Origin: a virus | Taxonomy: Duplodnaviria > Caudoviricetes | Strand: one strand, 5' to 3' | Length of the DNA stretch: 64,000 nt | Virus record (IMG/VR): IMGVR_UViG_3300008259_002461 | Shown here: one piece after another, positions 1 to 64,000 of the stretch | Layout of the letters: every line of letters starts with the position of its first letter | How positions within the stretch are numbered: the stretch's first letter is position 1 | Notes under the pieces: model-generated | What the model saw: only the letters and a program-made list of their open reading frames with translations | The model's database searches: none | What the model was told of the DNA's origin: nothing | Program-made: the position numbers and the translations under genes

Positions 1-401
1 GATTTCCTAGTTTTCAAAGTCCGTTGGCACTACCTAATCATATTAAAGATCATTGCCATAAAAAGCTGTCAACATGGTATGCGCAAAATAAAGACCTACC
101 AGGTTGGCACGAATTTGAACGTGCAAGTATTGAAAGATTAATTGATTATCTTGTTACAGTAGATGCACCTCATCGCAGAACAAGTAATCCTATTACACTG
201 TGGAGAGACTTTAAAACTTTTTATCAGCAGTACGATCAGCGCAGATCAAAATCCATATATGTATTTCCTAAAATTTTAACAGATTGGATTGATACTATAC
301 CTGATACAGACATAGCAATAAAAGAGTTAGCAGACAAAGAAGGCTGGGTGTTAACACCTGACTCAAGGAACATTGATGATCCTATTGCGACCTACAATTA
401 A
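1..401 (+). CDS. Partial CDS, likely C-terminus of a radical SAM protein
   Basis: Frame is open from base 3 (FPSFQSPLALPNH...). The C-terminal FYQQYDQRRSKS..FP resembles the tails of the N-twitch rSAM paralogs downstream. The cluster motif lies outside the window. Confidence 0.5.
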   Translation, partial: FPSFQSPLALPNHIKDHCHKKLSTWYAQNKDLPGWHEFERASIERLIDYLVTVDAPHRRTSNPITLWRDFKTFYQQYDQRRSKSIYVFPKILTDWIDTIPDTDIAIKELADKEGWVLTPDSRNIDDPIATYN

Positions 402-1668
402 TTTATATTACGATAATATTGTTAACGGAATACCTGTTCCTAACGGCATAACACGATATAAAATTAATAAACAGTACGATATTCCAGTGATGTCTAGTTT
501 AGAATACAGTGATCAAGTCCTTAAAACTACGTATTTTTATAATGTAATGAAGGCAAACGAAGTCACAGTTAATTTGTTTACTAAAAGAGATATGGCGTCA
601 AATTTATTTTATCCATTGGAGCTTTCAAAAACAGCAATACGGAATCGTCTTATTGATATTATTCCGGAAAAGACATTAACTCGTATTAAAAAACGAAAAA
701 TGAAATTATTATTACTTTATCAACAATGGATAGGTGATTATAACTTTATGCAAAATCTTAAAGAAAGAATTGATGTATTAATTCGAAACGGAGTTCCTAC
801 TGATCAAATTTATTTAATAACCGGTGATATTAATTGTTCCTATCAGGAATTATTTGACAAGGTTAAAGTATTTGGTATTGATTGGTGGCAAATTGCTTAT
901 CAACTAACTTGTAAATCTAAGTATCAAAATATTGATTATCATTGGGTCACATTTTTACTAGATGATGAAGTGCGTGAAAGTTTTGATATCAATAATTGGA
1001 ATAATCCCAGTTTACTATTTACAGCATTAACTGGTGAATCGTCAATGCATTCACTGGCTACTATTACTGAACTAGAATCTAGAGAATTATTAGATAAAGG
1101 TTGCTATGAATTTAATGTTAAGAAAAACAAAAATCTAAATTTAGATAGTAAAATATTTACTAATGAGTCATTGTTAAATAACAAACAGTCAAAAAAAGAT
1201 ATAATTAATAATTTATTATCATCTGAGACAACTATCGCAAATATATCGGAGTCATTAGAAGACAGTCTATTTGCAATTGTAGCAGAGCCGTTCACACCTA
1301 TGATGGATAAAACGTATCTGTCAGAAACAAATGCACTATGGGTATCGCCAAATATATGGAACGCTATTGCTCAAGGTTATCCTTTTATGGTAGTAGGAAG
1401 TTTATCTACTATGCGTTATCTTAATAACGAAGGATATTTTAGTTATGTAGATCTGTTTAATGAAACATATGATAGTGTTAGTGATTTAAAAATTAAATTA
1501 AATTTAATAATGACTGAAGTTGACAGATTATCTAAATTGTCTAAAGAAGAAATTAATGATCGTATAATTTTAACAAAACCATTTATCGAGGCCAATAAGA
1601 AAAAGTTTTATGATAAAAAACACACTTGGAAATTTTACGACCTTTTCAAAGAAATGCAATATGAATAA
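373..1668 (+). CDS. Glycosyltransferase-like protein (GT-B/GT10-like C-terminus)
   Basis: SLFAIVAEP...IWNAIAQGYPFMVVG...YLNNEGYFSY, paralogous to 31123 and 33295. Confidence 0.45.
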   Translation: MMILLRPTINLYYDNIVNGIPVPNGITRYKINKQYDIPVMSSLEYSDQVLKTTYFYNVMKANEVTVNLFTKRDMASNLFYPLELSKTAIRNRLIDIIPEKTLTRIKKRKMKLLLLYQQWIGDYNFMQNLKERIDVLIRNGVPTDQIYLITGDINCSYQELFDKVKVFGIDWWQIAYQLTCKSKYQNIDYHWVTFLLDDEVRESFDINNWNNPSLLFTALTGESSMHSLATITELESRELLDKGCYEFNVKKNKNLNLDSKIFTNESLLNNKQSKKDIINNLLSSETTIANISESLEDSLFAIVAEPFTPMMDKTYLSETNALWVSPNIWNAIAQGYPFMVVGSLSTMRYLNNEGYFSYVDLFNETYDSVSDLKIKLNLIMTEVDRLSKLSKEEINDRIILTKPFIEANKKKFYDKKHTWKFYDLFKEMQYE

Positions 1669-2920
1669 AGATTTTAATAATTTTTGTGTAGCACCCTGGA
1701 TGCACTTGCACGTCATCAACGACGGTAGAGCTTTTGCATGTTGTCAAACCCCATTAAAAAACGAAAATAGTTTTGGAAATGTAAAAACTCAAAAACTTAT
1801 AGAAATTGTTAATAGTGATCAAGCTAAAGTAATGAGGAAAAATATGCTTGAAGGCAAGCCTCTGCCTACTGCTTGTGAAAGATGTACTTCTAAAGAAGCT
1901 GTTGGACTTAATAGTATGCGAACAGGCTTTAATGATAGATGGTATGCAGAAATGCAACCGTTAATTGAACAAACAGATATAGACGGTGCCATTCCTTCAT
2001 TGCAATTAAAATACTGGGATTTTAGATTTAGTAACTATTGTAATCTAGCTTGCACAACATGTTCACCACTGTTTAGTACACAGTGGGCATCTGATTGGAT
2101 TAAACTACATCCTGGATACGACAAATATTCTGAAACAAGATTAATTGATTTAGAAAAAGCAGATTTATTTTGGGACGACATTGCACAAAATTTAGATACA
2201 ATGAAGCAGATACATTTTGCAGGTGGCGAACCACTAATGATGCCTGAACATTGGAAAATTTTAAAACTACTTGATGAACGTAAAAAATATGACATTGAAT
2301 TAAGATACAGTACCAATGGGACCACGTTAGGTAGAGATAAAGACAATGTATTAGATTATTGGAAAAAATTTAAACATGTACATTTAAGTTTGAGCATCGA
2401 TGGCGAAGGTGATGCATTTGAATATATCAGATATAAAGGTAACTGGAAATCTACATTTGAAAATTTAAAACGTATACGAGAAAGCGGAGTAGTTGATTAT
2501 TGGTTTCATCCTACAGTGAGTATATTAAATATATTTAGATTAACAGAATTGCATGAAGTTTTACATAAAGCAGATCTTATGCCTTTAAAATCAATACACA
2601 AGCACATGGGCTTCAACATTGAAAATTATTGGGTTGATAGATTTCACCTGAATCCTTTGTTTACTCCTGATTATTATAGTATAACAGTTCTTCCTGCCCA
2701 TTTAAAAGATCAAGCCGCTGAAAAAATAACAAAGTATGGCAAGAAGCTTGAGGCTGACACAGCAATACCTTTTAGCGGTTGGCAAAATATTATTGATTTT
2801 ATGTATAGTGAAGATCGCAGCATACTATTTGAAAAGTTTAAATGGAAATCGCAACAGATTGATACTATTCGAAACAATGATGTTTTTGCATTTAATCCGG
2901 AGCTTATCAATGTTAAATAA
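1661..2920 (+). CDS. Radical SAM protein with N-terminal SPASM/twitch domain
   Basis: CVAPW..DGRAFACC at the N-terminus, CNLACTTC and FAGGEP. Start moved to ATG 1661. Confidence 0.9.
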   Translation: MNKDFNNFCVAPWMHLHVINDGRAFACCQTPLKNENSFGNVKTQKLIEIVNSDQAKVMRKNMLEGKPLPTACERCTSKEAVGLNSMRTGFNDRWYAEMQPLIEQTDIDGAIPSLQLKYWDFRFSNYCNLACTTCSPLFSTQWASDWIKLHPGYDKYSETRLIDLEKADLFWDDIAQNLDTMKQIHFAGGEPLMMPEHWKILKLLDERKKYDIELRYSTNGTTLGRDKDNVLDYWKKFKHVHLSLSIDGEGDAFEYIRYKGNWKSTFENLKRIRESGVVDYWFHPTVSILNIFRLTELHEVLHKADLMPLKSIHKHMGFNIENYWVDRFHLNPLFTPDYYSITVLPAHLKDQAAEKITKYGKKLEADTAIPFSGWQNIIDFMYSEDRSILFEKFKWKSQQIDTIRNNDVFAFNPELINVK

Positions 2921-3761
2921 AATAAAAAAATATATAAGAGGTTTAACTCTTGAAGAGTATATAAAATATGTAAAAACATCATCAAGTCATGTTAATAGTA
3001 TTGACGACCTTGCACAATTTGGTATTAAAAAATCAGTATGGTCTAAAGATGACTATGAGCGCGGCTATACAACTGTACTAGGTATGAATTCAGCAGAGGA
3101 AAAAATAGTAAAACCTGGAGATTGGGAGTACGTTATCAATAGATACAATTTTAGAGAAATATGGGACTTTAATTCTCCTAGACCTAAAATTGGATTTTTT
3201 GGTTGTAGTTTTACATTTGGTGAAGGTATAGAATATAAAGATACATTTGTTAGTATGGTTTCAAAGCAGTTTGACCTTAATTGTTTTAATTTAGCTATAG
3301 GTGGATCTTCTTTACAAAGGGTGGCAAAAACGTTTAGTGCTGCCTCTAAAGTAATAGATCTTGATTATGCTGTGTTTACCTTGCCGCAATGGCATAGACA
3401 AATGTATCTTGACGATCAAGGTAAAATTGTTAATCTTATACCCCAATGGCCGCATCAACAGTATGAAGAATTAAGTAATCAGCTTACTGCTTTAGACGAG
3501 GAATATTATATAGTACAAGCAGTATCTTATGTAAACTGGATACATGATTTAGCAGAACATAAAAATATAAAAATAATTTTATGTTCTTGGGATTATCCAC
3601 TAAACGATTTATGTGAGGTTATGTACCCTAATGAAACAATAAAACCTTTTCCTAATATTGATGATAAATGCGCTAGAGATAAAATGCATCCTGGTATACG
3701 TTCTCAACATGCACATGCAGAGCAAATTAAAAGAGCAATATATGATAGAGCTTGGTTTTAG
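2910..3761 (+). CDS. SGNH/GDSL hydrolase-like protein
   Basis: GFFGCSFTFG block I, NLAIGGSS block II and D..HP at the C-terminus. Start moved to ATG 2910. Confidence 0.6.
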   Translation: MLNKIKKYIRGLTLEEYIKYVKTSSSHVNSIDDLAQFGIKKSVWSKDDYERGYTTVLGMNSAEEKIVKPGDWEYVINRYNFREIWDFNSPRPKIGFFGCSFTFGEGIEYKDTFVSMVSKQFDLNCFNLAIGGSSLQRVAKTFSAASKVIDLDYAVFTLPQWHRQMYLDDQGKIVNLIPQWPHQQYEELSNQLTALDEEYYIVQAVSYVNWIHDLAEHKNIKIILCSWDYPLNDLCEVMYPNETIKPFPNIDDKCARDKMHPGIRSQHAHAEQIKRAIYDRAWF

Positions 3762-4704
3762 AAATAAAGATAATCAAATAAAATATCTTCAGATTAAACC
3801 TGATGATACAGCATTGGCATCTGCATGGACTAAACAATTAGATCATTTATTACTAACACATAATAACAAAATATTTCAAAAGAATTTTAGTTTGTTAGGG
3901 TTTCATAACGATTGCAGAACGCGAGAACATATTTGTAATGATTTAGATAGGAGTATCCAAACAATAAATTATTATAAAGCATATAGAATTAATGAAGATT
4001 TTAGTTCTTTAAGATACGAACACAATCAAGATCTTCTTAATGTTCTACATCATCATTTTGAAATAACACAAGGACAATTATGGAAACCAGGTACTGTTTT
4101 AGCTAAAGCTAATGGGGAAACAAGAAATGCAATATCTATGCTTAACCATTGTTGCCATGAATTAGAGGCATGGTATGAAACAGAAAAAAATAGCCCTGAA
4201 TGGACCAACGGATATTTTTATTATAATGTACTTGGAGTAACAGATCGTATTGAAATTCCTCTAGAAGAAAAACGAAATTTTACTAGAGACATTACTGATG
4301 GTTTAGTTTATCTTCATTATGCGCAAACAGGCAAGACATGGTACGAAGCATATCTTGACAATGATAATATAGTAGAAGCAAATGGCATTTCAGAACACAG
4401 AATAATCAGCGGCGAGTTTAATTGTTACTTTGGAACAGGCTATGAATTGCCTATGGATGACAATTTTACAAAATGGTTAGAAGCAAGAGGAGTAGATCCT
4501 ACAGACGAACAGCTTGCACTTGGTTATGCACCTGTGGGAAAAATTATTGATATGCCATATACTGAGGCAGTAGATTTTTTTAAAGAATATACAGATTTTT
4601 ACTCAATTGAATTTAATAAAAAACGCATAGAATACGACTACAGACATACTGATATTGGTTATTTTCCTATGTTAGAACGTATGTGGAGTAAATGGAATGG
4701 CTAA
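3742..4704 (+). CDS. Hypothetical protein
   Basis: Long ORF tightly coupled to its neighbours, no motif recognised. Start moved to 3742. Confidence 0.75.
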   Translation: MIELGFRNKDNQIKYLQIKPDDTALASAWTKQLDHLLLTHNNKIFQKNFSLLGFHNDCRTREHICNDLDRSIQTINYYKAYRINEDFSSLRYEHNQDLLNVLHHHFEITQGQLWKPGTVLAKANGETRNAISMLNHCCHELEAWYETEKNSPEWTNGYFYYNVLGVTDRIEIPLEEKRNFTRDITDGLVYLHYAQTGKTWYEAYLDNDNIVEANGISEHRIISGEFNCYFGTGYELPMDDNFTKWLEARGVDPTDEQLALGYAPVGKIIDMPYTEAVDFFKEYTDFYSIEFNKKRIEYDYRHTDIGYFPMLERMWSKWNG

Positions 4705-5506
4705 TTTTATTAATGGTATATGGGAAAATGCTGGAAATGAATTTTGGAATATTAAGAAACCTGACGAAATATTAGGTATAGCTCGTGTGTCTAAACACAT
4801 GTTAAGTTATTGGCCCAGAATTAAAAACTACGAAAACTACTTAATAAATTATTTTCAATACGGTATTAATAAAGAAGTAGAACCTACTATATGGTTATCT
4901 CACACAGATCCTGTGTATAACAGATATCAAGAAGAAATTGAAGGATATGTAAAAGCAGTTTGGCTTACACATGGATTTTTTACTGAAGGCGGTCTAAGAA
5001 AGCCAGTTGGGGTTCATTGGAGTCCTGTGTCTCTTGACTGGAGAATACATCCGGGTGGAACAAGACAAGCAATTATAAAATATTTTGCACCCGATGAAAT
5101 AGATTGTCTTTGTTTTAATACAGGCGGTCAACCTATGCAATTTATAAAAGAATTTAACACAGTAGAAGAAATTGCTGAATATACTAATAGCTCTAAAGTT
5201 TTTTTAGTAGTTACAGATGAACGCGGTCATTATATACCGCATGTTCATTTAGATGGATTTACTATTAAACCTGCAATGGTCGAGACACATGCACAGATGA
5301 AAAAGTTTTTTAGAAAAACTAAGATTGAAGCTAATTTTGATTTAGCTGAGTTAGGATATGATGAAACAAAAATATTAAAAACTGAAAAAAAACGCATAAA
5401 AATAACTATTGAAGATCAGTCTATGGATACAAAGGTAAAAGCAATGCTACTATTACCGTCGTTTAATAATTTTGAAGGACATGGAGTTAAAATTGAGCGT
5501 ACCTAA
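4697..5506 (+). CDS. Hypothetical protein, possible ParB/sulfiredoxin-like domain
   Basis: GLRKPVGV...WRIHPGGTRQAII resembles the ParB-N GxxR motif. Confidence 0.35.
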   Translation: MANFINGIWENAGNEFWNIKKPDEILGIARVSKHMLSYWPRIKNYENYLINYFQYGINKEVEPTIWLSHTDPVYNRYQEEIEGYVKAVWLTHGFFTEGGLRKPVGVHWSPVSLDWRIHPGGTRQAIIKYFAPDEIDCLCFNTGGQPMQFIKEFNTVEEIAEYTNSSKVFLVVTDERGHYIPHVHLDGFTIKPAMVETHAQMKKFFRKTKIEANFDLAELGYDETKILKTEKKRIKITIEDQSMDTKVKAMLLLPSFNNFEGHGVKIERT

Positions 5507-6476
5507 TCTAGAACGTGCAGTAGTTGAAGTTTTTGGGGGATGTAATTATACCTGTCAAATGTGTCCACAGACTGAAGGTAGAGGCAAGGCCTGGACACGT
5601 AAAATGCCACTTAATATGTTTGAAAATATATTAGATCAGTTACCAGGTAATCCAGTTATTAATCTTGAAGGTAGTGGCGAACCTACTCTTGCTAAAGATT
5701 TGCCTTTGTACATAGAAGCATGCACTAAACGAAATTTTCCTAGTTTTATGTATACTAATGGAAGTTTTTTCAGCGGTCATTTCATGCAAGATTGTGTAGA
5801 CGCTGGACTAAGTTTTGCAAGATTTAGCTGTATTGGATACAATAAAGAAAAATATCGTGAGTGGATGAATGTTGATAATTTTGATTTACTAAAGACCAAT
5901 GTAATAAAGGCCAAAGAGTATATTAAAAAATCTAACAGCAAATGTATACTGTCTAGTTATCATTTGATATTAGATAATACGCAAATAGATTACGAAGTTG
6001 AACAGTACCGTAATAATTTTATTGGCCCAACTGGAACGTTAGGATACATATGGAAAATGCACAACTGGAGTGGCAATTATACTCCTGTATATTTTAGAGA
6101 TCCTAAAAAACGTAGAACTTGTGGTAGACCATTTGCTCCTGAAATTACAATCCGAGCCGGTGGCAATAATGGTCTTACAGGCGCAGTTACTTCGTGTTGT
6201 CAAACAATGGGTCCACCAAACGAAAGTTTAAGTGTGCTAGGACATGTAGAAACACAATCAATAGAAGAAATATGGAACGGAGAAGCATACAATAAATTAC
6301 GTGATGCACATGCTAACAAAAATTTTGATAGTATTGATTACTGTAAGAATTGTGATTTTTTATACGACGACCCCGAGGTGTTAGTTTGGAGTAACGACAA
6401 AGCAGCATCACTAGATCATATGCTTGGAACTAATTTTAGTCTTAAAGACTTTATGGTTGACAATACTTTAAAATAA
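5481..6476 (+). CDS. Radical SAM/SPASM domain protein
   Basis: CNYTCQMC, GSGEP and C-terminal CGRPF..SCC..CKNC. Start 5481 follows GAAGGA. Confidence 0.9.
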   Translation: MELKLSVPNLERAVVEVFGGCNYTCQMCPQTEGRGKAWTRKMPLNMFENILDQLPGNPVINLEGSGEPTLAKDLPLYIEACTKRNFPSFMYTNGSFFSGHFMQDCVDAGLSFARFSCIGYNKEKYREWMNVDNFDLLKTNVIKAKEYIKKSNSKCILSSYHLILDNTQIDYEVEQYRNNFIGPTGTLGYIWKMHNWSGNYTPVYFRDPKKRRTCGRPFAPEITIRAGGNNGLTGAVTSCCQTMGPPNESLSVLGHVETQSIEEIWNGEAYNKLRDAHANKNFDSIDYCKNCDFLYDDPEVLVWSNDKAASLDHMLGTNFSLKDFMVDNTLK

Positions 6477-6485
6477 TAGTATAAT
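6457..6485 (+). promoter_or_regulatory. Consensus sigma70 promoter, probably leaderless transcript
   Basis: TTGACA-17 nt-TATAAT with the ATG 6 nt after the -10 box. Confidence 0.75.
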
Positions 6486-6491
6486 AATAAT

Positions 6492-7175
6492 ATGTATGAT
6501 ATCATTTTTATTTCTTATCAAGAACCTTATGCAGACATTAATTGGGAAAGATTAAAGTCTAAATTTCCTACAGCTAAAAGAGTTCACGGAGTAAAAGGAA
6601 TTCATCAAGCACACATCCAAGCGGCAAAATTGTGTTTTACAAAGATGTTTTGGGTCGTAGATGCTGATGCAGAAATAGTTGAAGATTTTAAATTTGATTA
6701 TGTTGTTCCTGAATGGGATTTAGAAACAGTACATGTATGGCGCAGTATAAATCCTGTTAACGATTTAGTTTATGGTTACGGAGGTGTTAAACTACTTCCT
6801 CGTAAATTAACAATAAACATGGATACATCAAAAACTGATATGACAACAAGTATTAGTACGTTGTTTAAAGCAATGCCTGAAATATCTAATATTACAGCAT
6901 TTAATACTGATCCGTTTAATACGTGGAAAAGTGCATTTAGAGAATGTGTAAAATTATCAAGCAAAACAATCGATAGGCAAGACGATATAGAAACTCAGTT
7001 AAGACTAGAAGCGTGGTGTACATTAAATGAGTCAGCGCCATACGGCAAATATGCACATCTGGGAGCTATTGCTGGAAAATATTTTGGTTTGTTTTGGCAA
7101 AATGCACCTAGTGAATTAGCGAAGATAAATGACTTCGAATGGTTAAATGAACAATTTTCAAAAAATACCTTTTGA
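6492..7175 (+). CDS. GT-A fold glycosyltransferase-like protein
   Basis: DIIFISYQE N-terminal strand and FWVVDADA DxD motif. Confidence 0.6.
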   Translation: MYDIIFISYQEPYADINWERLKSKFPTAKRVHGVKGIHQAHIQAAKLCFTKMFWVVDADAEIVEDFKFDYVVPEWDLETVHVWRSINPVNDLVYGYGGVKLLPRKLTINMDTSKTDMTTSISTLFKAMPEISNITAFNTDPFNTWKSAFRECVKLSSKTIDRQDDIETQLRLEAWCTLNESAPYGKYAHLGAIAGKYFGLFWQNAPSELAKINDFEWLNEQFSKNTF

Positions 7176-8133
7176 ACAAATAGTACGCTTTGGTCAAAAA
7201 ACTTTATTAGATACTCGTCTTTTTACAGTATCGTGGATCCTTGCAAGATTCTGTAATTATAATTGTTCCTATTGCTGGCCCTATGCTAGGTCTGACAAAC
7301 CAGATCATCAAGAATTAGAATTATACCTACGTACTATTGACAGTATAAAAGCTCAAGCTCGCGCAAATAATTTTCCAGATTTTCATTTTAGTTTTAGTGG
7401 CGGCGAACCTACTGCTTACAAACAATTTGATAAAATTATAGAACATTACTGTGCGGATAGTAATGCTTTGTATCAAAGCATCCACATGACCACTAATTTA
7501 TCCCCTGGCAGTAAATGGTGGAACAATTGGTTAACTACTACAGACTCTTTACAGCGAAGAAGTATTACAGCAAGTTATCATGCTGAGTTTGCAAAAGAGC
7601 AAGAGTTTGGCGACAAATGTTTATATCTTATAAACAATGGAGTATTTGTAACCATTAATCAAGTTATGGTTCCTAATCAGTTTGATGACTTATATGCTAG
7701 ATGTGAAAGATTTGCTGAACGAGGTATTAATGTTACTTTAAAACCTCAAAGTGACCCCACCGCAAGTTTTGTAATAAATGAATACACAACGGATCAAATT
7801 GATAAAATGCAAATAGGGTTTCCGCAAGTGTGGCAAAGCGAAAATGTATCTCAAATTGAATTAGAGGATGCAACAGGTAATAAGTATTATATAGATCAAG
7901 CTGAGCGATTCAATGCATTTGGATTTAATAAATTTAAAGGTTGGTTATGTAATGCAGGATATCAAGGAATAGTAATTCGAGAAAACGAAGTAAAGCGTAG
8001 CTATAGTTGTTACGAACAACCTTTAGGAACATTAGAGCATGGGTTTGATATTTTTAAATCAGCAAAACACTGTGTAACACCTAGTTGCGTTAGTAGCGCA
8101 GATAGCAAAATACCAAAGATGAAAAATGTATAA
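7147..8133 (+). CDS. Radical SAM protein
   Basis: CNYNCSYC, FSGGEPT and C-terminal CNAG...C..PSCVS. Confidence 0.9.
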   Translation: MNNFQKIPFEQIVRFGQKTLLDTRLFTVSWILARFCNYNCSYCWPYARSDKPDHQELELYLRTIDSIKAQARANNFPDFHFSFSGGEPTAYKQFDKIIEHYCADSNALYQSIHMTTNLSPGSKWWNNWLTTTDSLQRRSITASYHAEFAKEQEFGDKCLYLINNGVFVTINQVMVPNQFDDLYARCERFAERGINVTLKPQSDPTASFVINEYTTDQIDKMQIGFPQVWQSENVSQIELEDATGNKYYIDQAERFNAFGFNKFKGWLCNAGYQGIVIRENEVKRSYSCYEQPLGTLEHGFDIFKSAKHCVTPSCVSSADSKIPKMKNV

Positions 8134-9112
8134 ATTAGAAGATATACGAGACATACACTTAGAAATTACCAGCAAGTGCCAGGCTCGTTGTCCTATGTGT
8201 CCTCGAAGGATAAACGGCGGTGTAATTAATCCGTTAATTAAATTAGATGAAATTAATCTAGACAAATTTAAGTCTTGGTTTCCTGACTCATTTATTAAAC
8301 AACTAGATAGTTTGTTTATGTGTGGTAACTTAGGTGATCCTATTATTGCTAAAGACTGTTTAGAAATCTTTGAATATCTTAGAACAGTAAATCCTTTAAT
8401 ACAATTATCAATGCACACAAACGGTAGTGCAAGAGATAAATCATGGTGGCAAGGTCTAGCCCGTGCAAATGTTCGAACAGTATTTGGTATAGACGGGTTA
8501 GAAGACACTCATAATTTGTATCGAATTAACACAGACTTTGATAAGATAATTGACAATGCTTATGACTTTATACAAGCTGGTGGATATGCTGAATGGCATA
8601 TGTTAGTGTTTGATCATAACGAGCATCAAATAGAAAAATGTAAAAAACTAAGCGAAGAGCTTGGATTTAAAAAATTTCAAATTAAACATACTACTAGATT
8701 TGAAAAAGGTAAATTCAATGTACTTGACGATGTAGGTAAAACTACACATATCTTATACCCTACACAAAAAAGCAAAGATATGATGAGTAAGGTAACTGGT
8801 TACATTACAGATGTTAAACCAGAGATAAAATGTAAAGCACAGAAGAACAAAAATTTCTATGTATCCTCGTGTGGTAAAATTACTCCGTGCTGTTGGTTAG
8901 ACTTTGATTGGATACTGCCTAATCAAAATCGGCGGATTGATTATATGGATAAAATTGGAGTATTACCAGATCTAAATAGTCATTCCTTGGGTGAAATTTT
9001 TAACAGTGGGTATTTTGATAAAATAGCAGAAACTTGGAATAATGATCCTCTAATAGAATGTAGTAAACAGTGTGGAACGTTTGACAAATTAGGAGCGCAG
9101 TTTGAAAGTTGA
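8126..9112 (+). CDS. Radical SAM/SPASM domain protein
   Basis: CQARCPMC, MCGNLGDP and PCCW...CSKQC. Confidence 0.9.
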   Translation: MYKLEDIRDIHLEITSKCQARCPMCPRRINGGVINPLIKLDEINLDKFKSWFPDSFIKQLDSLFMCGNLGDPIIAKDCLEIFEYLRTVNPLIQLSMHTNGSARDKSWWQGLARANVRTVFGIDGLEDTHNLYRINTDFDKIIDNAYDFIQAGGYAEWHMLVFDHNEHQIEKCKKLSEELGFKKFQIKHTTRFEKGKFNVLDDVGKTTHILYPTQKSKDMMSKVTGYITDVKPEIKCKAQKNKNFYVSSCGKITPCCWLDFDWILPNQNRRIDYMDKIGVLPDLNSHSLGEIFNSGYFDKIAETWNNDPLIECSKQCGTFDKLGAQFES

Positions 9113-9707
9113 TATACAAGATGTTTTATTTTGGATGGATGCAATTCGTAACAGCGATAATCAACATCGCACACTTGAAAGTTTTTGGAAAGGACAAATT
9201 AACAGTAAAGTTTGGTTAATAGAATCTTTAGAAAAAACGTTCTCATGGCTTCCAGTAACAGCAAATATTGTTATATATGGAGGATGGAATGGAGTACTTG
9301 CAAGTTTGTTGTTTAATACAGATATAGGTATTAATCATATTACAAGTATTGACATTGACCCTGAATGTGAAAAAATTGCATCTACAGTTAATAAGAGACA
9401 AGAGATAGAAGGTAGATTTAGTGCTATTACAGGTGATATGTGTCATTACACTAATCCCGAAGCTACTATAGTTATTAACACAAGTTGTGAACATATAACA
9501 CAACAACAATACGATCAATGGTTTAATTTACTCTCTGACGATGTATTAATTATTGTGCAAGGTAATAATTACAATATACCAGAGCATGTTAGAATTTCTC
9601 AAGATTTAGAAGAATTCAAATCTCAGTGTAATATTAAAAATATTTTATATGCTGGCGAAATTGATCTTCCTCTATATAAAAGATTTATGATTATTGGTAA
9701 AAAATGA
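9102..9707 (+). CDS. Class I SAM-dependent methyltransferase
   Basis: IVIYGGWNG motif I, SIDID and VINTSCEH. TTG start. Confidence 0.7.
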   Translation: MKVDIQDVLFWMDAIRNSDNQHRTLESFWKGQINSKVWLIESLEKTFSWLPVTANIVIYGGWNGVLASLLFNTDIGINHITSIDIDPECEKIASTVNKRQEIEGRFSAITGDMCHYTNPEATIVINTSCEHITQQQYDQWFNLLSDDVLIIVQGNNYNIPEHVRISQDLEEFKSQCNIKNILYAGEIDLPLYKRFMIIGKK

Positions 9708-11098
9708 ATAAAATTAAACAATGGCAAGATAAAATTGAAGTAGTATCAGGAAGCAAGACTTTTTGCATATTGCCATGGATACATTTTGCTACACGACCCA
9801 ACGGTGATATGCGATTGTGCTGTAGTGCTAATGCTAGTGGTGCAGGTGAGAATCATACTGTAGGCCTTGTTAAAAACGAAAAAGGGCAACCAGCAAATTT
9901 TGGCCGTGAAACTCCTATGAGTGCTTGGAACAATGAGTATATGAAAGATGTACGCTTAACTATGCTTGAAGGGAAGATACCTGCTAGTTGTAGTAAGTGC
10001 ATTGCTGAAGAGTCACGTGGGGTTGCCAGTAAACGTATTTGGGAAACAGGTTCTTGGATGGAAGATGGAATTGATGTTGAAGAACTTATTAAACAAACCA
10101 AAGAAGATGGCACTGTTCCTGAGAAACTTGTTTATTTAGATTTAAGATTAGGACACACTTGTAACTTAAAGTGTGTTATGTGCAGTCCGCATGACAGCAG
10201 TCAATGGGTTGGTGATCACAAGAAAATCTATCCACTATTTCAAGCAAAAGAACTTAAAGAACAAATGCAATGGGATAGAAAAGATTTTAATAACTTTTGG
10301 CATGAAAATCCAGACTTCTGGAAAGAAATGTATGCACAGATTCCTAATTTAAAACAAGTATACTTTGCTGGCGGAGAACCATTGATGATTCGCGAGCATA
10401 AGTGGTTCCTTGAAGAAATTATTCGTCAAGGGTATTCAGATAAAATTCTTATACGTTATAATACAAATGGATTATTAGTTGATGACGAAATTATTGAGCT
10501 TTGGAAAAAATTTAAAAAAGTTAAAGTGGGATTCAGCATCGATGCAGTCGGCGATCGTAATTATTATATACGCTATCCTAGTGACTGGGATACTATCGAG
10601 CGTAATCTTCACAAGTTAGATAATACACCTGACAACATACAAGTTAGTATTGCTACTGCTATACAAATTCTTAATATTAAACACTTGGCTGATTTTGCTA
10701 AATGGAAAATTAAACAGAATTTTAAGAAAGTTAATCTTGAAAATACTGTAGGCGGTATACAAGCTGGCGGCGGAATTGTTAATATGCATCTGTTGTACAT
10801 ACCTACATTTTTAAGTATTAGACTATTGCCCGAAGCAGACAAAGAAGAAGTACGTAAGAGTTTTGCAGATCTTGCTAGTTGGTTATATGAAAATTACAGA
10901 CAAGATGAAGACTTCTGGAAAAATAATCCGTACGGTTGGAAACGTTGGCAAGCAGTATTAGATTTTATGAATGCAGAAGATCATACTGATCAACTACCTG
11001 CTTTTAAAGAATACATTGAAAAATTAGAAGCATTACGTAAGACTAATTTTAAATCTACGTTTCCAGAGCTGGCACATTTGCTACATTGCCCAGTCTAA
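9704..11098 (+). CDS. Radical SAM protein with N-terminal twitch domain
   Basis: CILPW..NGDMRLCC, CNLKCVMC and FAGGEP. Confidence 0.9.
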   Translation: MNKIKQWQDKIEVVSGSKTFCILPWIHFATRPNGDMRLCCSANASGAGENHTVGLVKNEKGQPANFGRETPMSAWNNEYMKDVRLTMLEGKIPASCSKCIAEESRGVASKRIWETGSWMEDGIDVEELIKQTKEDGTVPEKLVYLDLRLGHTCNLKCVMCSPHDSSQWVGDHKKIYPLFQAKELKEQMQWDRKDFNNFWHENPDFWKEMYAQIPNLKQVYFAGGEPLMIREHKWFLEEIIRQGYSDKILIRYNTNGLLVDDEIIELWKKFKKVKVGFSIDAVGDRNYYIRYPSDWDTIERNLHKLDNTPDNIQVSIATAIQILNIKHLADFAKWKIKQNFKKVNLENTVGGIQAGGGIVNMHLLYIPTFLSIRLLPEADKEEVRKSFADLASWLYENYRQDEDFWKNNPYGWKRWQAVLDFMNAEDHTDQLPAFKEYIEKLEALRKTNFKSTFPELAHLLHCPV

Positions 11099-12128
11099 CT
11101 TTAGGGTTATTAAAGACTGGATTAGTTAGCACTTCTTTAAATGCTGTATATTCTGGATGTTCTGTTTTCCAGATAGTACGTTGATTGTAAATGTCCTCAC
11201 TCCATGTTCCCCAATCAATAACTAACTGAAACTCTACATAATAAAAATTAGGGTAACGTGTAAGTATTAAGTTAGTATAGTCGATCATTTCTTTATAATT
11301 TAAATCTTGTACTACAAATTGTGTTAGTACGTTAATGTTGGGATATTTGCTTATTTCGTTATTGATGTAGTCGCAGTTTATTAGCAACGTTGGCCAATTT
11401 CCTCCCCGCCGCACTACGTTATAAGTTTCCTCGCAAGCCGCATCAAAGCTAATTCGAATACTTCTAATTTTACTGTGCCACTTAGCTATTCTACGCCAAT
11501 ATGCTGGTGTAAGCATTACCCCGTTGGTTTGTAGGTCTAATATTAAGTTAGGCCACGGTGTTGGATCAAAATTAACTAGAAACTCACGAAATATTTTAGA
11601 ACCAAATGGATCTCCACTGCCGGTCATATCTAATGTAATATGTTTGTTATGTGGTTTGTCAAATACAGTATTGATAATTTTATAATGTAATGCCAACTTA
11701 CGTTCATAGTCCGGCCCTTCATGGTCGTATATTTTTTCAGTACGACAACTTGGACAAGTTAAATTACAACTAGCATCGTTTTCAAACATAATGTGTGTTG
11801 GAAATCCTGCTGGTGTAGGAGTGCCTTCAATATCAGGCAACCGGTTATCGGATATATCGCCACACACTGTATGATTACAATATCTAAAACTTCCGTCTAG
11901 TATAGATTCACGAATTATAGTGGCCACTTCGCCGTGCCATATATCTTCAAATGACTGTTCGTTTAAATTGCCAATGCTATAAGGTAACCAGCTTGTACAG
12001 CACATCCAGCAACTGCCATCATCACGCACTGATAATGTTTCAAATGGCTTACTACAAAATTTACCCTGTAAATTCTTTGTTTCGTGATTAAGGCCGGCAA
12101 GGTCACGCCCATTATCTACCTTAATCAT
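11055..12128 (-). CDS. Radical SAM protein with N-terminal SPASM domain
   Basis: FCSKPF..DGSCWMCC, CNLTCPSC and TGSGDP. Start moved to 12128. Confidence 0.88.
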   Translation of the reverse strand: MIKVDNGRDLAGLNHETKNLQGKFCSKPFETLSVRDDGSCWMCCTSWLPYSIGNLNEQSFEDIWHGEVATIIRESILDGSFRYCNHTVCGDISDNRLPDIEGTPTPAGFPTHIMFENDASCNLTCPSCRTEKIYDHEGPDYERKLALHYKIINTVFDKPHNKHITLDMTGSGDPFGSKIFREFLVNFDPTPWPNLILDLQTNGVMLTPAYWRRIAKWHSKIRSIRISFDAACEETYNVVRRGGNWPTLLINCDYINNEISKYPNINVLTQFVVQDLNYKEMIDYTNLILTRYPNFYYVEFQLVIDWGTWSEDIYNQRTIWKTEHPEYTAFKEVLTNPVFNNPKVRLGNVANVPALET

Positions 12129-12130
12129 TA

Positions 12131-13222
12131 TTATTTTACTAGTTGAGTCCATATTACTTTAAAGTCCTTTTCATCTCTTGCTTTAGGAGTACACATACCA
12201 CATCCGCATCGTTGATTTGGACAAATAATTGGTGTTGGATTTTTTAAACGTTCTTTTAAATCTGCAATAAGTTTTTCACCATCTTTAAGATTACCAATAG
12301 CACCTATCTTCTCACCGTGTAATGCTCGGCAAGTTTGATGATGGAATATATCTCCAAACTCTTGATTAATATGTAAAAAGTACCAGTCAACTGTACAACT
12401 CCAGCCTTTAAAGTGATTGTCAACTAATTTTATATCTTGCCATTCGTCTTCTACTTTTCCTATTAAACATCTACCGCCACAACATTTACGACCAATATTT
12501 GTGCCCTCATTACTATTACTAGCTGAACCTTTAAAGTTAGTTTTCTTCCAAAACCATTCTTGTTGTTCTTTATTGTAAACATGACTTGTACGTCGATTGT
12601 TTCCGTCGGCATCAATGAACCAACCACTGATGGCTCTATTGCCATCTCCAATCGGAACAGGGTTATATTTGATTCCTTTAGAATCTAGAAAGTCACATAC
12701 TTGTACAACCTCATCCCAATAATCAACATGAAGCATTACGTTAACTTGTAACCAAAGACTAGTCTGCGCAATTTCAACAATATTTTTTAAAACACGGTCT
12801 TTTAATTTTTTATCTGCTTCTGGGTGATAACTAATTGAAAGACCAAATAATGTATCAAGCACAGTGTCCATACGCTTATAATGCCAAGTGCCGTTAGTAG
12901 TTAAACTTAGTCTCCAGCGATCATCGATAGTTTTAATCTCTTTAATTAATTTCCAAAAGTTAGGATTGTTAGTTGGTTCACCACCAGTGAAATCAATGCC
13001 AGGATCGTACACTGGATTCGCACGATGAGCTGTATAAGTTTCATACCACTCTTTTGCAAAATGAAAAGTCTTTAAAAGTTCATCTAAACTAGAATGTTTG
13101 CTATAATTAGTATGTCTGGTTGCATCACAATATGTACAGTCGTAGTTACATCTACGTCCAGTATCCCATGTAATCATCATACTAGATTGAACTTTTTCGT
13201 TGATTGCTGTTGTCTTTATCAT
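12131..13222 (-). CDS. Radical SAM protein
   Basis: CNYDCTYC, FTGGEPT and Cys-rich C-terminus CPNQRCGCGMC. Confidence 0.9.
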   Translation of the reverse strand: MIKTTAINEKVQSSMMITWDTGRRCNYDCTYCDATRHTNYSKHSSLDELLKTFHFAKEWYETYTAHRANPVYDPGIDFTGGEPTNNPNFWKLIKEIKTIDDRWRLSLTTNGTWHYKRMDTVLDTLFGLSISYHPEADKKLKDRVLKNIVEIAQTSLWLQVNVMLHVDYWDEVVQVCDFLDSKGIKYNPVPIGDGNRAISGWFIDADGNNRRTSHVYNKEQQEWFWKKTNFKGSASNSNEGTNIGRKCCGGRCLIGKVEDEWQDIKLVDNHFKGWSCTVDWYFLHINQEFGDIFHHQTCRALHGEKIGAIGNLKDGEKLIADLKERLKNPTPIICPNQRCGCGMCTPKARDEKDFKVIWTQLVK

Positions 13223-13246
13223 TACTGACCTTTTTTTAATTGTATA

Positions 13247-13918
13247 TTATTGTATATCGATAGCAGATTTAATGTAATTAAATACTAGTTCATTTTTTAA
13301 TTTATTGGATAAATGATTGGGAGCTGTATCATTAAAGATATCATCTAAAGGGTTATCCATCATACACACCGACATTAACGACGGCCTAACTTCAACACCA
13401 TTTTTCCAAGTATAATAATATTCAAGATTACTTGCGTTAAATCCTGCCGTATTCCATTCTTTTGGTTTTCCAAACGACCACAGATGTACAATTTTAGTTT
13501 TAGTTGGTAGTTTAGGTAACACGTTATTATCAACATGTTCTAATAATGCTACATATTGTAATTCTAAAAATTCCTGATCATTTAAGTATGTAAAATAATC
13601 TCGAGCTGAATCCCATACCTTAGATCGTTCAGTATTAGTTTGTACCGATGCGTAATTTAAATTTCTAATAGTTCGATGAAATAATCTACCTGGATCAGTC
13701 CATGCAAAAACACAAATATCAGGAACCTTGTTTTTTTGAATGAATGGTTTTAATTGCAACAAAATAAGATCGCCAATAGAACTACCGCCAGTTCCCAAAT
13801 TTACAATTTTAGCATTATAATAATCAGAAAGCATTGAGGTATAAGTTTTGTAGTTAAACGACAATGAATATCGACTAGCACAAAAGCTATCACCAAAAAA
13901 TCCAATAGTACGTTTCAC
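13247..13918 (-). CDS. SGNH/GDSL hydrolase-like protein
   Basis: GFFGDSF, NLGTGGSS and APNH. Confidence 0.6.
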   Translation of the reverse strand: MKRTIGFFGDSFCASRYSLSFNYKTYTSMLSDYYNAKIVNLGTGGSSIGDLILLQLKPFIQKNKVPDICVFAWTDPGRLFHRTIRNLNYASVQTNTERSKVWDSARDYFTYLNDQEFLELQYVALLEHVDNNVLPKLPTKTKIVHLWSFGKPKEWNTAGFNASNLEYYYTWKNGVEVRPSLMSVCMMDNPLDDIFNDTAPNHLSNKLKNELVFNYIKSAIDIQ

Positions 13919-14802
13919 AATTTTTCCTTAGTTAACGGTATGTCTGCCGCGCAGGTACAGAAATTACGGTTGCACGTAACTGGTTCGCTAGGAACAACAA
14001 AGTTATCTTCATAAATATTGCCTAGACTACCACCAACTCTACAAGTTGCCCTGTGTACATCTCCATCCCAATTTATCATCAGGCTTTCTATACCTGCGTT
14101 GCAAGTCCAACCATTGTATTTGTTTAAATGCAATTTAATTACATCGTTGGCATGTATTAATTGCGTGTCATCTATTATTGTATTTGGCTGAACTGTTGCA
14201 TCTTGTTCTTTTAACCAATTTAAGTCATTTGCATTATATCGAAGATCGTCAAATAAATCGTGATCACCCTTAGTCCATCGTATACGTCTAACAGTACTAG
14301 GAATTTCTGCTAGCAAACACTTTGCTCGTAATTGTAATACAGCGTCCATATAATTGTGATGAGCCATAATTTGTGCTATTACATTTATCTTAGTAATGTC
14401 AACAACACTTTCTATAGTGTTAAAAACACGTTTCCAGTCATACTCTAGATGTATGCTGAATACATATTGATCTACTGGAAGACTAGCATAGAATTCGTAC
14501 GGTAATGTGCCGTTAGTTGTTACACTAATCCAACTAATGCCTACATGTTTACAGTATCTTACTAATTCTAGGAACTTAGGATGAACGCATGGTTCACCGC
14601 CTGTAAAACTTAAACGTATAGATTTGCCTAATGTTACTAATTTATCTACAGTACGTTTAAGTATTTCTATATCAGTATGTGGACTTGAGTTGTCGTGTAT
14701 ACTACTTGGACAATAACTACAATCATAGTTACAACGTTTGCCGATGTTCCATTCGATCTTAATACTATTCTGGTGCGGCCACCTACTTGTAACTTTATAC
14801 AT
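13915..14802 (-). CDS. Radical SAM/SPASM domain protein
   Basis: CNYDCSYC, FTGGEP and CNAG..C..CNRNFCTC. Confidence 0.9.
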   Translation of the reverse strand: MYKVTSRWPHQNSIKIEWNIGKRCNYDCSYCPSSIHDNSSPHTDIEILKRTVDKLVTLGKSIRLSFTGGEPCVHPKFLELVRYCKHVGISWISVTTNGTLPYEFYASLPVDQYVFSIHLEYDWKRVFNTIESVVDITKINVIAQIMAHHNYMDAVLQLRAKCLLAEIPSTVRRIRWTKGDHDLFDDLRYNANDLNWLKEQDATVQPNTIIDDTQLIHANDVIKLHLNKYNGWTCNAGIESLMINWDGDVHRATCRVGGSLGNIYEDNFVVPSEPVTCNRNFCTCAADIPLTKEKL

Positions 14803-16042
14803 ATGGCCTAAACTCTGGAATTACATCAAACAAACTTTGATTGCGTGTGGCATCTAAAGCTAGATTAAACTCTAAAAAGTCTCTCCATAGATTATGCTGA
14901 TCTTTTGCTTGAAGATAGTTAATATTATCTTGTATTTGTTGATGTGTAACTGTTCTTAGTAAAGGATTTTTCTTAACTGCTTCCCATTCATCTACTTGAG
15001 ACTTAACTGCTAACAATTTAGTAATAGCTAATGCTTTTAAATCGTTAGGCAATACCTGTGCTGATAAGCAATTAGGGTAGCTTACGCGATGACTATAAAA
15101 TACTATGTCCATTTTGTTAATAAAATAATCAATACATTCTGCGGCTTGTAGTATGTTACCAGCCTGTGCTGTAAATGCACCAACTACACGACTTACATTT
15201 GGAATCTTTTTTATCTCTTTAATGTTTCTTTCAACGTCATTAAAGTTACCGTTACCACGTATGTAATTGTAAATATCGTGAATGCCGTCAATGCTGACAT
15301 TAACGGCAACACTTCTAAAATGTGGCCAATAATCATGTATAGTCCTTCCTTTGCTTATGCCTAATGTTGTGCCATTAGTGGCATATTTAATTTCTATATT
15401 CTTACCATATGGTTTAAGCATATCAAGTATTTTGTAATGCTGCGGATCCATTAGTGGTTCTCCGCCTGCAAACTCAACTCGTTTAAAATGTGGAATTAAT
15501 TTTTCAAAACTTGTCCACCAATTATCTGTGTCGTCAAATGGTCCAATATATTGACCTGGTGTTTTAACAAGACTTTCTATAGTAGGTACAAGATAGTTAT
15601 TTTCTTTTTTATAAAATGGAACAACCTCATTCCAATCTTTCCAGTTAGTGCTATCTAGCGGATTGCACATACGACATTTTAAATTACATAAATTATTAAG
15701 TTTAATTTCCATTGTAGGAAATTCAAAAGGCATTATTTCTTGTAGCGGTGTATTAGGATATAAGTTAATACGTGCTTCAGGTATAACACCATTAATGTGA
15801 CGTTGTCGTAAACTTTCTACACCTTGATCTTCTAAATCAAAACAGGGTTTACAAACTTCAGGACGTTCTCCGCACAATACTTGCTTGCGAACAAGTTGCA
15901 TATTGTCACTATTCCACACCTCTTCTAAACTTTGATTTTGTATCCAGCCAATAGGTTGGCTCCGGCAGCAAATTTTAATTGCACCATCTTCGCGTGTTGC
16001 TAACCCTGTAAAAGGGTGCATACAAAATGTTTCACTTTTCAT
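14795..16042 (-). CDS. Radical SAM protein with N-terminal twitch domain
   Basis: CMHPF..DGAIKICC, CNLKCRMC and FAGGEP. Confidence 0.9.
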   Translation of the reverse strand: MKSETFCMHPFTGLATREDGAIKICCRSQPIGWIQNQSLEEVWNSDNMQLVRKQVLCGERPEVCKPCFDLEDQGVESLRQRHINGVIPEARINLYPNTPLQEIMPFEFPTMEIKLNNLCNLKCRMCNPLDSTNWKDWNEVVPFYKKENNYLVPTIESLVKTPGQYIGPFDDTDNWWTSFEKLIPHFKRVEFAGGEPLMDPQHYKILDMLKPYGKNIEIKYATNGTTLGISKGRTIHDYWPHFRSVAVNVSIDGIHDIYNYIRGNGNFNDVERNIKEIKKIPNVSRVVGAFTAQAGNILQAAECIDYFINKMDIVFYSHRVSYPNCLSAQVLPNDLKALAITKLLAVKSQVDEWEAVKKNPLLRTVTHQQIQDNINYLQAKDQHNLWRDFLEFNLALDATRNQSLFDVIPEFRPYV

Positions 16043-16652
16043 TTATAATCTTATAAAGTTTTTCTGCGGCAATACTGTGTGAAATAGGACCAGGATGACT
16101 GTTATCGCTTGCTAAATCAACAATGTTTAAAATATTACTATACAGAGTATTTTTACCAACAAATTTAGGTATACTTCCAAGATACTGTCCGGCAACAGAA
16201 TCTAATATCTTATCCAATATAGAATCTGCATAAGACGGAGCCCAAAAATTACAATGTTTAATGCCTATACTATTCATATATAACTCTGCGTGATGTATAT
16301 AAATTCCTGCTCTCACATTATTATCATAATTGCTATGTAGCTCAGTCCATTTTTTAAATAACGTACTATCTCTGCCTGGCGAAATTCTTATATCTGGCAA
16401 TAATTTATTAAACACTATATCTCTATGACAATATGTCCATCCTACAACAACTATATCATCTTCTTTAAATTTAAACGATAATATGTTATTAAGTATTTCA
16501 AGATTACTACTTCCTGGAATACTTTTATTAACTACAGTCCGTTTAATAAGTTTACCTAAAACTACAGGCCATGCTTGTGATGAATCTGTTAGTCCGTAAC
16601 CAGATGTAAACGAACACCCGAATGTTATAAGCCTTGACACTCTAATGCCCAC
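16032..16652 (-). CDS. SGNH/GDSL hydrolase-like protein
   Basis: LITFGCSFT, SIPGSSN and DNSHPG. The true start may be GTG 16640. Confidence 0.65.
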   Translation of the reverse strand: MGIRVSRLITFGCSFTSGYGLTDSSQAWPVVLGKLIKRTVVNKSIPGSSNLEILNNILSFKFKEDDIVVVGWTYCHRDIVFNKLLPDIRISPGRDSTLFKKWTELHSNYDNNVRAGIYIHHAELYMNSIGIKHCNFWAPSYADSILDKILDSVAGQYLGSIPKFVGKNTLYSNILNIVDLASDNSHPGPISHSIAAEKLYKIINEK

Positions 16653-17308
16653 TCACGTTCTTTACACCAGAAACAATTACCGCATACAGGAACATATTGT
16701 CCTGGTGTATATGTTGTATAATCTATATCTTCAAATTCGCCCTCACAACTACGAGTTAATTTTAAAAGGTCTTCAATGTTGTTTTTAAAATACTGTTTTA
16801 TTATCCAGTCTTTCATAGTATACACGAAAGGATGATAAATGTCAATACCCATATGTTTCATATGAATGGGTAACACGCCTTCATCTCTTTCTTTTAAAGC
16901 TCCTACTATATCTATATTTGGATTTTTAGTTACAGCAGAAAACCAAGCATCTAATTTATATGTATGAATTATGAATTCGTTATGGGCCCTAAGTATTATC
17001 CTATTACCTGGTTTAGTTTGTCCGTATTCGTCTTTAATATAGGTAGTATTTGGTTCTTCTAATTCTGGCGGAATAAACCCTTCGTGTCTTACAAATTTAT
17101 TTTTTGGAAAACGCTTTTCTAACCATTTAAACACTTCCAAACTATTATGTCGTTGCCATGGTCGATTTTTCCAACATCTTACTTGACTAACAATATGTAT
17201 TTCTGCATCTGTTCTAAGACAAATTAGATAAGCAAGAAGTGCGCTATCAGCACCACCACTTAGACTTATTCCAATTTTTTGCCACGCAGGATTTATATAA
17301 AGTTCCAT
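16625..17308 (-). CDS. queC: QueC-like PP-loop ATPase (7-cyano-7-deazaguanine synthase family)
   Basis: ISLSGGADS PP-loop and TRSC...CGNCFWC Zn motif. Confidence 0.6.
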   Translation of the reverse strand: MELYINPAWQKIGISLSGGADSALLAYLICLRTDAEIHIVSQVRCWKNRPWQRHNSLEVFKWLEKRFPKNKFVRHEGFIPPELEEPNTTYIKDEYGQTKPGNRIILRAHNEFIIHTYKLDAWFSAVTKNPNIDIVGALKERDEGVLPIHMKHMGIDIYHPFVYTMKDWIIKQYFKNNIEDLLKLTRSCEGEFEDIDYTTYTPGQYVPVCGNCFWCKEREWALECQGL

Positions 17309-17310
17309 GT

Positions 17311-17360
17311 TAATATTTACCAGGATAACTGCGCACTTAATTTAGAAGCGGTAAATATTA
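17311..17360. promoter_or_regulatory. Divergent late-type promoter pair
   Basis: 11-bp inverted repeat taatatttacc (17311-17321) / ggtaaatatta (17350-17360). Each GGTAAATA lies 5 nt before an ATG. Confidence 0.6.
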
Positions 17361-17362
17361 TT

Positions 17363-18022
17363 ATGCTAGTAAAAACGACAATAACAGTACCTTCTGATCT
17401 ACTATTAATTGCAGAAACAAAGTCTTTTGATGTGATGAAAACTACATTAAATGAGCCGACGGGCGATCTATTTTATGATCCTTGGACATTAAAACAAGAA
17501 TTTATTGGATCTGTATGGGAAAAACTAATTGAGCCTCTAGGCCCTAACATAGGTGAGGTTAGAATTATTGTATTAGATTCACCAAGTGCTTATACACAAC
17601 ATGCTGATATTGACGATAGATATCATTTAAACATTACAGGGGACGGTAGTTACTTGTTGGACCTCAATGATTTAAAAATATATCCTTTAATTAATGATGG
17701 CATATGGTATATAATGAATGCTGGTAAACTACACACAGCAATCGCTGTTGGAAAGAAATACAGAATTCAATTAGTTGTTAGAAAATTATTAACTCATTCT
17801 GTATTAGTAGATCCAATTAATGTTAAATTAACACAAATTGATCCAAACTCAAGATATGACTTTGATAATTCTATAAGTAGTTGGTTAAATCAAGCAGTTA
17901 AAAGAAGTATTTTAGACAACTTTAGAATAGAAGGTAATAGTGCGTTATTTGCAGTTGAACATAAGTGTTTGCATGAGTTACTAACAATAGTACCATCAAC
18001 TATAAAGATTTATATGAATTGA
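17363..18022 (+). CDS. 2OG-Fe(II) oxygenase / AspH-like cupin
   Basis: HADIDD...LHTA facial triad. Start moved to ATG 17363. Confidence 0.7.
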   Translation: MLVKTTITVPSDLLLIAETKSFDVMKTTLNEPTGDLFYDPWTLKQEFIGSVWEKLIEPLGPNIGEVRIIVLDSPSAYTQHADIDDRYHLNITGDGSYLLDLNDLKIYPLINDGIWYIMNAGKLHTAIAVGKKYRIQLVVRKLLTHSVLVDPINVKLTQIDPNSRYDFDNSISSWLNQAVKRSILDNFRIEGNSALFAVEHKCLHELLTIVPSTIKIYMN

Positions 18023-18023
18023 T

Positions 18024-18701
18024 ATGCAGTGGACACCTTATTTAAAACTTAATGAAGAAGGTATTTCTAGTATGGCTCAGCAAACCTATGAGCCATTAAT
18101 AAGTAGTGACGGAAAAATTTTCTGCAAAAACTACAGTTGGCCAAATAACTATCAGTTCATGTATGAAAAAGAAAGACCGCTTTATACCAAAGAAGTCGTA
18201 GATTGGTTTTTTTCTAATGAATTATATTGGATAGAATATTTTAAAGATAGTGCATATGCACCTGAAGTAACTGATATTGATTTAATCAATAAGAAAATAT
18301 ACATTAAGTGGTACGGCGAAAGCTGTAATCAAATTATATACAGCGGAAAATTTTGGCCACAGCAAGAATGGCGTAAACAAATAAAAGATATAATTATTGA
18401 TCAATATTCTAAAGGAGTTTATAAATTAACAATGTATCCTCATTGTCATTATATTGATAATAACAACAATATGAGAGCAATAGATTGGTATGGATGTGTA
18501 CCGGTCAATGAACCTTATATACAGGAAAAATTTATGCAAGGTATTATACACGAAACTGCAAAATTTAGATTAGATGAAACTGGATCTTCAATTAATAATT
18601 TATTAAATTTAGAAACTATGTTCAAACGTAGTTTAAACACACATGTAATGTGGGGTAATCAAAATATGAATTACATTTACAAGGAGATTTTTAATGCCTA
18701 A
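18024..18701 (+). CDS. Kinase/phosphotransferase-like protein
   Basis: FSNELYWI..APEV..ID and MRAIDWY, paralog of 22409. Confidence 0.45.
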   Translation: MQWTPYLKLNEEGISSMAQQTYEPLISSDGKIFCKNYSWPNNYQFMYEKERPLYTKEVVDWFFSNELYWIEYFKDSAYAPEVTDIDLINKKIYIKWYGESCNQIIYSGKFWPQQEWRKQIKDIIIDQYSKGVYKLTMYPHCHYIDNNNNMRAIDWYGCVPVNEPYIQEKFMQGIIHETAKFRLDETGSSINNLLNLETMFKRSLNTHVMWGNQNMNYIYKEIFNA

Positions 18702-19269
18702 AAGAGTAGGAACAACACAGGGCTTAATTGACTGGGATAAAGTTGTTGCTGATATTCAACATCATGTTGGTGATCATAATACTGTTACTAGTGTAGTGGA
18801 TCGCAGCGAAGCAGAAGCAGTAGACGACCAAGAATTACTAAGCTCTTATAGAGAAGTAATTGGTACTTGGGAAAAAGCTGGTTACGATTTAAAACAAATA
18901 GAATGGTGGGACTATTATCCAGGGCAACACTTTGATATAGAAGTACAACAGGTGTTTGAACGTATGTTTAATATAAAACCTCGACGAGTGTTTATAAGCA
19001 AAGTAATGCCAGGTAACATGGTTCCTTATCACTGGGACGTCGAGGATCATGAAAAGGAATGGTTAAAAGAAGGTACATTAGTGCGCTACGTTTGTTTTAT
19101 AGACCCTCCAAAATTTGGTCACGTAATGATTTTAGAAGACAAGGCCTTTCATAATATTAAACGTGGAGAAATATATCAGTGGGATAATTATCGATCCCAT
19201 CACGCAGGTGTTAATGGCGGCGAAGGACCGCAATATCTATTTCATTTTTTAGGATCGTTAAATGATTAA
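18694..19269 (+). CDS. 2OG-Fe(II) oxygenase (AspH-like)
   Basis: VPYHWD...HHAGVNGG. Confidence 0.75.
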   Translation: MPKRVGTTQGLIDWDKVVADIQHHVGDHNTVTSVVDRSEAEAVDDQELLSSYREVIGTWEKAGYDLKQIEWWDYYPGQHFDIEVQQVFERMFNIKPRRVFISKVMPGNMVPYHWDVEDHEKEWLKEGTLVRYVCFIDPPKFGHVMILEDKAFHNIKRGEIYQWDNYRSHHAGVNGGEGPQYLFHFLGSLND

Positions 19270-19822
19270 ATTTTTAGGTAACTCTAGCGATATAATTAAC
19301 TGGGACGAAGTTATAGCCGGACTAGAAAAATGTGGTCACGAAAGTCATCCAGGCCCGTTTACTGGGCCAAGTCACAAAGAAGGTGATGATATTCCTAAGT
19401 TAAATGAAGTTATTGAGTTATGGAAGCAAAATGGATACAAAGCCGTAGAAGAAGGTGGTACTGTGCAATGGGATATGTTTTTTCCCGGTGTACACTTTGA
19501 TCAGAGTGTAGTAGATGCATTTTGTAAAAAGTATAGTATTGAAAAGTATGACTCTGCGTGGATTAGTCGAGTGTGGCCAGGCCGCTTTGCCCCAATACAC
19601 TGGGACGTAAACGACAACGAGGAATACTACCTGTCTATTCCAGATAGATTAAGATGGCATGCTCATATTAGCAAGCCAGCATTTGGTCATGTATTTGTAG
19701 TAGATGATGAAATACTGTATAGTAAAGAACAAGGTGACGTATTTCAGTGGGATAGTCGAAGGTTATGGCACTCGGGTATGAACTGCGGCTTAGTACCAAA
19801 ATATTTATTTAACATATGGTGA
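19262..19822 (+). CDS. 2OG-Fe(II) oxygenase (AspH-like)
   Basis: APIHWD...WHSGMNCG, tandem paralog of 18694. Confidence 0.75.
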   Translation: MIKFLGNSSDIINWDEVIAGLEKCGHESHPGPFTGPSHKEGDDIPKLNEVIELWKQNGYKAVEEGGTVQWDMFFPGVHFDQSVVDAFCKKYSIEKYDSAWISRVWPGRFAPIHWDVNDNEEYYLSIPDRLRWHAHISKPAFGHVFVVDDEILYSKEQGDVFQWDSRRLWHSGMNCGLVPKYLFNIW

Positions 19823-19826
19823 TAAA

Positions 19827-20858
19827 ATGGAAAAAGGTATAGTTACATGGTTTAATGATGCTAAAGGCTTTGGATTTGTTAGAACAGATCAAGGTGACGA
19901 AATAATCTGTGACAAGCGACACTTAATTACAGAACCAAAGACTATGAAGGAACTACAACAAATTTCTTTTGAGCGTGTAACTGTAAATGGCAGAGATCAC
20001 GCAACTGTTATTTCTGTTATACGTGATGATGCTATAGCTAAACCCATTCTTACTATGAAAAACTGCAAAGTATATTCTATGATGCCGTTCATAGCTGTAT
20101 TTGAAGATGTAGTATCTATTGATATGTGTAACGAAATAATAAACAAACATGTCTTAGATGGTATGAATCCTAATAGTGGCGGTCAATCAAGACAAGAAAG
20201 CTACACTCAAGTAACTGAAGATGTTGAAAATCGAGGAATTAGCCTAGGTATGGATCCGCATCATTACAACATTATTGCTAGAACTATCGTAGATAACATT
20301 GGTATACCTTATTCGTATATAGAAGCGATCGACATATACAATTATGAAGTAGGACAGTTCTTAGATCTACATCACGATTACCCTTATGATCCTACGCAGA
20401 TTAATTATTACAGTCACGGTGGTGATAGAGTTGGTACAGGTATTTTATATTTAAACGATAACTTTGACGGCGGCATTACTAGTTTCCCTAAATTAGATGT
20501 ACACATTAAACCAAAAACTGGTTCAATGTTATATTTTAAACAAGGATACGAGGACGAAGCTATAAATTGGTCAACAATTCATGAAAGTACACTAATAACC
20601 AAAGGTACTAAATGGGTAGCTAGTTGTTTTTTTAGTGCTAGTGAACGAATTGGATTTACTGACAGAGAAGATTTTGTTCCTCAGGAAAATCCTCAACTAC
20701 GTAACGAATTTTATGTTAAGAAGTTTATGGACATACAAAGGGGTAATATTCAACTTTATAGAAAATTAAAAAATCTTGAAACCAGTCCATTAAGAACAAA
20801 AGTTGAAGAAGTGTTAGGTATAGACTTTTTTAAAAATATAGATGATTTAGTTAAATGA
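19827..20858 (+). CDS. Cold-shock domain fused to prolyl-4-hydroxylase-like 2OG-Fe(II) oxygenase
   Basis: N-terminal KGIVTWFNDAKGFGFV (RNP-1), then LHHDY..YLND...GG.T.FP..IHES..KW. Confidence 0.85.
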   Translation: MEKGIVTWFNDAKGFGFVRTDQGDEIICDKRHLITEPKTMKELQQISFERVTVNGRDHATVISVIRDDAIAKPILTMKNCKVYSMMPFIAVFEDVVSIDMCNEIINKHVLDGMNPNSGGQSRQESYTQVTEDVENRGISLGMDPHHYNIIARTIVDNIGIPYSYIEAIDIYNYEVGQFLDLHHDYPYDPTQINYYSHGGDRVGTGILYLNDNFDGGITSFPKLDVHIKPKTGSMLYFKQGYEDEAINWSTIHESTLITKGTKWVASCFFSASERIGFTDREDFVPQENPQLRNEFYVKKFMDIQRGNIQLYRKLKNLETSPLRTKVEEVLGIDFFKNIDDLVK

Positions 20859-21295
20859 AAGTCGGTATTACTGGAACTACTCGCGGACTTGGCCAAGCAC
20901 TACACGACCATTTTGTTAACAAAGGTCATCATGTTATAGCCTTTAATAGAGGATCAGACATTGGTGACGCAGTTGGTTGTGACTTGCTTATTAATAACGC
21001 CTATGGTATACAAATGGATATACTTAATCAGTTGTACACAAGTGTTGGCAAAATGGTTGTTATGGGCAGTATAGTTACAGACTTTCCTGATGTAGAAATG
21101 CCAGACTATACACAGCAAAAAACAAAATTAGAAGAACGTGTACTAGATCTTAAAAGTCCGAACGTAGTTCTATTAAAACTATCTAGTACTGCCTACAACG
21201 ATTCGCAAATCGTAATCAATGCTATTGAGTATTGGCTGGCAAATCCATTAGTTAATGTTATATCGTTCAGAGCAACCGGAGGTCCTAATAGATGA
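20855..21295 (+). CDS. Minimal short-chain dehydrogenase-like protein
   Basis: ITGTTRGLG, LINNA and Y...K. Confidence 0.65.
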   Translation: MKVGITGTTRGLGQALHDHFVNKGHHVIAFNRGSDIGDAVGCDLLINNAYGIQMDILNQLYTSVGKMVVMGSIVTDFPDVEMPDYTQQKTKLEERVLDLKSPNVVLLKLSSTAYNDSQIVINAIEYWLANPLVNVISFRATGGPNR

Positions 21296-21891
21296 CAAAG
21301 AAAATAATTATAACAGGCCATACACATGGTATAGGTAAAGCAATATATGATAAGTTTACAGAAATAAGTTGCCACGAGATTATAGGAATGAGTCGTAGCA
21401 ACGGTTACGATATTGATAAAGACTTTGACAAGATAGTTGCTGAAGCGGAAGGATGTGAGTTGTTTATCAATAATGCTTACCGTGATCAGCAACAGACTAA
21501 ACTAGTTAATGCTCTTAAAGACAAAGTAGATATGATGGTAGTTATGGGAAGTGTTAGTAGATTCTACCCTGAACTTATACCTACGCAATATGTACATGAT
21601 AAACAAGAACTAGCAGAAACTTGTAGACTAATAAGTTTGAATCCAGATGGTATTCCTTTATTACATTTAGACTTAGGATTTTTAGAAGGTACAGCAGTAG
21701 ATAATGCTGACCCAACTGCGTTTGTTAGCGACTACAATACTAAATTAGACGATATTGTTGATACAATTATATTCTGGGCGCAAAAGCCTAGCATTAGGCA
21801 AATTGAATTTAGATGGAAATTAACTCCACATGTATTAGCAGAATTAAATCGTATCAATCCTAACCTAGATCCATCTAGGATACAGTTCTAA
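21292..21891 (+). CDS. Short-chain dehydrogenase-like protein
   Basis: ITGHTHGIG, FINNA and YVHDK. Confidence 0.7.
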   Translation: MTKKIIITGHTHGIGKAIYDKFTEISCHEIIGMSRSNGYDIDKDFDKIVAEAEGCELFINNAYRDQQQTKLVNALKDKVDMMVVMGSVSRFYPELIPTQYVHDKQELAETCRLISLNPDGIPLLHLDLGFLEGTAVDNADPTAFVSDYNTKLDDIVDTIIFWAQKPSIRQIEFRWKLTPHVLAELNRINPNLDPSRIQF

Positions 21892-22416
21892 ATTAGCAAG
21901 AAATCGATCTGGATATATTCGCCAGACAGTTTGATCAGTATTGCGATAATTCATTTCGCACACACGTTCTACAATCCCTAGTTTAGCAAGTGTAGGAAAA
22001 TAATGTCTATGTACTAGACGTTGACTTGCTACAACACTTTCATTGCTTGTAGCATACAAATCCCCCTTTGCCCAGTTAATACATGCAGGGAGTAAAAACT
22101 GATCTGTTAAGTTTTGATGTTCAGCAATTAATTTCTTAGCTGTAATCAATCCAGTGTTTAAATTAGCCTCAGCAAGTGTACAGGTACGTGCTAGTACACG
22201 ATAAGCGTTAGGCCCCATGATATTAAAACTATGTGCAGCTACACTTCCAATAGCACGATCATTTTGATATAGAATCCATGCTGCCCACTCTGGTTCATTT
22301 TGAAAACAGTCAATCATTACTTTTTGATTACTATTGTTTTCAAACCCCCTACGTTTTGCATTAGAATAGAATTCGGTTAAGTCTAATTCTTCTGACCATG
22401 GAACAATTTTAAACAT
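21865..22416 (-). CDS. Hypothetical protein, possible GNAT-fold acyltransferase
   Basis: WILYQNDRAIGSVAAH...YRVLARTC pattern. Start moved to 22416. Confidence 0.4.
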   Translation of the reverse strand: MFKIVPWSEELDLTEFYSNAKRRGFENNSNQKVMIDCFQNEPEWAAWILYQNDRAIGSVAAHSFNIMGPNAYRVLARTCTLAEANLNTGLITAKKLIAEHQNLTDQFLLPACINWAKGDLYATSNESVVASQRLVHRHYFPTLAKLGIVERVCEMNYRNTDQTVWRIYPDRFLANLELYPRWI

Positions 22417-23104
22417 ATAATTTTTTACATTCATCCATAAAGTCTGAAGGAAAATTTGTTTTAAAACTTTCAAATGCTAGTAACTGTATATCTTTAAAAG
22501 GAGTTGGCATATTTACGTCTATACCCGCAGCAGTCATTTTAGGTAGCAAGTCCTTTTGTCTATCTTCGCTGATGTGACTCATCACACTACGTAAACTAAT
22601 TTGCTGATCAAGGTCTCGATAACAGAAAAAATAATTGATACTTTTAAGCTGACCGTTAACAACAAAATAACTACTGGGATGTAAACTATATTTGTATATT
22701 CCTAATGACGTATGCGCCTTAAATATTTCCAACATTTGTTCACGCCAATTGGGTAGTACACTATCATAGTCTTGTTTAATAGGATCAGCTTGTTGCCAAA
22801 AATCAACACCGTCTATTTCAAGATAGAGTTTTCTTTTTTCTAAATCTATATTAATAATCTTAGGAACTAGATGCGGAAATGTATTACGCATTTGAGTAAT
22901 GTAGTTTACTTCACGTAACCATTTTTCCTCCATTAAGTCAGGATCAACAATTTGATTTTGTCCTCGATGATAATCAGTATCATTATGGTACCATTGACAA
23001 AATGTTTTACGATCCTTACTTATAAGACTTGTATAAATTAAATTATTACGACATAATCCTTTACCAGGTACGTCATTATAATAGTATTCAAAATTAGTGG
23101 ACAA
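22409..23104 (-). CDS. Kinase/phosphotransferase-like protein
   Basis: WLREVNYI..VPKIINID..LYLEI, paralog of 18024. TTG start. Confidence 0.5.
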   Translation of the reverse strand: MSTNFEYYYNDVPGKGLCRNNLIYTSLISKDRKTFCQWYHNDTDYHRGQNQIVDPDLMEEKWLREVNYITQMRNTFPHLVPKIINIDLEKRKLYLEIDGVDFWQQADPIKQDYDSVLPNWREQMLEIFKAHTSLGIYKYSLHPSSYFVVNGQLKSINYFFCYRDLDQQISLRSVMSHISEDRQKDLLPKMTAAGIDVNMPTPFKDIQLLAFESFKTNFPSDFMDECKKLYV

Positions 23105-24065
23105 AGTTAATCACCTTATTTTTTGGTGTTTCAATTATATTGTACTTGTGCTTGTGTTCTTCTTTGATTAAATGTATTGTTTGATCATTATATGAAAATA
23201 TAAAATTTCCGTCAGCAAAATTTTGTTCTATTCTAAAATTATTGTTGGCATTTACAATTAATGGATATTGTGCAAAAGTTCCCCAGTTGTCACAAATGTC
23301 TGTATAAAGTTTATGTTCTTTGTACTTGATTCCAGTTCTAAATATTAACAAATAATTAGTTCCTGTTTCTAATTCAATGTTCCAATCAATACCTTCTTGT
23401 GTAACAGGTTCGTTAATATTAATATTATACATTTTTGTAGGTAAACTGTTTGATATTTCGCAAACATCTAATACTTGATGTATATTATTGATAGTTATAC
23501 CATGAAGACCATCTTTAAGTTGTACTTCTGATTTATTTAATATTTTGTTTACTACTGCACTAAATTTTTCAGTAATTTCTAAACCGGGATTACAAACTTC
23601 TTTATCGTCATTGATTAATCTTTTTGCATAATTATTGCTAATTGGAACTGCATATACTTCTAAAAAATAAATGTTCGGTAAAATTTCTGGAAGCGCACCA
23701 CCTACTGCCTTAAGCATAGACTCTCCAAACAGAGTGTGATTAATTGTTTCAGTAAAAATGTAATCTATATTTTTGTGGTTGTGTATTTTATCTGGTCTAA
23801 ACTGTTGGCCTATAAGTTCAATTTTATTTTGTAAACCTAAATTTTGAATAATCTCAAGTCCTAGTTGATAAGTTTCTAAATCTTCTTCGTAAGCAACAAT
23901 ATGATTAGCACCCGCTTCAAGTGCAAGGATAGATAATATACCAGATCCAAAACCTATTTCTAAACAGTTTTTATTTTTTGTATCTTTTAGAATCTTTTTA
24001 TAAAAACTATTTCGAACAACGTCATTTATCATTGTCATGCCGTACTTGAGATGTTTATATACCAT
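23094..24065 (-). CDS. PRMT-like class I methyltransferase
   Basis: MINDVVRNSFY, LEIGFGSGILS, IVAYE and TETINHTLFGE (double-E loop). Confidence 0.7.
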   Translation of the reverse strand: MVYKHLKYGMTMINDVVRNSFYKKILKDTKNKNCLEIGFGSGILSILALEAGANHIVAYEEDLETYQLGLEIIQNLGLQNKIELIGQQFRPDKIHNHKNIDYIFTETINHTLFGESMLKAVGGALPEILPNIYFLEVYAVPISNNYAKRLINDDKEVCNPGLEITEKFSAVVNKILNKSEVQLKDGLHGITINNIHQVLDVCEISNSLPTKMYNININEPVTQEGIDWNIELETGTNYLLIFRTGIKYKEHKLYTDICDNWGTFAQYPLIVNANNNFRIEQNFADGNFIFSYNDQTIHLIKEEHKHKYNIIETPKNKVINFVH

Positions 24066-24098
24066 GTGTCAGTTTCTCGATTGTATATATAATTACCA

Positions 24099-24106
24099 GA
24101 TAAATA
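24099..24106 (+). promoter_or_regulatory. Late-type promoter motif
   Basis: GATAAATA 4 nt before ATG 24111 at a divergence point. Confidence 0.55.
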
Positions 24107-24110
24107 TTTT

Positions 24111-24926
24111 ATGATTAAAGGAATTGGCGGTAAGCCTTATATAAACTTAGATCCATTTTTAGATATTGATGGATTTAAAAATCTACATCCAGAAATATGT
24201 AAAGGGTTTGCCCTAGCTAGAGATTATGCCAAGGAAGGCACTTGGATGAAACCAGGGTTTGATTGGAAAGATGCTAGTTACATAGTTAATTGGAAACCAA
24301 TTTATAAAGCAGTAGAAGAATATCTAGCTTTACCCAAGGAGCATCCTATTCGTGTACACGGCGATCCTATGTATTTTACAGACTTGAGTGATTTTAAAAA
24401 TCGTAACTTATTCACACGTTATCTTAAAATGGCCATGGGTGCGAGTGATCCTTATATTTACTACTTTCTGTGGGAACAAGGTGATTGGAACGACCGTAGC
24501 GCAGAACGCAAACCTACAGAAGAAAGCAAATACTTTCCTGGTGTAGTAACGTGGGTAAACAATCTAGTAGAACAAAACATTATTAGCCAAATTGGTCGAG
24601 TTATATTCTTTCACTGTGATCATAATGGACTAGGGTTTGAGCACAGAGACTTAGATGCTAACAATGGTGTATTAGAAAAGAACTCCTACACTGACCACCG
24701 CAACGAATTTATACACATACGTTTTAGAACCAAGCGTGGATTTTATATTTGGGATCCGGATACTGAGAACAAACACTATATCAATAGCAATGCCGGCTTC
24801 TGGAATGACGAAGACTGGCATGGCGGCGACAGTATAGGCGAACAGGATTATGCTTTACGTGTAGATTGTAAATTTACAGAAGAGTTTCGCAAGGCTCTTA
24901 AGATAGATTATTTGGAAAATTATTAA
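24111..24926 (+). CDS. Putative Fe(II)-dependent oxygenase (cupin)
   Basis: FEHRD...WHGG. Confidence 0.55.
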   Translation: MIKGIGGKPYINLDPFLDIDGFKNLHPEICKGFALARDYAKEGTWMKPGFDWKDASYIVNWKPIYKAVEEYLALPKEHPIRVHGDPMYFTDLSDFKNRNLFTRYLKMAMGASDPYIYYFLWEQGDWNDRSAERKPTEESKYFPGVVTWVNNLVEQNIISQIGRVIFFHCDHNGLGFEHRDLDANNGVLEKNSYTDHRNEFIHIRFRTKRGFYIWDPDTENKHYINSNAGFWNDEDWHGGDSIGEQDYALRVDCKFTEEFRKALKIDYLENY

Positions 24927-25660
24927 TGAAAATAGGTTTTTTTGGCGACAGCTTTTGTGCAGAAATGAATAATACTTATACTTGGAAAAACAAGTATGAT
25001 ACTTATATCAACAAATTGCAGGATCATTACAAAGCAAAAATAGTAAATTTAGGATATGGGGGTAGTAGCTATTGGGATCTAATACTGTATCAATTTCCAA
25101 AGTTTATTAATAACTTACCTGATGTATGCATATTTGTATGGACTTCGCCTGGACGAATTTATCATCCTGAGTGTCGAAACATTACTTCTTGGGTTTTAGA
25201 TATAGATAATGTGCCTATTTCAGAATTTCATTATACTAGACTTTTATATAAGAAAAAATATAAAGTTGCAGCTGAATTTTATAAAGAGCTCTATAATGAG
25301 GAAAAAGAAAAGCGAGAAAGATTAGCAGCCTTATATCATTACGATAGAGAAGTATTACTTCCCTTAATGGAAAAAACTAAAATAATTCATCTATGGAGTT
25401 TTGGTAACTTTAAAACTTGGCACGACCCTAACACACGTTATAGTGCAAACAACATGTATTATGATTATAGATTTTTAAGTGGCACAGAGTGTAGACCAGC
25501 TTTAGAAAATTTTTCTAAGTATAATAAAGATGTTGATTATAATACAGATACAGTTTCAAATCATTTATTTGGTAATGAAATTAATGATCTTGTAAAAAAC
25601 ATGTTAGTAGAAGCAATTGACAATCATGGTAACGGAAAAGTTTTAGATTTTAATTTATGA
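24926..25660 (+). CDS. SGNH/GDSL hydrolase-like protein
   Basis: GFFGDSF, NLGYGGSS and VSNH. Confidence 0.6.
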   Translation: MKIGFFGDSFCAEMNNTYTWKNKYDTYINKLQDHYKAKIVNLGYGGSSYWDLILYQFPKFINNLPDVCIFVWTSPGRIYHPECRNITSWVLDIDNVPISEFHYTRLLYKKKYKVAAEFYKELYNEEKEKRERLAALYHYDREVLLPLMEKTKIIHLWSFGNFKTWHDPNTRYSANNMYYDYRFLSGTECRPALENFSKYNKDVDYNTDTVSNHLFGNEINDLVKNMLVEAIDNHGNGKVLDFNL

Positions 25661-26154
25661 AATATATAGGAAATTATAGTTCTTGGATAAATGACAATTG
25701 GATTTCTAAAATATTAGAAACTCCAGGACAAGCCCGCCCCAGAGATTGGCCGCCAAATTCTAAAATTGAACAAGAAGAATATCAGCGATATGCAACTTCT
25801 GGATACGATCTAAACGCAGTTAATTGGTGGATTTACGAAAGTAAAGATCTAGATATAATAATTTCCCCGCCTTGGACCAATGGAAAAATTCATTGGTGGA
25901 TTACTAAATTAACCCCAGGACAATTCATGCCAATGCACACTGATCCTCATACACACGATGTTAGCTGTTTGCGATATTGGGTTCCGTTACAGGACTATCA
26001 TCCTGGGCATATATTTGTATACAAAGATGAAATGATCACTAATTATAAAAAAGGTGATGTATATGTTTACACTAGTTCTACAGATTTACATGGCGCTGCT
26101 AACATAGGCCAGATACCTAGACTTGTTTTACAAATTACAGAATATGACATCTAA
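25657..26154 (+). CDS. 2OG-Fe(II) oxygenase (AspH-like)
   Basis: MPMHTD...LHGAANIG..PR. Confidence 0.75.
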   Translation: MKYIGNYSSWINDNWISKILETPGQARPRDWPPNSKIEQEEYQRYATSGYDLNAVNWWIYESKDLDIIISPPWTNGKIHWWITKLTPGQFMPMHTDPHTHDVSCLRYWVPLQDYHPGHIFVYKDEMITNYKKGDVYVYTSSTDLHGAANIGQIPRLVLQITEYDI

Positions 26155-27298
26155 GACATATTGCGTATATCCTTTTATAAGTTCTAGTCTGCAAGCAGAT
26201 AACACAGTTTTGCCTTGCGGACAGTTTATGAAATCTACTCTATTTCAAAACATTATTCCAATAAATGAAGTAAGACACGGCCCTGTAATGCAAGAAATGC
26301 GTAGAAAAATGTTAAACGGCGAACGAGTAGAAGGATGTCAATGCTATGCTGAAGAAGATGTAGGTATTCCGTCAATGCGCCAAAGCGGACTTAACAAATA
26401 TGAATTTACTACTGACACTACAATAAAAAAATTAGAATTAGTCATGGATAACATCTGTAACATAAAATGCAGAAGTTGTGGTTCACCTAATAGTCATACT
26501 TGGCACGAAGATGAAATAAAAATTTACGGAGAATCTTTTTCTAAGAAAAAATATATTAAAAATACTTTATACAAAGATCTTGAGTTAGATAGCTTAATTG
26601 AAATAGAAGTTCTTGGTGGTGAGCCAATGTACAGTCCGGGAACTAGAGATTTTTTTAAATTATTAAAAGACAAGGACATTTTAAAAAATCTTTCTATACA
26701 ACTAAGCACAAACGGAACTATAGAACCAACTGACTCTGTATTAGACAGTTTATTAAGTTGTAAAGAATTAAGTTTAAATATTAGTATAGACGGATTTGGT
26801 CATTATAATGATTATATTAGAAGCGGCTCCGATTGGAATGCAATTGAACAGAATTTAAAATTTTATGATAACTTAATTGATTTAAGAAAAGATAAAAAAA
26901 CATCAATGAACGTGCATACGGCAGTAAGCATTTATAATGTAAACCAACTCGACTTGTTAGACAACTACGTTAAAGAACACTTCCCTAGATTTTCTAAAAC
27001 ATTTCAACTAGTACAATATCCAGTATTTTTGTCTATTAAAAACACTCCATTAGAATATAAAGAACTAGTCTCTAAATACATTAATAACGATAGTATTACT
27101 GAATATCTCAACTCAGAAGGAAATGATCATTTCCAACATTTTATAAACTATTCTCAACAGCTTGATGAAATTAGATCGGAAGATATGGCAGAATTTAATC
27201 CGCTGTTAAAACAATATATTGAAAAGTATACTTCTAAGGTAACTAGAGCAGAAAGTAAAGTTTTTTTAATAAAAGAATTTAAAAAACTACAAAATTAA
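26144..27298 (+). CDS. Radical SAM protein with N-terminal twitch domain
   Basis: YCVYPF..PC, CNIKCRSC and LGGEP. Start moved to 26144. Confidence 0.88.
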   Translation: MTSKTYCVYPFISSSLQADNTVLPCGQFMKSTLFQNIIPINEVRHGPVMQEMRRKMLNGERVEGCQCYAEEDVGIPSMRQSGLNKYEFTTDTTIKKLELVMDNICNIKCRSCGSPNSHTWHEDEIKIYGESFSKKKYIKNTLYKDLELDSLIEIEVLGGEPMYSPGTRDFFKLLKDKDILKNLSIQLSTNGTIEPTDSVLDSLLSCKELSLNISIDGFGHYNDYIRSGSDWNAIEQNLKFYDNLIDLRKDKKTSMNVHTAVSIYNVNQLDLLDNYVKEHFPRFSKTFQLVQYPVFLSIKNTPLEYKELVSKYINNDSITEYLNSEGNDHFQHFINYSQQLDEIRSEDMAEFNPLLKQYIEKYTSKVTRAESKVFLIKEFKKLQN

Positions 27299-28518
27299 TT
27301 CCAGTCTAGATTATAATGCCAAGTTGGTTTTTTTAAAGTTTCCATATTAGTAATTTTAAAATCTTTACTAATTCCCAATGTCTTTAAATTTTCTACAAAT
27401 CCAACTGCGGCCCTAATATTAAAATTAATTGTACATTCAGGAACTTTTTCTTTTAATGAATTAATAATTTCATTTTCTTTGTGTACCCTATAGTACAACG
27501 GTGACAAACATGCTGTACCTTCGTAGCAAAAAATATTTGATAAATTAATTAACGTAGTTGAATTATGCTCTGCGTTGATGTAATCTATAAGATTATTTTC
27601 TAATAGTAAATCGGCTTTTACAAATATATACTCAATATTATTCTTTTGTTGAATTTTGTTCTTCCAGTAGTTTAAAGCATTATCATTGTAATCATAAACA
27701 ACGATTCGACCCTCGTCAATTAAATCAGTATAAAGTAGACCACTAGCTGGAATAATTAATTGTGTAAATTTTTTATTAACATTGCTATGTTCTTCGGTAT
27801 TTTCTGTATGAATAAATTCAGATGCTGCATACTTTTCTCGAAAGTATACCCAATTAAGATTTTCTAAAAAGTCTTTTTTAGATTCTGGATAAAGATGTTT
27901 TTTGTTATGTCTAATATCGTTATTAAATATTTTAACAGGCAGATTATATGTAAGTGCTAAACTTAATATATTCCATCCGTGACATTTATGATCATATGAT
28001 TTAGTTTGATATCCAGTTTTAACCCAAATAGGTGTATAATCATCGTGTATATTTTCTACACTTCTTTCTGGAATCACTTGAGTATGTTTAGTACCAAGCT
28101 CTAATTGACCAATTGCTGGACAACCTAATTTACGATATATTTCTAAATTTATTAGATAACACTGATTGTGCAGTTCATAATATGCGGTACCTCTATCTAG
28201 AATATGTCCATAGATAAAAAAATCGTCTTTGATAAGATCTTCTAATGAATTAAAAAACTCACTTCCGTTAATAAATTCTGTCCCAGTACTAAAGACAAGA
28301 GCATAGGTATAATCTAAATTTGCTACATGTTGTAATACAGTATCCTCATTTAAAGACTGATATACATCATAATTTTTATTTAGTACATTTGATAATGTAT
28401 AATCAGACTGATTTTTTATAATTTCCTTACAAAAATTATCTTGTATCTGATTAGTATTATCTATAAAACAAAATGCAATCTTATTAGAAGAATTATAATT
28501 GTACTCAACTACATTCAT
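27295..28518 (-). CDS. Hypothetical protein, possible glycosyltransferase-like N-terminus
   Basis: Long ORF. GHILD..YELHNQCYLINL suggests a GT-A-like region (weak). Confidence 0.35.
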   Translation of the reverse strand: MNVVEYNYNSSNKIAFCFIDNTNQIQDNFCKEIIKNQSDYTLSNVLNKNYDVYQSLNEDTVLQHVANLDYTYALVFSTGTEFINGSEFFNSLEDLIKDDFFIYGHILDRGTAYYELHNQCYLINLEIYRKLGCPAIGQLELGTKHTQVIPERSVENIHDDYTPIWVKTGYQTKSYDHKCHGWNILSLALTYNLPVKIFNNDIRHNKKHLYPESKKDFLENLNWVYFREKYAASEFIHTENTEEHSNVNKKFTQLIIPASGLLYTDLIDEGRIVVYDYNDNALNYWKNKIQQKNNIEYIFVKADLLLENNLIDYINAEHNSTTLINLSNIFCYEGTACLSPLYYRVHKENEIINSLKEKVPECTINFNIRAAVGFVENLKTLGISKDFKITNMETLKKPTWHYNLDWN

Positions 28519-29516
28519 TTTTTATAAAATTTAATAGGCAAAACATTTTCTTCGGTCAATATTACTTCATTTTGAGATGACGGACACATTGAACATTCAC
28601 TAATTGGTTTATACTTAGAAATAGAAAAATTTTCTACTTCTTCGTCAGTACAATTAGTTAAGTCAAGAGGTTTGTATGCTAAAAATTTCTGCCATTCTTC
28701 GTCGTCGACTGCATTATGTCTTTCTAAAAAGTTTTTTAAAGTTCCTAATGCTGCACACTTATAAAGTTTTTTATTATACATAAATGTACAGTAACAACTT
28801 GGACAGTTACCATAATAAGCCTTTTCAATATCCGTTGAGTTAAACGGTTTTGGTTTATTATCTTTCATGTAAAAATGTTTTAGATGGGAATCTTGATCAA
28901 TTGAAAGTACACCGTACTGGCCGTTCCACCAAAAGTCATCATCAGGCGGAATTGGTGATTTATTTTCTATAGCACAATAAGCATTATGTCTATAGTCCTT
29001 AACATCAATCCAATAATTCCTCCAACCATCAGTAGAGTCGTACATCATCTTTGACCAAAAATTCTCACTAGGAAGTTTTTGAATATCAAGTTTTTCTGTT
29101 AACACTTCAACGGCAGCTTTTATTCTATTTGATCGAGTCTTATCTTCAAATTGAATAAAGTGATCACTAACTAATATCATAACTTTATACTTAACAATAA
29201 TATTAGATAAGAAGTCTATGTTCTTATCGATAAGTTCGCCATTAGTTGGAATCCATACTGGTGTAGTTTGATCAAAGCTTCTAATAAATTCTAGGAGTGA
29301 TTCAATTCTGTCTTTGTATAACAGTGGTTCACCGCCTAGTAAACTATAGTGTTCAATATGAAACTTTTCTTTAGTTAACAGAATTCCTTCTTTGATTGTT
29401 TCAAGGTCAGGATCATGTTCTCCTTTTCTAATCAAGTCACTACGTGTATCACACTGTTGGCAGGCAATTTGACATTTATTGCCGTAAAAAATATCAAAAA
29501 CTTTAAGATTGGGCAT
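28515..29516 (-). CDS. Radical SAM protein
   Basis: CQIACQQC, LLGGEPLL and LYKC..CSMCP. Start moved to 29516. Confidence 0.85.
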   Translation of the reverse strand: MPNLKVFDIFYGNKCQIACQQCDTRSDLIRKGEHDPDLETIKEGILLTKEKFHIEHYSLLGGEPLLYKDRIESLLEFIRSFDQTTPVWIPTNGELIDKNIDFLSNIIVKYKVMILVSDHFIQFEDKTRSNRIKAAVEVLTEKLDIQKLPSENFWSKMMYDSTDGWRNYWIDVKDYRHNAYCAIENKSPIPPDDDFWWNGQYGVLSIDQDSHLKHFYMKDNKPKPFNSTDIEKAYYGNCPSCYCTFMYNKKLYKCAALGTLKNFLERHNAVDDEEWQKFLAYKPLDLTNCTDEEVENFSISKYKPISECSMCPSSQNEVILTEENVLPIKFYKK

Positions 29517-30249
29517 TATATTCCTTTTTATAACTTCTAGCAACGAGTTTAGTAAACTCACTTGTTTTATTTTCTAATTTACCGTGCGCAATTAAATGTA
29601 TCCTAGACGTGTTAGATAAATTTATTACGCTATGATAATTTCTAATATTTATGATAAATGCTTTTCCGGTTTTAAATGGAACACATCCGTAACCGTCCAA
29701 GCTCATATAACATTCTTCTGGATGTACTAATGCTATGTTTATGGGAACTCCAAATTTGAGAGCATCAAAGTTTTCTTCACCAGGTAATTTACCAGGGGCA
29801 TCACTATGCGGGCTAATATGCCCTCCTGCTTCCAATTCCATAAATCTTATTCTTCTATAAGTATCGTACGGAAAGTTCTTCCAAAATTCTTTAATTACAG
29901 GTGTTTTGGATGCTACCGGGGTCCAATCATATGGTACTTGATCTTCATGGGTGTAACCATACGAAGTCCATGCACCGGTGCTAGCCGCGTTTATACCGTG
30001 TATACAGCAACTATTCCACCCATGACTATCGCTTTCTCTATGAGGAACTAAATGTACTTTTGAATCCTCAGCTTCTTTAATCCATTTATCAACATCAAAC
30101 TCAATATCAAGTTCTAACCAACCAAAATTACTTTTGTTCAATAACCAATCTGCTATTTCATAATCAGTTTTCGCCCATTCAGGCATTTTAGGTAAGTTAG
30201 ATTTTATATTTTTGTTTTTGTGATAAAAATCCAACGCAGTGGTATTCAT
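29503..30249 (-). CDS. Aspartyl/asparaginyl beta-hydroxylase-like 2OG oxygenase
   Basis: ISPHSD...YHSVIN..RIHLI. Confidence 0.8.
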   Translation of the reverse strand: MNTTALDFYHKNKNIKSNLPKMPEWAKTDYEIADWLLNKSNFGWLELDIEFDVDKWIKEAEDSKVHLVPHRESDSHGWNSCCIHGINAASTGAWTSYGYTHEDQVPYDWTPVASKTPVIKEFWKNFPYDTYRRIRFMELEAGGHISPHSDAPGKLPGEENFDALKFGVPINIALVHPEECYMSLDGYGCVPFKTGKAFIINIRNYHSVINLSNTSRIHLIAHGKLENKTSEFTKLVARSYKKEYNAQS

Positions 30250-30276
30250 GTCATTAACCTAGTATTTTATATCTTG

Positions 30277-30288
30277 TATTTATAAATA
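30277..30288. promoter_or_regulatory. Palindromic bidirectional T4-type late promoter
   Basis: Perfect palindrome TATTTATAAATA gives TATAAATA on both strands between divergent genes. Confidence 0.65.
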
Positions 30289-30292
30289 GTTT

Positions 30293-31126
30293 ATGAACAC
30301 AAAAATAAAAATCCCACATCTTGAGTGGCATGTTGCTCATGCTTGTAATCTATCTTGTAAAGGTTGTTGCCATCTTTCTGATTATGGGCAAAAAGGAATA
30401 GTTAGTTATAATGAGATCAAAGACTGGTATTCAAAATGGAGTCATAGACTAGCACCAAAATCAATAGACATTTTAGGGGGAGAACCTTTATTAAACAAAG
30501 ATATCTGTAAAATTATTTCTTTAACAAGAGAAATGTGGGATGATCCGTATCTAGAACAATTACAATTAACAACTAACGGACTTTTAATTCACAAATTTCC
30601 AGATTTACCTAAAGTATTAAAAGATTCTAATTGTTCTATTTCAGTGTCTTGGCATAGTGAAGATCCAAGTTATAATAAATTGTTTGATAAATCTAAAAAC
30701 ATTTTAAATGAATGGGTAGAAAAATACGGAATCCAAGTTCGTATACTAGATTTTTATAATTATTGGACTCCATTTTATAAAGGTTACGGTAGCACTATGG
30801 AACCGTTTAACGAAGAAAACTTTGAAAAAAGTTGGGATAATTGTATAACGGGACAAGATTGTTTTCAGATATATAATGGCGATATTTATAAATGCTCAAA
30901 TTTAGCGTACTTGCCTATGACTAAACAAAAAATTAATCTTTCAGAGAATTGGGATTATTATCTAAGTTATGTTCCACTAAAGCCGGAAGCTTCGGACAAT
31001 GAAATTACAGAGTTTTTTAATAAAGGTGCAGAAAAATTTTGTAGTATGTGTCCCAATTCAGTTGAAATGATTAAAAAACCAGATCCTTTAAAATTTCGTA
31101 AACAAATACTGATGAAGAAAATTTGA
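30293..31126 (+). CDS. Radical SAM protein
   Basis: CNLSCKGC, ILGGEPLL and IYKC..CSMCP, paralog of 28515. Confidence 0.88.
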   Translation: MNTKIKIPHLEWHVAHACNLSCKGCCHLSDYGQKGIVSYNEIKDWYSKWSHRLAPKSIDILGGEPLLNKDICKIISLTREMWDDPYLEQLQLTTNGLLIHKFPDLPKVLKDSNCSISVSWHSEDPSYNKLFDKSKNILNEWVEKYGIQVRILDFYNYWTPFYKGYGSTMEPFNEENFEKSWDNCITGQDCFQIYNGDIYKCSNLAYLPMTKQKINLSENWDYYLSYVPLKPEASDNEITEFFNKGAEKFCSMCPNSVEMIKKPDPLKFRKQILMKKI

Positions 31127-32331
31127 TTATGAAACAAGGAAGATTAATAAACTTTGAATTACTGTGGGATACTGACCTAAGCGTCAATGTTGTATTACCA
31201 AAACTACTTGAATTAGAATTTCAAGAAGCAGTAGCTGACGGAGTAACTACCATTTTTGGAATGTTTTTAATGGAGGGAATTTATCCGCATGATTGTCATA
31301 ATCAACAACTGTTTTTAGAAATTAAAAAAATAGCTGACAAATACAATTTAGAAGTTATTCTATTGTCAGGCCTTGGAGAAAGTTTTAACAATCAGTATAG
31401 TATAGAAAATGGTAGTATTTTAAACAATCTTCCATTTGAGGTAATATACTCATCATATCCTTTAAGAGTATGTTACAACATCATTAATAATATTCCTAGA
31501 AAATCAAAAACTATCAATAATAAGTTTTTATTCTTAGGTGGAATTCCTACTAGATTAAATAGAATTTATTTATTAAGTAAGTTGTATGAAAACAATCTTT
31601 TAATAAATGGTAAATGGTCATTTTTTATTCCGTTATCCCAAGAAGATAAAAATTATTGCAGAAATTTATTATCACATTATTCAGATGAAGAGTACGAAAC
31701 TTTTTTAAAAAACTGTACTAGCTCAATAGATGAAAAATATCAAGAAATGGCTAACTTTTTTCAAGACTATGCACCGTACGAAGAAGGCGATCTTGAAAAG
31801 TGGGGCGAAATAGTTCATACTGATTTTTGGAAAAATCCTATATACATAGATCCTGAAGTTTACGATGAAACTTCGTTAAGTATAATTTCTGAAGGTCCAA
31901 ATTATTGGTCGCCTGATTATAAATTTATTACAGAAAAAACATGGCGGACAATAATTTATAAGCATCCTTTTATATTTGCAGGCCCGCCTGAACAGTTTAG
32001 ATATATTAAACAAATGGGATTTGAAACATTTGAAAAATATATGCTTATTCAAAATTATGCACAGGTGGAAGATGAAAAAGAAAGAATTGAATTGATTGTT
32101 AAAAATGTAGAACATTTTTTAAAACACCAAACTTATCATCAAAAAGAAATACAACAAGATATTGAACATAATTTTAACTTATTCTTAAAACTAGCCAATG
32201 ATCAAAATTGTCTACTAACATCTTTAAAATCAAAATACAATATTCCTGATGCTGAGTTTTCAAAATTTTTTAGTACAACCGGCTATGAAAATTTGATTAG
32301 GCCCGTTGCCGACCTCAAAAAATTAGGCTAG
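31123..32331 (+). CDS. Glycosyltransferase-like protein (GT-B/GT10-like)
   Basis: SIISEG..FITEKTWR..HPFIFAG..GFETF. Confidence 0.5.
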   Translation: MIMKQGRLINFELLWDTDLSVNVVLPKLLELEFQEAVADGVTTIFGMFLMEGIYPHDCHNQQLFLEIKKIADKYNLEVILLSGLGESFNNQYSIENGSILNNLPFEVIYSSYPLRVCYNIINNIPRKSKTINNKFLFLGGIPTRLNRIYLLSKLYENNLLINGKWSFFIPLSQEDKNYCRNLLSHYSDEEYETFLKNCTSSIDEKYQEMANFFQDYAPYEEGDLEKWGEIVHTDFWKNPIYIDPEVYDETSLSIISEGPNYWSPDYKFITEKTWRTIIYKHPFIFAGPPEQFRYIKQMGFETFEKYMLIQNYAQVEDEKERIELIVKNVEHFLKHQTYHQKEIQQDIEHNFNLFLKLANDQNCLLTSLKSKYNIPDAEFSKFFSTTGYENLIRPVADLKKLG

Positions 32332-32363
32332 CATCATATTCGTAGTTATCAATAGTGTATGGT

Positions 32364-32403
32364 TATAAATAAGTTTATGACTATATCTGTTAGACTATCA
32401 TGA
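32364..32403 (+). promoter_or_regulatory. Late promoter plus 8-codon upstream ORF
   Basis: TATAAATA at 32364-32371, then ATG 32377 encoding MTISVRLS with a TGA overlapping ATG 32400. Confidence 0.5.
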
Positions 32404-33314
32404 AAAATAATTACGATAAACGGCATCTTCCTTTTGGACATTCTACAGCTATACAAGACAAAGAAACATTATCTTTTATCAATAATTGTAGTATCTCAAC
32501 ACAAACATTAAACGATCAAACAATTAACGAACAATTCCTTAGCAAGTATGTAGAATGGATATTGACTACAACAAATAACAAAGTAACTGGTATTGATCAG
32601 TATCCATTCAAATGTTTTTCGCAAGGGACATCTGAAGCGTTTGAAAAATTTTATATGAATTATTCTCATAGAAGATTTCGATGTTTTAAAGGCGAGTATG
32701 TTTATCATAAATTAGCTTGGAGAGATGATAGATTTAATTGGAAATACTTAGAGGATGATGCGCTTGATGCCAATGACGTAGTAATAATTAGTCAACCTTT
32801 TTCTGATACAGGCGATCAGCATCCTTTACTTAATGATATTTTAGATCAATGTGACAAACTAAATATTCCTGTAGTACTTGATTGTTGCTACTTTGGTATT
32901 TGTAGTAATATAAATTTTGATTTTACAAGACCTTGTATAAAAGAAATCATCTTTAGTTTATCTAAAACTTTTCCAGTAGCTCATATTAGAATAGGTATGC
33001 GTCTTTCAAGGATTGATAATGACGATTTGTTATTTGTGTATAACAAAAGTGGCTACACAAATAGATTAGCAGCAAGTATAGGACTTAATCTTATTAATCA
33101 TTTTGATTCTGACTACATAGTTAATAAGTATAAAAATAAACAAATTGAAATCTGTAAAAAATTAAATGTAACTCCTAGCAATACTGTGTTGTTTGGAATA
33201 GGCGGCTCTGAATGGCAGGAATACAATCGTGATAGAGCTACTAACAGATTAGGATTACATAATTTTTTACACATGGAAGATACAGAGTGCTTAGATGAAT
33301 ATGTCAAAATCTAA
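32400..33314 (+). CDS. PLP-dependent aminotransferase-like enzyme (fold type I)
   Basis: VVLDCCY and FSLSKTF (PLP lysine)..RIG. Confidence 0.75.
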   Translation: MKNNYDKRHLPFGHSTAIQDKETLSFINNCSISTQTLNDQTINEQFLSKYVEWILTTTNNKVTGIDQYPFKCFSQGTSEAFEKFYMNYSHRRFRCFKGEYVYHKLAWRDDRFNWKYLEDDALDANDVVIISQPFSDTGDQHPLLNDILDQCDKLNIPVVLDCCYFGICSNINFDFTRPCIKEIIFSLSKTFPVAHIRIGMRLSRIDNDDLLFVYNKSGYTNRLAASIGLNLINHFDSDYIVNKYKNKQIEICKKLNVTPSNTVLFGIGGSEWQEYNRDRATNRLGLHNFLHMEDTECLDEYVKI

Positions 33315-34482
33315 AATTATAAATTTTGAATGGATGTGTGATCACAATCATTACACCCATGAACAATTTGATAAAATTAAAACTGATTTAATTAAAAAAG
33401 ACATTGATCAAGCCATAGATGAAAATGTTGATACTGTTGTAGGGCTTTATCTAATGGATGGGTTTTTACAACCTAAGTATAGATACAAAGAGTTTATTTT
33501 GCACCTAAACGAAATAAAAGATTATGCTTACAATGCTGGAATTAAAAAAATAATTCTAATAAGTGGCCATGGCGAAACATTAGATAATTGTCCCTTTGAA
33601 TACCTGTTTTTAGATTTTAATCTTAGATTATTAATTAATAGCTATCCTGATCTAAATGTATTACCTAAATTCAATCCTGAAAATACAAAGTTTCTCTTTT
33701 TAACTGGCATGCCAAATAGACCTAATCGTATAGGTCTATTGAGCAAGTACTATGATAAAGATTTATTAGACACTGCTGAGTGGAGTTTTTTTGGCCCATG
33801 GACACCTATGGATCAATCTTGGTGTAGAGAATATCTTAAACATTATAGTGATGAACACTACAATACATTTTTAATTAATTGTGAAAGATCTTTTGATAAT
33901 AGATATGAAACGTGTAAGCCATTCTATGGATCGTATACTTCAACGGAAAATGCACCGCTATGGTATGATGTAGTTAATATTGACTGGGTTCAATTACCCA
34001 GTCATATTGATTCTAAAGTATATAGCGATACACTTTTTAGTGTTATATCTGAAGGTCCAAATTTTTGGTCTGAAGATTGGAGTTTCATTACAGAAAAAAC
34101 ATGGCGAACTTTTTTACATCGTCATCCTTTTATATTTGCCGGGCACCCTGATCAATTTAGATATATTAAGAAACTTGGATTTAAAACATTTGAAGAATAT
34201 TTGTTAATCAAAGATTACGCCTATATTGAAGATGAAAATGAAAGACTAGATGCTGTAGTCAAAAATACAGAATACTTATTAAAAAATATAAAAAATAATT
34301 TAGATGCTATAGAAAAAGACGTAGAATATAATTATCAAATGTATTTTAATCATGTAAACAATCAGGATAAAATTTTTAAATTCTTAAAGCACGATTTAAA
34401 TGTTTCGTCAGATGATATCCAGCCATATGCTAATATCAAAGGTTATCCGTATCTCATTAGGAGAATACCTGATGGATTCTAA
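33295..34482 (+). CDS. Glycosyltransferase-like protein (GT-B/GT10-like)
   Basis: Close paralog of 31123: SEGPN.W..FITEKTWR..HPFIFAG. Confidence 0.5.
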   Translation: MNMSKSKIINFEWMCDHNHYTHEQFDKIKTDLIKKDIDQAIDENVDTVVGLYLMDGFLQPKYRYKEFILHLNEIKDYAYNAGIKKIILISGHGETLDNCPFEYLFLDFNLRLLINSYPDLNVLPKFNPENTKFLFLTGMPNRPNRIGLLSKYYDKDLLDTAEWSFFGPWTPMDQSWCREYLKHYSDEHYNTFLINCERSFDNRYETCKPFYGSYTSTENAPLWYDVVNIDWVQLPSHIDSKVYSDTLFSVISEGPNFWSEDWSFITEKTWRTFLHRHPFIFAGHPDQFRYIKKLGFKTFEEYLLIKDYAYIEDENERLDAVVKNTEYLLKNIKNNLDAIEKDVEYNYQMYFNHVNNQDKIFKFLKHDLNVSSDDIQPYANIKGYPYLIRRIPDGF

Positions 34483-35404
34483 ATGTGCAGCTTTCTGGAA
34501 ACATACTAATGTTCGTAGCGATAACAAAATATTTCCCTGTTGTAGATTTAAGAATCCTGTAGATAATTTCAACGGCGATTTAATTCATATATTAGAGTCC
34601 AGTGCATATAAAGAACTTAGAAAAAAAAGTTTAAACGGTGAATTTATCCAAGGTTGCGAAAAATGCTATTACGAAGATGCCAACGGTAGGCAAAGTCTTC
34701 GACAACGATTAAACAAAGAATATACTACTGACACAGTTGAATTAGAATTTTTAGAAATAGGGTTTGACAATATATGTAATTTAACCTGTGACGGATGCTG
34801 GAGTGATTTTAGTTCCGAGTGGAGTAAAAAACTTAACCCTACTGCAAACAAGATTACTCACTATCGTTCAGTTGATGAGATTGTTAAAGTTCCGTCTAGT
34901 ATTAAAAAAATACTCTTTTTAGGCGGTGAACCTTTAATGACCAACCGGCATGAAAAGTTTTTAAAACTAATTGAAAATCCAGCAGCAGTTGAAATAATTT
35001 ACAACACTAACGGAATGTTTTTGTTAAAAGAAGAATTTATTAATTTTTTACATCAGTTTAAATCGGTAAAATTTACGTTAAGTATTGATGGGTACAAAGA
35101 TCTAAATAACAAAGTTAGATCTGGAAGTAAGTGGGAAGATATTTTAAGTTTTATAGAACAGATATCTAAATCTAACTTTGATCTAGAAGTGAATACAGTG
35201 TTACATTTAAATAACTGGCACGGAATAAAGGAGCTTGAATCCTTTATACAACAATTAGGAGTACCGTGGATAGTAAATGTTTTAACATATCCTACACATT
35301 TAGATATTTCTAATTTTGAACAAAAGGAACAAATTATTAATTTGATTAGCGAAACAAACATTCCAAATAAAACTTATGTCATTAACCATCTATTACATAA
35401 TTAA
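34472..35404 (+). CDS. Radical SAM protein with N-terminal twitch domain
   Basis: CAAFW..FPCC, CNLTCDGC and LGGEP. Start 34472 follows AGGAG. Confidence 0.88.
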   Translation: MDSKCAAFWKHTNVRSDNKIFPCCRFKNPVDNFNGDLIHILESSAYKELRKKSLNGEFIQGCEKCYYEDANGRQSLRQRLNKEYTTDTVELEFLEIGFDNICNLTCDGCWSDFSSEWSKKLNPTANKITHYRSVDEIVKVPSSIKKILFLGGEPLMTNRHEKFLKLIENPAAVEIIYNTNGMFLLKEEFINFLHQFKSVKFTLSIDGYKDLNNKVRSGSKWEDILSFIEQISKSNFDLEVNTVLHLNNWHGIKELESFIQQLGVPWIVNVLTYPTHLDISNFEQKEQIINLISETNIPNKTYVINHLLHN

Positions 35405-35419
35405 TAAAAGGAGTTATTT

Positions 35420-36040
35420 ATGAGTTCAGAATTTTATCAGTATTTTGATTATCCAAATTGGTTAGAACATCAAAAAAAATTGTTAGCATATAGACAATTA
35501 AAGATGGCTGACATCGTAACTGACAATCAATCATGGGCTGCGTTAAACTATGATGAATTTTCTATGGATTTAAAAGATGTTATTGACGATTATGCACAGC
35601 TTGGTCTATACATAAAACAGTTAATTTTTATATCTTTCCCCCCTACTGATTTAAATTCTACAGACATGAATGATCCAAAAACAATTTATATACATGTTGA
35701 CAGTAAGGATGACGATGAACATTTGTTAAAGGAATCAGCTCCTACATTGTTTTCTCCAAGATATGTATTTAATATTCCATTAATAAATTGTGAAAACAGT
35801 ACTACGTTTTTTTATGATTTTATAGATCCAAATAAACACACAAAAGACACTCATGTATATTTTGGAGGTTGTGTCGATTACAGTAATGTAGTTGAAGTGG
35901 ATAAATTTACTCTTAACAAACCTGCATTTCTAAAAGTTAGTGTTCCCCATGCAGTGCATAATCCTACTGATAGTTTAAGAATTGTTTGTAGTATGCGTGT
36001 TGATGATAGTAGTCCATTACTAAAAAGGCTTTTCAAATGA
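35420..36040 (+). CDS. Putative 2OG-Fe(II) oxygenase/cupin
   Basis: YIHVD...PHAVHN..R. Confidence 0.6.
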   Translation: MSSEFYQYFDYPNWLEHQKKLLAYRQLKMADIVTDNQSWAALNYDEFSMDLKDVIDDYAQLGLYIKQLIFISFPPTDLNSTDMNDPKTIYIHVDSKDDDEHLLKESAPTLFSPRYVFNIPLINCENSTTFFYDFIDPNKHTKDTHVYFGGCVDYSNVVEVDKFTLNKPAFLKVSVPHAVHNPTDSLRIVCSMRVDDSSPLLKRLFK

Positions 36041-36612
36041 CATCAACTATAAGCTGTAAACGGTATATTGAATATAACAAGATTATTAGTGCTGTAGATT
36101 CAATGGCTAAAAAAGTTGCAGAATTTAGAGAAACTATGTCAAGTGATATGTACGACTTGACTCAAGTTGACCCGGCTCCTGATTTAACAGACATACATCC
36201 TAGAGATAGAAAAAATGTTAAAATTCTTTGCGGTGCTTTGCCCTTTGATGGAAAACCAAACTTAGGCAAACTATTAAAAGAAGAATCAGATATACTAACA
36301 AATTTAAAAGGATATTCTGCTGGGTTTGTTTTCTTTATGACTCCAAATTCAATCTTACCATTACATGTACACGGCGAATATGTAGCGAAAGATTCAAACG
36401 ATACAATAGGAGTTTGGAATGCCTGTTTTGGAATTACAGTACCGTCGACAGATTCTAACATGGTAGGTATAGAAGTAAACGGTGAAGTTTATTCTCATGG
36501 TCATAATGTAGATGTAACATTTGACCCACAAACACCGCATCAAGCATGGAACCACACTAACGAGTGGTGGACTATGTTAATCTTAAATATTGATAAGAGA
36601 TTTTTTATTTAA
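36037..36612 (+). CDS. AspH-like cupin oxygenase
   Basis: LPLHVH...PHQAWN. Confidence 0.65.
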   Translation: MTSTISCKRYIEYNKIISAVDSMAKKVAEFRETMSSDMYDLTQVDPAPDLTDIHPRDRKNVKILCGALPFDGKPNLGKLLKEESDILTNLKGYSAGFVFFMTPNSILPLHVHGEYVAKDSNDTIGVWNACFGITVPSTDSNMVGIEVNGEVYSHGHNVDVTFDPQTPHQAWNHTNEWWTMLILNIDKRFFI

Positions 36613-36622
36613 AGGAAATATT

Positions 36623-37681
36623 TTGAAAATATCAACAAATAATCATTGGGATCCATTAGAAGAAATAATTGTAGGCATAGCTGATCATGCACGAGTGCCT
36701 ACAGTGGACAGAAGCACCATGAATATGAGCTACAGTAACTATAGTATGGATAGTGTTAAACCTTTAGAAGGAGCATATCCTCAATGGTTAATTGATGAAG
36801 CTAACGAAGACTTGGAAGGATTGGCTACCGCGCTAAGAAAAGCCGGAGTTAAAGTACATAGACCAAAGCCGTTAGATCACAGTAAACAGTTTAGTACACC
36901 AGAGTGGCAAACTACTGGTTGGTATACTTGGTGTCCTAGAGACTTACTGTTGCCGTTAAAAAATCTAATTATTGAAACGCCTAGTGGGTGTCGTTCTAGA
37001 TATTTTGAAACTAGGGCATATCACGATATAATGTTAGAAGCAGTTCGAGATGGAGTTGAATGGATAGCAGCACCTAAACCTATTCTATTAGATGAAGGCT
37101 ATCAATTTGAAGATATACAAGGAAAGCCAAGTTTATTAAATTTAGAACCTATATTTGATGCTCCTAACTGTGTGCGTTTGGGTAAAGATATTTTATTTCA
37201 AATTTCAAACACTGGTAATCATTTAGGAATGCAATGGTTAAAAAATGTGCTTGAACCTAGAGGTTATAGAATACATGCGGCAGAGCATATTTACAGTTTT
37301 GCTCATATGGATAGTACCATCGTTCCTTTAAGTCCGGGGAAAGTTTTGTTAAATAGTACTAGAGTCACGCCTGAAAATTGTCCTAAGATATTTGAAAAAT
37401 GGGATAAGATATGGTTTAAAGATGTAAATATTAATCCTACTACAGAAACCGGACCAGGCAGTATCAGTCCGTGCAGTCCGTATATAGGAATGAATATTTT
37501 AAGTATAAACCCTAGTACAGTAATAGTAGGCGAAGATCAGATTAATTTAACAAGAGTTTTAGAAAAACAAGGATTTGATGTAGTACATGTAAAAATGCGG
37601 CACGCTCAAACACTTAGTGGCGGACTTCATTGTACTACTTTAGATTTAAGAAGAACAGGATCGTTAGAGGATTATACATGA
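36623..37681 (+). CDS. Amidinotransferase (glycine/inosamine-phosphate amidinotransferase family)
   Basis: WDPLEEIIVG, CPRD, HMDST and GGLHC (catalytic Asp/His/Cys). TTG start follows AAAGGA. Confidence 0.9.
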   Translation: MKISTNNHWDPLEEIIVGIADHARVPTVDRSTMNMSYSNYSMDSVKPLEGAYPQWLIDEANEDLEGLATALRKAGVKVHRPKPLDHSKQFSTPEWQTTGWYTWCPRDLLLPLKNLIIETPSGCRSRYFETRAYHDIMLEAVRDGVEWIAAPKPILLDEGYQFEDIQGKPSLLNLEPIFDAPNCVRLGKDILFQISNTGNHLGMQWLKNVLEPRGYRIHAAEHIYSFAHMDSTIVPLSPGKVLLNSTRVTPENCPKIFEKWDKIWFKDVNINPTTETGPGSISPCSPYIGMNILSINPSTVIVGEDQINLTRVLEKQGFDVVHVKMRHAQTLSGGLHCTTLDLRRTGSLEDYT

Positions 37682-38172
37682 TTGAGTTTGTAACAAATAT
37701 AAAAGATTTTTGGTCAACTGATTTAGAAAAATTTGTCTTTCCAGTTATGTCACCTCTTAACACTAATGTAAGAGATTATTGGAATCATCCTAATTTTCAA
37801 AATGCCAAACCTCTCTTGCAAGCATTTGACAATGATTTACCAGAGTATTGGAATAAATTTCTAATTGAGCTAGGTACAACAGAAGGTACAGTATCTTGGA
37901 CTAACCTAGTACCGGGTCAAGTCCTACCTGTTCATACTGATGAGTTTTATAAACTAAGAACCAAGTACAATGTTGATATAGAAAAATGTAGAAGATATTT
38001 AATTTTTCTAAATGATTGGGTACTTGGACATTCTGTTGATTTTGAAGAAAAGACTATAACAAGATGGAAGTGTGGAGATGTTTGGTTATTTGATCATCGT
38101 TCATTCCACTGCGCCGCTAATGCTTCTACAGTAGATTTTATAACCTGTCAGGTTAATACTATTACGATTTAA
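37678..38172 (+). CDS. 2OG-Fe(II) oxygenase (AspH-like)
   Basis: LPVHTD...FHCAAN. Start moved to 37678. Confidence 0.72.
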   Translation: MIEFVTNIKDFWSTDLEKFVFPVMSPLNTNVRDYWNHPNFQNAKPLLQAFDNDLPEYWNKFLIELGTTEGTVSWTNLVPGQVLPVHTDEFYKLRTKYNVDIEKCRRYLIFLNDWVLGHSVDFEEKTITRWKCGDVWLFDHRSFHCAANASTVDFITCQVNTITI

Positions 38173-39314
38173 GGATTTAGAGGATATAGTGGAAGTGCAT
38201 AATCTACGCCATCAACTATAATTCTAATATATTTAACTGTTCCACCTGTATTAACTTCGCCGGAACCAGCACCAGCTACTATTGAATTATCTTGTATTCC
38301 GATAATCCCCTCGCTGTCTATAGATAACATAGTAACAAGTTCTTCTGTAGCATTTACACAACCTAATTCTATTCTACCTGGAATATACCCAGCACCCGGA
38401 GTGTCATCTACAAAAATTTGAATACCGGCTACTACAGCAGGACTACCGTTGCTATCTGCACCAAGCCAGTATTGACTAACAATTTTATCACCAATTTGAA
38501 GTGGCAATGGTGTTTCATGCGTTCCTCTATATCTACTATACAATACTGCTGGCCCTTCTACAGTATTAGAAGCGCCATAGATAGACATAGCGTCATACGC
38601 ATCGTCCGCAGTACCAGTAGTATATACAGCTAATCCTGCTAAAGTACCGTTATTATTTTGTCCTGATAATGTAATTGTAGCACCGTTAACATCTTTAGTA
38701 GTAATGGCAATATTATCAACTTCGCCAACAATTTTTCCAGCTACTGAATCAACAAGAGTGCTAGAATCATCAGCAAAAACAGAACCTGTTAAATCGCCTA
38801 TGATTTCTCTTGCAGTAAGTGTATCAGTTTCTGCGTCCCATAGCACTAAATTACTATCTGCTGAGCCGCTTGAGAGTTTAATAATTTGTGAACCAACTGC
38901 TAACGTAGTGTCTACGTTTGCTTGAGTAGCCCAAAGATTACGCCACTGTTTGGCACTTGTACCTAAATTATAAGAATCGTCAATGGCTGGAGTCAGTGAC
39001 GAATTAATTAAACCAAGTACACTGATATTGTCGGTTGCATTGTCACCTAAGTTAATAGATCCAGTAGCAGTAATATTACCAGTAATATTAATGTTACCTG
39101 TGCCTATTATGTTATTACCGTTTAAGTTTAAATTGCCGCCCAGCAGTGGACTTGTTTCAGTTGAAAGGGCAGTTGGGCCAACGAGAATACCACCTGTAGT
39201 AGCTCCGTCGCCTACAAATAACTTTTTCGTATCAGTAACGTAGACAATTTCGCCTATGTCTACGAATGCAGTAACACGTTCTGCTTCAGTACCGCGTCTT
39301 AATTTCAAAGCCAT
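38169..39314 (-). CDS. Tail fibre-like virion protein with Mtd_N-type N-terminal domain
   Basis: LKLRRGT..GEIVYVTDTKKLFVGDG.T.GG, followed by a G/N/T-rich fibre-like sequence. Confidence 0.7.
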   Translation of the reverse strand: MALKLRRGTEAERVTAFVDIGEIVYVTDTKKLFVGDGATTGGILVGPTALSTETSPLLGGNLNLNGNNIIGTGNINITGNITATGSINLGDNATDNISVLGLINSSLTPAIDDSYNLGTSAKQWRNLWATQANVDTTLAVGSQIIKLSSGSADSNLVLWDAETDTLTAREIIGDLTGSVFADDSSTLVDSVAGKIVGEVDNIAITTKDVNGATITLSGQNNNGTLAGLAVYTTGTADDAYDAMSIYGASNTVEGPAVLYSRYRGTHETPLPLQIGDKIVSQYWLGADSNGSPAVVAGIQIFVDDTPGAGYIPGRIELGCVNATEELVTMLSIDSEGIIGIQDNSIVAGAGSGEVNTGGTVKYIRIIVDGVDYALPLYPLNP

Positions 39315-39344
39315 GTAAATACTCCTGGTATCAATATCATATAG

Positions 39345-39352
39345 TATTTATG
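39345..39352 (-). promoter_or_regulatory. Late promoter motif
   Basis: CATAAATA upstream of the AGGAG SD. The ATAAATACTAT 11-mer recurs at 63271-63281. Confidence 0.55.
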
Positions 39353-39367
39353 CCTTTGAATAAAAGA

Positions 39368-39703
39368 CTACTTGTTCTTTTTTAAGAAGCTTTTAGTGCG
39401 AGTTTGTATATCTCGTTTGATACGATCTGTATCTAACCTAAAATCAACGTTAATAATGTGCTCGTCGTACTCTTTAAACATCTGTTCGAGAACAGATTCT
39501 AAGTCTAAACTAGAGTGTTTTTGTCGAGATTTTTCAACGTCAATATCCCATACTTTTCCGCCCTTAAAGCTAACTCTAACGGAATGGAGATACTCTATGG
39601 GTACTGCTTCAACTCTAACATCTTGAAATACTTCAGGCCAATGTGCTATTACATCTTCAGGAAGTTCTGTTATTTTTTTAGGCACTTTCTTCGGATTTTG
39701 CAC
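39368..39703 (-). CDS. Hypothetical protein
   Basis: ORF within the operon. Start may be GTG 39685. Confidence 0.7.
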   Translation of the reverse strand: MQNPKKVPKKITELPEDVIAHWPEVFQDVRVEAVPIEYLHSVRVSFKGGKVWDIDVEKSRQKHSSLDLESVLEQMFKEYDEHIINVDFRLDTDRIKRDIQTRTKSFLKKNK

Positions 39704-40301
39704 TCTTTTTCTTTACAGGTGATAACTTATCTGCTTCTTCTCTAAGACGTTTAGCTTCTTTATATAATCGATCAGCATCGCTGCGATATTTAGAAGCTAT
39801 TTGATCATCTGTAAGTACGCCGTCGGCTGGTGCCGCAAGTGTTTGTATAGTAGCAATATCTGTAACCTCAACGGAGTTTTCGTCAGTATTTACTACTGAT
39901 GCAGTTTGCATATCAGAACTCTTAAGAGCTAATTCGTCAATACTTACACCTTTTTGTTGTGCAATTGCTTGATTTAAATCGCTTAACAAAATAGTAGTTT
40001 TCATATCCGGCGTCATTTCTACTAAATTAGTGGCCATTTTTACCATTTTACCTGTAACGTGAAATGCTGCCAACATATTCCTACCGTCTGGTAGTGATGT
40101 GCGAGCCATTGCTTCTGCAAATTCATAAGCAGTTTGGCCAGCATTTGATTCAATCAATTTCATTAAAGTGTCATGCTCGTCTGCTTGTAAGTTCTCTGTA
40201 GTAACTACAATACAGTTTTCTGCATCACCTGGTATTGTACGATACGCTACAACTATTTTTCTTTGGTTATTTTTTACTCTACCAACATGTTTTAGAGACA
40301 T
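39678..40301 (-). CDS. Hypothetical protein
   Basis: ORF with GGAG SD and coiled-coil C-terminus. Confidence 0.75.
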   Translation of the reverse strand: MSLKHVGRVKNNQRKIVVAYRTIPGDAENCIVVTTENLQADEHDTLMKLIESNAGQTAYEFAEAMARTSLPDGRNMLAAFHVTGKMVKMATNLVEMTPDMKTTILLSDLNQAIAQQKGVSIDELALKSSDMQTASVVNTDENSVEVTDIATIQTLAAPADGVLTDDQIASKYRSDADRLYKEAKRLREEADKLSPVKKKSAKSEESA

Positions 40302-40302
40302 A

Positions 40303-40536
40303 TTATTCTCCTTCTTTTTTAGGTTGTTGTGAAGCTACAGCGGCTAGAAATGCTTCTAGTTTATTGTATGTCTGTCCTACTACAACCATTTCGCTGGGTT
40401 TAAAAGTACCCCTTTGACTTGCAACATCAATAATTTGCTTTAGGGCGTTTAGATCCTGCACAGTTAGTTCTGCGCTAGGTTGTGCAGGTGCAGTTGTTGC
40501 AGTAGTTTCAGGTTGTTTCTTTTGTTCATCGCTCAT
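40303..40536 (-). CDS. Hypothetical protein
   Basis: ORF with AAGGAG SD. Confidence 0.7.
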   Translation of the reverse strand: MSDEQKKQPETTATTAPAQPSAELTVQDLNALKQIIDVASQRGTFKPSEMVVVGQTYNKLEAFLAAVASQQPKKEGE

Positions 40537-40569
40537 AATATCTCCTTAATTAAATGCGCTTTTTATTTA

Positions 40570-40848
40570 CTAGTATTTTAAATATGGACACGCCAAAGTG
40601 AAATAAGAAAGTTCTTTATGATCTTCAAAACCTATTTTTAACAAAGTTACTACTTGATTGGTAGAATCTACTTCTACAGTTTTTCCAACATAAAATCTGC
40701 CCTTTTGATGATCCATAATCCACTTTGCAATACTGTCTTGCAAGTTGTAATTCATGGGAACTGAGACATACTCAAAATGCTTTGGAGGCACTTTGAGTTG
40801 TCTCAGATCAAAAAAGTTTAAAGGATTTGGATCTTTAAGACGTAACAT
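40570..40848 (-). CDS. Hypothetical protein
   Basis: ORF coupled to the upstream stop codon. Confidence 0.7.
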   Translation of the reverse strand: MLRLKDPNPLNFFDLRQLKVPPKHFEYVSVPMNYNLQDSIAKWIMDHQKGRFYVGKTVEVDSTNQVVTLLKIGFEDHKELSYFTLACPYLKY

Positions 40849-42131
40849 TACTTGTCGTAGTGCGCAGTCAATCCAAACGGTGCTTGTAAATTTTTGTCAT
40901 GATGTCCGTGAACAATAAAAATAGTATCACAGTAATCATCCTCGCCCCAACTGTCCCACGGATAACCGTCAGTAAACATAATAAACTTTTTAGGGTTAAT
41001 ATCATGGTCTCTCATGTATTTCCAGTTAGCCATAAAGTCAGTACCGCCGCCGCCCATAATCTCGTAACTGAGCAAGTCATCGCCTGTGTCAGCAGTAAAG
41101 TCTTGTTCATTATACACTTTTGTATCAAAGCACCAAAGTTTAATTTGATAATCTTTGTACTCGTCCATAATGCCTTTAATTTCACTTAAAAAGTCTTTAG
41201 CCTGATCATCACCGATACTTCCGCTCATATCCAAACTAACAGCAATATCGATAGTTTCGTCGTATTGTTGTCCGGGTAATACGGCACCAGTATGCCAGCC
41301 TTTACGCGAAGGACGAGCAAAGGTAAAGTCATGCTTAATAGTGCTTTGGATTTGTTGACGCAGAAGTTCACGCCAATTCATTTTTGGCTCAGTAAGCTCT
41401 TTGATCATACGTACAATTTCGCCCGGAGTGTTACCAGCACCTGCTGCCTGTGCCGCTTGTAGCATGCCTTCTTTAATCTCGTCACGAATCTTTTGCATCT
41501 CATCTTTAGAATACTTTGGACGACCTTTGCCTTTACCGTCTTTGTCATCACCTTCTCCATCACCTTCACCGTCGAGGTCTAGGTGTTCGTCTAGCATAGA
41601 ACCTAGACTTTCTAGAAATTCTTTACCATTTTTTTGTGCTTGCTTAAATAGTTCTTCGTAAACTTCTTCGCTAGTCCAGCCAGCATATTTTGCATCTTTA
41701 AAGCAGTCTACTAGGGTAGGCTCTACACCAATTCGATCTCGAATTAACAAGTTGTTGACAATGTAGTCCTGTGCAATATTAGACAAAACTGGATCCATGT
41801 TACGATCTTGCCAAGTACGGCGACCAAGATGGTCAAATACACAATGCAGGATCTCGTGTGCAATAACAAACTCAATCTCTTTATTAGACATTGCATTAAA
41901 GAATTGAGTATTGAAATAAAGATTTCGACCGTCTACAGCGGCAGTAGGCAACCATTCATCTGCTGCCTGAATTCGCAAACGAGTTGCCATGTTACCAAAG
42001 AATGGGTGACGTAGAAGTAAGCCAACTCTTGCAACAATGATACGATCAAGAACTTCTGTACGCATCTCTGCAAGTTGTTCGGGTGTAATATTTGGATCAG
42101 GTGTCCATTGTTTTTTGCTTGCTACGCTCAT
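40848..42131 (-). CDS. VWA-domain protein with HExxH metallopeptidase-like domain (DUF2201-like)
   Basis: AHEILH, acidic linker and LDMSGS MIDAS motif. Confidence 0.85.
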   Translation of the reverse strand: MSVASKKQWTPDPNITPEQLAEMRTEVLDRIIVARVGLLLRHPFFGNMATRLRIQAADEWLPTAAVDGRNLYFNTQFFNAMSNKEIEFVIAHEILHCVFDHLGRRTWQDRNMDPVLSNIAQDYIVNNLLIRDRIGVEPTLVDCFKDAKYAGWTSEEVYEELFKQAQKNGKEFLESLGSMLDEHLDLDGEGDGEGDDKDGKGKGRPKYSKDEMQKIRDEIKEGMLQAAQAAGAGNTPGEIVRMIKELTEPKMNWRELLRQQIQSTIKHDFTFARPSRKGWHTGAVLPGQQYDETIDIAVSLDMSGSIGDDQAKDFLSEIKGIMDEYKDYQIKLWCFDTKVYNEQDFTADTGDDLLSYEIMGGGGTDFMANWKYMRDHDINPKKFIMFTDGYPWDSWGEDDYCDTIFIVHGHHDKNLQAPFGLTAHYDK

Positions 42132-42162
42132 ATGCTATACTCCTATGTAACTGTATATATGT

Positions 42163-42190
42163 ATTATACAGCATTTGCGGATAAAGTCAA
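42163..42190 (-). promoter_or_regulatory. Sigma70-like promoter
   Basis: TTGACT-16 nt-TATAAT. Confidence 0.6.
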
Positions 42191-42224
42191 GAAAGAAAGT
42201 GGGCGTTTTTTGGAGAAACGCCCA
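42191..42224 (-). terminator. Rho-independent terminator
   Basis: 9-bp stem tgggcgttt/aaacgccca followed by a U-rich tract on the minus strand. Confidence 0.65.
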
Positions 42225-42235
42225 TAAACTCTATA

Positions 42236-43327
42236 TTACGCCTTTTGAGCGGCAGTAATATACTTACCAAATCGACTGTGGAACTCGTCAAAACATTCGA
42301 CTTCGTCCGGATCAATTGGCAAGCTGTACTGAGTAAGAGCGAGTTTGATGCCCATAACAACCAATTCAGTTTCAAAATTATCCATTGCAAAGCGCAGGAA
42401 ATTGTTAACTTTATTGTCAAACTTCTTATCGCTCTTGTCAGACGCCTCTTTTAGCTCGTAGCAGAGCGAGACTGTCAAGGAATACATGGCACTGATTTCT
42501 TTAGTCTTCAGCTCCTTTACCTTGCCATCCAAAATATCTGTTGGATTAGGCATCTGACTGGCAACCTTGCGGTGCGCCATAAACTTAACAGCAAGACCTT
42601 CACCGACTGCGCCAGAGACTAGGTCAGTAAGTGTATTGCTATCAAGCTCGTCATCTAACAGTTCGCTAACAAAGGACCACGAACGTGGAGTAGCAAACGA
42701 ACGGCTAGGGGACTTTGGATCAAAGTCGTAGAGGTCCTTCTTGCTAAAAGTCAAGAAGCCTACAACGTCTCTGTGGATACTATGATTTACAGCCCATTGG
42801 AACCAGTCATCAAAATTGACAGCCATTTCCAAGTGAACAAAACGGTTAGCTAACGGAGCAGGCATACGATAAGTAACACCTTTGTCAGCTTCTCGATTAC
42901 CGGCTGCAACAATAAACACGTTATCGGGCAATTTGTATTGTCCAACTCGACGGTTCAAAACTAATTGATAAGCCGCTGCCTGTACGCTAGGAGCCGCACT
43001 ATTCATTTCATCTAAGAACAAAATAATATTTTCGTGCTTTGATGCCATGATCTCATCAGGCAATTCTGCCGGAGGAGCCCAAACCATTTTACCTTGATTA
43101 GAATCAAAGTAAGGAATACCTTTAATGTCTGTAGGTTCCCAAAGAGATAGACGAACGTCAATTACGTGAGCGTTCATATATTCACCAATTTGGTGAACAA
43201 CATCAGATTTACCAATACCTGGGGGACCCCACAGGAAAATTGGTCGACGTTTGATGATTGCATGTTTAATGCTAGCTTTTGCCGAATTAGGCGAAAGTTG
43301 ACGGGCCGATGAGCTTTCCGATGCCAT
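42236..43327 (-). CDS. MoxR-like AAA+ ATPase
   Basis: GPPGIGKS Walker A, LFLDE Walker B, AAGN and PLANRF. Confidence 0.9.
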   Translation of the reverse strand: MASESSSARQLSPNSAKASIKHAIIKRRPIFLWGPPGIGKSDVVHQIGEYMNAHVIDVRLSLWEPTDIKGIPYFDSNQGKMVWAPPAELPDEIMASKHENIILFLDEMNSAAPSVQAAAYQLVLNRRVGQYKLPDNVFIVAAGNREADKGVTYRMPAPLANRFVHLEMAVNFDDWFQWAVNHSIHRDVVGFLTFSKKDLYDFDPKSPSRSFATPRSWSFVSELLDDELDSNTLTDLVSGAVGEGLAVKFMAHRKVASQMPNPTDILDGKVKELKTKEISAMYSLTVSLCYELKEASDKSDKKFDNKVNNFLRFAMDNFETELVVMGIKLALTQYSLPIDPDEVECFDEFHSRFGKYITAAQKA

Positions 43328-43377
43328 TGTGTATTCCTTGTTAAGTTATAAAACAGTCAGTGCCTTACTGTTCTTAT

Positions 43378-43405
43378 ATTGTAACACCTACACAATATAA
43401 GTCAA
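43378..43405 (-). promoter_or_regulatory. Sigma70-like promoter
   Basis: TTGACT-16 nt-TACAAT. Confidence 0.55.
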
Positions 43406-43421
43406 GATCTAGTTTACCAAA

Positions 43422-43808
43422 CTACTCCGCATCGTGTCGTTTCATTGCTTTGGTTAATCCGTATTTACGTATGTCTCCGGAAAAAAGATGAAGTTCGAGA
43501 GCTTTCTTTTCGTCCGTTACAATAATTGAATCTCTGCCTAACCAATATGGACAAGTAATAAATCGATCTAACCAAATTATGGTTTGCGTAGTTAATTCAA
43601 AATCTTTTGGAAAAGGAACTTCGTATGTTTGGAGATCAAGTGTATCAGTGACAAAAAGATATCCTTGATCTGTAAGACGCAGGCCACCTTCGTCTTTGGA
43701 TCTAGTGTTTTGCCACCATGTTGAATAATATTCTTTAAAAGATATTTCGTTAACACCTTTTCCGGCCTGTTTTAGAAATATCTTTGTATATGTTTCTTTC
43801 CAATTCAT
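43422..43808 (-). CDS. Hypothetical protein
   Basis: ORF with ATGA coupling. Confidence 0.75.
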   Translation of the reverse strand: MNWKETYTKIFLKQAGKGVNEISFKEYYSTWWQNTRSKDEGGLRLTDQGYLFVTDTLDLQTYEVPFPKDFELTTQTIIWLDRFITCPYWLGRDSIIVTDEKKALELHLFSGDIRKYGLTKAMKRHDAE

Positions 43809-44101
43809 TGTATTTCTTCAAGTACGATTTCGCCTGAAGTTAATTTTACTACTTGGAAGTCTGCGCAGGAAAACATTTCGTTTAATTTTTTTGCCAAATT
43901 AAATGCATGGCCAGGATTACTAAACGAAACTTTTTTATATTTTGGTCCCGGATAATTAGTGAGCATGTTAGAACTTTTAAGATTAAACGGATCGCCCTTG
44001 TAAAAGACAGCCCAAATAGCTTCAGCACGAAGCACTTGCTCACTCTTGTATGTTTTTTTATCTACGTGATCTAACAACACAGTGGGTTTTGGTCTACTCA
44101 T
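43805..44101 (-). CDS. Hypothetical protein
   Basis: ORF with SD and an upstream late motif. Confidence 0.75.
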   Translation of the reverse strand: MSRPKPTVLLDHVDKKTYKSEQVLRAEAIWAVFYKGDPFNLKSSNMLTNYPGPKYKKVSFSNPGHAFNLAKKLNEMFSCADFQVVKLTSGEIVLEEIQ

Positions 44102-44131
44102 ATACGCAATCCTTTAAATTAACTACGTATA

Positions 44132-44139
44132 TATTTATA
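44132..44139 (-). promoter_or_regulatory. T4-type late promoter
   Basis: TATAAATA in the intergenic gap. Confidence 0.55.
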
Positions 44140-44166
44140 TCAAAAACACATTATATTACCTGTTTA

Positions 44167-44415
44167 TTACCATCCAGGATTACTTGAACCTATTTGAATT
44201 TGAATTACTTCGTTGTCGCCTGAGTTCTTTTTAGCTAATATTTGTTCTAAATCACCGTTTAAACGTGTCATAACAAGCCCTAAAGTAAATGCTAGAGCCT
44301 TAGCTTGCTGTATGTCTATGCGGATGTCTTTGGCTCGACTGGCATCTGCACTCTTAACTTGGTTAAGAAACTGCGTAATAGGTGTAGTGTTTAACGGCTC
44401 ATTTTGTGTTGACAC
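44167..44415 (-). CDS. Hypothetical protein
   Basis: ORF within the operon. Confidence 0.65.
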   Translation of the reverse strand: MSTQNEPLNTTPITQFLNQVKSADASRAKDIRIDIQQAKALAFTLGLVMTRLNGDLEQILAKKNSGDNEVIQIQIGSSNPGW

Positions 44416-44869
44416 GACTTAACTCCTGTCTCATTTCTATCTCAGTCCTAAACGGACCTTTAGTTTCGTAGCGTTCTACAGTGATCAGCTTTGGACAAAA
44501 ACTTTTGACCCAACCTTTTTCAAAGTGAATCACATAATATCCTGCACAATATAAACTTTTTGATTTAGCTGATTTTGTAAAAAGAGGAAGTTTTCGTTTT
44601 ACATCAAATATAGGATTGTGTGGTTGACACGATGTTGCATAGCCGTGAACTTCTTTGGTATAGTCTTTGGCTATTTTAAGAGCAGTCCATGTTACATCGT
44701 TACCTAAGGTTTTCTTAAGTTGTTTTTGATTTTCAAAAAATCGTGTGCCAGCTTTGTCGCTTAGGATATACTTTTCATCGTTATAAGAAATGGTAGCTAC
44801 ATTTTCACCATCTTCCTCAACAATCCAAAATTTACCACCTAATATTTCTTTCGCTATCATTTTATTCAT
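44399..44869 (-). CDS. Hypothetical protein
   Basis: Start moved to ATG 44869 (ATGA overlap). Confidence 0.7.
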   Translation of the reverse strand: MNKMIAKEILGGKFWIVEEDGENVATISYNDEKYILSDKAGTRFFENQKQLKKTLGNDVTWTALKIAKDYTKEVHGYATSCQPHNPIFDVKRKLPLFTKSAKSKSLYCAGYYVIHFEKGWVKSFCPKLITVERYETKGPFRTEIEMRQELSRVNTK

Positions 44870-45852
44870 CCCGGATACCTCGCATTTAATGGTACAGCAT
44901 ATAACTGTGCATTGTCGGCCACTCGTTGCATGTCCCACTTAGCACAAAATTTAATCAGTCGCATTCCAACTTGTGTAATGTCTTTTGGAAAGCTAGCTTG
45001 TTTAATTGTATTATTAATTAGTTCTTTAATTTCTAAAGGTTGTGCTGTTAAATCGCATAGAGTCACATTTCTATTATAGTCGTCTAACACACGATGTTCT
45101 ACACCCTCGTGATCGGACCAACGTTGCAACATGAGATTATTCCAAGCATAGCCTTTGGTATTCTTATCAGCATATGCTTCAGTAAGGCCTACTTTATTCT
45201 TAGTACCTTTAACTCTAACACCAGGATATGCACTAAAGACATTATCACTAGTATCGCCACGCATACATTTTTCAAATAGCAACCAATCTGGATTAGGGGC
45301 AGGCTTAATTTCTTTCGTTTTCTTATCAATTACAGACTTACCCTTGTCGTCAAAATAGCCTTCATGAGTAGTTGTAATATTACTGACACCATTATATTGT
45401 TTTACGTTTGGTGCAATGAGTTGTGCAAAGTCGCCGTCTGTAGAAATAATCACGTGATTGTCATGCGGGTGATTCTGCACCCAGCCTGCAATCAAGTCAT
45501 CTGCTTCTAGTTGTGGGTGTTGCATTACAGTACAATTTGTTTTAGTTTGTACAAAATCTTTAAACTCGTCAAAGATTTCCCAAAACATTTTATCTTCCTC
45601 AGCTTCACGGGGAGTGAGCGCATCACGAGTTTCTTGTCGATTTCGCTTGTAAGGTTGATAAAAATCTTTACGCCAGCTACGTCCCTCAAGACAGAATACT
45701 ACATGATCTGCATTAAAGTCAGTCCAAGCCTTTTTAATCGAATTGAATGTAATATGCAGGGCCATGCCCACTTTTGTGTCAAGGTCACCACGTACTACGT
45801 GTCGAGCTCTAAAAAAAGTGTTTGCAGTATCTACTAGGATGTATGTGCTCAT
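44866..45852 (-). CDS. rnh: T4-type RNase H / 5'-3' flap exonuclease
   Basis: ILVD..N, WRKDFYQPYKRNR, EADD, STDGDFAQL and GDTSDN. Confidence 0.9.
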   Translation of the reverse strand: MSTYILVDTANTFFRARHVVRGDLDTKVGMALHITFNSIKKAWTDFNADHVVFCLEGRSWRKDFYQPYKRNRQETRDALTPREAEEDKMFWEIFDEFKDFVQTKTNCTVMQHPQLEADDLIAGWVQNHPHDNHVIISTDGDFAQLIAPNVKQYNGVSNITTTHEGYFDDKGKSVIDKKTKEIKPAPNPDWLLFEKCMRGDTSDNVFSAYPGVRVKGTKNKVGLTEAYADKNTKGYAWNNLMLQRWSDHEGVEHRVLDDYNRNVTLCDLTAQPLEIKELINNTIKQASFPKDITQVGMRLIKFCAKWDMQRVADNAQLYAVPLNARYPG

Positions 45853-46298
45853 GAAACTTCGCTTTTGCCTTTTGCAATTGGTACTACATTAATATAACCA
45901 GCGCCGCGATTTGCATCCATGCCTTCTTCACTTAGCATTTGTGATACAATGTCGCGGAACCAACGATCTACAACTTCTTCATCTGGATCACCTTCAAACC
46001 CGTATCCAGCTTGTCTTAATTGTACTATAAAAAGGTCATTCCAGTCAAGCTCAAAAAATCCATTCCTAATATTTTCTGGATTAACTTTAGTATCAAGCAC
46101 CGCTACCCAAGGTTCTCCTTTAACTGTAGCACGTTCTTTTGGTGTCAATTTAGCTTGTTCTTCTGCTTTGGCAGCACGTTCAGCAGCCTCAGTGGCTGTT
46201 TTGGCTGCTTTGGCAGCGGCTGTAGCTATTGCCATATTACGTTCAGCTTCTGCCTTGATCTTATCTATGCCAAATAATTTTTCTATAAATTTTTTCAT
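45849..46298 (-). CDS. Hypothetical protein
   Basis: Start moved to 46298. Confidence 0.7.
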   Translation of the reverse strand: MKKFIEKLFGIDKIKAEAERNMAIATAAAKAAKTATEAAERAAKAEEQAKLTPKERATVKGEPWVAVLDTKVNPENIRNGFFELDWNDLFIVQLRQAGYGFEGDPDEEVVDRWFRDIVSQMLSEEGMDANRGAGYINVVPIAKGKSEVS

Positions 46299-47155
46299 TA
46301 AGTACCCCATTCATTTTTAAATAGCGGCACTTGCAAACGATCGCTATAGCGTAATCCGTTTTTCATTGCCAGTAATGCTACATTCTTATTGTTTAGTGCG
46401 TACACACTTTCTACACCGCCAACTGGCATTAGATAAACATGCCCGTCAAAACCAGCCGCACGATATTCTTCAGTTGCACGTTTAGCATCTTCAAAATCTT
46501 GTTCTGTAGCAATAACAAACTTCAAATATGCTGTACCAACTTTTTCGTATTCACAAACTATTTCAGGAAGAATTGCTTCTTCCCACTTCTCACCACTACA
46601 TGGAAGTTTAGCACTTACACTGAATGTAACTTCTCTCTCGTCACTACCAAGAAACCAATCTGTTAAGTATTCTTTAAATTCTGGAGTAAGTCTCTGGGTA
46701 CCGTTTGTTTCAAATGTAATCTCTTTCAAACCCGCCATCTTAGGATGACTTAGCAAGTCTGGATAAGCACGTTGCCAACCTAGTAAAGGTTCGCCGCCTG
46801 TAATTACAAGATGTTCGTCTTCCCACTCATTGTATGGCAGTATCTCCATAATGCGATCAGCAATGGCATCACTAGTAAGCATTGGACTTAGATCTTTAAA
46901 TGCTGGATGCCAACTTGCATAACTATCACATCCTGTACTTACTAACGGAAGTTCTTCATATTTTTGAAAAGACTCTATATTTGCATGTGTATACGCAATA
47001 TCATCTGCTTCAATACTAATTTTATCACGCGGCATACCAAAGCCTGCACATTTAAAGTTGCAGCCGAATGTGCGTAAAAAGACACTAGGTACACCCATGT
47101 ACCTACCTTCGCCTTGTATACTGTAAAAAAGTTCTGCTATTTTTATTTTGCTCAT
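46298..47155 (-). CDS. queE: 7-carboxy-7-deazaguanine synthase (radical SAM)
   Basis: ELFYSIQGEG, FLRTFGCNFKC, ITGGEPLL, ETNGT and RLQVPL. Confidence 0.88.
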   Translation of the reverse strand: MSKIKIAELFYSIQGEGRYMGVPSVFLRTFGCNFKCAGFGMPRDKISIEADDIAYTHANIESFQKYEELPLVSTGCDSYASWHPAFKDLSPMLTSDAIADRIMEILPYNEWEDEHLVITGGEPLLGWQRAYPDLLSHPKMAGLKEITFETNGTQRLTPEFKEYLTDWFLGSDEREVTFSVSAKLPCSGEKWEEAILPEIVCEYEKVGTAYLKFVIATEQDFEDAKRATEEYRAAGFDGHVYLMPVGGVESVYALNNKNVALLAMKNGLRYSDRLQVPLFKNEWGT

Positions 47156-47427
47156 GCTTTTAATGATTCCATGGTTGCTATTTTTGCAATACGATCGCCA
47201 AAGTCTTGATCATTAGTGATAATATAAGTTTGGTTATGACTGCGATCCTTTATGCGATCATAGTAACGAAACTCTACAACTTTGCCGCCTATTGCATTGT
47301 ATACTTTAAAGTTTAACACAGGTTCGCCTTCAATGCAATCACTTTCTCTACTAGATATGCATATATCTTTTCCAGGAGTATCTTCTTCAAACATCCAATT
47401 ACGTAATTTACGTTTAATCCATTTCAT
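47152..47427 (-). CDS. Hypothetical protein
   Basis: Start moved to 47427. Confidence 0.65.
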   Translation of the reverse strand: MKWIKRKLRNWMFEEDTPGKDICISSRESDCIEGEPVLNFKVYNAIGGKVVEFRYYDRIKDRSHNQTYIITNDQDFGDRIAKIATMESLKA

Positions 47428-47639
47428 ACTTTGTCCTTTAACCACTCGTCTACTTTGGCTTCTGCTTCTTCCTGTGAAACAGCATAAGCATAAATCCAAT
47501 AACATTCATCCTTGCCTTTAATATCAAATGGCACAGGTCCGTTAAACAATATACCGTCTTCTAACATACGTTTAACTTCAAACTTTTTTAAATTTCTAGC
47601 ACGATTAATTAAATCGTTAGTCATGTCTATTGAGTTCAT
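47424..47639 (-). CDS. Hypothetical protein
   Basis: Start moved to 47639. Confidence 0.6.
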   Translation of the reverse strand: MNSIDMTNDLINRARNLKKFEVKRMLEDGILFNGPVPFDIKGKDECYWIYAYAVSQEEAEAKVDEWLKDKV

Positions 47640-48298
47640 TTTGTTTCCTTTATTAAACCACGCCACAGTACTACATGTTCGTTGGACCATTGATTGCCGT
47701 CCCATTGTGCATATGTAGGAAATGGCCAATTAGGTGTTACACTTGAAGTAATTTGATAAGTACCGTTTCTTACAGGATTAATATTTACAGAAAACCAATC
47801 AGTTACTTCTGGCTCTTCAACTACTATTTCTTCAACAGATTTAATAGGAACTCCGCCTACAGAAATATTTTTATCAGGTTCGCCTTGAAATACTTCGCCA
47901 GTATCTTGATTAGTAAGTTCTAAAGGACCGTAGTAGTGATATTCTGTATCGTCTAGCATCCAACCTAACGCCTCAACAGCTTCGTATGTATCTTCGTCCC
48001 AAGCAGTATTAAACTCTTCAAGGTCTGTATCAGTACAGTTACGACCTGCTTCAGTGTCTGCCCAACATCCGTCAATTAGGTCCCATAGTTCCCAACATTC
48101 GTCATTTTCAATACAGCTAAGTTCGTAACCGTCTTCGTTTTTAAGTTCTTCGTCAGTAAGTGGTCGCTCATCTGATTCTACGCTAAAAGTACCCCAGCGA
48201 TAACCTTCTTCGCGAATAATTACCTTGCTGTCTTTATACCAAAATTGTCGCTCAACAGCGGATTTTTTATATTGTGGTGAAAGTTTCCAAGTAGTCAT
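47636..48298 (-). CDS. Hypothetical acidic protein
   Basis: Start moved to 48298. Confidence 0.65.
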   Translation of the reverse strand: MTTWKLSPQYKKSAVERQFWYKDSKVIIREEGYRWGTFSVESDERPLTDEELKNEDGYELSCIENDECWELWDLIDGCWADTEAGRNCTDTDLEEFNTAWDEDTYEAVEALGWMLDDTEYHYYGPLELTNQDTGEVFQGEPDKNISVGGVPIKSVEEIVVEEPEVTDWFSVNINPVRNGTYQITSSVTPNWPFPTYAQWDGNQWSNEHVVLWRGLIKETK

Positions 48299-48308
48299 AT
48301 TTTGTTCC

Positions 48309-49148
48309 TTATCTCGGTGCAAACTCTTGTTGTAATTTGATATTGTCAAAGAATTCTTTCTTTGTATGAGGATCATCTTTAAATGTTCCTTTAAGGACTG
48401 TAGTCTGTGTTAGTGAGCTATGCGCCATAATGCCGCGATTCTCACAACATCCATGTGTTGCTTGAATGTATACTGCTACGTTTTCGGAGTCAGTAGCTTT
48501 ACTAATCTCACGGGCAATGTCGTTGCAAAGCTCCTCCTGGAGTGTGCCTCGTCTAGCACACCACTGTGCAATACGTGTGTACTTGCTGAGCCCAATAAGT
48601 TTCTGAGCGGCAATAATACCAATATAAGCAACGCCACTAACGGGTTGATGATGATGACTGCACATACTGCGAAGCTCACTACGAACAACCAACATACCTT
48701 CGTAACGGTCCTGCGAGTCGTTTGGAAATGCTGTTGCGTCTGGTCCTGGTTCATATCTGCCACTCATAATTTCGTTGAAGTACATTTTAGCAAGCCGTCT
48801 TGCTGTACCATGCGAGTTAGGATCGTTTTCACGATCAATCAACAAAGTATCTAATACTTGTTCAAATGCTTCTGTAGCTTCGTTGATTAAATGTTCTTTA
48901 TCACTTTCGTGTAAGTAATCACTTATATTGTCTCCAGCCCAATATCTCTTTCCTTCTCTTTTCATTTTAGCACGTAGTACAGCAGATAGACTAGATTCCT
49001 TATATCCGCCGTCACCTGCCATTGCGTCAAGTGCTGTTTCTTTTTTAATATAAACCGGCTTACCCAATGGTTCATATTTCTCTTCAACAAACTCCCTGTT
49101 GTCAGGACCGTTCATTATCGGATCCGGTTTAAATTCTGCTTTTGTCAA
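48309..49148 (-). CDS. folE: GTP cyclohydrolase I
   Basis: TARRLAKMY, SMCSHH, GLSK..RI, LQEEL and HGCCENRG. TTG start follows GGAG. Confidence 0.95.
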   Translation of the reverse strand: MTKAEFKPDPIMNGPDNREFVEEKYEPLGKPVYIKKETALDAMAGDGGYKESSLSAVLRAKMKREGKRYWAGDNISDYLHESDKEHLINEATEAFEQVLDTLLIDRENDPNSHGTARRLAKMYFNEIMSGRYEPGPDATAFPNDSQDRYEGMLVVRSELRSMCSHHHQPVSGVAYIGIIAAQKLIGLSKYTRIAQWCARRGTLQEELCNDIAREISKATDSENVAVYIQATHGCCENRGIMAHSSLTQTTVLKGTFKDDPHTKKEFFDNIKLQQEFAPR

Positions 49149-49155
49149 TTTTATT

Positions 49156-49182
49156 CTCCGAGTTATAGACGTGGATGTCTAT
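49156..49182 (-). promoter_or_regulatory. 5' leader hairpin abutting the folE Shine-Dalgarno
   Basis: AUAGAC-AUCCAC-GUCUAU (6-bp stem) then AACUC-GGAG. Confidence 0.45.
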
Positions 49183-49188
49183 TGTTAA

Positions 49189-49217
49189 ATTATATACTTT
49201 ATTTAGATCGTTGTCAA
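49189..49217 (-). promoter_or_regulatory. Consensus sigma70 promoter for folE
   Basis: TTGACA-17 nt-TATAAT. Confidence 0.8.
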
Positions 49218-49424
49218 TCATTCTGAAAAATATTTGTTAAGCATTTCTAGCTTATCATCATATTCTGCAATTTGAGCTATCTCTGCTTCAATAGCACTCA
49301 TTATGTCTGTATGCTCTGGAATAGCAATTGGGTTCCGTAACATAGTTTCAACATTCATTCTATGTTTTAAAATATGTGATTCAAAATGTGCTTTACTGGC
49401 TTGTAGTAGTTCTTTACGCATCAT
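49218..49424 (-). CDS. Hypothetical protein
   Basis: 68-aa ORF with GGAG SD. Confidence 0.7.
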   Translation of the reverse strand: MMRKELLQASKAHFESHILKHRMNVETMLRNPIAIPEHTDIMSAIEAEIAQIAEYDDKLEMLNKYFSE

Positions 49425-49593
49425 TGTCTCCTTGTTCTAATGCTTCTTTTAATTGCTTATCTTCATACTCAGCTAAACGTTGTCTAAATTCTTCTTCAGG
49501 CAGTCCGTGCCAACCAATACATTTACCTGTAGGACTGCGACCACATCCGCAGTTACCGATTTCGTTAACATCTTCTTTTACTCTTACTTGCAT
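49414..49593 (-). CDS. CDGSH-like 3Cys-1His [2Fe-2S] small protein (not in ORF track)
   Basis: My translation: MQVRVKEDVNEIGNCGCGRSPTGKCIGWHGLPEEEFRQRLAEYEDKQLKEALEQGDNDA (59 aa). It fills the gap and overlaps both neighbours. Confidence 0.65.
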   Translation of the reverse strand: MQVRVKEDVNEIGNCGCGRSPTGKCIGWHGLPEEEFRQRLAEYEDKQLKEALEQGDNDA

Positions 49594-49937
49594 ATAGTTT
49601 CCTTTTTATAGTTGCCTTTTTCTGGTATAACATGACGTACTCCGCCTCTAGGATCTTCCATGTCTCCCTTTCTACGGGGAATTAAGTGTATGTGCGGATA
49701 CATAACAGTTTGGCCTGCTGCCTCGCCTACATTTTGTCCAATATTAAATGCATCGCAGTATCCACGCTCAACCCAGTCATAACCCCACTTGTAGGCTGCT
49801 TCCCAACATTTTACCATGTGAGACCAATCTTCTACTTTAGGTACAAACAATAAATGTCCGTCAGTTACAGGAAATCCGTCCTTGTATACTGTAAAATCTT
49901 TAGAATCAATTAATACGTTAGTCCATGGTCCTGGCAT
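49584..49937 (-). CDS. HIT family nucleotide hydrolase
   Basis: GHLLFVPK, NIGQNVGEAAGQTV and YPHIHLIPRR. Confidence 0.85.
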   Translation of the reverse strand: MPGPWTNVLIDSKDFTVYKDGFPVTDGHLLFVPKVEDWSHMVKCWEAAYKWGYDWVERGYCDAFNIGQNVGEAAGQTVMYPHIHLIPRRKGDMEDPRGGVRHVIPEKGNYKKETICK

Positions 49938-50169
49938 TTTTCTGTTCCTCATAGGATTTAAATAAACGAGTTACTGCTTCCATTTGTTCTTGGAATACAT
50001 CTGGTGCGCCGTCGGCTGCACGTTTCATATCCCAGTCGCTAGGATAATGACGCAAACAATGTCTAGCGCCGTCTTTAATTGCTTTCGGGACTCGAGGAGT
50101 ATTCAGAATCTCAACTAAAAATTTTTGAGTCTGTACCACTGCTCGATACCTTTCGTCAGGTAGTGTCAT
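49918..50169 (-). CDS. Hypothetical protein
   Basis: MTLPDERYRAV start at 50169. Confidence 0.65.
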   Translation of the reverse strand: MTLPDERYRAVVQTQKFLVEILNTPRVPKAIKDGARHCLRHYPSDWDMKRAADGAPDVFQEQMEAVTRLFKSYEEQKNARTMD

Positions 50170-50711
50170 TCTGATTGTTCCCATGGATATACTAACCAAA
50201 CATCTTCTTCTGCCTTGTTTACTTCTGTACTGTAGTAGCTAACTTCGTCAAACTTAGAACTTAGATTGTTAGTTAGCACTGCAAATCTAACGTTCTTACC
50301 CCACACACTATTCCATGCTGAATCTTCGTTTGGAAAACATCCACTAGACCAATCTTCTTTGATCCAATTAAACGTAGCACCGGTATCGTTGATATCATCG
50401 ATAACAAGGATATTCTTTCTTTTTGAAATATCCCATCTACTCTTTAATGTCAATTGCTCTTCAGGTGATACAACCCCAAATGCATCTTCAGCTATACCTA
50501 AATCACTTACACATTGGCCACCATCACGCAGACTAACTTCTAGTGGGCGCATAGGAATATCAGTTAGATGACTTAGTATTACAGCAGGTATAGCACCGCC
50601 ACGAGTAATACCAACAATGTAGTCTGGACGCCAATTATCTTTGTACATCTGCATACTGATGCCTACACACATGTGTTGAATATCAGACCAAGTGTAGTAG
50701 AGTTTCTTCAT
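50166..50711 (-). CDS. Type I (purine) phosphoribosyltransferase
   Basis: IVGITRGG, LVIDDINDTGAT (PRPP loop) and VYPWE. Confidence 0.88.
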   Translation of the reverse strand: MKKLYYTWSDIQHMCVGISMQMYKDNWRPDYIVGITRGGAIPAVILSHLTDIPMRPLEVSLRDGGQCVSDLGIAEDAFGVVSPEEQLTLKSRWDISKRKNILVIDDINDTGATFNWIKEDWSSGCFPNEDSAWNSVWGKNVRFAVLTNNLSSKFDEVSYYSTEVNKAEEDVWLVYPWEQSE

Positions 50712-50938
50712 TGCGTTAAACCGTAGGCCAATGCTTGAAGTTCTTCTTTAGTCATAAAAAAATTGTATGTTTGACTATCGGCAACTTCACCGTCTTTTAA
50801 ACTTTCTTGAATAAGTTCAAGACTAAACAATCCCTTAGGGTTTAGTACTTCGTGTTTTACCATGCGTACACGATAACCATCGTGTTCTTTAATTGTCATT
50901 TCTCTACGAGTGTGTGCAACTGATTCATGTAGTTTCAT
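50708..50938 (-). CDS. Hypothetical protein
   Basis: ORF with ATGA coupling. Confidence 0.65.
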   Translation of the reverse strand: MKLHESVAHTRREMTIKEHDGYRVRMVKHEVLNPKGLFSLELIQESLKDGEVADSQTYNFFMTKEELQALAYGLTQ

Positions 50939-51360
50939 TTTGAGTCCTTTATAGTTTCAAATATTTTATACTTTTCTTCGGCAAGTCGATACTCTTGTGC
51001 CGCCTCTTTAATTTTTATATTAACATCACTTTGAAGTTTTTGCAAGAGTAATTGATATTGTTCTCCTGATTGTTTAAGTCCTTTAAACTTTGATTCTAAA
51101 TCCCTGTTACGATTTACAACGCCAGTGACTGCCATTAAATCTTTAAGTACTTGTTCAACATCAATGCCGTTAACGTCAAGCGGAACAGTAACAGTCATCC
51201 GACCTTGATTTATTATCAAACTAGCATCTACAGACGAATTAGTAATTGCAGAGGTAGTATATCCACCATTGACTACTGTATTGTTATTAGGAGCAAGATT
51301 ATTATACAATGAATTAACAGTCCATGCAATCGGATTGGATTTAGTATTAACTGTTCCCAT
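50935..51360 (-). CDS. Hypothetical protein
   Basis: Low-complexity N-terminus and coiled-coil C-terminus. Confidence 0.65.
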   Translation of the reverse strand: MGTVNTKSNPIAWTVNSLYNNLAPNNNTVVNGGYTTSAITNSSVDASLIINQGRMTVTVPLDVNGIDVEQVLKDLMAVTGVVNRNRDLESKFKGLKQSGEQYQLLLQKLQSDVNIKIKEAAQEYRLAEEKYKIFETIKDSK

Positions 51361-51799
51361 GCCGTTCCTTTAGATATTGTTCGTTTGGTATCCATTTATT
51401 GTTAACTAAAAATCCCCAATCACGTTTATGTGGACCAGGCATAAAAAGTGTCCAAGCAGTGACACCTTCTTTTAGTTCAATGCGATGATAGCTATTAGGA
51501 CTGCAAATACGGAAATGCCCAGGACCTCTCCATTTACGCACTTCACATGATTTAGTGCCGTCTGAATTAAATTGCGGAATCCATTCGTAGTAACCGCCTT
51601 TAAGAATTAATGTAGCATAAGGCCAAGGATGATCATGTACATCATCTGGATCGCCTTTTAAAAACTTGTGTAAAAATATATTGAAAGGAAAACGTTCTCT
51701 TTCTTTTAAGAAAAGATAGTAACGCTCTAAATACGGCTCGTCATTAACACGATCCATAATAATTCTTTTTCTACCTAAACGTTCAAGAATTTTCAGCAT
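51347..51799 (-). CDS. Cupin-fold protein
   Basis: DVHDHPW..GGYYE..YHRIEL. Start moved to 51799. Confidence 0.7.
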   Translation of the reverse strand: MLKILERLGRKRIIMDRVNDEPYLERYYLFLKERERFPFNIFLHKFLKGDPDDVHDHPWPYATLILKGGYYEWIPQFNSDGTKSCEVRKWRGPGHFRICSPNSYHRIELKEGVTAWTLFMPGPHKRDWGFLVNNKWIPNEQYLKERHGNS

Positions 51800-52181
51800 C
51801 TTTCTTACCTTTCCAATCTTGTAGTACAAGATCGTATACTGTTTTGAAGTTTTCGTATACCTTTGCTAGTGCAGGGTATTCTTTACACATAGATTCAACT
51901 TCAACTATTTCGATATGCGTGTTTTGTGTGGTTACCCACCATTGGGGGTCTACAGGGCTTATTGTAGTGTAAGTTCCACCAGCGCCGCTGGTTATCGTAT
52001 TATATCCACCTGCACCACTGCCTATACTAATAGTATCATCAAGAGTTATTGTATAACTGCTATCTATTGAACCTAGATCTTGTGCTAGGATGCCAACACC
52101 GCTACCGCCAAGATATGTAGTTGTTGAACCGTATGTGTCGTTTAAATTTATAACAACAGTGTTGGAATCTTTATCATCCAT
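51783..52181 (-). CDS. Hypothetical protein
   Basis: G/S/T-rich N-terminus and helical C-terminus. Confidence 0.65.
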   Translation of the reverse strand: MDDKDSNTVVINLNDTYGSTTTYLGGSGVGILAQDLGSIDSSYTITLDDTISIGSGAGGYNTITSGAGGTYTTISPVDPQWWVTTQNTHIEIVEVESMCKEYPALAKVYENFKTVYDLVLQDWKGKKDAENS

Positions 52182-53265
52182 TTATTGCCTCATAAAGAGC
52201 TTTTCCTGAGAAGAATTCTTTTTTAAGTTTTGCTGTTTGTTTAAGTAAGCTAGGAAGAAAACTTTCGTAATTTTCCATATATTCAACTACTTGATTTACT
52301 ATTTGTTTTCTATTTTGAATATAAGATCCAAAATCTTCTGTCCATGTACTAGGATACTTAAACTCTGCTAAAGCCATTTCAGAATAGCTTAAACGATCAG
52401 GAACCATTGGAATAGCATTTACTAGAGCGCCTTCGTACCAACTAATACCTAATGTTTCTTGCAAGTTAGCTGAAAACACTAATTTAGCACGACCAAGAAT
52501 ATTATGATATTCGTTCTTAGTTAATTGTTGCTCTTGACAAATTACAAATTCATACTGAGGTAGTTGTTCTTTAAGATCGCGAAAAATATCAACTTGTTTC
52601 TCGGGAGCAATACGATGAGGGAAAACAATTAAATTTTCCTTATCCATGCATTTGTAACTGTCTAGGCTGTGTTCTAGATATTCCATAGGCCAGCCCACAC
52701 GTTTGATTCTAGGATGTTCGCCAGCCAATGCATCAGCTATATCATCTTCTATCCAAGGATTATCTAGACCAAACAATGTTCTTACAAACATGTCAATGTG
52801 AAAATCTGTAGCAAAGAAGTTATCGTCGTATGTAAAAAACATACTCTGTTCAGCATGTCTTACCCAAGGCTTGTTTCCAATCAGTCGACCTAAGAAATCT
52901 TGAGGATCATAACTACCAGCATGCCATAAGCCACCAATTCTGATATTAATGTTTAGCAATTCAGCCATGTAACGAAGCTGTATAACTGTAGGGTTCCACG
53001 CATCAGTATAAAGGAAGTAGTCGCCATCTTTAACATCTCCCCTACAAAACATCTCCCCTATGGTTTCCAACTGTTTACTTTTATAAACATTAGTACCACC
53101 AAAATTAAGAAATGCTCCAGGAGTTGTAGCTTGTGGTGTATCACCGCCACTAATGACTACTACTTCTTTATTCGTAGCATGATGCAGTTGTTTAGGTAAG
53201 TATTCCTTCCACTGCTTAGTATAGCGAGTGTCAACTGCTTCAATATCTACGATATAGATTGTCAT
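52174..53265 (-). CDS. GT-B (GT4-like) glycosyltransferase
   Basis: FPHRIAPEKQ, NLQETLGISWYEG (ExFGxxxxE-like) and VPDRLSYSEM. Confidence 0.75.
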   Translation of the reverse strand: MTIYIVDIEAVDTRYTKQWKEYLPKQLHHATNKEVVVISGGDTPQATTPGAFLNFGGTNVYKSKQLETIGEMFCRGDVKDGDYFLYTDAWNPTVIQLRYMAELLNINIRIGGLWHAGSYDPQDFLGRLIGNKPWVRHAEQSMFFTYDDNFFATDFHIDMFVRTLFGLDNPWIEDDIADALAGEHPRIKRVGWPMEYLEHSLDSYKCMDKENLIVFPHRIAPEKQVDIFRDLKEQLPQYEFVICQEQQLTKNEYHNILGRAKLVFSANLQETLGISWYEGALVNAIPMVPDRLSYSEMALAEFKYPSTWTEDFGSYIQNRKQIVNQVVEYMENYESFLPSLLKQTAKLKKEFFSGKALYEAING

Positions 53266-53519
53266 TAAGAACCTCTACGGTCGTAAAAACGTTTTGCACC
53301 ATTGTTAGTATTGGTGTTATTGTTGTAATTATTAAATCTACCACGACTCTTCGATTTGTAGATTAAGAATTTTTGGTAAGCCTGCCAAACAGGCGACTGG
53401 GTATCATAAAGATCCTTCTCATCGAAAGGATACCCACCGTAACCTTCGAAGCGACAAAAGTCGCGGAACTTATCCAAGTCGTCGAAAATTTTATTGACTG
53501 GAGGAAAAGTTTGTGCCAT
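53265..53519 (-). CDS. Hypothetical protein
   Basis: 84-aa ORF within the operon. Confidence 0.65.
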   Translation of the reverse strand: MAQTFPPVNKIFDDLDKFRDFCRFEGYGGYPFDEKDLYDTQSPVWQAYQKFLIYKSKSRGRFNNYNNNTNTNNGAKRFYDRRGS

Positions 53520-53532
53520 TTTAATTTACCTT

Positions 53533-53922
53533 TTAAAGATTGAATGGATAATAGATAAGTGAGCCGTTTTCTCCATCTTCGGAGACTTCTATTTCGACAA
53601 AGCGGCCTGGAAACTTTGAACGAATTTGCTGATACAAATCATCTGAAATCATCTCACATGATTTGTGATTCAGTTCTAGTGTGCCTTGATTATAAAGATT
53701 TTCTAACCAACGCTTAAATTGAATAAATTCGATGTCACGATCGTCGTGAAACACTTCGATACGAATTTTAAAGTGAAAAATGTGTCTATGGGGATAGCCT
53801 AGAAAACTTACGTCATACTGATCTCCAGTTTTTAGATTAGGGTCTGTAAGTGCTGCCGGGTAAAGATGAATGCCTTCTTTACGGAAGGTTACCCAGATGC
53901 TTTTTGTAATTGCTGTACTCAT
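53533..53922 (-). CDS. queD: QueD/PTPS-like T-fold enzyme
   Basis: EGIH..HRHIFH metal site, IEFIQFK, SCEMI and EDGENG. Confidence 0.6.
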   Translation of the reverse strand: MSTAITKSIWVTFRKEGIHLYPAALTDPNLKTGDQYDVSFLGYPHRHIFHFKIRIEVFHDDRDIEFIQFKRWLENLYNQGTLELNHKSCEMISDDLYQQIRSKFPGRFVEIEVSEDGENGSLIYYPFNL

Positions 53923-53928
53923 GTTCTT

Positions 53929-53957
53929 ATGATACTTTCAATGTAGGTAGTTGTCAA
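53929..53957 (-). promoter_or_regulatory. Sigma70 promoter, probably leaderless transcript
   Basis: TTGACA-17 nt-TATCAT with the ATG 6 nt downstream. Confidence 0.65.
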
Positions 53958-53958
53958 C

Positions 53959-54483
53959 TTATTTGATAACTTCGTCTTCGGAATATTGAGACCATTCGGT
54001 AAACTTTGAACGATCCATTAGGTCGTGTAGGCTGTGACACCAAACACCGGGATTAGATGCTTTAAAATCTTTGTCGTCAATCTTAAGCATTGTGTTGTAA
54101 TTCCATAAACGGATGTATGGAATAGGAACTCGAATCTGTGGAATAAAATTGCTATACTCGTTAAATGCACTGTCGTTGAATGTTTCAACGTGGGATAATG
54201 GAATGTCTAAAGTACATAGAACACCTTGTTCCAAGAATGGAAGAATCATAGATTCCCACTCTAACCATGCGTCAAAGCTACCTATGTCAGGATGAAAGCT
54301 GTGATTAGCACCAAAGAAAATATGCTTTACATCTTGTTCGATCATGTGCTTTTCTACAACGTCTGGACTATGAACCCCTGTAACAAACAGTGTGGGCATT
54401 CCATAAGCAGGAGTTTTTTCTATTTCATATCCAAAGAAAAATACTGCGTCATCTGCTTCACCTGTGCTGTAATCTCTTTTCAT
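53959..54483 (-). CDS. Hypothetical protein between the TGT-like and QueD-like genes
   Basis: 174-aa ORF with HIFFGANHSF and NPGVWCH, fold unrecognised. Confidence 0.75.
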   Translation of the reverse strand: MKRDYSTGEADDAVFFFGYEIEKTPAYGMPTLFVTGVHSPDVVEKHMIEQDVKHIFFGANHSFHPDIGSFDAWLEWESMILPFLEQGVLCTLDIPLSHVETFNDSAFNEYSNFIPQIRVPIPYIRLWNYNTMLKIDDKDFKASNPGVWCHSLHDLMDRSKFTEWSQYSEDEVIK

Positions 54484-54689
54484 GTTAAAGTCATTCTTAT
54501 TAATTGTTGGTTGATTCGATGTATCTCGTCTTTAAGCCATAGCTTCATAGTTTTCTTTTTTCGAACTTCGTCTGAGGCTGTTATATTATTATAGCGTACT
54601 TCAATTTCTGTGTCAAGCTCTTTATGTCGCCGTTCTAATTCTTCTAGATGTGCTTTGAGTTTATCATAGTCATTATTAAAGTTGCTCAT
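54480..54689 (-). CDS. DUF465/YdcH-like coiled-coil protein
   Basis: LEELERRHKELD..KLWLKDEI. Confidence 0.6.
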   Translation of the reverse strand: MSNFNNDYDKLKAHLEELERRHKELDTEIEVRYNNITASDEVRKKKTMKLWLKDEIHRINQQLIRMTLT

Positions 54690-56235
54690 CCTCTAACGCC
54701 TCCAATTTATGTTCTTCATCTTCTGTAAAACAACCATCTTCCAGTTCTTCTACTTCAGGTTCAACTACATCAAACAAAGCTCCAAAATATGTGCTAGAGT
54801 TTACAGTCTTTTTACCAATGGCGCCTCTAGTGCCTGGAATAGCCATCCAAAACTTTGAGTTTTGTTCTATCAACTTATTTGCAGCTTCTCTTGTAGTCTG
54901 TGAAAAGATTTCTTCTACAAGATCTCTAAAGAACACCCTGTCAAACTTTTCTTGTACAAGCATGTTTGGTACAACTCCAGCATCATACTGTCTGTTAGCT
55001 TCCTGTACTGCATTAATATGGCTCCAAACATTATGGCCCATTTGAATAGCGTAACTAAAACTATCCCAACTTGTGCGACCTTCTTTGCCAATTTTATTCA
55101 AGTCACCTGGTTTGTAAACGCATACATCACTAACTTTCATTTCTGCTGTAATAGGACTATCTTCAAAGTTTTTAAAGATACCATCTTGCAATACTGCTTG
55201 TTTAAAAGTTCTAGTATCAGTTGCATACTTTTTATCGTCAATGCTTGGAACCATTCTATAGGTCCACTTGCCTCTATCAGGTGTTTCGTTCTGAATATAA
55301 ATCTGTCCATTAGCAGTTGCTAAGAATGGACTTGCACAGTCAAATGTCAACATCATAGTAGGATTGTAATACTTACGAATAGCACGTTGTAAGTCTGTAA
55401 GCAAACATGCCCACTCTAACTTACTAGTACCCAAGAAGTGCATTACATCATGTACGCCACTTTGTAGTAAGCCATCAAAGTGTAGTGCTACTATACGTTT
55501 AAGTACTAGATGCACGTCACACATATTTTGCCCACCCATTGACCACCCATTAAAGTGATTGTCAGGATACTTAACTGGATCGCAATAATCTTTCATCTGC
55601 TGATACCAATCTTCTGCATCTGTATGATTCTCACCTTGTAGTACGTTTAAGAACTTACAAGCACCTGTACGATGCTTCATCCAATAATCGTTATTGATAC
55701 GTGTTGCGGTTACAGCTTCGTCGTATGTACTAATGCCTGTAGCTTTTGCACCTTCGGGTGAGCGAGCGACCCAGGCAGGAATATCAAGTACCATGCCATA
55801 GTCCATATACGCATCCATCCAACGTAATACACCATCTCGTTTCTTTTGTGCCTTAGGACAATTAGGATCTTTCCAATCACCTTCCCAAACACCCTTACCA
55901 ATCTGGAAACCACCTGAGTCGCCTAGTAACCAAGTGTTTTGACGATCCCTGTTCCGTACCATATCTTCTTTAGGCACAATTTTGTTTGTATCTAAATCAG
56001 CGTGACCCGCAGAGTAAAGCGTCCACTTATAGGTAAACGCTCCCTGTTGTGCATTTAGATAGTTAAGACTTTCTACACCATTTTGAAAGTTAGCCGGAAT
56101 ACGAGTGTCTTCGATGTAAGGACCTTTAACAGGATCAGGAAAACGCTGCTTGCCCACGTAAGTTGCATAAAAGCCACTTAGTGCTGGTAAAAAGTGTGCG
56201 TAATCGTTTTGTGTTGCTGTTAAGTCTTTATTCAT
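54676..56235 (-). CDS. dpdA: Guanine transglycosylase family protein (DpdA/TGT-like)
   Basis: GDSGGFQ, VLDIP, VLQG, SMGG, HFLG and TFDCAS (TGT catalytic Asp motifs). Confidence 0.75.
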   Translation of the reverse strand: MNKDLTATQNDYAHFLPALSGFYATYVGKQRFPDPVKGPYIEDTRIPANFQNGVESLNYLNAQQGAFTYKWTLYSAGHADLDTNKIVPKEDMVRNRDRQNTWLLGDSGGFQIGKGVWEGDWKDPNCPKAQKKRDGVLRWMDAYMDYGMVLDIPAWVARSPEGAKATGISTYDEAVTATRINNDYWMKHRTGACKFLNVLQGENHTDAEDWYQQMKDYCDPVKYPDNHFNGWSMGGQNMCDVHLVLKRIVALHFDGLLQSGVHDVMHFLGTSKLEWACLLTDLQRAIRKYYNPTMMLTFDCASPFLATANGQIYIQNETPDRGKWTYRMVPSIDDKKYATDTRTFKQAVLQDGIFKNFEDSPITAEMKVSDVCVYKPGDLNKIGKEGRTSWDSFSYAIQMGHNVWSHINAVQEANRQYDAGVVPNMLVQEKFDRVFFRDLVEEIFSQTTREAANKLIEQNSKFWMAIPGTRGAIGKKTVNSSTYFGALFDVVEPEVEELEDGCFTEDEEHKLEALEDEQL

Positions 56236-56237
56236 TA

Positions 56238-56588
56238 TTATACCAAATGTTGTGCCAATACCATACAGCTAATCCAAGCCCATATAGTGTTGAACCCTAC
56301 TAATGTTGGTAACAGTTTCTTCTCGCTAGCCCAAATCAATGTTAGACTTGTAAACAACGTGAAGAAATATAACCACCAAATTTGTATACCAAATATTAAG
56401 CCAGGAACAATAATAAAGGCCTTAGCCGCCCAACTGGCAAACTCTACTGTATTATAGTCAGTCCAATATTCCTTTGTAAACCACATGCCGTAACATTCTT
56501 TAATTTTTTTAAATCCTATGTGACCATATACAGCGCCACACAGAACTAAAAATGCTAAACATGCAGATAGTATTTGTACACTATTCAT
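56238..56588 (-). CDS. Small multi-pass membrane protein
   Basis: 3-4 hydrophobic segments. Confidence 0.65.
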   Translation of the reverse strand: MNSVQILSACLAFLVLCGAVYGHIGFKKIKECYGMWFTKEYWTDYNTVEFASWAAKAFIIVPGLIFGIQIWWLYFFTLFTSLTLIWASEKKLLPTLVGFNTIWAWISCMVLAQHLV

Positions 56589-57319
56589 TACTTGCTCTGC
56601 GCAGGAAGAATGTAATCGTATTTTGCTAATCCGCTGTCAATACTGATCATCATAGCACCTTGATCAGAAATGCTCACAGTAGAGTCACCGTCTAGATTTA
56701 GAATACTTTGAATTTGTGCAACTGGCCAACTCCATGCATGCTTTAGAGATCCAGATATATCGTGTTGAAATACAAATGAACCTGCGTGTGTACTTGCGTC
56801 ACCAAAGTAAAAAACTAGATTATTGTTCTCTGTCTTGACAGTAAAGATTGGCTCTTCGCTGTGTGCGGCGCTCATTAGCTTCATACGTTGAATTGATGCA
56901 ACACTAGGTTTAAATGTTACTTCCCATGATGCGCCTTTGAATTTAACAGTCTTAAGTTTTTCTTCGATAATTGCTTTGTTCATAAAGCGATAATCGTTTT
57001 CAAAGTCACCTGCGGCATTTTCAAAGTGAATGTGTGTTGGAATAACGTCACCGTTTCTTTCTGCACTTTTAACTTCAATCTTTGCCTTATCCTTATACTC
57101 AGGATTTTTTAAATGGAGAGAAAGTTTATCTAAGTTTGGCATACCAAATGTGCCAATAAATTCAGCGACTGGTTTATGAGTGCTTGCAGTTAAAATAACA
57201 GAACGATCTTCTGCCATTGAATCAATAGTAGTTGATCCGTTTTCTGAATTAACTTTCACTAGTGCTAAAAATCCTAGTGCGTGTGTATGTGCTACGATAT
57301 CTTGTAGTATGTCTTTCAT
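56588..57319 (-). CDS. Sliding clamp (T4 gp45-like)
   Basis: 243 aa next to polB with its own promoter and AAGGAG SD. Sequence pattern fits a clamp. Confidence 0.6.
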   Translation of the reverse strand: MKDILQDIVAHTHALGFLALVKVNSENGSTTIDSMAEDRSVILTASTHKPVAEFIGTFGMPNLDKLSLHLKNPEYKDKAKIEVKSAERNGDVIPTHIHFENAAGDFENDYRFMNKAIIEEKLKTVKFKGASWEVTFKPSVASIQRMKLMSAAHSEEPIFTVKTENNNLVFYFGDASTHAGSFVFQHDISGSLKHAWSWPVAQIQSILNLDGDSTVSISDQGAMMISIDSGLAKYDYILPAQSK

Positions 57320-57341
57320 GCCTGTATATCTCCTTATTAAA

Positions 57342-58067
57342 TTACAGTTTAATGTCTAAGCCTTTATTTGTCAAGAACTCTTTGACATTGTATTTAGGTT
57401 CAAAGCCTAATTCTTTTAAAATTTCTATGTTTGCCTGTGTACACTTTCTTTCGTGTAGTCTATTTAAACGAAGCGGTTTTCCTGGAGCTAGATCTTGAAC
57501 GTTAGTACTTTCGCCAGTACCAACATCAACTACTCCTTTAATATTTGGATTTTTTATCAATAGCTCAATAGCATCACATAGATCCTCTACGTGAATAAAA
57601 TCTCTAGAATGATCAGTGATATATTCTAGTGAGTTTGATAACAGTTTATCCAATAACATGCCTTTTCTAGGATTGTCAGAATACACAGTATGGAATCTCA
57701 TACCCACGCTATTATCCGGAGCCATCATGTCCATGATATATTTGGATGCGGCATACGGATTTAGTGTAGGCTCATATGCTGAACTTGAACTTGCATACAG
57801 TATGCGAGCTTCACTAAACTGATCAAAAATTCTACGCGATCCTTCAACGTTGACATGCCAATAAGGTCCAGGAAGCCGCATACTTTCTCTTACACCACTT
57901 TTTCCTGCTAGATGTATTACTACATCAACTTCGTAATCAAGTGTACATGTTAGAATGTCTTTTCCATCTTTTAAATCTATACCATACATAGTATAGCCTC
58001 TATCCCACAAATATGGATAAAGGTGACTACCAATAAATCCTTTATGACCTGTCATTAAAATACGCAT
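57342..58067 (-). CDS. NAD-dependent nucleotide-sugar epimerase/dehydratase
   Basis: TGHKGFIG, HLAG, YASSSS, YAASK, RFHTVY and RDFIHVED. Confidence 0.88.
   Translation of the reverse strand: MRILMTGHKGFIGSHLYPYLWDRGYTMYGIDLKDGKDILTCTLDYEVDVVIHLAGKSGVRESMRLPGPYWHVNVEGSRRIFDQFSEARILYASSSSAYEPTLNPYAASKYIMDMMAPDNSVGMRFHTVYSDNPRKGMLLDKLLSNSLEYITDHSRDFIHVEDLCDAIELLIKNPNIKGVVDVGTGESTNVQDLAPGKPLRLNRLHERKCTQANIEILKELGFEPKYNVKEFLTNKGLDIKL
57346..57374 (-). promoter_or_regulatory. Sigma70 promoter
   Basis: TTGACA-17 nt-TAAACT. Confidence 0.65.
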
Positions 58068-58071
58068 TACT

Positions 58072-58182
58072 TTAATCCTGAAATCTTTCTTTTAATTCTT
58101 TTAACATCTGAATGAGTTCTTCGATTATTTGTAAATCGTGATCTCTTTCTGTATCTACTTCTACTTCAATTTTAATTTTCAT
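58072..58182 (-). CDS. 36-aa hypothetical protein (not in ORF track)
   Basis: MKIKIEVEVDTERDHDLQIIEELIQMLKELKERFQD fills the gap after polB. Confidence 0.55.
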   Translation of the reverse strand: MKIKIEVEVDTERDHDLQIIEELIQMLKELKERFQD

Positions 58183-58183
58183 T

Positions 58184-59224
58184 TTAGTCTCCAAAGTCAA
58201 ACAAACTGTTGAAGGTATTGTGTCGCTTAGTATCCTCTAATGGATAGTCCAGCACTCCAATCAAATTGTCTAACTTATTATCAATAATAGTTTCTGCCAT
58301 TGCTGCATCATCAAATGGCAGTTCTTTGAACCATTCAGGCATACGTAATTCATCTGTTGGATAAGCAACACTTGTATAGCCCAATGGGTTTTGTTTTAGT
58401 TTGCAAACAATAACTTTCATGCCGTCAACAATCTCTTGCGAGTATTTGTCTCCGTTCATACGTTTAAGTGTATTCCAATTAATACTTGCTCTAACGTGGC
58501 CGGGCATGTTTGCTTTGCCCTGTTTTGCTTCGAGTCGTTGATAGTGTCCAATCTTGTTTGCACGTTTTGGACTACCTTTCTCCCAACCCGGACGTTCACT
58601 AAACTCTTGCCGGAATCTTGTAATACGTTCTAATACATCTTCTCTAGGTTTATCTGTAAGCACCATAAGCAATAGTTCGCTTAGAAATTCTTGCATAAAC
58701 ACAGGTGTATCACTTCTACGCAGGTCTAAGCCCATAGCCTTTACTTTGCCTGGCTTACCATCTACGTCACTGCGGAAACCTTCTGTGTCATATACCAGAG
58801 CCGCATAACGTTTTTTAGTAATAAACAATCCGCTTTCAGCAACAATCTCACGACCTGCGGCAATAACTTCTGCTCGACTTTTTGGACAATGAAATGATTT
58901 TGCCATCATGTCAACAAACGTAGCATTGGCTGCTTCTGCTACTTGATCGTAAAGTGTAATAACATTTTCTTTAGACCACGGAATCTTACCTGCTTCTACT
59001 TCTTTACTGAGAGTAGGCCAAGCACTAAAATACACAGAGTCAGTGTCACCGTAAATTACTGCCTCACCAACGTGATCATAAACACCAGTAATAACTTTGT
59101 TTACTTCTGCACTCATGTGTTTAACAATAGTACGACCAGTAAGAGTAGTACTATTGTTAGAGCAACATCCTTGCGCTTGCTCATAACAGCTTCGTATTCT
59201 TCTGTTGCAAAACGACCTTCCCAA
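58184..59224 (-). pseudogene. polB: Family B DNA polymerase, C-terminal fragment (motif C, thumb)
   Basis: STTLTGR, YGDTDS, KKRYA and KAMGL. Homology begins near 59150 and the first about 25 aa are off-frame. Confidence 0.85.
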
Positions 59225-59784
59225 CTTCCAGCAAATGTTTTTTTCTTAAGAGTTATGTCTTCGTGAACACGAGCATCACTGATGTCTAGTCGTATTTGTC
59301 CAACGATAGTTTCTGGAGCCATATTCAAAGCACGAATCACTGACGGATACAGAGAGTTCAAGTCCATCGAACCAATCCATTTGTGCAAGCCTTTTTTAGG
59401 AAACGCAACGTATGCACCTGCGGCTTGTATATTTTCTTCGTTATCTCTGTTTGTACGATTGGGAACCTGCAATCCACGATTGTGAGCTTCGTTGATAATA
59501 CCTTGTTCAGTAACAGCAACAGCACCCATTGTAGTTTGGATAAGCACGGTGTTCTCATGTGCAATGGTATTACTCAAATCAATAAAGCGCAGTTTTTTAT
59601 CTAACTTATCAAGTAGTGCAGTATCTTGAATGTTGTATTGAATAAACTTTTTAAAGTCATTGTTGTAAAGCTGATCCAACGTACCTTCGTATGCTGTCTT
59701 GTTTTCGCCTACTTCAATTTCACCAATAGCATCTAGTCGATAACTGTGACGTTCTTCATAGGTATACTTACGATACAAGTTCAA
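59113..59784 (-). pseudogene. polB: Family B DNA polymerase, middle fragment (ExoIII, motif A)
   Basis: YRLDAI, YNIQD, GAYV and SMDLNSLYPS. Motif B (KxxxNSxYG) is absent. Confidence 0.85.
59122..59159. repeat. 12-bp inverted repeat at polB junction 2
   Basis: taacaatagtac (59122-59133), 14-nt loop, gtactattgtta (59148-59159). Confidence 0.8.
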
Positions 59785-60346
59785 ACTGTCTACGTTCTTC
59801 GATAAGTGTTAAGAACGTGTCCAGCATGTCCTTTTCTTTTTCAAACAACATTACATTAGGAATATCTTTAACTAATTCTGTCGCTTGCTCCATAGTAAGT
59901 GTCTTAGGAGGGACTGCCAAACATATCATTGTTTCTAACCACTGCAAATAAACGGAGACAGACGTAATGCCCATAAATGGATCGCTAGGGTCAGCAAATC
60001 CACGTTCGGGATCAAAGTCTGTCTCAATATCGAAAAATGCAATGTTTAGTTTTGGAGCATCTTGGTTGAGATAGTTTTCACTTAGACATTGAAAGATTGG
60101 ATTAATATCACTTTCAAATAAAGTTTTATCTCGATTGATGGCAATTTCTTTGCGGAAATCTTTTGTGTTCTTACATACAATACGACTCAAAGGATCTCCG
60201 TACACACTCTTGTACTTGCCTTTTTGGTCTTTGTAGTAAAATGTATACTTTACAGGATATTCACGGAATGTTCTAACTCCGTCTTTGCGTTCAACTATTT
60301 TGATCGTATCATGATCACGGTCAAACAATGCGTCTACGTAACTCAA
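59768..60346 (-). pseudogene. polB: Family B DNA polymerase, N-terminal fragment (ExoI)
   Basis: FFDIETD ExoI. Ends at DTFLTLIE just before the expected ExoII. TTG start. Confidence 0.85.
59792..59818. repeat. 8-bp inverted repeat at polB junction 1
   Basis: acgttctt (59792-59799), 11-nt loop, aagaacgt (59811-59818). Confidence 0.7.
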
Positions 60347-60420
60347 TTAAATGCCTCCCCGTTATTAATGGCTAACGTTGCCTCTACATGTTCGTAAGTG
60401 AACGACTCTATAAATATTTA

Positions 60421-60705
60421 TTACCACCAACTATTTGCAACGCCAAACCCGAATACGTTTATAACTGCAAAATAACCAGTCAGTAACATTGGCCAAGCCA
60501 AGCCTCTTCTATAATAAGCGTATGTGCCAGTGATACTTCCAATAAAGAAGCCAGGATAGATAACAGCCATGTTTGGACTTTGTGCAGTAAAGGCAAGAGT
60601 TAAACTTGCCGCTACTGTAAACACAAAACTAATTAACTCAAAAGTAAAAGCAGTTTTATCAATATGATAACTGTTTAGCCAAAAGTCTTTTATTTTTTTA
60701 ATCAT
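60421..60705 (-). CDS. Small 3-TM membrane protein (PnuC/SemiSWEET-like size)
   Basis: Three hydrophobic helices. Confidence 0.6.
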   Translation of the reverse strand: MIKKIKDFWLNSYHIDKTAFTFELISFVFTVAASLTLAFTAQSPNMAVIYPGFFIGSITGTYAYYRRGLAWPMLLTGYFAVINVFGFGVANSWW

Positions 60706-60962
60706 TTATCCTTGCCAACGGTTACGACCAATGTTTCTAAGTCGTCAAACTCGCCAGCAACACGATCCCAGTCGCCTTTTCGTGCAATTTTAATTGCTTT
60801 GGTAATTAAGCCAGGCTTAATGTCTAATTCTTCTGCTACTGATTTAATAGTATCTTTCAGACCTTCTTGTAGGTCTTCAATCTCTTGTAATACTGTAACG
60901 CCTTCGTTAACCAATTTTTCTAGTTTTGCCTTTTCTTCTGCGCCATAGGTGCGATCACTCAT
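60702..60962 (-). CDS. DsbA/GapR-like dsDNA-binding protein
   Basis: KLEKLV..EIEDLQEGLKDTIKSVAEELDIKP..AIKIARK. Confidence 0.55.
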   Translation of the reverse strand: MSDRTYGAEEKAKLEKLVNEGVTVLQEIEDLQEGLKDTIKSVAEELDIKPGLITKAIKIARKGDWDRVAGEFDDLETLVVTVGKDK

Positions 60963-60992
60963 GAGTGTTTTCTCCTTTAAAAGTTATATTGT

Positions 60993-61021
60993 ATTATACG
61001 GGATTAATTAAAAGAAGTCAA
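60993..61021 (-). promoter_or_regulatory. Sigma70 promoter heading the replication operon
   Basis: TTGACT-17 nt-TATAAT. Confidence 0.7.
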
Positions 61022-61726
61022 TTATTTTTTTCCTAAAAGATAGTTACTAATAATAGTATCCATCGTTCTAAGAGCTGAAAATAATCCAATATCTACGTCT
61101 TTTTTAAGAAGCTTGCCTTCTTTTTCAAATTGTTCACCAAGGCCTTGAACAATAGTATCTCTTGCTCGTTTCGCCTGATTAGTACTGCCTGTTTTATATG
61201 CATCGGCCCATTGCTTAGATCGTTTTTGTTCAATAAGTACTGCAAGCCATTTTTTAATATAGTCATGTGCGCCACCTTCCCATTTAGTGAATTCAGTTAC
61301 GCTCATGGGAACCCAAGTTGAAATGTCTTGTAAGGTTTCTTTTCTATCAGTTGCAAGCGGAGATGCCTGTGGAACAGTCTTTAGTTGAACCTTAGTATTA
61401 GCATGTGGTTTTATAAAATCATATATTTCTTGCCAAGAACTAGGTGATTTAGGAAGCCTAATACCGTAGGTAATAGCTTTTGAATTCCACATAACAGGTG
61501 ACATTGGATTGCTTTTAGCACCAAACGCAGCGTTAGCCCTATCAATTTGATATTCTCTATCCTCTGTACTAGCAGCTCGATCAAGATCTAATTTTATAAA
61601 ATGCATGATAATATTTCGCCACTGCTGGTCATCGAAGGCATTGCGCAGATCAGACATTGTCTCAATAGTTTTGCCTTGAGTTGCTGCCGCAGGATCTTGC
61701 TCTATTATAATATCAAAAACATTCAT
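61022..61726 (-). CDS. Hypothetical protein (virion-associated?)
   Basis: 234-aa ORF in a late-type block. Confidence 0.7.
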   Translation of the reverse strand: MNVFDIIIEQDPAAATQGKTIETMSDLRNAFDDQQWRNIIMHFIKLDLDRAASTEDREYQIDRANAAFGAKSNPMSPVMWNSKAITYGIRLPKSPSSWQEIYDFIKPHANTKVQLKTVPQASPLATDRKETLQDISTWVPMSVTEFTKWEGGAHDYIKKWLAVLIEQKRSKQWADAYKTGSTNQAKRARDTIVQGLGEQFEKEGKLLKKDVDIGLFSALRTMDTIISNYLLGKK

Positions 61727-61729
61727 AGG

Positions 61730-63247
61730 TTACTTTGGTGCAGTACCTTTAAATTTTCCAGCAGCGATTCCTGACAGGGTATCGCCTTTAACAACGGTAT
61801 ACGGCTCTGTCTTACCTGGTAATTTAATTGTCTGACCAACTCTAATAAGATTAGGATTTTTAATATTGTTGGCCTTAGCTAAAGCTGTAATTGCTCTTGA
61901 AAACTGTGCTGATGGATCTCTACCACCTCTAGTATTTGTTCCACTACCTGCGGCCGGATCGTTAGTGGCTGTACCAACTGATCCTACATAACTACTCCCG
62001 CCAGCGCGATCGAGGCCGCCACTAGTTGTAGTTGATCCGTCCGGTTTTACAGGGGTTACTTGTGCACCGCCACTAGTTGTAGTTGATCCGTCCGGTTTTA
62101 CAGGGGTTACTTGTGCACCGCCACTAGTTGTAGTTGATCCGTCCGGTTTTACTAGCGGATTTGTTTTAGCCCAACCAGCGGCTGGACCTGGATCGCCATA
62201 CAGCGCACTAGATGGGTGTTTTGGATTTCTCAATGCAGTGTTTACATTATTATCTCGTAACTCTATAGCTTTCTTTCTAGTAATAAATCCAGATTTATAA
62301 ATTATAACAGCATCTTCTATATTTGCATATCTTGCAGATTTATAATTTCCTGATTGGTCTTTATCAACATATACATAGCTGTCGCCATTTGGCATTGAAT
62401 ACAATCCAGGAAGATCTAATCGCTCTGCAACTCTTCCTAAGAATTGTCTTTTAATATAGTCTGGACTCATTGCGAATCTTTTAAATCCGCGGCTAAAGCC
62501 TTGAAGGAAACTGTCGTCGTCTCGTGACTGTAAGAAATCGCGTATTCCTTTTACTGTGTCGTTCATGTCTTGTTCAACTTCTTCAATAGTTGTAGGAACA
62601 CCACGCTTTGCTATTACACGATCAATATAGTCATTAACTTCGTTAGACTCAACCAGTCTGCTTTCGCCTACGTGTTCGGGCTTGCCTTTGTGCTTTGTAC
62701 TTGCATAGTCTTTAGCAGCTGATTTGCTCATGCCTTTAGCAGCCTTGGCTACTTCTGGACTTGCAGCTTTTTCGCCTTTCTTTGTAGCATAGACCATGCC
62801 CATAAATTTTTGTTGCGCTTTTGACTTAGCTTTTTCTTCTAGTTGTTGAGCTAGACGTAACTTGTATTCATCTTCTTTAACACAATTATCTACAGTCTTG
62901 CCGCCTTTTTGCTTAGTACCCATGCGCTTGTAACCGTCCCAGCATGCTTTGCCGTCAACGCCTTTTTGTTTTTCACTTTCGGCCATTTGAGCGCCAAACT
63001 TCATTTCATACTCTAAGTTATGAAAAACTGAACCAATGTAGTCAGCTGCCTTGGTAATTTTGCTCTGCTGCCATGCTTCTAGGCCCTGTTCTTCAGAACG
63101 ACCTTTAAGCATTTCGTGCAGTTTGATTGCATACTTGGCAATTTTGTACAGCTCAGAACGAGCCATTTGAATTTCGTGATCCATTTCTGCTTGTGCAGCT
63201 AAATCACCTAGGCCTTCTTTGACAGATTTTAAATCTTTTTCGCGCAT
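61730..63247 (-). CDS. Modular virion-type protein with tandem repeats and LysM-like C-terminus
   Basis: KSKAQQKFMG module, 17-aa repeats, NPNLIRVGQTIKLP and YTVVKGDTLSGIA. Confidence 0.7.
   Translation of the reverse strand: MREKDLKSVKEGLGDLAAQAEMDHEIQMARSELYKIAKYAIKLHEMLKGRSEEQGLEAWQQSKITKAADYIGSVFHNLEYEMKFGAQMAESEKQKGVDGKACWDGYKRMGTKQKGGKTVDNCVKEDEYKLRLAQQLEEKAKSKAQQKFMGMVYATKKGEKAASPEVAKAAKGMSKSAAKDYASTKHKGKPEHVGESRLVESNEVNDYIDRVIAKRGVPTTIEEVEQDMNDTVKGIRDFLQSRDDDSFLQGFSRGFKRFAMSPDYIKRQFLGRVAERLDLPGLYSMPNGDSYVYVDKDQSGNYKSARYANIEDAVIIYKSGFITRKKAIELRDNNVNTALRNPKHPSSALYGDPGPAAGWAKTNPLVKPDGSTTTSGGAQVTPVKPDGSTTTSGGAQVTPVKPDGSTTTSGGLDRAGGSSYVGSVGTATNDPAAGSGTNTRGGRDPSAQFSRAITALAKANNIKNPNLIRVGQTIKLPGKTEPYTVVKGDTLSGIAAGKFKGTAPK
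62016..62152. repeat. 51-bp in-frame tandem repeat, about 2.7 copies
   Basis: Identical units at 62016-62066 and 62067-62117, partial at 62118-62152, encoding VKPDGSTTTSGGAQVTP. Confidence 0.95.
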
Positions 63248-63274
63248 AAAACACTCCGATATTCGTTATTATAG

Positions 63275-63282
63275 TATTTATC
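63275..63282 (-). promoter_or_regulatory. Late promoter motif
   Basis: GATAAATA in an ATAAATACTAT context with a GGAG SD downstream. Confidence 0.55.
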
Positions 63283-63381
63283 TTTTGACAGGTTTGCCAC
63301 CAAGCAAATTATCATTGGTGTCTAATGCATTTTTAGCAACTTTATTTGTCTTTTTAGGCTTTGTGTTAGCACCTGGATTAA

Positions 63382-63966
63382 CTACAGCAAACCTGCTTTC
63401 ATCATAGCAGCCTTAGTTTCTGGGCCGCCCATGCTTGCGCCTGTTTTTCCATCTTTTATAGTAAGGTAAGGCGCAGGAGTTCTAGCTATAGCAGAGCCGT
63501 TATCATTCTTATTAAGTATGTAATGCGTATTACTTTGAGTGTCTAATACTGCTTTTCTTGTAGCACCAAATGCATCAATAGATGTTAAAACAAACCCATT
63601 GCCTAAGTCTTGTTGCTTAGATATGTTCTGATCTATTTCTCCTATACCTCGATTAATCCCTCTGCTACCTGTTCCGCCCTTTTTACGCTTCTTAGCAAGT
63701 TCGTCTATGCCGTGGCGTATTTGTTCAAAGTTCTGTTCTAGGCCCATAAACATGCCGCCTTTAGATAGCTTTGTAATTCTTTCCCATACTTCAAGTTCGT
63801 CGCTGTCTGCCATCTTTGCAAGTTCTTTTAACTGTGCTCTGGCCTGCATAATACGACCTTTAAGTGTCATAGGGTTAGCTTTTTCGTGCCCGTAGATTCT
63901 TGGATTGTTTGGTTCACTAGGATCCATTTCAATAGGAGCTTCGTTTACTAGATCATGTACTTTCAT
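63382..63966 (-). CDS. Hypothetical protein (virion-associated?)
   Basis: 194-aa ORF with ATGA coupling. Confidence 0.7.
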   Translation of the reverse strand: MKVHDLVNEAPIEMDPSEPNNPRIYGHEKANPMTLKGRIMQARAQLKELAKMADSDELEVWERITKLSKGGMFMGLEQNFEQIRHGIDELAKKRKKGGTGSRGINRGIGEIDQNISKQQDLGNGFVLTSIDAFGATRKAVLDTQSNTHYILNKNDNGSAIARTPAPYLTIKDGKTGASMGGPETKAAMMKAGLL

Positions 63967-64000
63967 TTCTTTTTTCCTGATTTCATATTAGCTAGCCAAT
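63963..64000 (-). CDS. 3' end of an upstream CDS
   Basis: ...WLANMKSGKKK then a TGA overlapping ATG 63966. Confidence 0.5.
   Translation of the reverse strand, partial: WLANMKSGKKK

Follow-up and report, generated by a model that had tools for sequence, protein, structure and literature searches.

Locus and gene content

The window analysed here (the whole stretch of DNA, 64,000 nucleotides long) belongs to a freshwater giant phage that carries a known gene set for the replacement of guanine by 7-deazaguanine in DNA. The run of six open reading frames described in an earlier, sequence-only reading is present in full, with all six genes on the minus strand and adjacent genes either overlapping or separated by gaps of at most 36 nt (Table 1). 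The candidate transglycosylase gene of the run (dpdA) lies in the replication module, between polymerase and exonuclease genes. The nearby folE and queE genes recognized in the same reading are borne out by their family matches, and the QueE-like protein additionally yields partial matches to NCBIfam QueE models. Besides the site directly before dpdL, perfect sigma-70 consensus sites occur at 54616-54588 (12 of 12 positions) and, for folE, at 49217-49189, both being consensus matches only.

Table 1. Features of the modification locus and their positions in the window
Feature	Coordinates	Strand	Remarks
Diverged DpdA, DNA guanine transglycosylase candidate	54676..56235	-	519 aa
FGALF motif in DpdA tail, residues 484-488	54772..54786	-	
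DUF465 small coiled-coil protein	54480..54689	-	69 aa; PF04325, 30.6 bits
174-aa accessory protein	53959..54483	-	small alpha/beta fold (model)
Sigma-70-like promoter, 36-nt gap directly before dpdL	53929..53957	-	11/12 consensus positions; consensus match only
DpdL (QueD paralogue)	53533..53922	-	129 aa; LxxxHRHxF signature; phrog_17812
84-aa protein, low-complexity tail	53265..53519	-	ORF only
GT4-like (predicted GT-B, retaining type) glycosyltransferase	52174..53265	-	363 aa; EX7E motif
Purine (6-oxopurine type) phosphoribosyltransferase, accessory	50166..50711	-	181 aa; PF00156
HIT-domain nucleotide hydrolase or transferase, accessory	49584..49952	-	122 aa; PF01230
FolE, GTP cyclohydrolase I	48309..49148	-	PF01227, 137 bits
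QueE-like radical SAM enzyme (CDG synthase)	46298..47155	-	phrog_2076 E 4.7e-51
Short NAD-dependent nucleotide-sugar epimerase/dehydratase	57342..58067	-	241 aa; PF01370, 84.8 bits

The recurrence of these genes was determined in a survey of viral contigs anchored on the glycosyltransferase (GT) gene, with at least 5 kb on both sides of it; the resulting 39 contigs are not 39 independent events, because most of them come from one broad phage group. The DUF465 gene, whose earlier assignment agrees with its Pfam match, is lineage-specific filler (8 of the 39 loci only). The genes for the 84-aa protein, the HIT protein and the epimerase/dehydratase occur in 19, 16 and 18 of the loci, respectively. 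PDB matches of the epimerase/dehydratase are to dTDP-glucose dehydratase and UDP-glucose epimerases, and it has a weak homologue in gp164 of the Pseudomonas jumbo phage PA5oct. The best PDB matches of the phosphoribosyltransferase (PRTase) are the purine PRTase 1vdm (E 2.9e-11) and HGPRTs, with PA5oct gp163 as a distant homologue.

The 174-aa protein has about 5000 homologues, among them gp122 of the Acidovorax phage ACP17 (26% identity, E 6e-11). Its structure model (pLDDT 75) matches QueE best in the PDB (Z 6.4) and QueE clusters in the Atlas with a TM of 0.60; the sequence gives no support for a likeness to QueE, and the Fe-S cysteines of QueE are missing. The gene was found in 26 of the 39 loci and is absent from minimal modules, so that a protein previously counted as part of the module is accessory only.

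The transglycosylase-fold protein and the base pathway

No sequence match to the 519-aa protein was found in Pfam, PHROG, NCBIfam or the PDB. The TGT family model PF01702 did not match it at E <= 0.01 and, with the limit raised to E <= 0.1, had no hit in any of five related genomes, and an HMM profile of 54 DpdA-family homologues recovered no TGT from the PDB. The AlphaFold (AF2) model has a pLDDT of 91, and the top 50 Foldseek hits of this model in the PDB were all TGTs (E about 1e-6). The VIA structure comparison gave Z scores of 17-18 to TGTs over about 300 residues (for 2ash_A, Z 17.9 and rmsd 4.6 with 305 residues aligned). The (beta/alpha)8 barrel spans residues about 10-428 and is followed by a disordered acidic tail. 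Alignment of the 519-aa profile with hhalign yielded 96% for the ACP17 DpdA, 93.7% for DpdA2 of Vibrio phage nt-1 and 90.9% for E. coli TGT, pairing D106, D151 and D299 with the catalytic or base-recognition residues D89, D143 and D264 of the latter. These three aspartates are invariant across the 54 homologues. The TGT zinc site CxCxxC...H is absent: past D299 the 54 homologues show no Cys/His cluster, the only such residues conserved at 30% or more being C372 (67%), H401 (83%) and H406 (33%). Nor is any tRNA-binding extension conserved in the family. As judged from the model and the profile alignments, the protein is a very diverged DpdA that has kept the TGT fold and the three aspartates, with base exchange in DNA as its predicted activity; the initial TGT-like call stands, since the fold matches TGTs alone and the alignments to E. 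coli TGT and phage DpdAs pair the aspartates. At 50% identity the family falls into 939 clusters, and at 90% into more than 7,000. The DpdA gene has the synthesis genes folE and queE no more than 10 kb away, as is also the case in PA5oct and in 39/39 contigs.

The FGALF motif in the DpdA tail resembles TFNSLFDFGD, the C-terminus of the phage's own family-B polymerase (PolB). The pattern [FLIM]xx[LM]F occurs in 21 of the 54 DpdA-family tails versus 5.7 expected (maximum of 14 in 1000 shuffles), and FGALF may be a clamp-docking peptide, a function suggested by these sequence features.

The gene formerly read as QueD-like is in fact dpdL. In the 129-aa protein the DpdL signature LxxxHRHxF, which takes the place of CxxxHGH in QueD (Cui, Hutinet et al., NAR 2023; PMC10516641), is intact, and the protein is 69% identical to its counterpart in phage Phosso, 56% to ACP17 gp125 (E 1.5e-48), 53% to that of PA5oct and 33% to CGPG_00067 of the Cellulophaga phage phiST. 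By its signature, gp125 is probably the dpdL of ACP17, although no locus tag is stated in PMC10516641. DpdL is the proposed decarboxylase of 7-carboxy-7-deazaguanine (CDG); heterologous tests of it failed, and co-expression of ACP17 dpdA and dpdL alone yielded no dDG, the authors' suggestion being that an enzyme was missing (PMC10516641). A true QueD was not found within the window, but one is present in a complete 357-kb relative, PA5oct and Phosso. No QueC match exceeded the cut-off in this complete relative or in any of seven further genomes that carry the GT, in line with the previously noted absence of QueC, QueF and ArcS. DpdL is thus found with FolE, QueD, QueE and DpdA and without QueC. 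Because DpdL is present and QueC is absent, the base pathway corresponds to the published dDG route (PMC10516641), and without QueC preQ0 would not be made. Of the earlier reading, the deazaguanine DNA-modification set with a linked GT holds, and the base route is of the dDG type already published.

The glycosyltransferase and its linkage to DpdA and DpdL

The 363-aa protein scores only 12.2 bits against PF00534 (cut-off 26.4), but DpdA-adjacent homologues in the phages X1 (45.5 bits) and BCSR5 (42 bits) pass this cut-off and are joined to it by tblastn (E 5e-20 and 9e-20). The best PDB match of the GT profile is the GT4 enzyme WlaC (E 0.0045), and its Atlas neighbours carry Glycos_transf_1. 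In the C-terminal domain, E270 and E278 of the EX7E motif are invariant in 18 sequences and are accompanied by invariant basic residues. The identification of the protein as a GT4-like glycosyltransferase is supported by the intact EX7E motif and the homologues in PF00534, as the first reading had it.

Of 50,697 cultured-phage records only 28 contain DpdL, among them every one of the 17 with this GT; DpdL without this GT was found in phiST and 10 others. In all 39 well-flanked contigs DpdA and DpdL lie at most 8 kb from the GT. The GT adjoins DpdA in PA5oct, ACP17, X1 and BCSR5 and adjoins DpdL and FolE in Phosso, the minimal module has the order PolB-DpdA-DpdL-GT-FolE-QueE, and neither rearrangements nor a different DpdA subtype takes the GT away from DpdA and DpdL. 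The association of the two enzymes proposed from the window is much stronger than this single window indicates.

Interpretation and comparison with known systems

The reading preferred here, to which we give somewhat less than an even chance, is a DNA 7-deazaguanine module of the DpdL (dDG) type that is linked to replication and whose integral GT puts a sugar on the modified base. By homology, FolE and QueE of the window and QueD encoded elsewhere in the genome would make CDG, and DpdL would decarboxylate it to 7-deazaguanine. The TGT-fold enzyme, perhaps recruited to the replisome by its polymerase-like C-terminal peptide, would replace guanine by the deazapurine in the DNA of the phage, and the PRTase may recycle the guanine released. 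The GT, probably co-transcribed with dpdL, would transfer a sugar from a nucleotide sugar to the modified base in DNA or before its insertion; the donor might be provided or tailored by the epimerase encoded nearby. The product, a glycosylated deazaguanine that would block restriction, is plausible. The narrower proposal that the sugar is carried by 7-deazaguanine in phage DNA, possibly at the electron-rich C7/C8 carbon, or by another DpdL product, is more tentative. GT4 enzymes usually glycosylate oxygen acceptors, and 7-deazaguanine, which has no hydroxyl, offers no obvious acceptor atom, a point against a sugar. No gene of the thymidylate-synthase family (PF00303) was found in ACP17 and X1, so that in those two phages a hydroxymethyl pyrimidine would not be the target of the GT; a single full-length ThyA-like match (258-419 bits) occurs in each of G001 (a relative), PA5oct and Phosso. 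Also against a sugar, the DNA of phiST, a phage that lacks the GT, carries plain dDG (PMC10516641).

It is unlikely that the phage DNA contains plain dDG or another simple deazaguanine and that the GT helps to make or insert the base and leaves no sugar, in which case it might serve DpdA as a structural partner or act via a transient glycosylated intermediate. Such a role would suit the failed reconstitution with ACP17 dpdA and dpdL, carried out without the GT located between them, the tight adjacency of GT and DpdA in four lineages and the lack of an obvious acceptor atom in 7-deazaguanine. However, the invariant EX7E and basic residues favour real sugar transfer, an epimerase-type nucleotide-sugar enzyme accompanies the module in many loci, and phiST achieves full replacement by dDG without this GT.

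Equally doubtful is a GT target unrelated to deazaguanine (a virion or host protein, an envelope glycan or another metabolite), with shared early expression as the only tie to the module. GT4 enzymes mostly act on glycans or lipids, and the more distant homologues from PhiXhv-type phages of Xanthomonas and Erwinia have sugar-metabolism genes rather than Dpd genes as neighbours; against this, DpdL accompanies the GT in 17/17 of the closer records, the position beside DpdA/DpdL is kept despite rearrangements and differing DpdA subtypes, and the GT is retained even in the most reduced modules.

The 6-oxopurine-type PRTase and the HIT protein within the cluster, together with the distant PRTase homologue in PA5oct, would suit entry of the deazapurine into DNA as a nucleotide before or during replication, made by these two enzymes and incorporated by the polymerase, with the TGT-like enzyme secondary; deazapurine antibiotic pathways likewise couple CDG to PRPP. 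Yet both genes are absent from minimal modules and from ACP17, whereas DpdA is universal in the module with invariant catalytic aspartates, which makes this route improbable. Modification of host or phage tRNA, of which the host case had been raised earlier as an alternative, would suit the tRNA-guanine transglycosylase fold but finds little support and is most improbable, given the missing zinc site and tRNA-binding extension, the DNA-acting DpdAs as closest named relatives by profile, the gene position between polymerase and exonuclease genes, the polymerase-like tail, and the modified DNA of the related PA5oct, which resists cleavage at G-containing sites.

The dDG-type base pathway at this locus is already known; the GT integral to the module is the part for which that pathway does not account. 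In the literature searched, no sugar-bearing deazapurine in DNA was found, and the sugar hypermodifications of DNA all sit on pyrimidines. If the sugar reading is true, the base would stand as the first genomic purine reported to be glycosylated, a new DNA chemistry that requires a new glycosyltransferase acceptor. Restriction, CRISPR and glycosylase defences would meet a new obstacle in it, and its carriers would include the cultured PA5oct, ACP17, X1 and Phosso as well as aquatic jumbo phages of a group that is very abundant. The module is common, and several of the phages that carry it are cultured, among them PA5oct, a therapy candidate; lack of the GT might also be why the ACP17 DpdA and DpdL reconstitution failed.

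GT-B type enzymes of T-even phages decorate 5-hydroxymethylcytosine, an already modified DNA base, and thereby block restriction. The window enzyme would belong to the same class of phage GT-B type enzymes, but its profile has no sequence match to the T-even DNA glucosyltransferases, and its acceptor would differ because ACP17 and X1 lack a hydroxymethylase-family gene. QTMAN/GTDC1 is a GT4 enzyme that glycosylates queuosine, a 7-deazaguanine derivative, in animal tRNA; its acceptor, however, is the cyclopentenediol of queuosine, which the window pathway cannot make, and five genomes that carry the GT gave no match to the QTMAN_N domain (PF12038) at E <= 1, a search that a very distant relation could escape. 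Bacterial Tgt has the same barrel and the aligned aspartates, but the window DpdA escapes the Pfam TGT model, lacks the zinc site, has about 90 extra C-terminal residues and stands in a DNA-replication gene context. Among named DpdAs, the DpdA2 of the Vibrio phages nt-1 and VH7D and the DpdA of ACP17 are the best profile matches and share DSGG, D-x-P and (F/Y)D(S/C) blocks, though with no BLAST-level similarity to the window protein. In ACP17 both the GT and DpdL occur too, along with gp122 as the counterpart of the 174-aa protein, whereas nt-1 and VH7D encode QueC, insert preQ0 or preQ1 and lack this GT.

The dDG system of phiST consists of FolE, QueD, QueE, DpdL and DpdA3 (PMC10516641). It resembles the window system in having these synthesis enzymes without QueC, the same LxxxHRHxF signature and a transglycosylase gene adjoining the synthesis and polymerase genes. 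It differs in its DpdA3 of 259 aa, which barely aligns to the window family (hhalign 42%), in the low identity of its DpdL (33%), and in lacking a GT homologue and the 174-aa, PRTase, HIT and epimerase genes.

For PA5oct, whose DNA resists cleavage at G-containing restriction sites, a modified G was inferred, and the preprint text searched puts the modification down to QueE and a PTPS only (PMC12191111). Both gp167 and gp168 of this phage carry a hypothetical-protein annotation; no homologue of the 174-aa, DUF465 or 84-aa protein can be detected in it, and its DpdL has HFH instead of HRH. Like the window phage it has no QueC, and its genes gp162-gp173 follow the same order, with a split PolB, a structural protein, the DpdA-like gp168 (36% identity to the window protein), the GT gp167 (43%), the DpdL gp166 (53%) and the QueE gp162.

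Genomic setting of the cluster

A megablast search of the cultured-phage collection with 16 kb of the window gave no nucleotide match, 98-100% of sampled words from the window DNA were present in freshwater and lake metagenomes, and a 93%-identical copy of the gene for the 519-aa protein lies on a viral contig of 357 kb with a completeness rating of 100%. The window is therefore considered to come from an uncultured freshwater jumbo phage, for which this contig served as the whole-genome stand-in. The six-gene run described in the sequence-only reading was recovered as six minus-strand ORFs that overlap or are separated by gaps of at most 36 nt, and its neighbourhood is a phage replication module. 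The family-B DNA polymerase gene of this module is broken up into overlapping ORFs, at least two in number (346 and 223 aa); the same polymerase gene is interrupted by a homing endonuclease in phage PA5oct (locus L001, gp173/gp172/gp171).

Predicted sigma-70 sites agree with the consensus at 11 of 12 positions before dpdL and at 12 of 12 before folE, the latter with a perfect TTGACA, 17 nt, TATAAT arrangement; such sites would be compatible with early expression. The T4-type late promoter TATAAATA showed no enrichment across the window, and Rfam models detected no riboswitch near folE in 44-60 kb, including the folE leader. The first part of the window is a low-GC island (about 30% vs 38% in the remaining window) dense in radical SAM/SPASM proteins, where 11 of 20 ORFs tested matched PF04055 and/or PF13186, which is unusual in a phage.

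Table. Coordinates of features in the window and in two comparison loci
Feature	Sequence	Coordinates	Strand	Remarks
Low-GC island	window	1-38000		
Cold-shock-domain/2OG-oxygenase fusion	window	19827-20858		in low-GC island
Methyltransferase	window	23094-24065		in low-GC island
Protein with major-tropism-determinant N-terminal domain	window	38169-39314		candidate diversity-generating retroelement target
DUF2201 metallopeptidase/VWA protein; MoxR-type AAA ATPase	window	within 38169-43327		after the major-tropism-determinant protein
5'-3' exonuclease	window	44866-45852		replication module
QueE-like radical SAM enzyme	window	46298-47155		replication module
FolE	window	48309-49148		replication module
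Predicted sigma-70 site	window	within 49149-49217		directly upstream of folE
160-aa protein	window	51347-51829		phrog_4786
GT4-like glycosyltransferase (predicted)	window	52174-53265	-	363 aa
84-aa protein	window	53265-53519	-	84 aa
DpdL	window	53533-53922	-	129 aa
174-aa protein	window	53959-54483	-	174 aa
DUF465 protein	window	54480-54689	-	69 aa
DpdA-like protein	window	54676-56235	-	519 aa
Split family-B polymerase	window	58184-59784		replication module
Structural protein	window			replication module
Purine phosphoribosyltransferase	window			replication module
HIT protein	window			replication module
Short nucleotide-sugar epimerase	window			replication module
Macro-domain (Appr-1-p processing) protein	L181, Rhizobium phage RHph_I1_18	6417-7241		
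gp176 with DpdL part	L182, Vibrio phage Bakedbeans	4215-5366		383 aa

The DpdA-like protein and the base pathway

The 519-aa protein had no match in Pfam, PHROG, NCBIfam or (phmmer) PDB, and an HMM of 54 diverse DpdA-like homologues found no tRNA-guanine transglycosylase (TGT) in the PDB; recognition as a TGT came through structure and hhalign only. The best 50 Foldseek PDB matches of its AlphaFold model (pLDDT 91, pTM 0.90) were TGTs without exception, and a second structural alignment with TGT gave a Z of 17-18 over about 300 residues, spanning residues 10-428. Probabilities in profile-sequence alignment (hhalign) were 96% for the DpdA of phage ACP17, 93.7% for DpdA2 of Vibrio phage nt-1, an enzyme with experimentally shown activity, 90.9% for E. 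coli Tgt and only 42% for DpdA3 of Cellulophaga phage phiST. Residues D106, D151 and D299 pair with D89, D143 and D264 of E. coli; none of the three varies among the 54 homologues, in which the TGT zinc site shows no conservation. The model, the Foldseek matches, hhalign and the aligned aspartates bear out the original TGT/DpdA-like assignment, and we take the protein to be a highly divergent DpdA that comes closest to the DpdA2/ACP17 type. A contig look-up for distant DpdA representatives yielded short contigs only.

Residues 470-497 are disordered and hold FGALF followed by acidic residues, a pattern similar to TFNSLFDFGD at the C-terminus of this phage's polymerase. The polymerase-like pattern occurs in 21 of 54 family tails (5.7 expected from shuffling), and the FGALF motif is a candidate clamp-docking peptide.

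The gene initially taken as QueD-like encodes DpdL instead. As defined by Cui, Hutinet et al. (PMC10516641), DpdL is a QueD paralogue in which CxxxHGH is replaced by LxxxHRHxF; it occurs in phages with FolE, QueD, QueE and DpdA but without QueC, and was proposed to decarboxylate 7-carboxy-7-deazaguanine (CDG) to 7-deazaguanine. The 129-aa protein carries the exact signature and shares 56% identity with gp125 of ACP17, where the signature recurs; that study expressed dpdL from two phages, one of them ACP17. QueC searches of the complete relative, PA5oct, Phosso, ACP17, X1, BCSR5 and another two large contigs gave nothing over the cut-off. Canonical QueD is absent from the window and is located elsewhere in the genomes of the complete relative, PA5oct and Phosso. 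Given the DpdL signature, the absence of QueC and the position of QueD, the base pathway is the published dDG route and not a new one. In Bakedbeans gp176 the C-terminal third is DpdL; the N-terminal part has no similarity to phiST DpdA3.

The glycosyltransferase and its linkage with DpdA and DpdL

The 363-aa protein went unmatched in direct searches of Pfam, PHROG, NCBIfam and (phmmer) PDB, and its own PF00534 score is under the Pfam cut-off. This cut-off is passed by the DpdA-adjacent homologues of Xanthomonas phage X1 (45.5 bits) and Burkholderia phage BCSR5 (42 bits), and in an 18-member alignment the EX7E motif and basic residues are invariant, as in retaining GT4 enzymes. The top PDB match of the profile is the GT4 enzyme WlaC, and language-model neighbours of the protein bear Glycos_transf_1. 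Prediction as a GT4-like glycosyltransferase (GT) is thus supported at the sequence level; for a reading as QTMAN, PF12038 was unmatched in five GT-carrying genomes (E <= 1).

Among 50,697 cultured-phage records, 17 contain the GT at E <= 9e-20 (PA5oct-like phages, Phosso, ACP17, X1, BUDD and BCSR5), and five weaker matches sit in a sugar-metabolism context. DpdL is present in 28 records, including all 17 with the GT; the 11 without a match to the GT family include phiST and RHph_I1_18. The GT requires the DpdL pathway, which itself does not depend on the GT. In RHph_I1_18 the macro-domain protein follows DpdL at the usual place of the GT. The GT adjoins DpdA in PA5oct, ACP17, X1 and BCSR5, and DpdL plus FolE in Phosso; the ACP17 GT is gp124.

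In a viral-contig scan anchored on the GT and limited to loci flanked on each side by 5 kb or more, DpdA and DpdL lay within 8 kb of the GT in 39 of 39 loci. Most of these contigs fall in one broad group, so that independent support comes from the five or six separate lineages and not from the number of loci. FolE was present in 38 of these loci and QueE in 35. Locus scans with the single ACP17 and X1 GT proteins added nothing new. The most reduced module has the order PolB-DpdA-DpdL-GT-FolE-QueE; since the GT is kept there, it belongs to the core, and the 174-aa, DUF465, 84-aa, phosphoribosyltransferase, HIT and epimerase genes are accessories.

Homologues of the 174-aa protein number about 5000, and ACP17 encodes a distant one, gp122, between FolE and DpdA; the 174-aa protein itself had no match in Pfam, PHROG, NCBIfam or (phmmer) PDB. 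Its model (pLDDT 75) is weakly QueE-like, with QueE topping several searches. The scores reach only Z 6.4 and TM 0.6, an Fe-S motif and sequence support are absent, and no fold was convincing; the likeness to QueE is kept as a lead. The phosphoribosyltransferase is of the 6-oxopurine type and could salvage the guanine that base exchange sets free or, alternatively, produce a deazapurine nucleotide. The 160-aa protein ('cysteine dioxygenase', E 3e-39) is found alongside the module in 15 of the 39 loci.

Proposed role of the glycosyltransferase and comparison with PA5oct and phiST

Decoration of the deazapurine by the GT would be the most economical reading; a glycosylated deazaguanine base is a tentative proposal, to which we give somewhat less than an even chance. 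Of the main rivals, one holds that the GT serves base synthesis or insertion and leaves no sugar in the product. Three points argue against a sugar on the base: 7-deazaguanine has no hydroxyl group, phiST stops at plain dDG (PMC10516641), and decarboxylation by DpdL is proposed, unproven chemistry. The other rival is that the GT acts on an acceptor unrelated to deazaguanine. A hydroxymethyl pyrimidine is not the acceptor in ACP17 and X1, since both lack a thymidylate-synthase-family gene. A literature search found no paper on glycosylated deazaguanine or on this GT family.

In PA5oct, gp168 is the DpdA-like protein and gp167 the GT. According to the available part of PMC12191111, its virion DNA withstands five enzymes with G in their sites, from which the authors infer a modified G, the chemistry not being given; gp167 and gp168 go unmentioned in that part. 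The sequence-only reading of a glycosylated or otherwise novel deazaguanine is partly supported: a deazaguanine gene set with a linked GT is present, as in every well-flanked locus, and the base route, DpdL with no QueC, is the published dDG route of phiST.

What the first reader, a model, noticed from the sequence alone, without database searches (positions are those of the whole stretch)
58184..60346. DNA polymerase B lacks ExoII and motif B, with a hairpin at each frameshifted junction
Seen: three frames. Junction 1 (about 59795) goes from TLIE straight to (V)DSLNLYRK, skipping the GWN..(F/Y)D ExoII region. Junction 2 (about 59150) goes from ALTI to STTLTGR, skipping KxxxNSxYG. Both junctions lie within inverted repeats (8 bp and 12 bp) whose arms span the breakpoints. 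Established: motif B is essential for catalysis. Possible explanations: hairpin-templated deletions in a defective genome, missing segments encoded elsewhere, or assembly collapse at intron/intein-polymorphic sites. An artefact is a serious possibility.
Basis: partly seen in the sequence, partly recalled or inferred. Interest (0 to 1): 0.72.

Follow-up and report, generated by a model that had tools for sequence, protein, structure and literature searches.

The report
Broken polymerase gene, private to this record
The DNA polymerase gene of this uncultured lake jumbo phage lacks two essential pieces only in this one sequence record; every other assembly of the same phage carries the intact gene, so this is a defective or artefactual copy, not a new kind of polymerase.

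Summary
Compared with same-strain contigs that are 100% identical on the flanks, the window's family-B polymerase gene lacks exactly 185 nt (ExoII) at 59796|59795 and 325 nt (fingers, motif B) at about 59152|59151. 185+325 = 510 = 3x170, so pieces 1 and 3 share a frame.

Both deletions are private to this record. At least ten independent contigs (IMG/VR, JGI, ENA including a 316,657-nt contig, Logan) have the intact 890-aa gene, as do about 160 relatives. No collection I could search holds either junction, although junction 2 was searched only in IMG/VR. The missing segments are not elsewhere in the window.

The hairpin claim holds. An 8-bp and a 12-bp inverted repeat span the junctions (P about 0.007 and below 0.001 against random same-size deletions). 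Both fit snap-back template switching. That points to a physical polymerase event, in the cell or during amplification, rather than a k-mer collapse.

Assemblies of this phage often break in polB, and another JGI contig has its own private 79-nt deletion of motif C.

Verdict: a non-functional, record-specific allele of low interest. The scan has seen snap-back artefacts on other DNA, but not this one.

The parts
59768..60346 (-). polB piece 1: N-terminal domain and ExoI (FFDIET). It ends 8 out-of-frame codons after junction 1.
   Evidence: 100% identical to intact same-strain contigs down to 59795
59795..59796 (-). Junction 1: 185 nt missing (residues about 184-245 of the intact 890-aa protein, ExoII), with 1 nt of microhomology (A).
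   Evidence: Logan contigs carry 184 extra letters here
59792..59818 (-). 8-bp inverted repeat ACGTTCTT/AAGAACGT with an 11-nt loop; the right arm spans junction 1.
   Evidence: dG -6.0 kcal/mol; P about 0.007
59151..59795 (-). polB piece 2 (shifted frame): ExoIII (YNIQDT) and motif A (DLNSLYPS).
   Evidence: 645 nt 100% identical to intact contigs
59150..59153 (-). Junction 2: 325 nt missing (residues about 461-569, fingers with motif B), with 2 nt of microhomology (AG at 59152-59151).
   Evidence: Logan contig X9 record 24 carries 323 extra letters here
59122..59159 (-). 12-bp perfect inverted repeat TAACAATAGTAC/GTACTATTGTTA with a 14-nt loop; the left arm spans junction 2.
   Evidence: dG -8.7 kcal/mol, z -6.59; P below 0.001
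58184..59152 (-). polB piece 3 (same frame as piece 1): motif C (YGDTDS), palm and thumb.
   Evidence: 100% identical to intact contigs

Best explanation
The window holds a dead copy of the phage's gp43-type family-B DNA polymerase gene. It carries two clean internal deletions (185 nt = ExoII; 325 nt = fingers/motif B) that exist only in this record. The phage itself, an abundant uncultured lake jumbo phage distantly related to Pseudomonas phage PA5oct, has a normal single-ORF 890-aa polymerase. Shown: the exact deletions, their privacy to this record, the intact gene in the same strain elsewhere, and the non-random inverted repeats at both joints. Inferred: each joint was made by snap-back template switching of a DNA polymerase on real DNA. 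At junction 2, a nascent antisense 3' end GTA folds back on its own TAC and copies 9 nt (CTATTGTTA). It then re-anneals on TAACAATAG at the far edge of the lost segment. At junction 1, a nascent sense end AAGAA folds on TTCTT, adds CGT, and re-anneals on ACGT 185 nt downstream. I cannot tell whether this happened in an infected cell (a rare defective genome) or during library amplification; my odds are roughly even. The assembler probably kept the deleted path because polB is where assemblies of this phage habitually fragment. No functional polymerase can come from this copy: ORF1 stops 8 codons after junction 1, and motif B and ExoII are absent.
For: Same-strain contigs have 100% identical flanks and an intact gene: IMG/VR L083; JGI L084, L173, L174; ENA k141_990718 of 316,657 nt (L172); Logan L175, L176, L178. 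Logan contigs of 4 runs from 4 studies carry about 184 and about 323 extra letters at the two joints, and none bridges them as the window does. Of 164 loci with polB, 159 read as one uninterrupted frame. Junction 1 is absent from IMG/VR and from the metagenome contigs, and junction 2 from IMG/VR. The three ORF products are not on record. The rest of the window is clean: 1-53327 matches an independent ENA contig with one mismatch and no indels, and 50588-59156 matches L084. The inverted repeats spanning the joints are improbable by chance and fold stably. Microhomology of only 1-2 nt rules out k-mer or overlap collapse and simple direct-repeat slippage. The anatomy equals the published snap-back model, in which inverted primer repeats prime short synthesis that creates microhomology with the other side and leaves a longer inverted repeat (PMC5728401). 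Template switching that perfects hairpins is documented (PMC8794818, PMC7202029). Chimeras primed at 2-21 nt of complementarity arise in MDA (PMC1855051). polB is an assembly trouble spot: Logan contigs break at 59152 and inside the gene, and ENA contig k141_1891493 ends at window position 58978, inside polB.
Against: I could not see the raw reads of the record's own sample, so the frequency of the deleted molecules there is unknown. Two rare events in one 2.7-kb gene, with none in the other 61 kb, needs a gene-specific reason or a single compound event. That part is inferred, not shown. The snap-back start at junction 2 rests on only a 3-bp stem. The third private polB deletion, in JGI contig L085, shows no hairpin at its joint, so one mechanism may not cover all cases. 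Contigs drop rare variants, so their silence does not prove the deleted form is absent from those runs.
Confidence: 0.62

Rival explanations
1. A purely computational mis-join. The assembler, scaffolder, gap closer or a curator joined contig ends that had broken inside polB, and no DNA molecule with these deletions ever existed.
For: Contig ends pile up in polB. Logan contigs of X1 and X2 end exactly at 59152. ENA k141_1891493 ends at 58978, the same nucleotide as the private deletion joint of JGI contig L085. The joints occur in no other searched record.
Against: De Bruijn or overlap joins need tens of shared bases, and here there are 1 and 2. An algorithm has no reason to place both joints so that 8-bp and 12-bp inverted repeats form across them (joint chance about 1e-5 or less). 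There are no N runs or k-sized duplications at the joints.
Confidence: 0.2
2. A natural defective genome that is genuinely abundant in its sample. A nuclease (for example a homing endonuclease of a co-infecting relative) cut conserved motif-coding DNA in polB. The ends were rejoined by snap-back synthesis, and the cripple is propagated by intact helpers.
For: polB of this family is a homing target: a split intein sits at YGD|TDS in L160, and a Hef-like endonuclease gene occupies the same site in PA5oct. Homing endonucleases favour conserved sites of critical phage genes such as DNA polymerases (PMC2988022). Four private deletions in three contigs each remove a catalytic motif: ExoI in L047, ExoII and motif B in the window, motif C in L085. 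L085's deletion covers the intein homing site. The joints fit break-repair snap-back synthesis.
Against: No intein, intron or endonuclease gene was seen at ExoII or motif B in about 164 relatives. Each deletion is a singleton. A polymerase-null 316-kb phage has no evident way to become abundant. Deletions this large would cover a motif about 5% of the time by chance (my estimate). None of four runs with the same strain shows the joints.
Confidence: 0.15
3. A working polymerase assembled from parts. The missing ExoII and fingers segments are encoded elsewhere and supplied in trans, or the three pieces are read through by programmed frameshifts.
For: Split gp43 genes exist in T4-related phages (43A/43B of Aeromonas phages 25 and 44RR, PMC2988022) and in this family at motif C. 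The two deletions sum to a multiple of three.
Against: Nothing resembling the missing segments is in the window. The same strain encodes them in place. No intein halves, spacer or start signals lie at the joints, because the pieces abut to the nucleotide. I saw no slippery run at either joint on reading the sequence. A read-through product would still lack motif B.
Confidence: 0.02

Closest known systems
RB69/T4 gp43-type family-B replicative DNA polymerase (PDB 1CLQ, 1IG9)
   Same: The intact same-strain protein aligns with RB69 gp43 over residues 26-835 (E 1e-64), with ExoI-III and motifs A-C in order. Pfam PF03104 and PF00136 hit the pieces.
   Different: The window's copy lacks the ExoII block and the whole fingers with motif B, and it is frame-broken. 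It is a pseudogene of this family, not a variant enzyme.
DNA polymerase of Pseudomonas jumbo phage PA5oct (Wroclawvirus; QCG76192/QCG76194)
   Same: It is the closest named relative in the middle piece: about 59% amino-acid identity. Over the full intact protein, Sinorhizobium phage Phosso is the top hit at 48%.
   Different: PA5oct's gene is split at motif C by an intein-like element with a Hef-like homing endonuclease gene, and it has about 90 extra residues in the fingers. All catalytic motifs are present there.
Snap-back synthesis-dependent microhomology-mediated end joining / quasipalindrome template-switch mutations (PMC5728401, PMC2943611, PMC7202029, PMC8794818)
   Same: Short inverted primer repeats lie next to the break. 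A few templated nucleotides create homology with the other side (9 nt at junction 2, 3-4 nt at junction 1). The final joint is embedded in a longer perfect inverted repeat.
   Different: Those studies concern Drosophila, yeast, E. coli and vertebrate genomes and mostly small deletions. Nothing here shows a double-strand break, or which polymerase acted.
Chimeras of multiple displacement amplification (Lasken and Stockwell 2007, PMC1855051)
   Same: Displaced 3' ends re-prime nearby on 2-21 nt of complementarity, giving intramolecular rearrangements with deletions.
   Different: More than 85% of MDA chimeras are inverted. Here the sequence runs on in direct orientation, which needs a second switch. 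I do not know whether the source library was amplified.
Split or fractured polB genes (43A/43B of Aeromonas phages 25 and 44RR; split-intein 'fractured genes', PMC2677866, PMC2988022)
   Same: The polymerase gene is in several ORFs. A true example occurs in this family (L160).
   Different: In real split genes every segment is kept and the pieces are separated by an intein, an endonuclease gene or a spacer. Here 510 nt of essential coding sequence are simply gone.

Membership tests
Family-B (gp43/RB69-type) DNA polymerase, functional member | ExoI motif (DxE) | tested here: met
   FFDIET in ORF1, aligned to RB69 FDIE
Family-B (gp43/RB69-type) DNA polymerase, functional member | ExoII motif (GWN..(F/Y)D) | tested here: not met
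   SGWNSEGYDIPY lies in the 185 nt absent from the window
Family-B (gp43/RB69-type) DNA polymerase, functional member | ExoIII and motif A | tested here: met
   YNIQDT and DLNSLYPS in ORF2, though in a shifted frame
Family-B (gp43/RB69-type) DNA polymerase, functional member | Motif B (KxxxNSxYG) in the fingers | tested here: not met
   KKILLNSLYG lies in the 325 nt absent from the window
Family-B (gp43/RB69-type) DNA polymerase, functional member | Motif C (YGDTDS) | tested here: met
   VIYGDTDSV in ORF3
Family-B (gp43/RB69-type) DNA polymerase, functional member | One continuous reading frame, or pieces that together hold all segments | tested here: not met
   Two frames; ORF1 stops 8 codons after junction 1. 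The same strain elsewhere has one 890-aa ORF.
Split/fractured polB (intein, homing endonuclease or spacer between pieces) | An intervening element between pieces and no loss of extein sequence | tested here: not met
   The pieces abut with 1-2 nt of overlap and 510 nt of coding sequence are lost. Compare the true split intein in L160.
Snap-back template-switch / SD-MMEJ-type deletion | Inverted primer repeats beside the joint, and a joint embedded in a longer inverted repeat than chance gives | tested here: met
   8-bp and 12-bp repeats spanning the joints, P about 0.007 and below 0.001; folds
Snap-back template-switch / SD-MMEJ-type deletion | Templated nucleotides give homology to the far side of the deletion | tested here: met
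   By reading: CTATTGTTA pairs with TAACAATAG at the left edge of the 325-nt segment, and CGT with ACGT at the right edge of the 185-nt segment.
Snap-back template-switch / SD-MMEJ-type deletion | A double-strand break or stalled fork at the site, and the identity of the polymerase | not testable with these tools
   Needs the source reads or an experiment.
Programmed ribosomal frameshift | A slippery site at the frame change, and a conserved two-frame arrangement in relatives | tested here: not met
   I saw no slippery run at either joint on reading the sequence. Apart from one poor-quality contig with two frameshifts (L118), relatives read in a single frame.

The most novel reading that the evidence does not exclude
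polB of these lake jumbo phages is repeatedly hit at the DNA coding for its catalytic motifs, by homing endonucleases of co-infecting relatives or by a host nuclease. The breaks are sometimes closed by snap-back synthesis. Polymerase-dead genomes with motif-sized deletions (ExoI, ExoII, motif B, motif C in three different contigs) would then really circulate in natural virions at levels that assemblers can pick up.
Probability: 0.12. Interest if true: 0.5.

Novelty: not a real feature. Interest (0 to 1): 0.15.

Why it matters
Taken at face value, the record suggests a replicative polymerase without proofreading motif ExoII or the nucleotide-binding fingers, which would be remarkable. It is not that: the phage has an ordinary gp43-type enzyme. 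The practical value is as a caution for annotation and for polB-based phylogenies of uncultured jumbo phages. polB is a place where assemblies of this abundant lake phage break and occasionally carry private deletions. The two joints are also a clean, statistically supported example of snap-back template-switch deletions. If they arose in the cell, they would say something about break repair in T4-like phages.

Tried and rejected
- **Whole genome:** none is held for this window, so the missing motifs could be sought only in the 64 kb. tblastn and blastn of the lost segments against the window gave only chance hits.
- **Phage records:** megablast of the region against GenBank phages found no match.
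- **Exact look-ups:** the three ORF products, an alternative ATG start of piece 3, and the neighbouring 505-aa product are not on record. The source record could therefore not be identified.
- **Junction words:** no hits in IMG/VR or in the metagenome contigs.
- **Read laying:** only Logan contigs were available, not raw reads. No contig bridges the joints as the window does, but contigs drop rare variants, so this does not show the deleted form is absent from those runs.
- **The contig break at 59152:** a synonymous CAA/CAG polymorphism lies directly beside the joint in run X2. That can explain the Logan contig break at 59152 without any deletion variant, so the break is not evidence for the variant.
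- **Hairpin test on L085:** none found at its joint. L047 has no relative close enough to define its joint.
- **Hot-spot test among relatives:** not significant. One deletion occurred in about 125,000 polB residues, against none in about 60,000 residues of neighbouring genes.
- **Rfam scan of the L160 insertion:** no intron.
- **Rejected ideas:** k-mer collapse and direct-repeat slippage (only 1-2 nt shared), stripped N runs (this would not place hairpins at the joints), and a human-likeness or other mask (same objection).

Full report
**What is there.** On the minus strand of window 58184-60346 lie three abutting ORFs (192, 223 and 346 aa). They hit the family-B polymerase exonuclease and polymerase Pfam models. 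In the middle piece the nearest named relative is the polymerase of Pseudomonas jumbo phage PA5oct, at about 59% amino-acid identity. A tblastn of the PA5oct protein onto the window shows three blocks that abut to the nucleotide, at 59796/59795 and at 59152. PA5oct residues 184-245 and 463-648 have no counterpart anywhere in the 64 kb.

**Exact deletions.** IMG/VR and other collections hold many relatives. I fetched 80 from IMG/VR and 80 from metagenome contigs. More importantly, they hold contigs of the same strain. IMG/VR contig L083 is 100% identical to the window over 59795-59151 and 59152-58852. It carries 184 and 323 extra letters between those blocks. The same holds for:
- JGI contigs L084, L173 and L174;
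- the 316,657-nt ENA contig k141_990718 (L172);
- Logan contigs L175, L176 and L178.

Allowing for 1 nt (A) and 2 nt (AG) of ambiguity, the window lacks 185 nt and 325 nt. These code for residues of about 184-245 and about 461-569 of an intact 890-aa protein. Aligned to RB69 gp43 (E 1e-64), they are the ExoII block and the fingers with motif B.

The deletions sum to 510 = 3x170 nt, so pieces 1 and 3 are in one frame and only the middle piece is shifted. ExoI, ExoIII, motif A and motif C remain. ORF1 runs into a stop 8 codons after junction 1.

**The deletions are private to this record.**
- Of 164 loci with polB, 159 read as one uninterrupted frame with both segments.
- Logan contigs of four runs from four studies (lake and freshwater metagenomes) were laid on the window. 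Contigs with zero mismatches on the flanks carry about 184 letters at 59795 (X1 record 7, X9 record 29) and about 323 letters at 59151/2 (X9 record 24, with matching loose ends in X2 and X14). No contig joins the flanks as the window does.
- The word across junction 1 is absent from IMG/VR and from the metagenome contig collection. The word across junction 2 is absent from IMG/VR.
- The products of the three ORFs are on record nowhere.

The rest of the window is clean. Positions 1-53327 match an independent ENA contig (k141_1891493) with one mismatch and no indel. Positions 50588-59156 match L084.

**The hairpins are real and not chance.**
- At junction 1, ACGTTCTT (59818-59811) pairs with AAGAACGT (59799-59792).
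- At junction 2, TAACAATAGTAC (59159-59148) pairs with GTACTATTGTTA (59133-59122).
- In each case one arm spans the joint.
- As single-stranded DNA they fold at -6.0 and -8.7 kcal/mol, with z-scores of -3.05 and -6.59.
- I made 3000 random deletions of the same size in the intact gene. An arm-spanning repeat of 8 bp or more arose in 0.7% of them. One of 12 bp arose only when the draw reproduced the real deletion; otherwise nothing exceeded 9 bp.

**How the joints most likely formed (inferred).** Only 1-2 nt are shared at each joint. That excludes k-mer or overlap collapse and ordinary slippage between direct repeats. Both joints fit snap-back template switching.

At junction 2:
- A nascent antisense strand has just copied the TAC that starts the right flank.
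- It folds its 3' GTA onto its own TAC, 14 nt back.
- It copies nine bases of itself (CTATTGTTA).
- That end is then perfectly complementary to TAACAATAG, the last nine bases before the lost segment, 325 nt further along the template. Synthesis resumes there.

At junction 1:
- A nascent sense end AAGAA folds on TTCTT (5 bp, 11-nt loop).
- It adds CGT.
- It re-pairs with ACGT at the right edge of the lost 185 nt.

This is the published snap-back scheme. Inverted primer repeats prime short synthesis that creates microhomology with the other side and leaves a longer inverted repeat (PMC5728401). It is also akin to quasipalindrome template-switch mutation (PMC7202029 and PMC8794818). Strand-displacing amplification makes chimeras by related re-priming on 2-21 nt (PMC1855051). 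An enzymatic origin therefore seems more likely than an algorithmic one. I cannot tell whether it happened in a cell or in a tube.

**Why polB, and why twice.** Assemblies of this phage tend to break in this gene:
- In all four runs the gene is in small pieces while the flanks are in multi-kb contigs.
- Two runs have a contig ending exactly at 59152.
- By coordinate arithmetic, the 209-kb ENA contig ends at window position 58978.

A synonymous polymorphism directly beside 59152 can explain the break there, so I do not count that break as evidence for the deleted variant.

A second same-strain contig, JGI L085, has its own private deletion. It is 79 nt long (59057-58979), removes YGDTDS (motif C), and has its right edge at that same nucleotide 58978. 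It shows no hairpin. A more distant IMG/VR contig, L047, lacks 65 residues including ExoI, in frame.

Two readings remain:
- Strain mixtures tangle the assembly graph in this gene, so rare deleted molecules or chimeric reads get used as the path.
- The gene is really attacked. The family does carry homing elements at motif C: a split intein in L160 and an intein-like split with a Hef-like endonuclease gene in PA5oct. Homing endonucleases favour conserved sites of essential phage genes (PMC2988022).

Against the second reading:
- No element was seen at ExoII or motif B in about 164 relatives.
- Every deletion is a singleton.
- A comparison with neighbouring genes among relatives gave no significant excess.

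**Rejected functional readings.** The missing segments are not relocated within the window. The pieces are not separated by intein halves, an endonuclease gene or a spacer, as in true split gp43 genes. On reading the sequence I saw no slippery site at the joints, and a read-through product would still lack motif B.

**Verdict.** The hairpin-templated deletion idea is supported at the level of junction anatomy. The biological claim of a polymerase lacking ExoII and motif B is not a real feature of this phage. What remains open is whether the deleted molecules were natural defective genomes or library chimeras. Only the source reads can settle that.

Noticed in passing
L160:1715-5078: In this relative (Ga0136601_1000126) polB is a true fractured gene. 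ORF A ends at YGD followed by an N-intein-like tail. After a 143-nt gap, ORF B starts with a C-intein-like segment ending GHLVHN and then TDSVYF. There is no endonuclease gene between them and no Rfam intron hit. PA5oct (L001) is split at the same site, with a Hef-like homing endonuclease gene between the halves.
   Followed up: partly
L085:1100-1150 (window 58978-59058): JGI contig Ga0114337_1000250 is 100% identical to the window over 8.4 kb. It has its own private 79-nt deletion that removes motif C (YGDTDS) and covers the intein homing site. There is no hairpin at the joint. By coordinate arithmetic, ENA contig k141_1891493 ends at the same nucleotide (58978).
   Followed up: partly
L047:1703-4192: IMG/VR contig 3300028423_000138 has an in-frame loss of 65 residues of polB, including ExoI (FFDIET). 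No relative is close enough to define the joint.
   Followed up: partly
window 62016-62152: The number of 51-nt tandem repeat units (PDGSTTTSGGAQVTPVK) in the LysM/DUF3008 gene differs among same-strain contigs. Products are 488, 505 (window) and 522 aa. The 505-aa form is not on record elsewhere.
   Followed up: no
window 63388-63636: About 225 nt here have no counterpart in the 316-kb ENA contig of the same strain. The neighbouring ORF is 194 aa in the window and 154 aa there.
   Followed up: no
L118:129-2519: Contig FUIF01013098.1 has two frameshifts in polB, probably from poor sequence quality.
   Followed up: no
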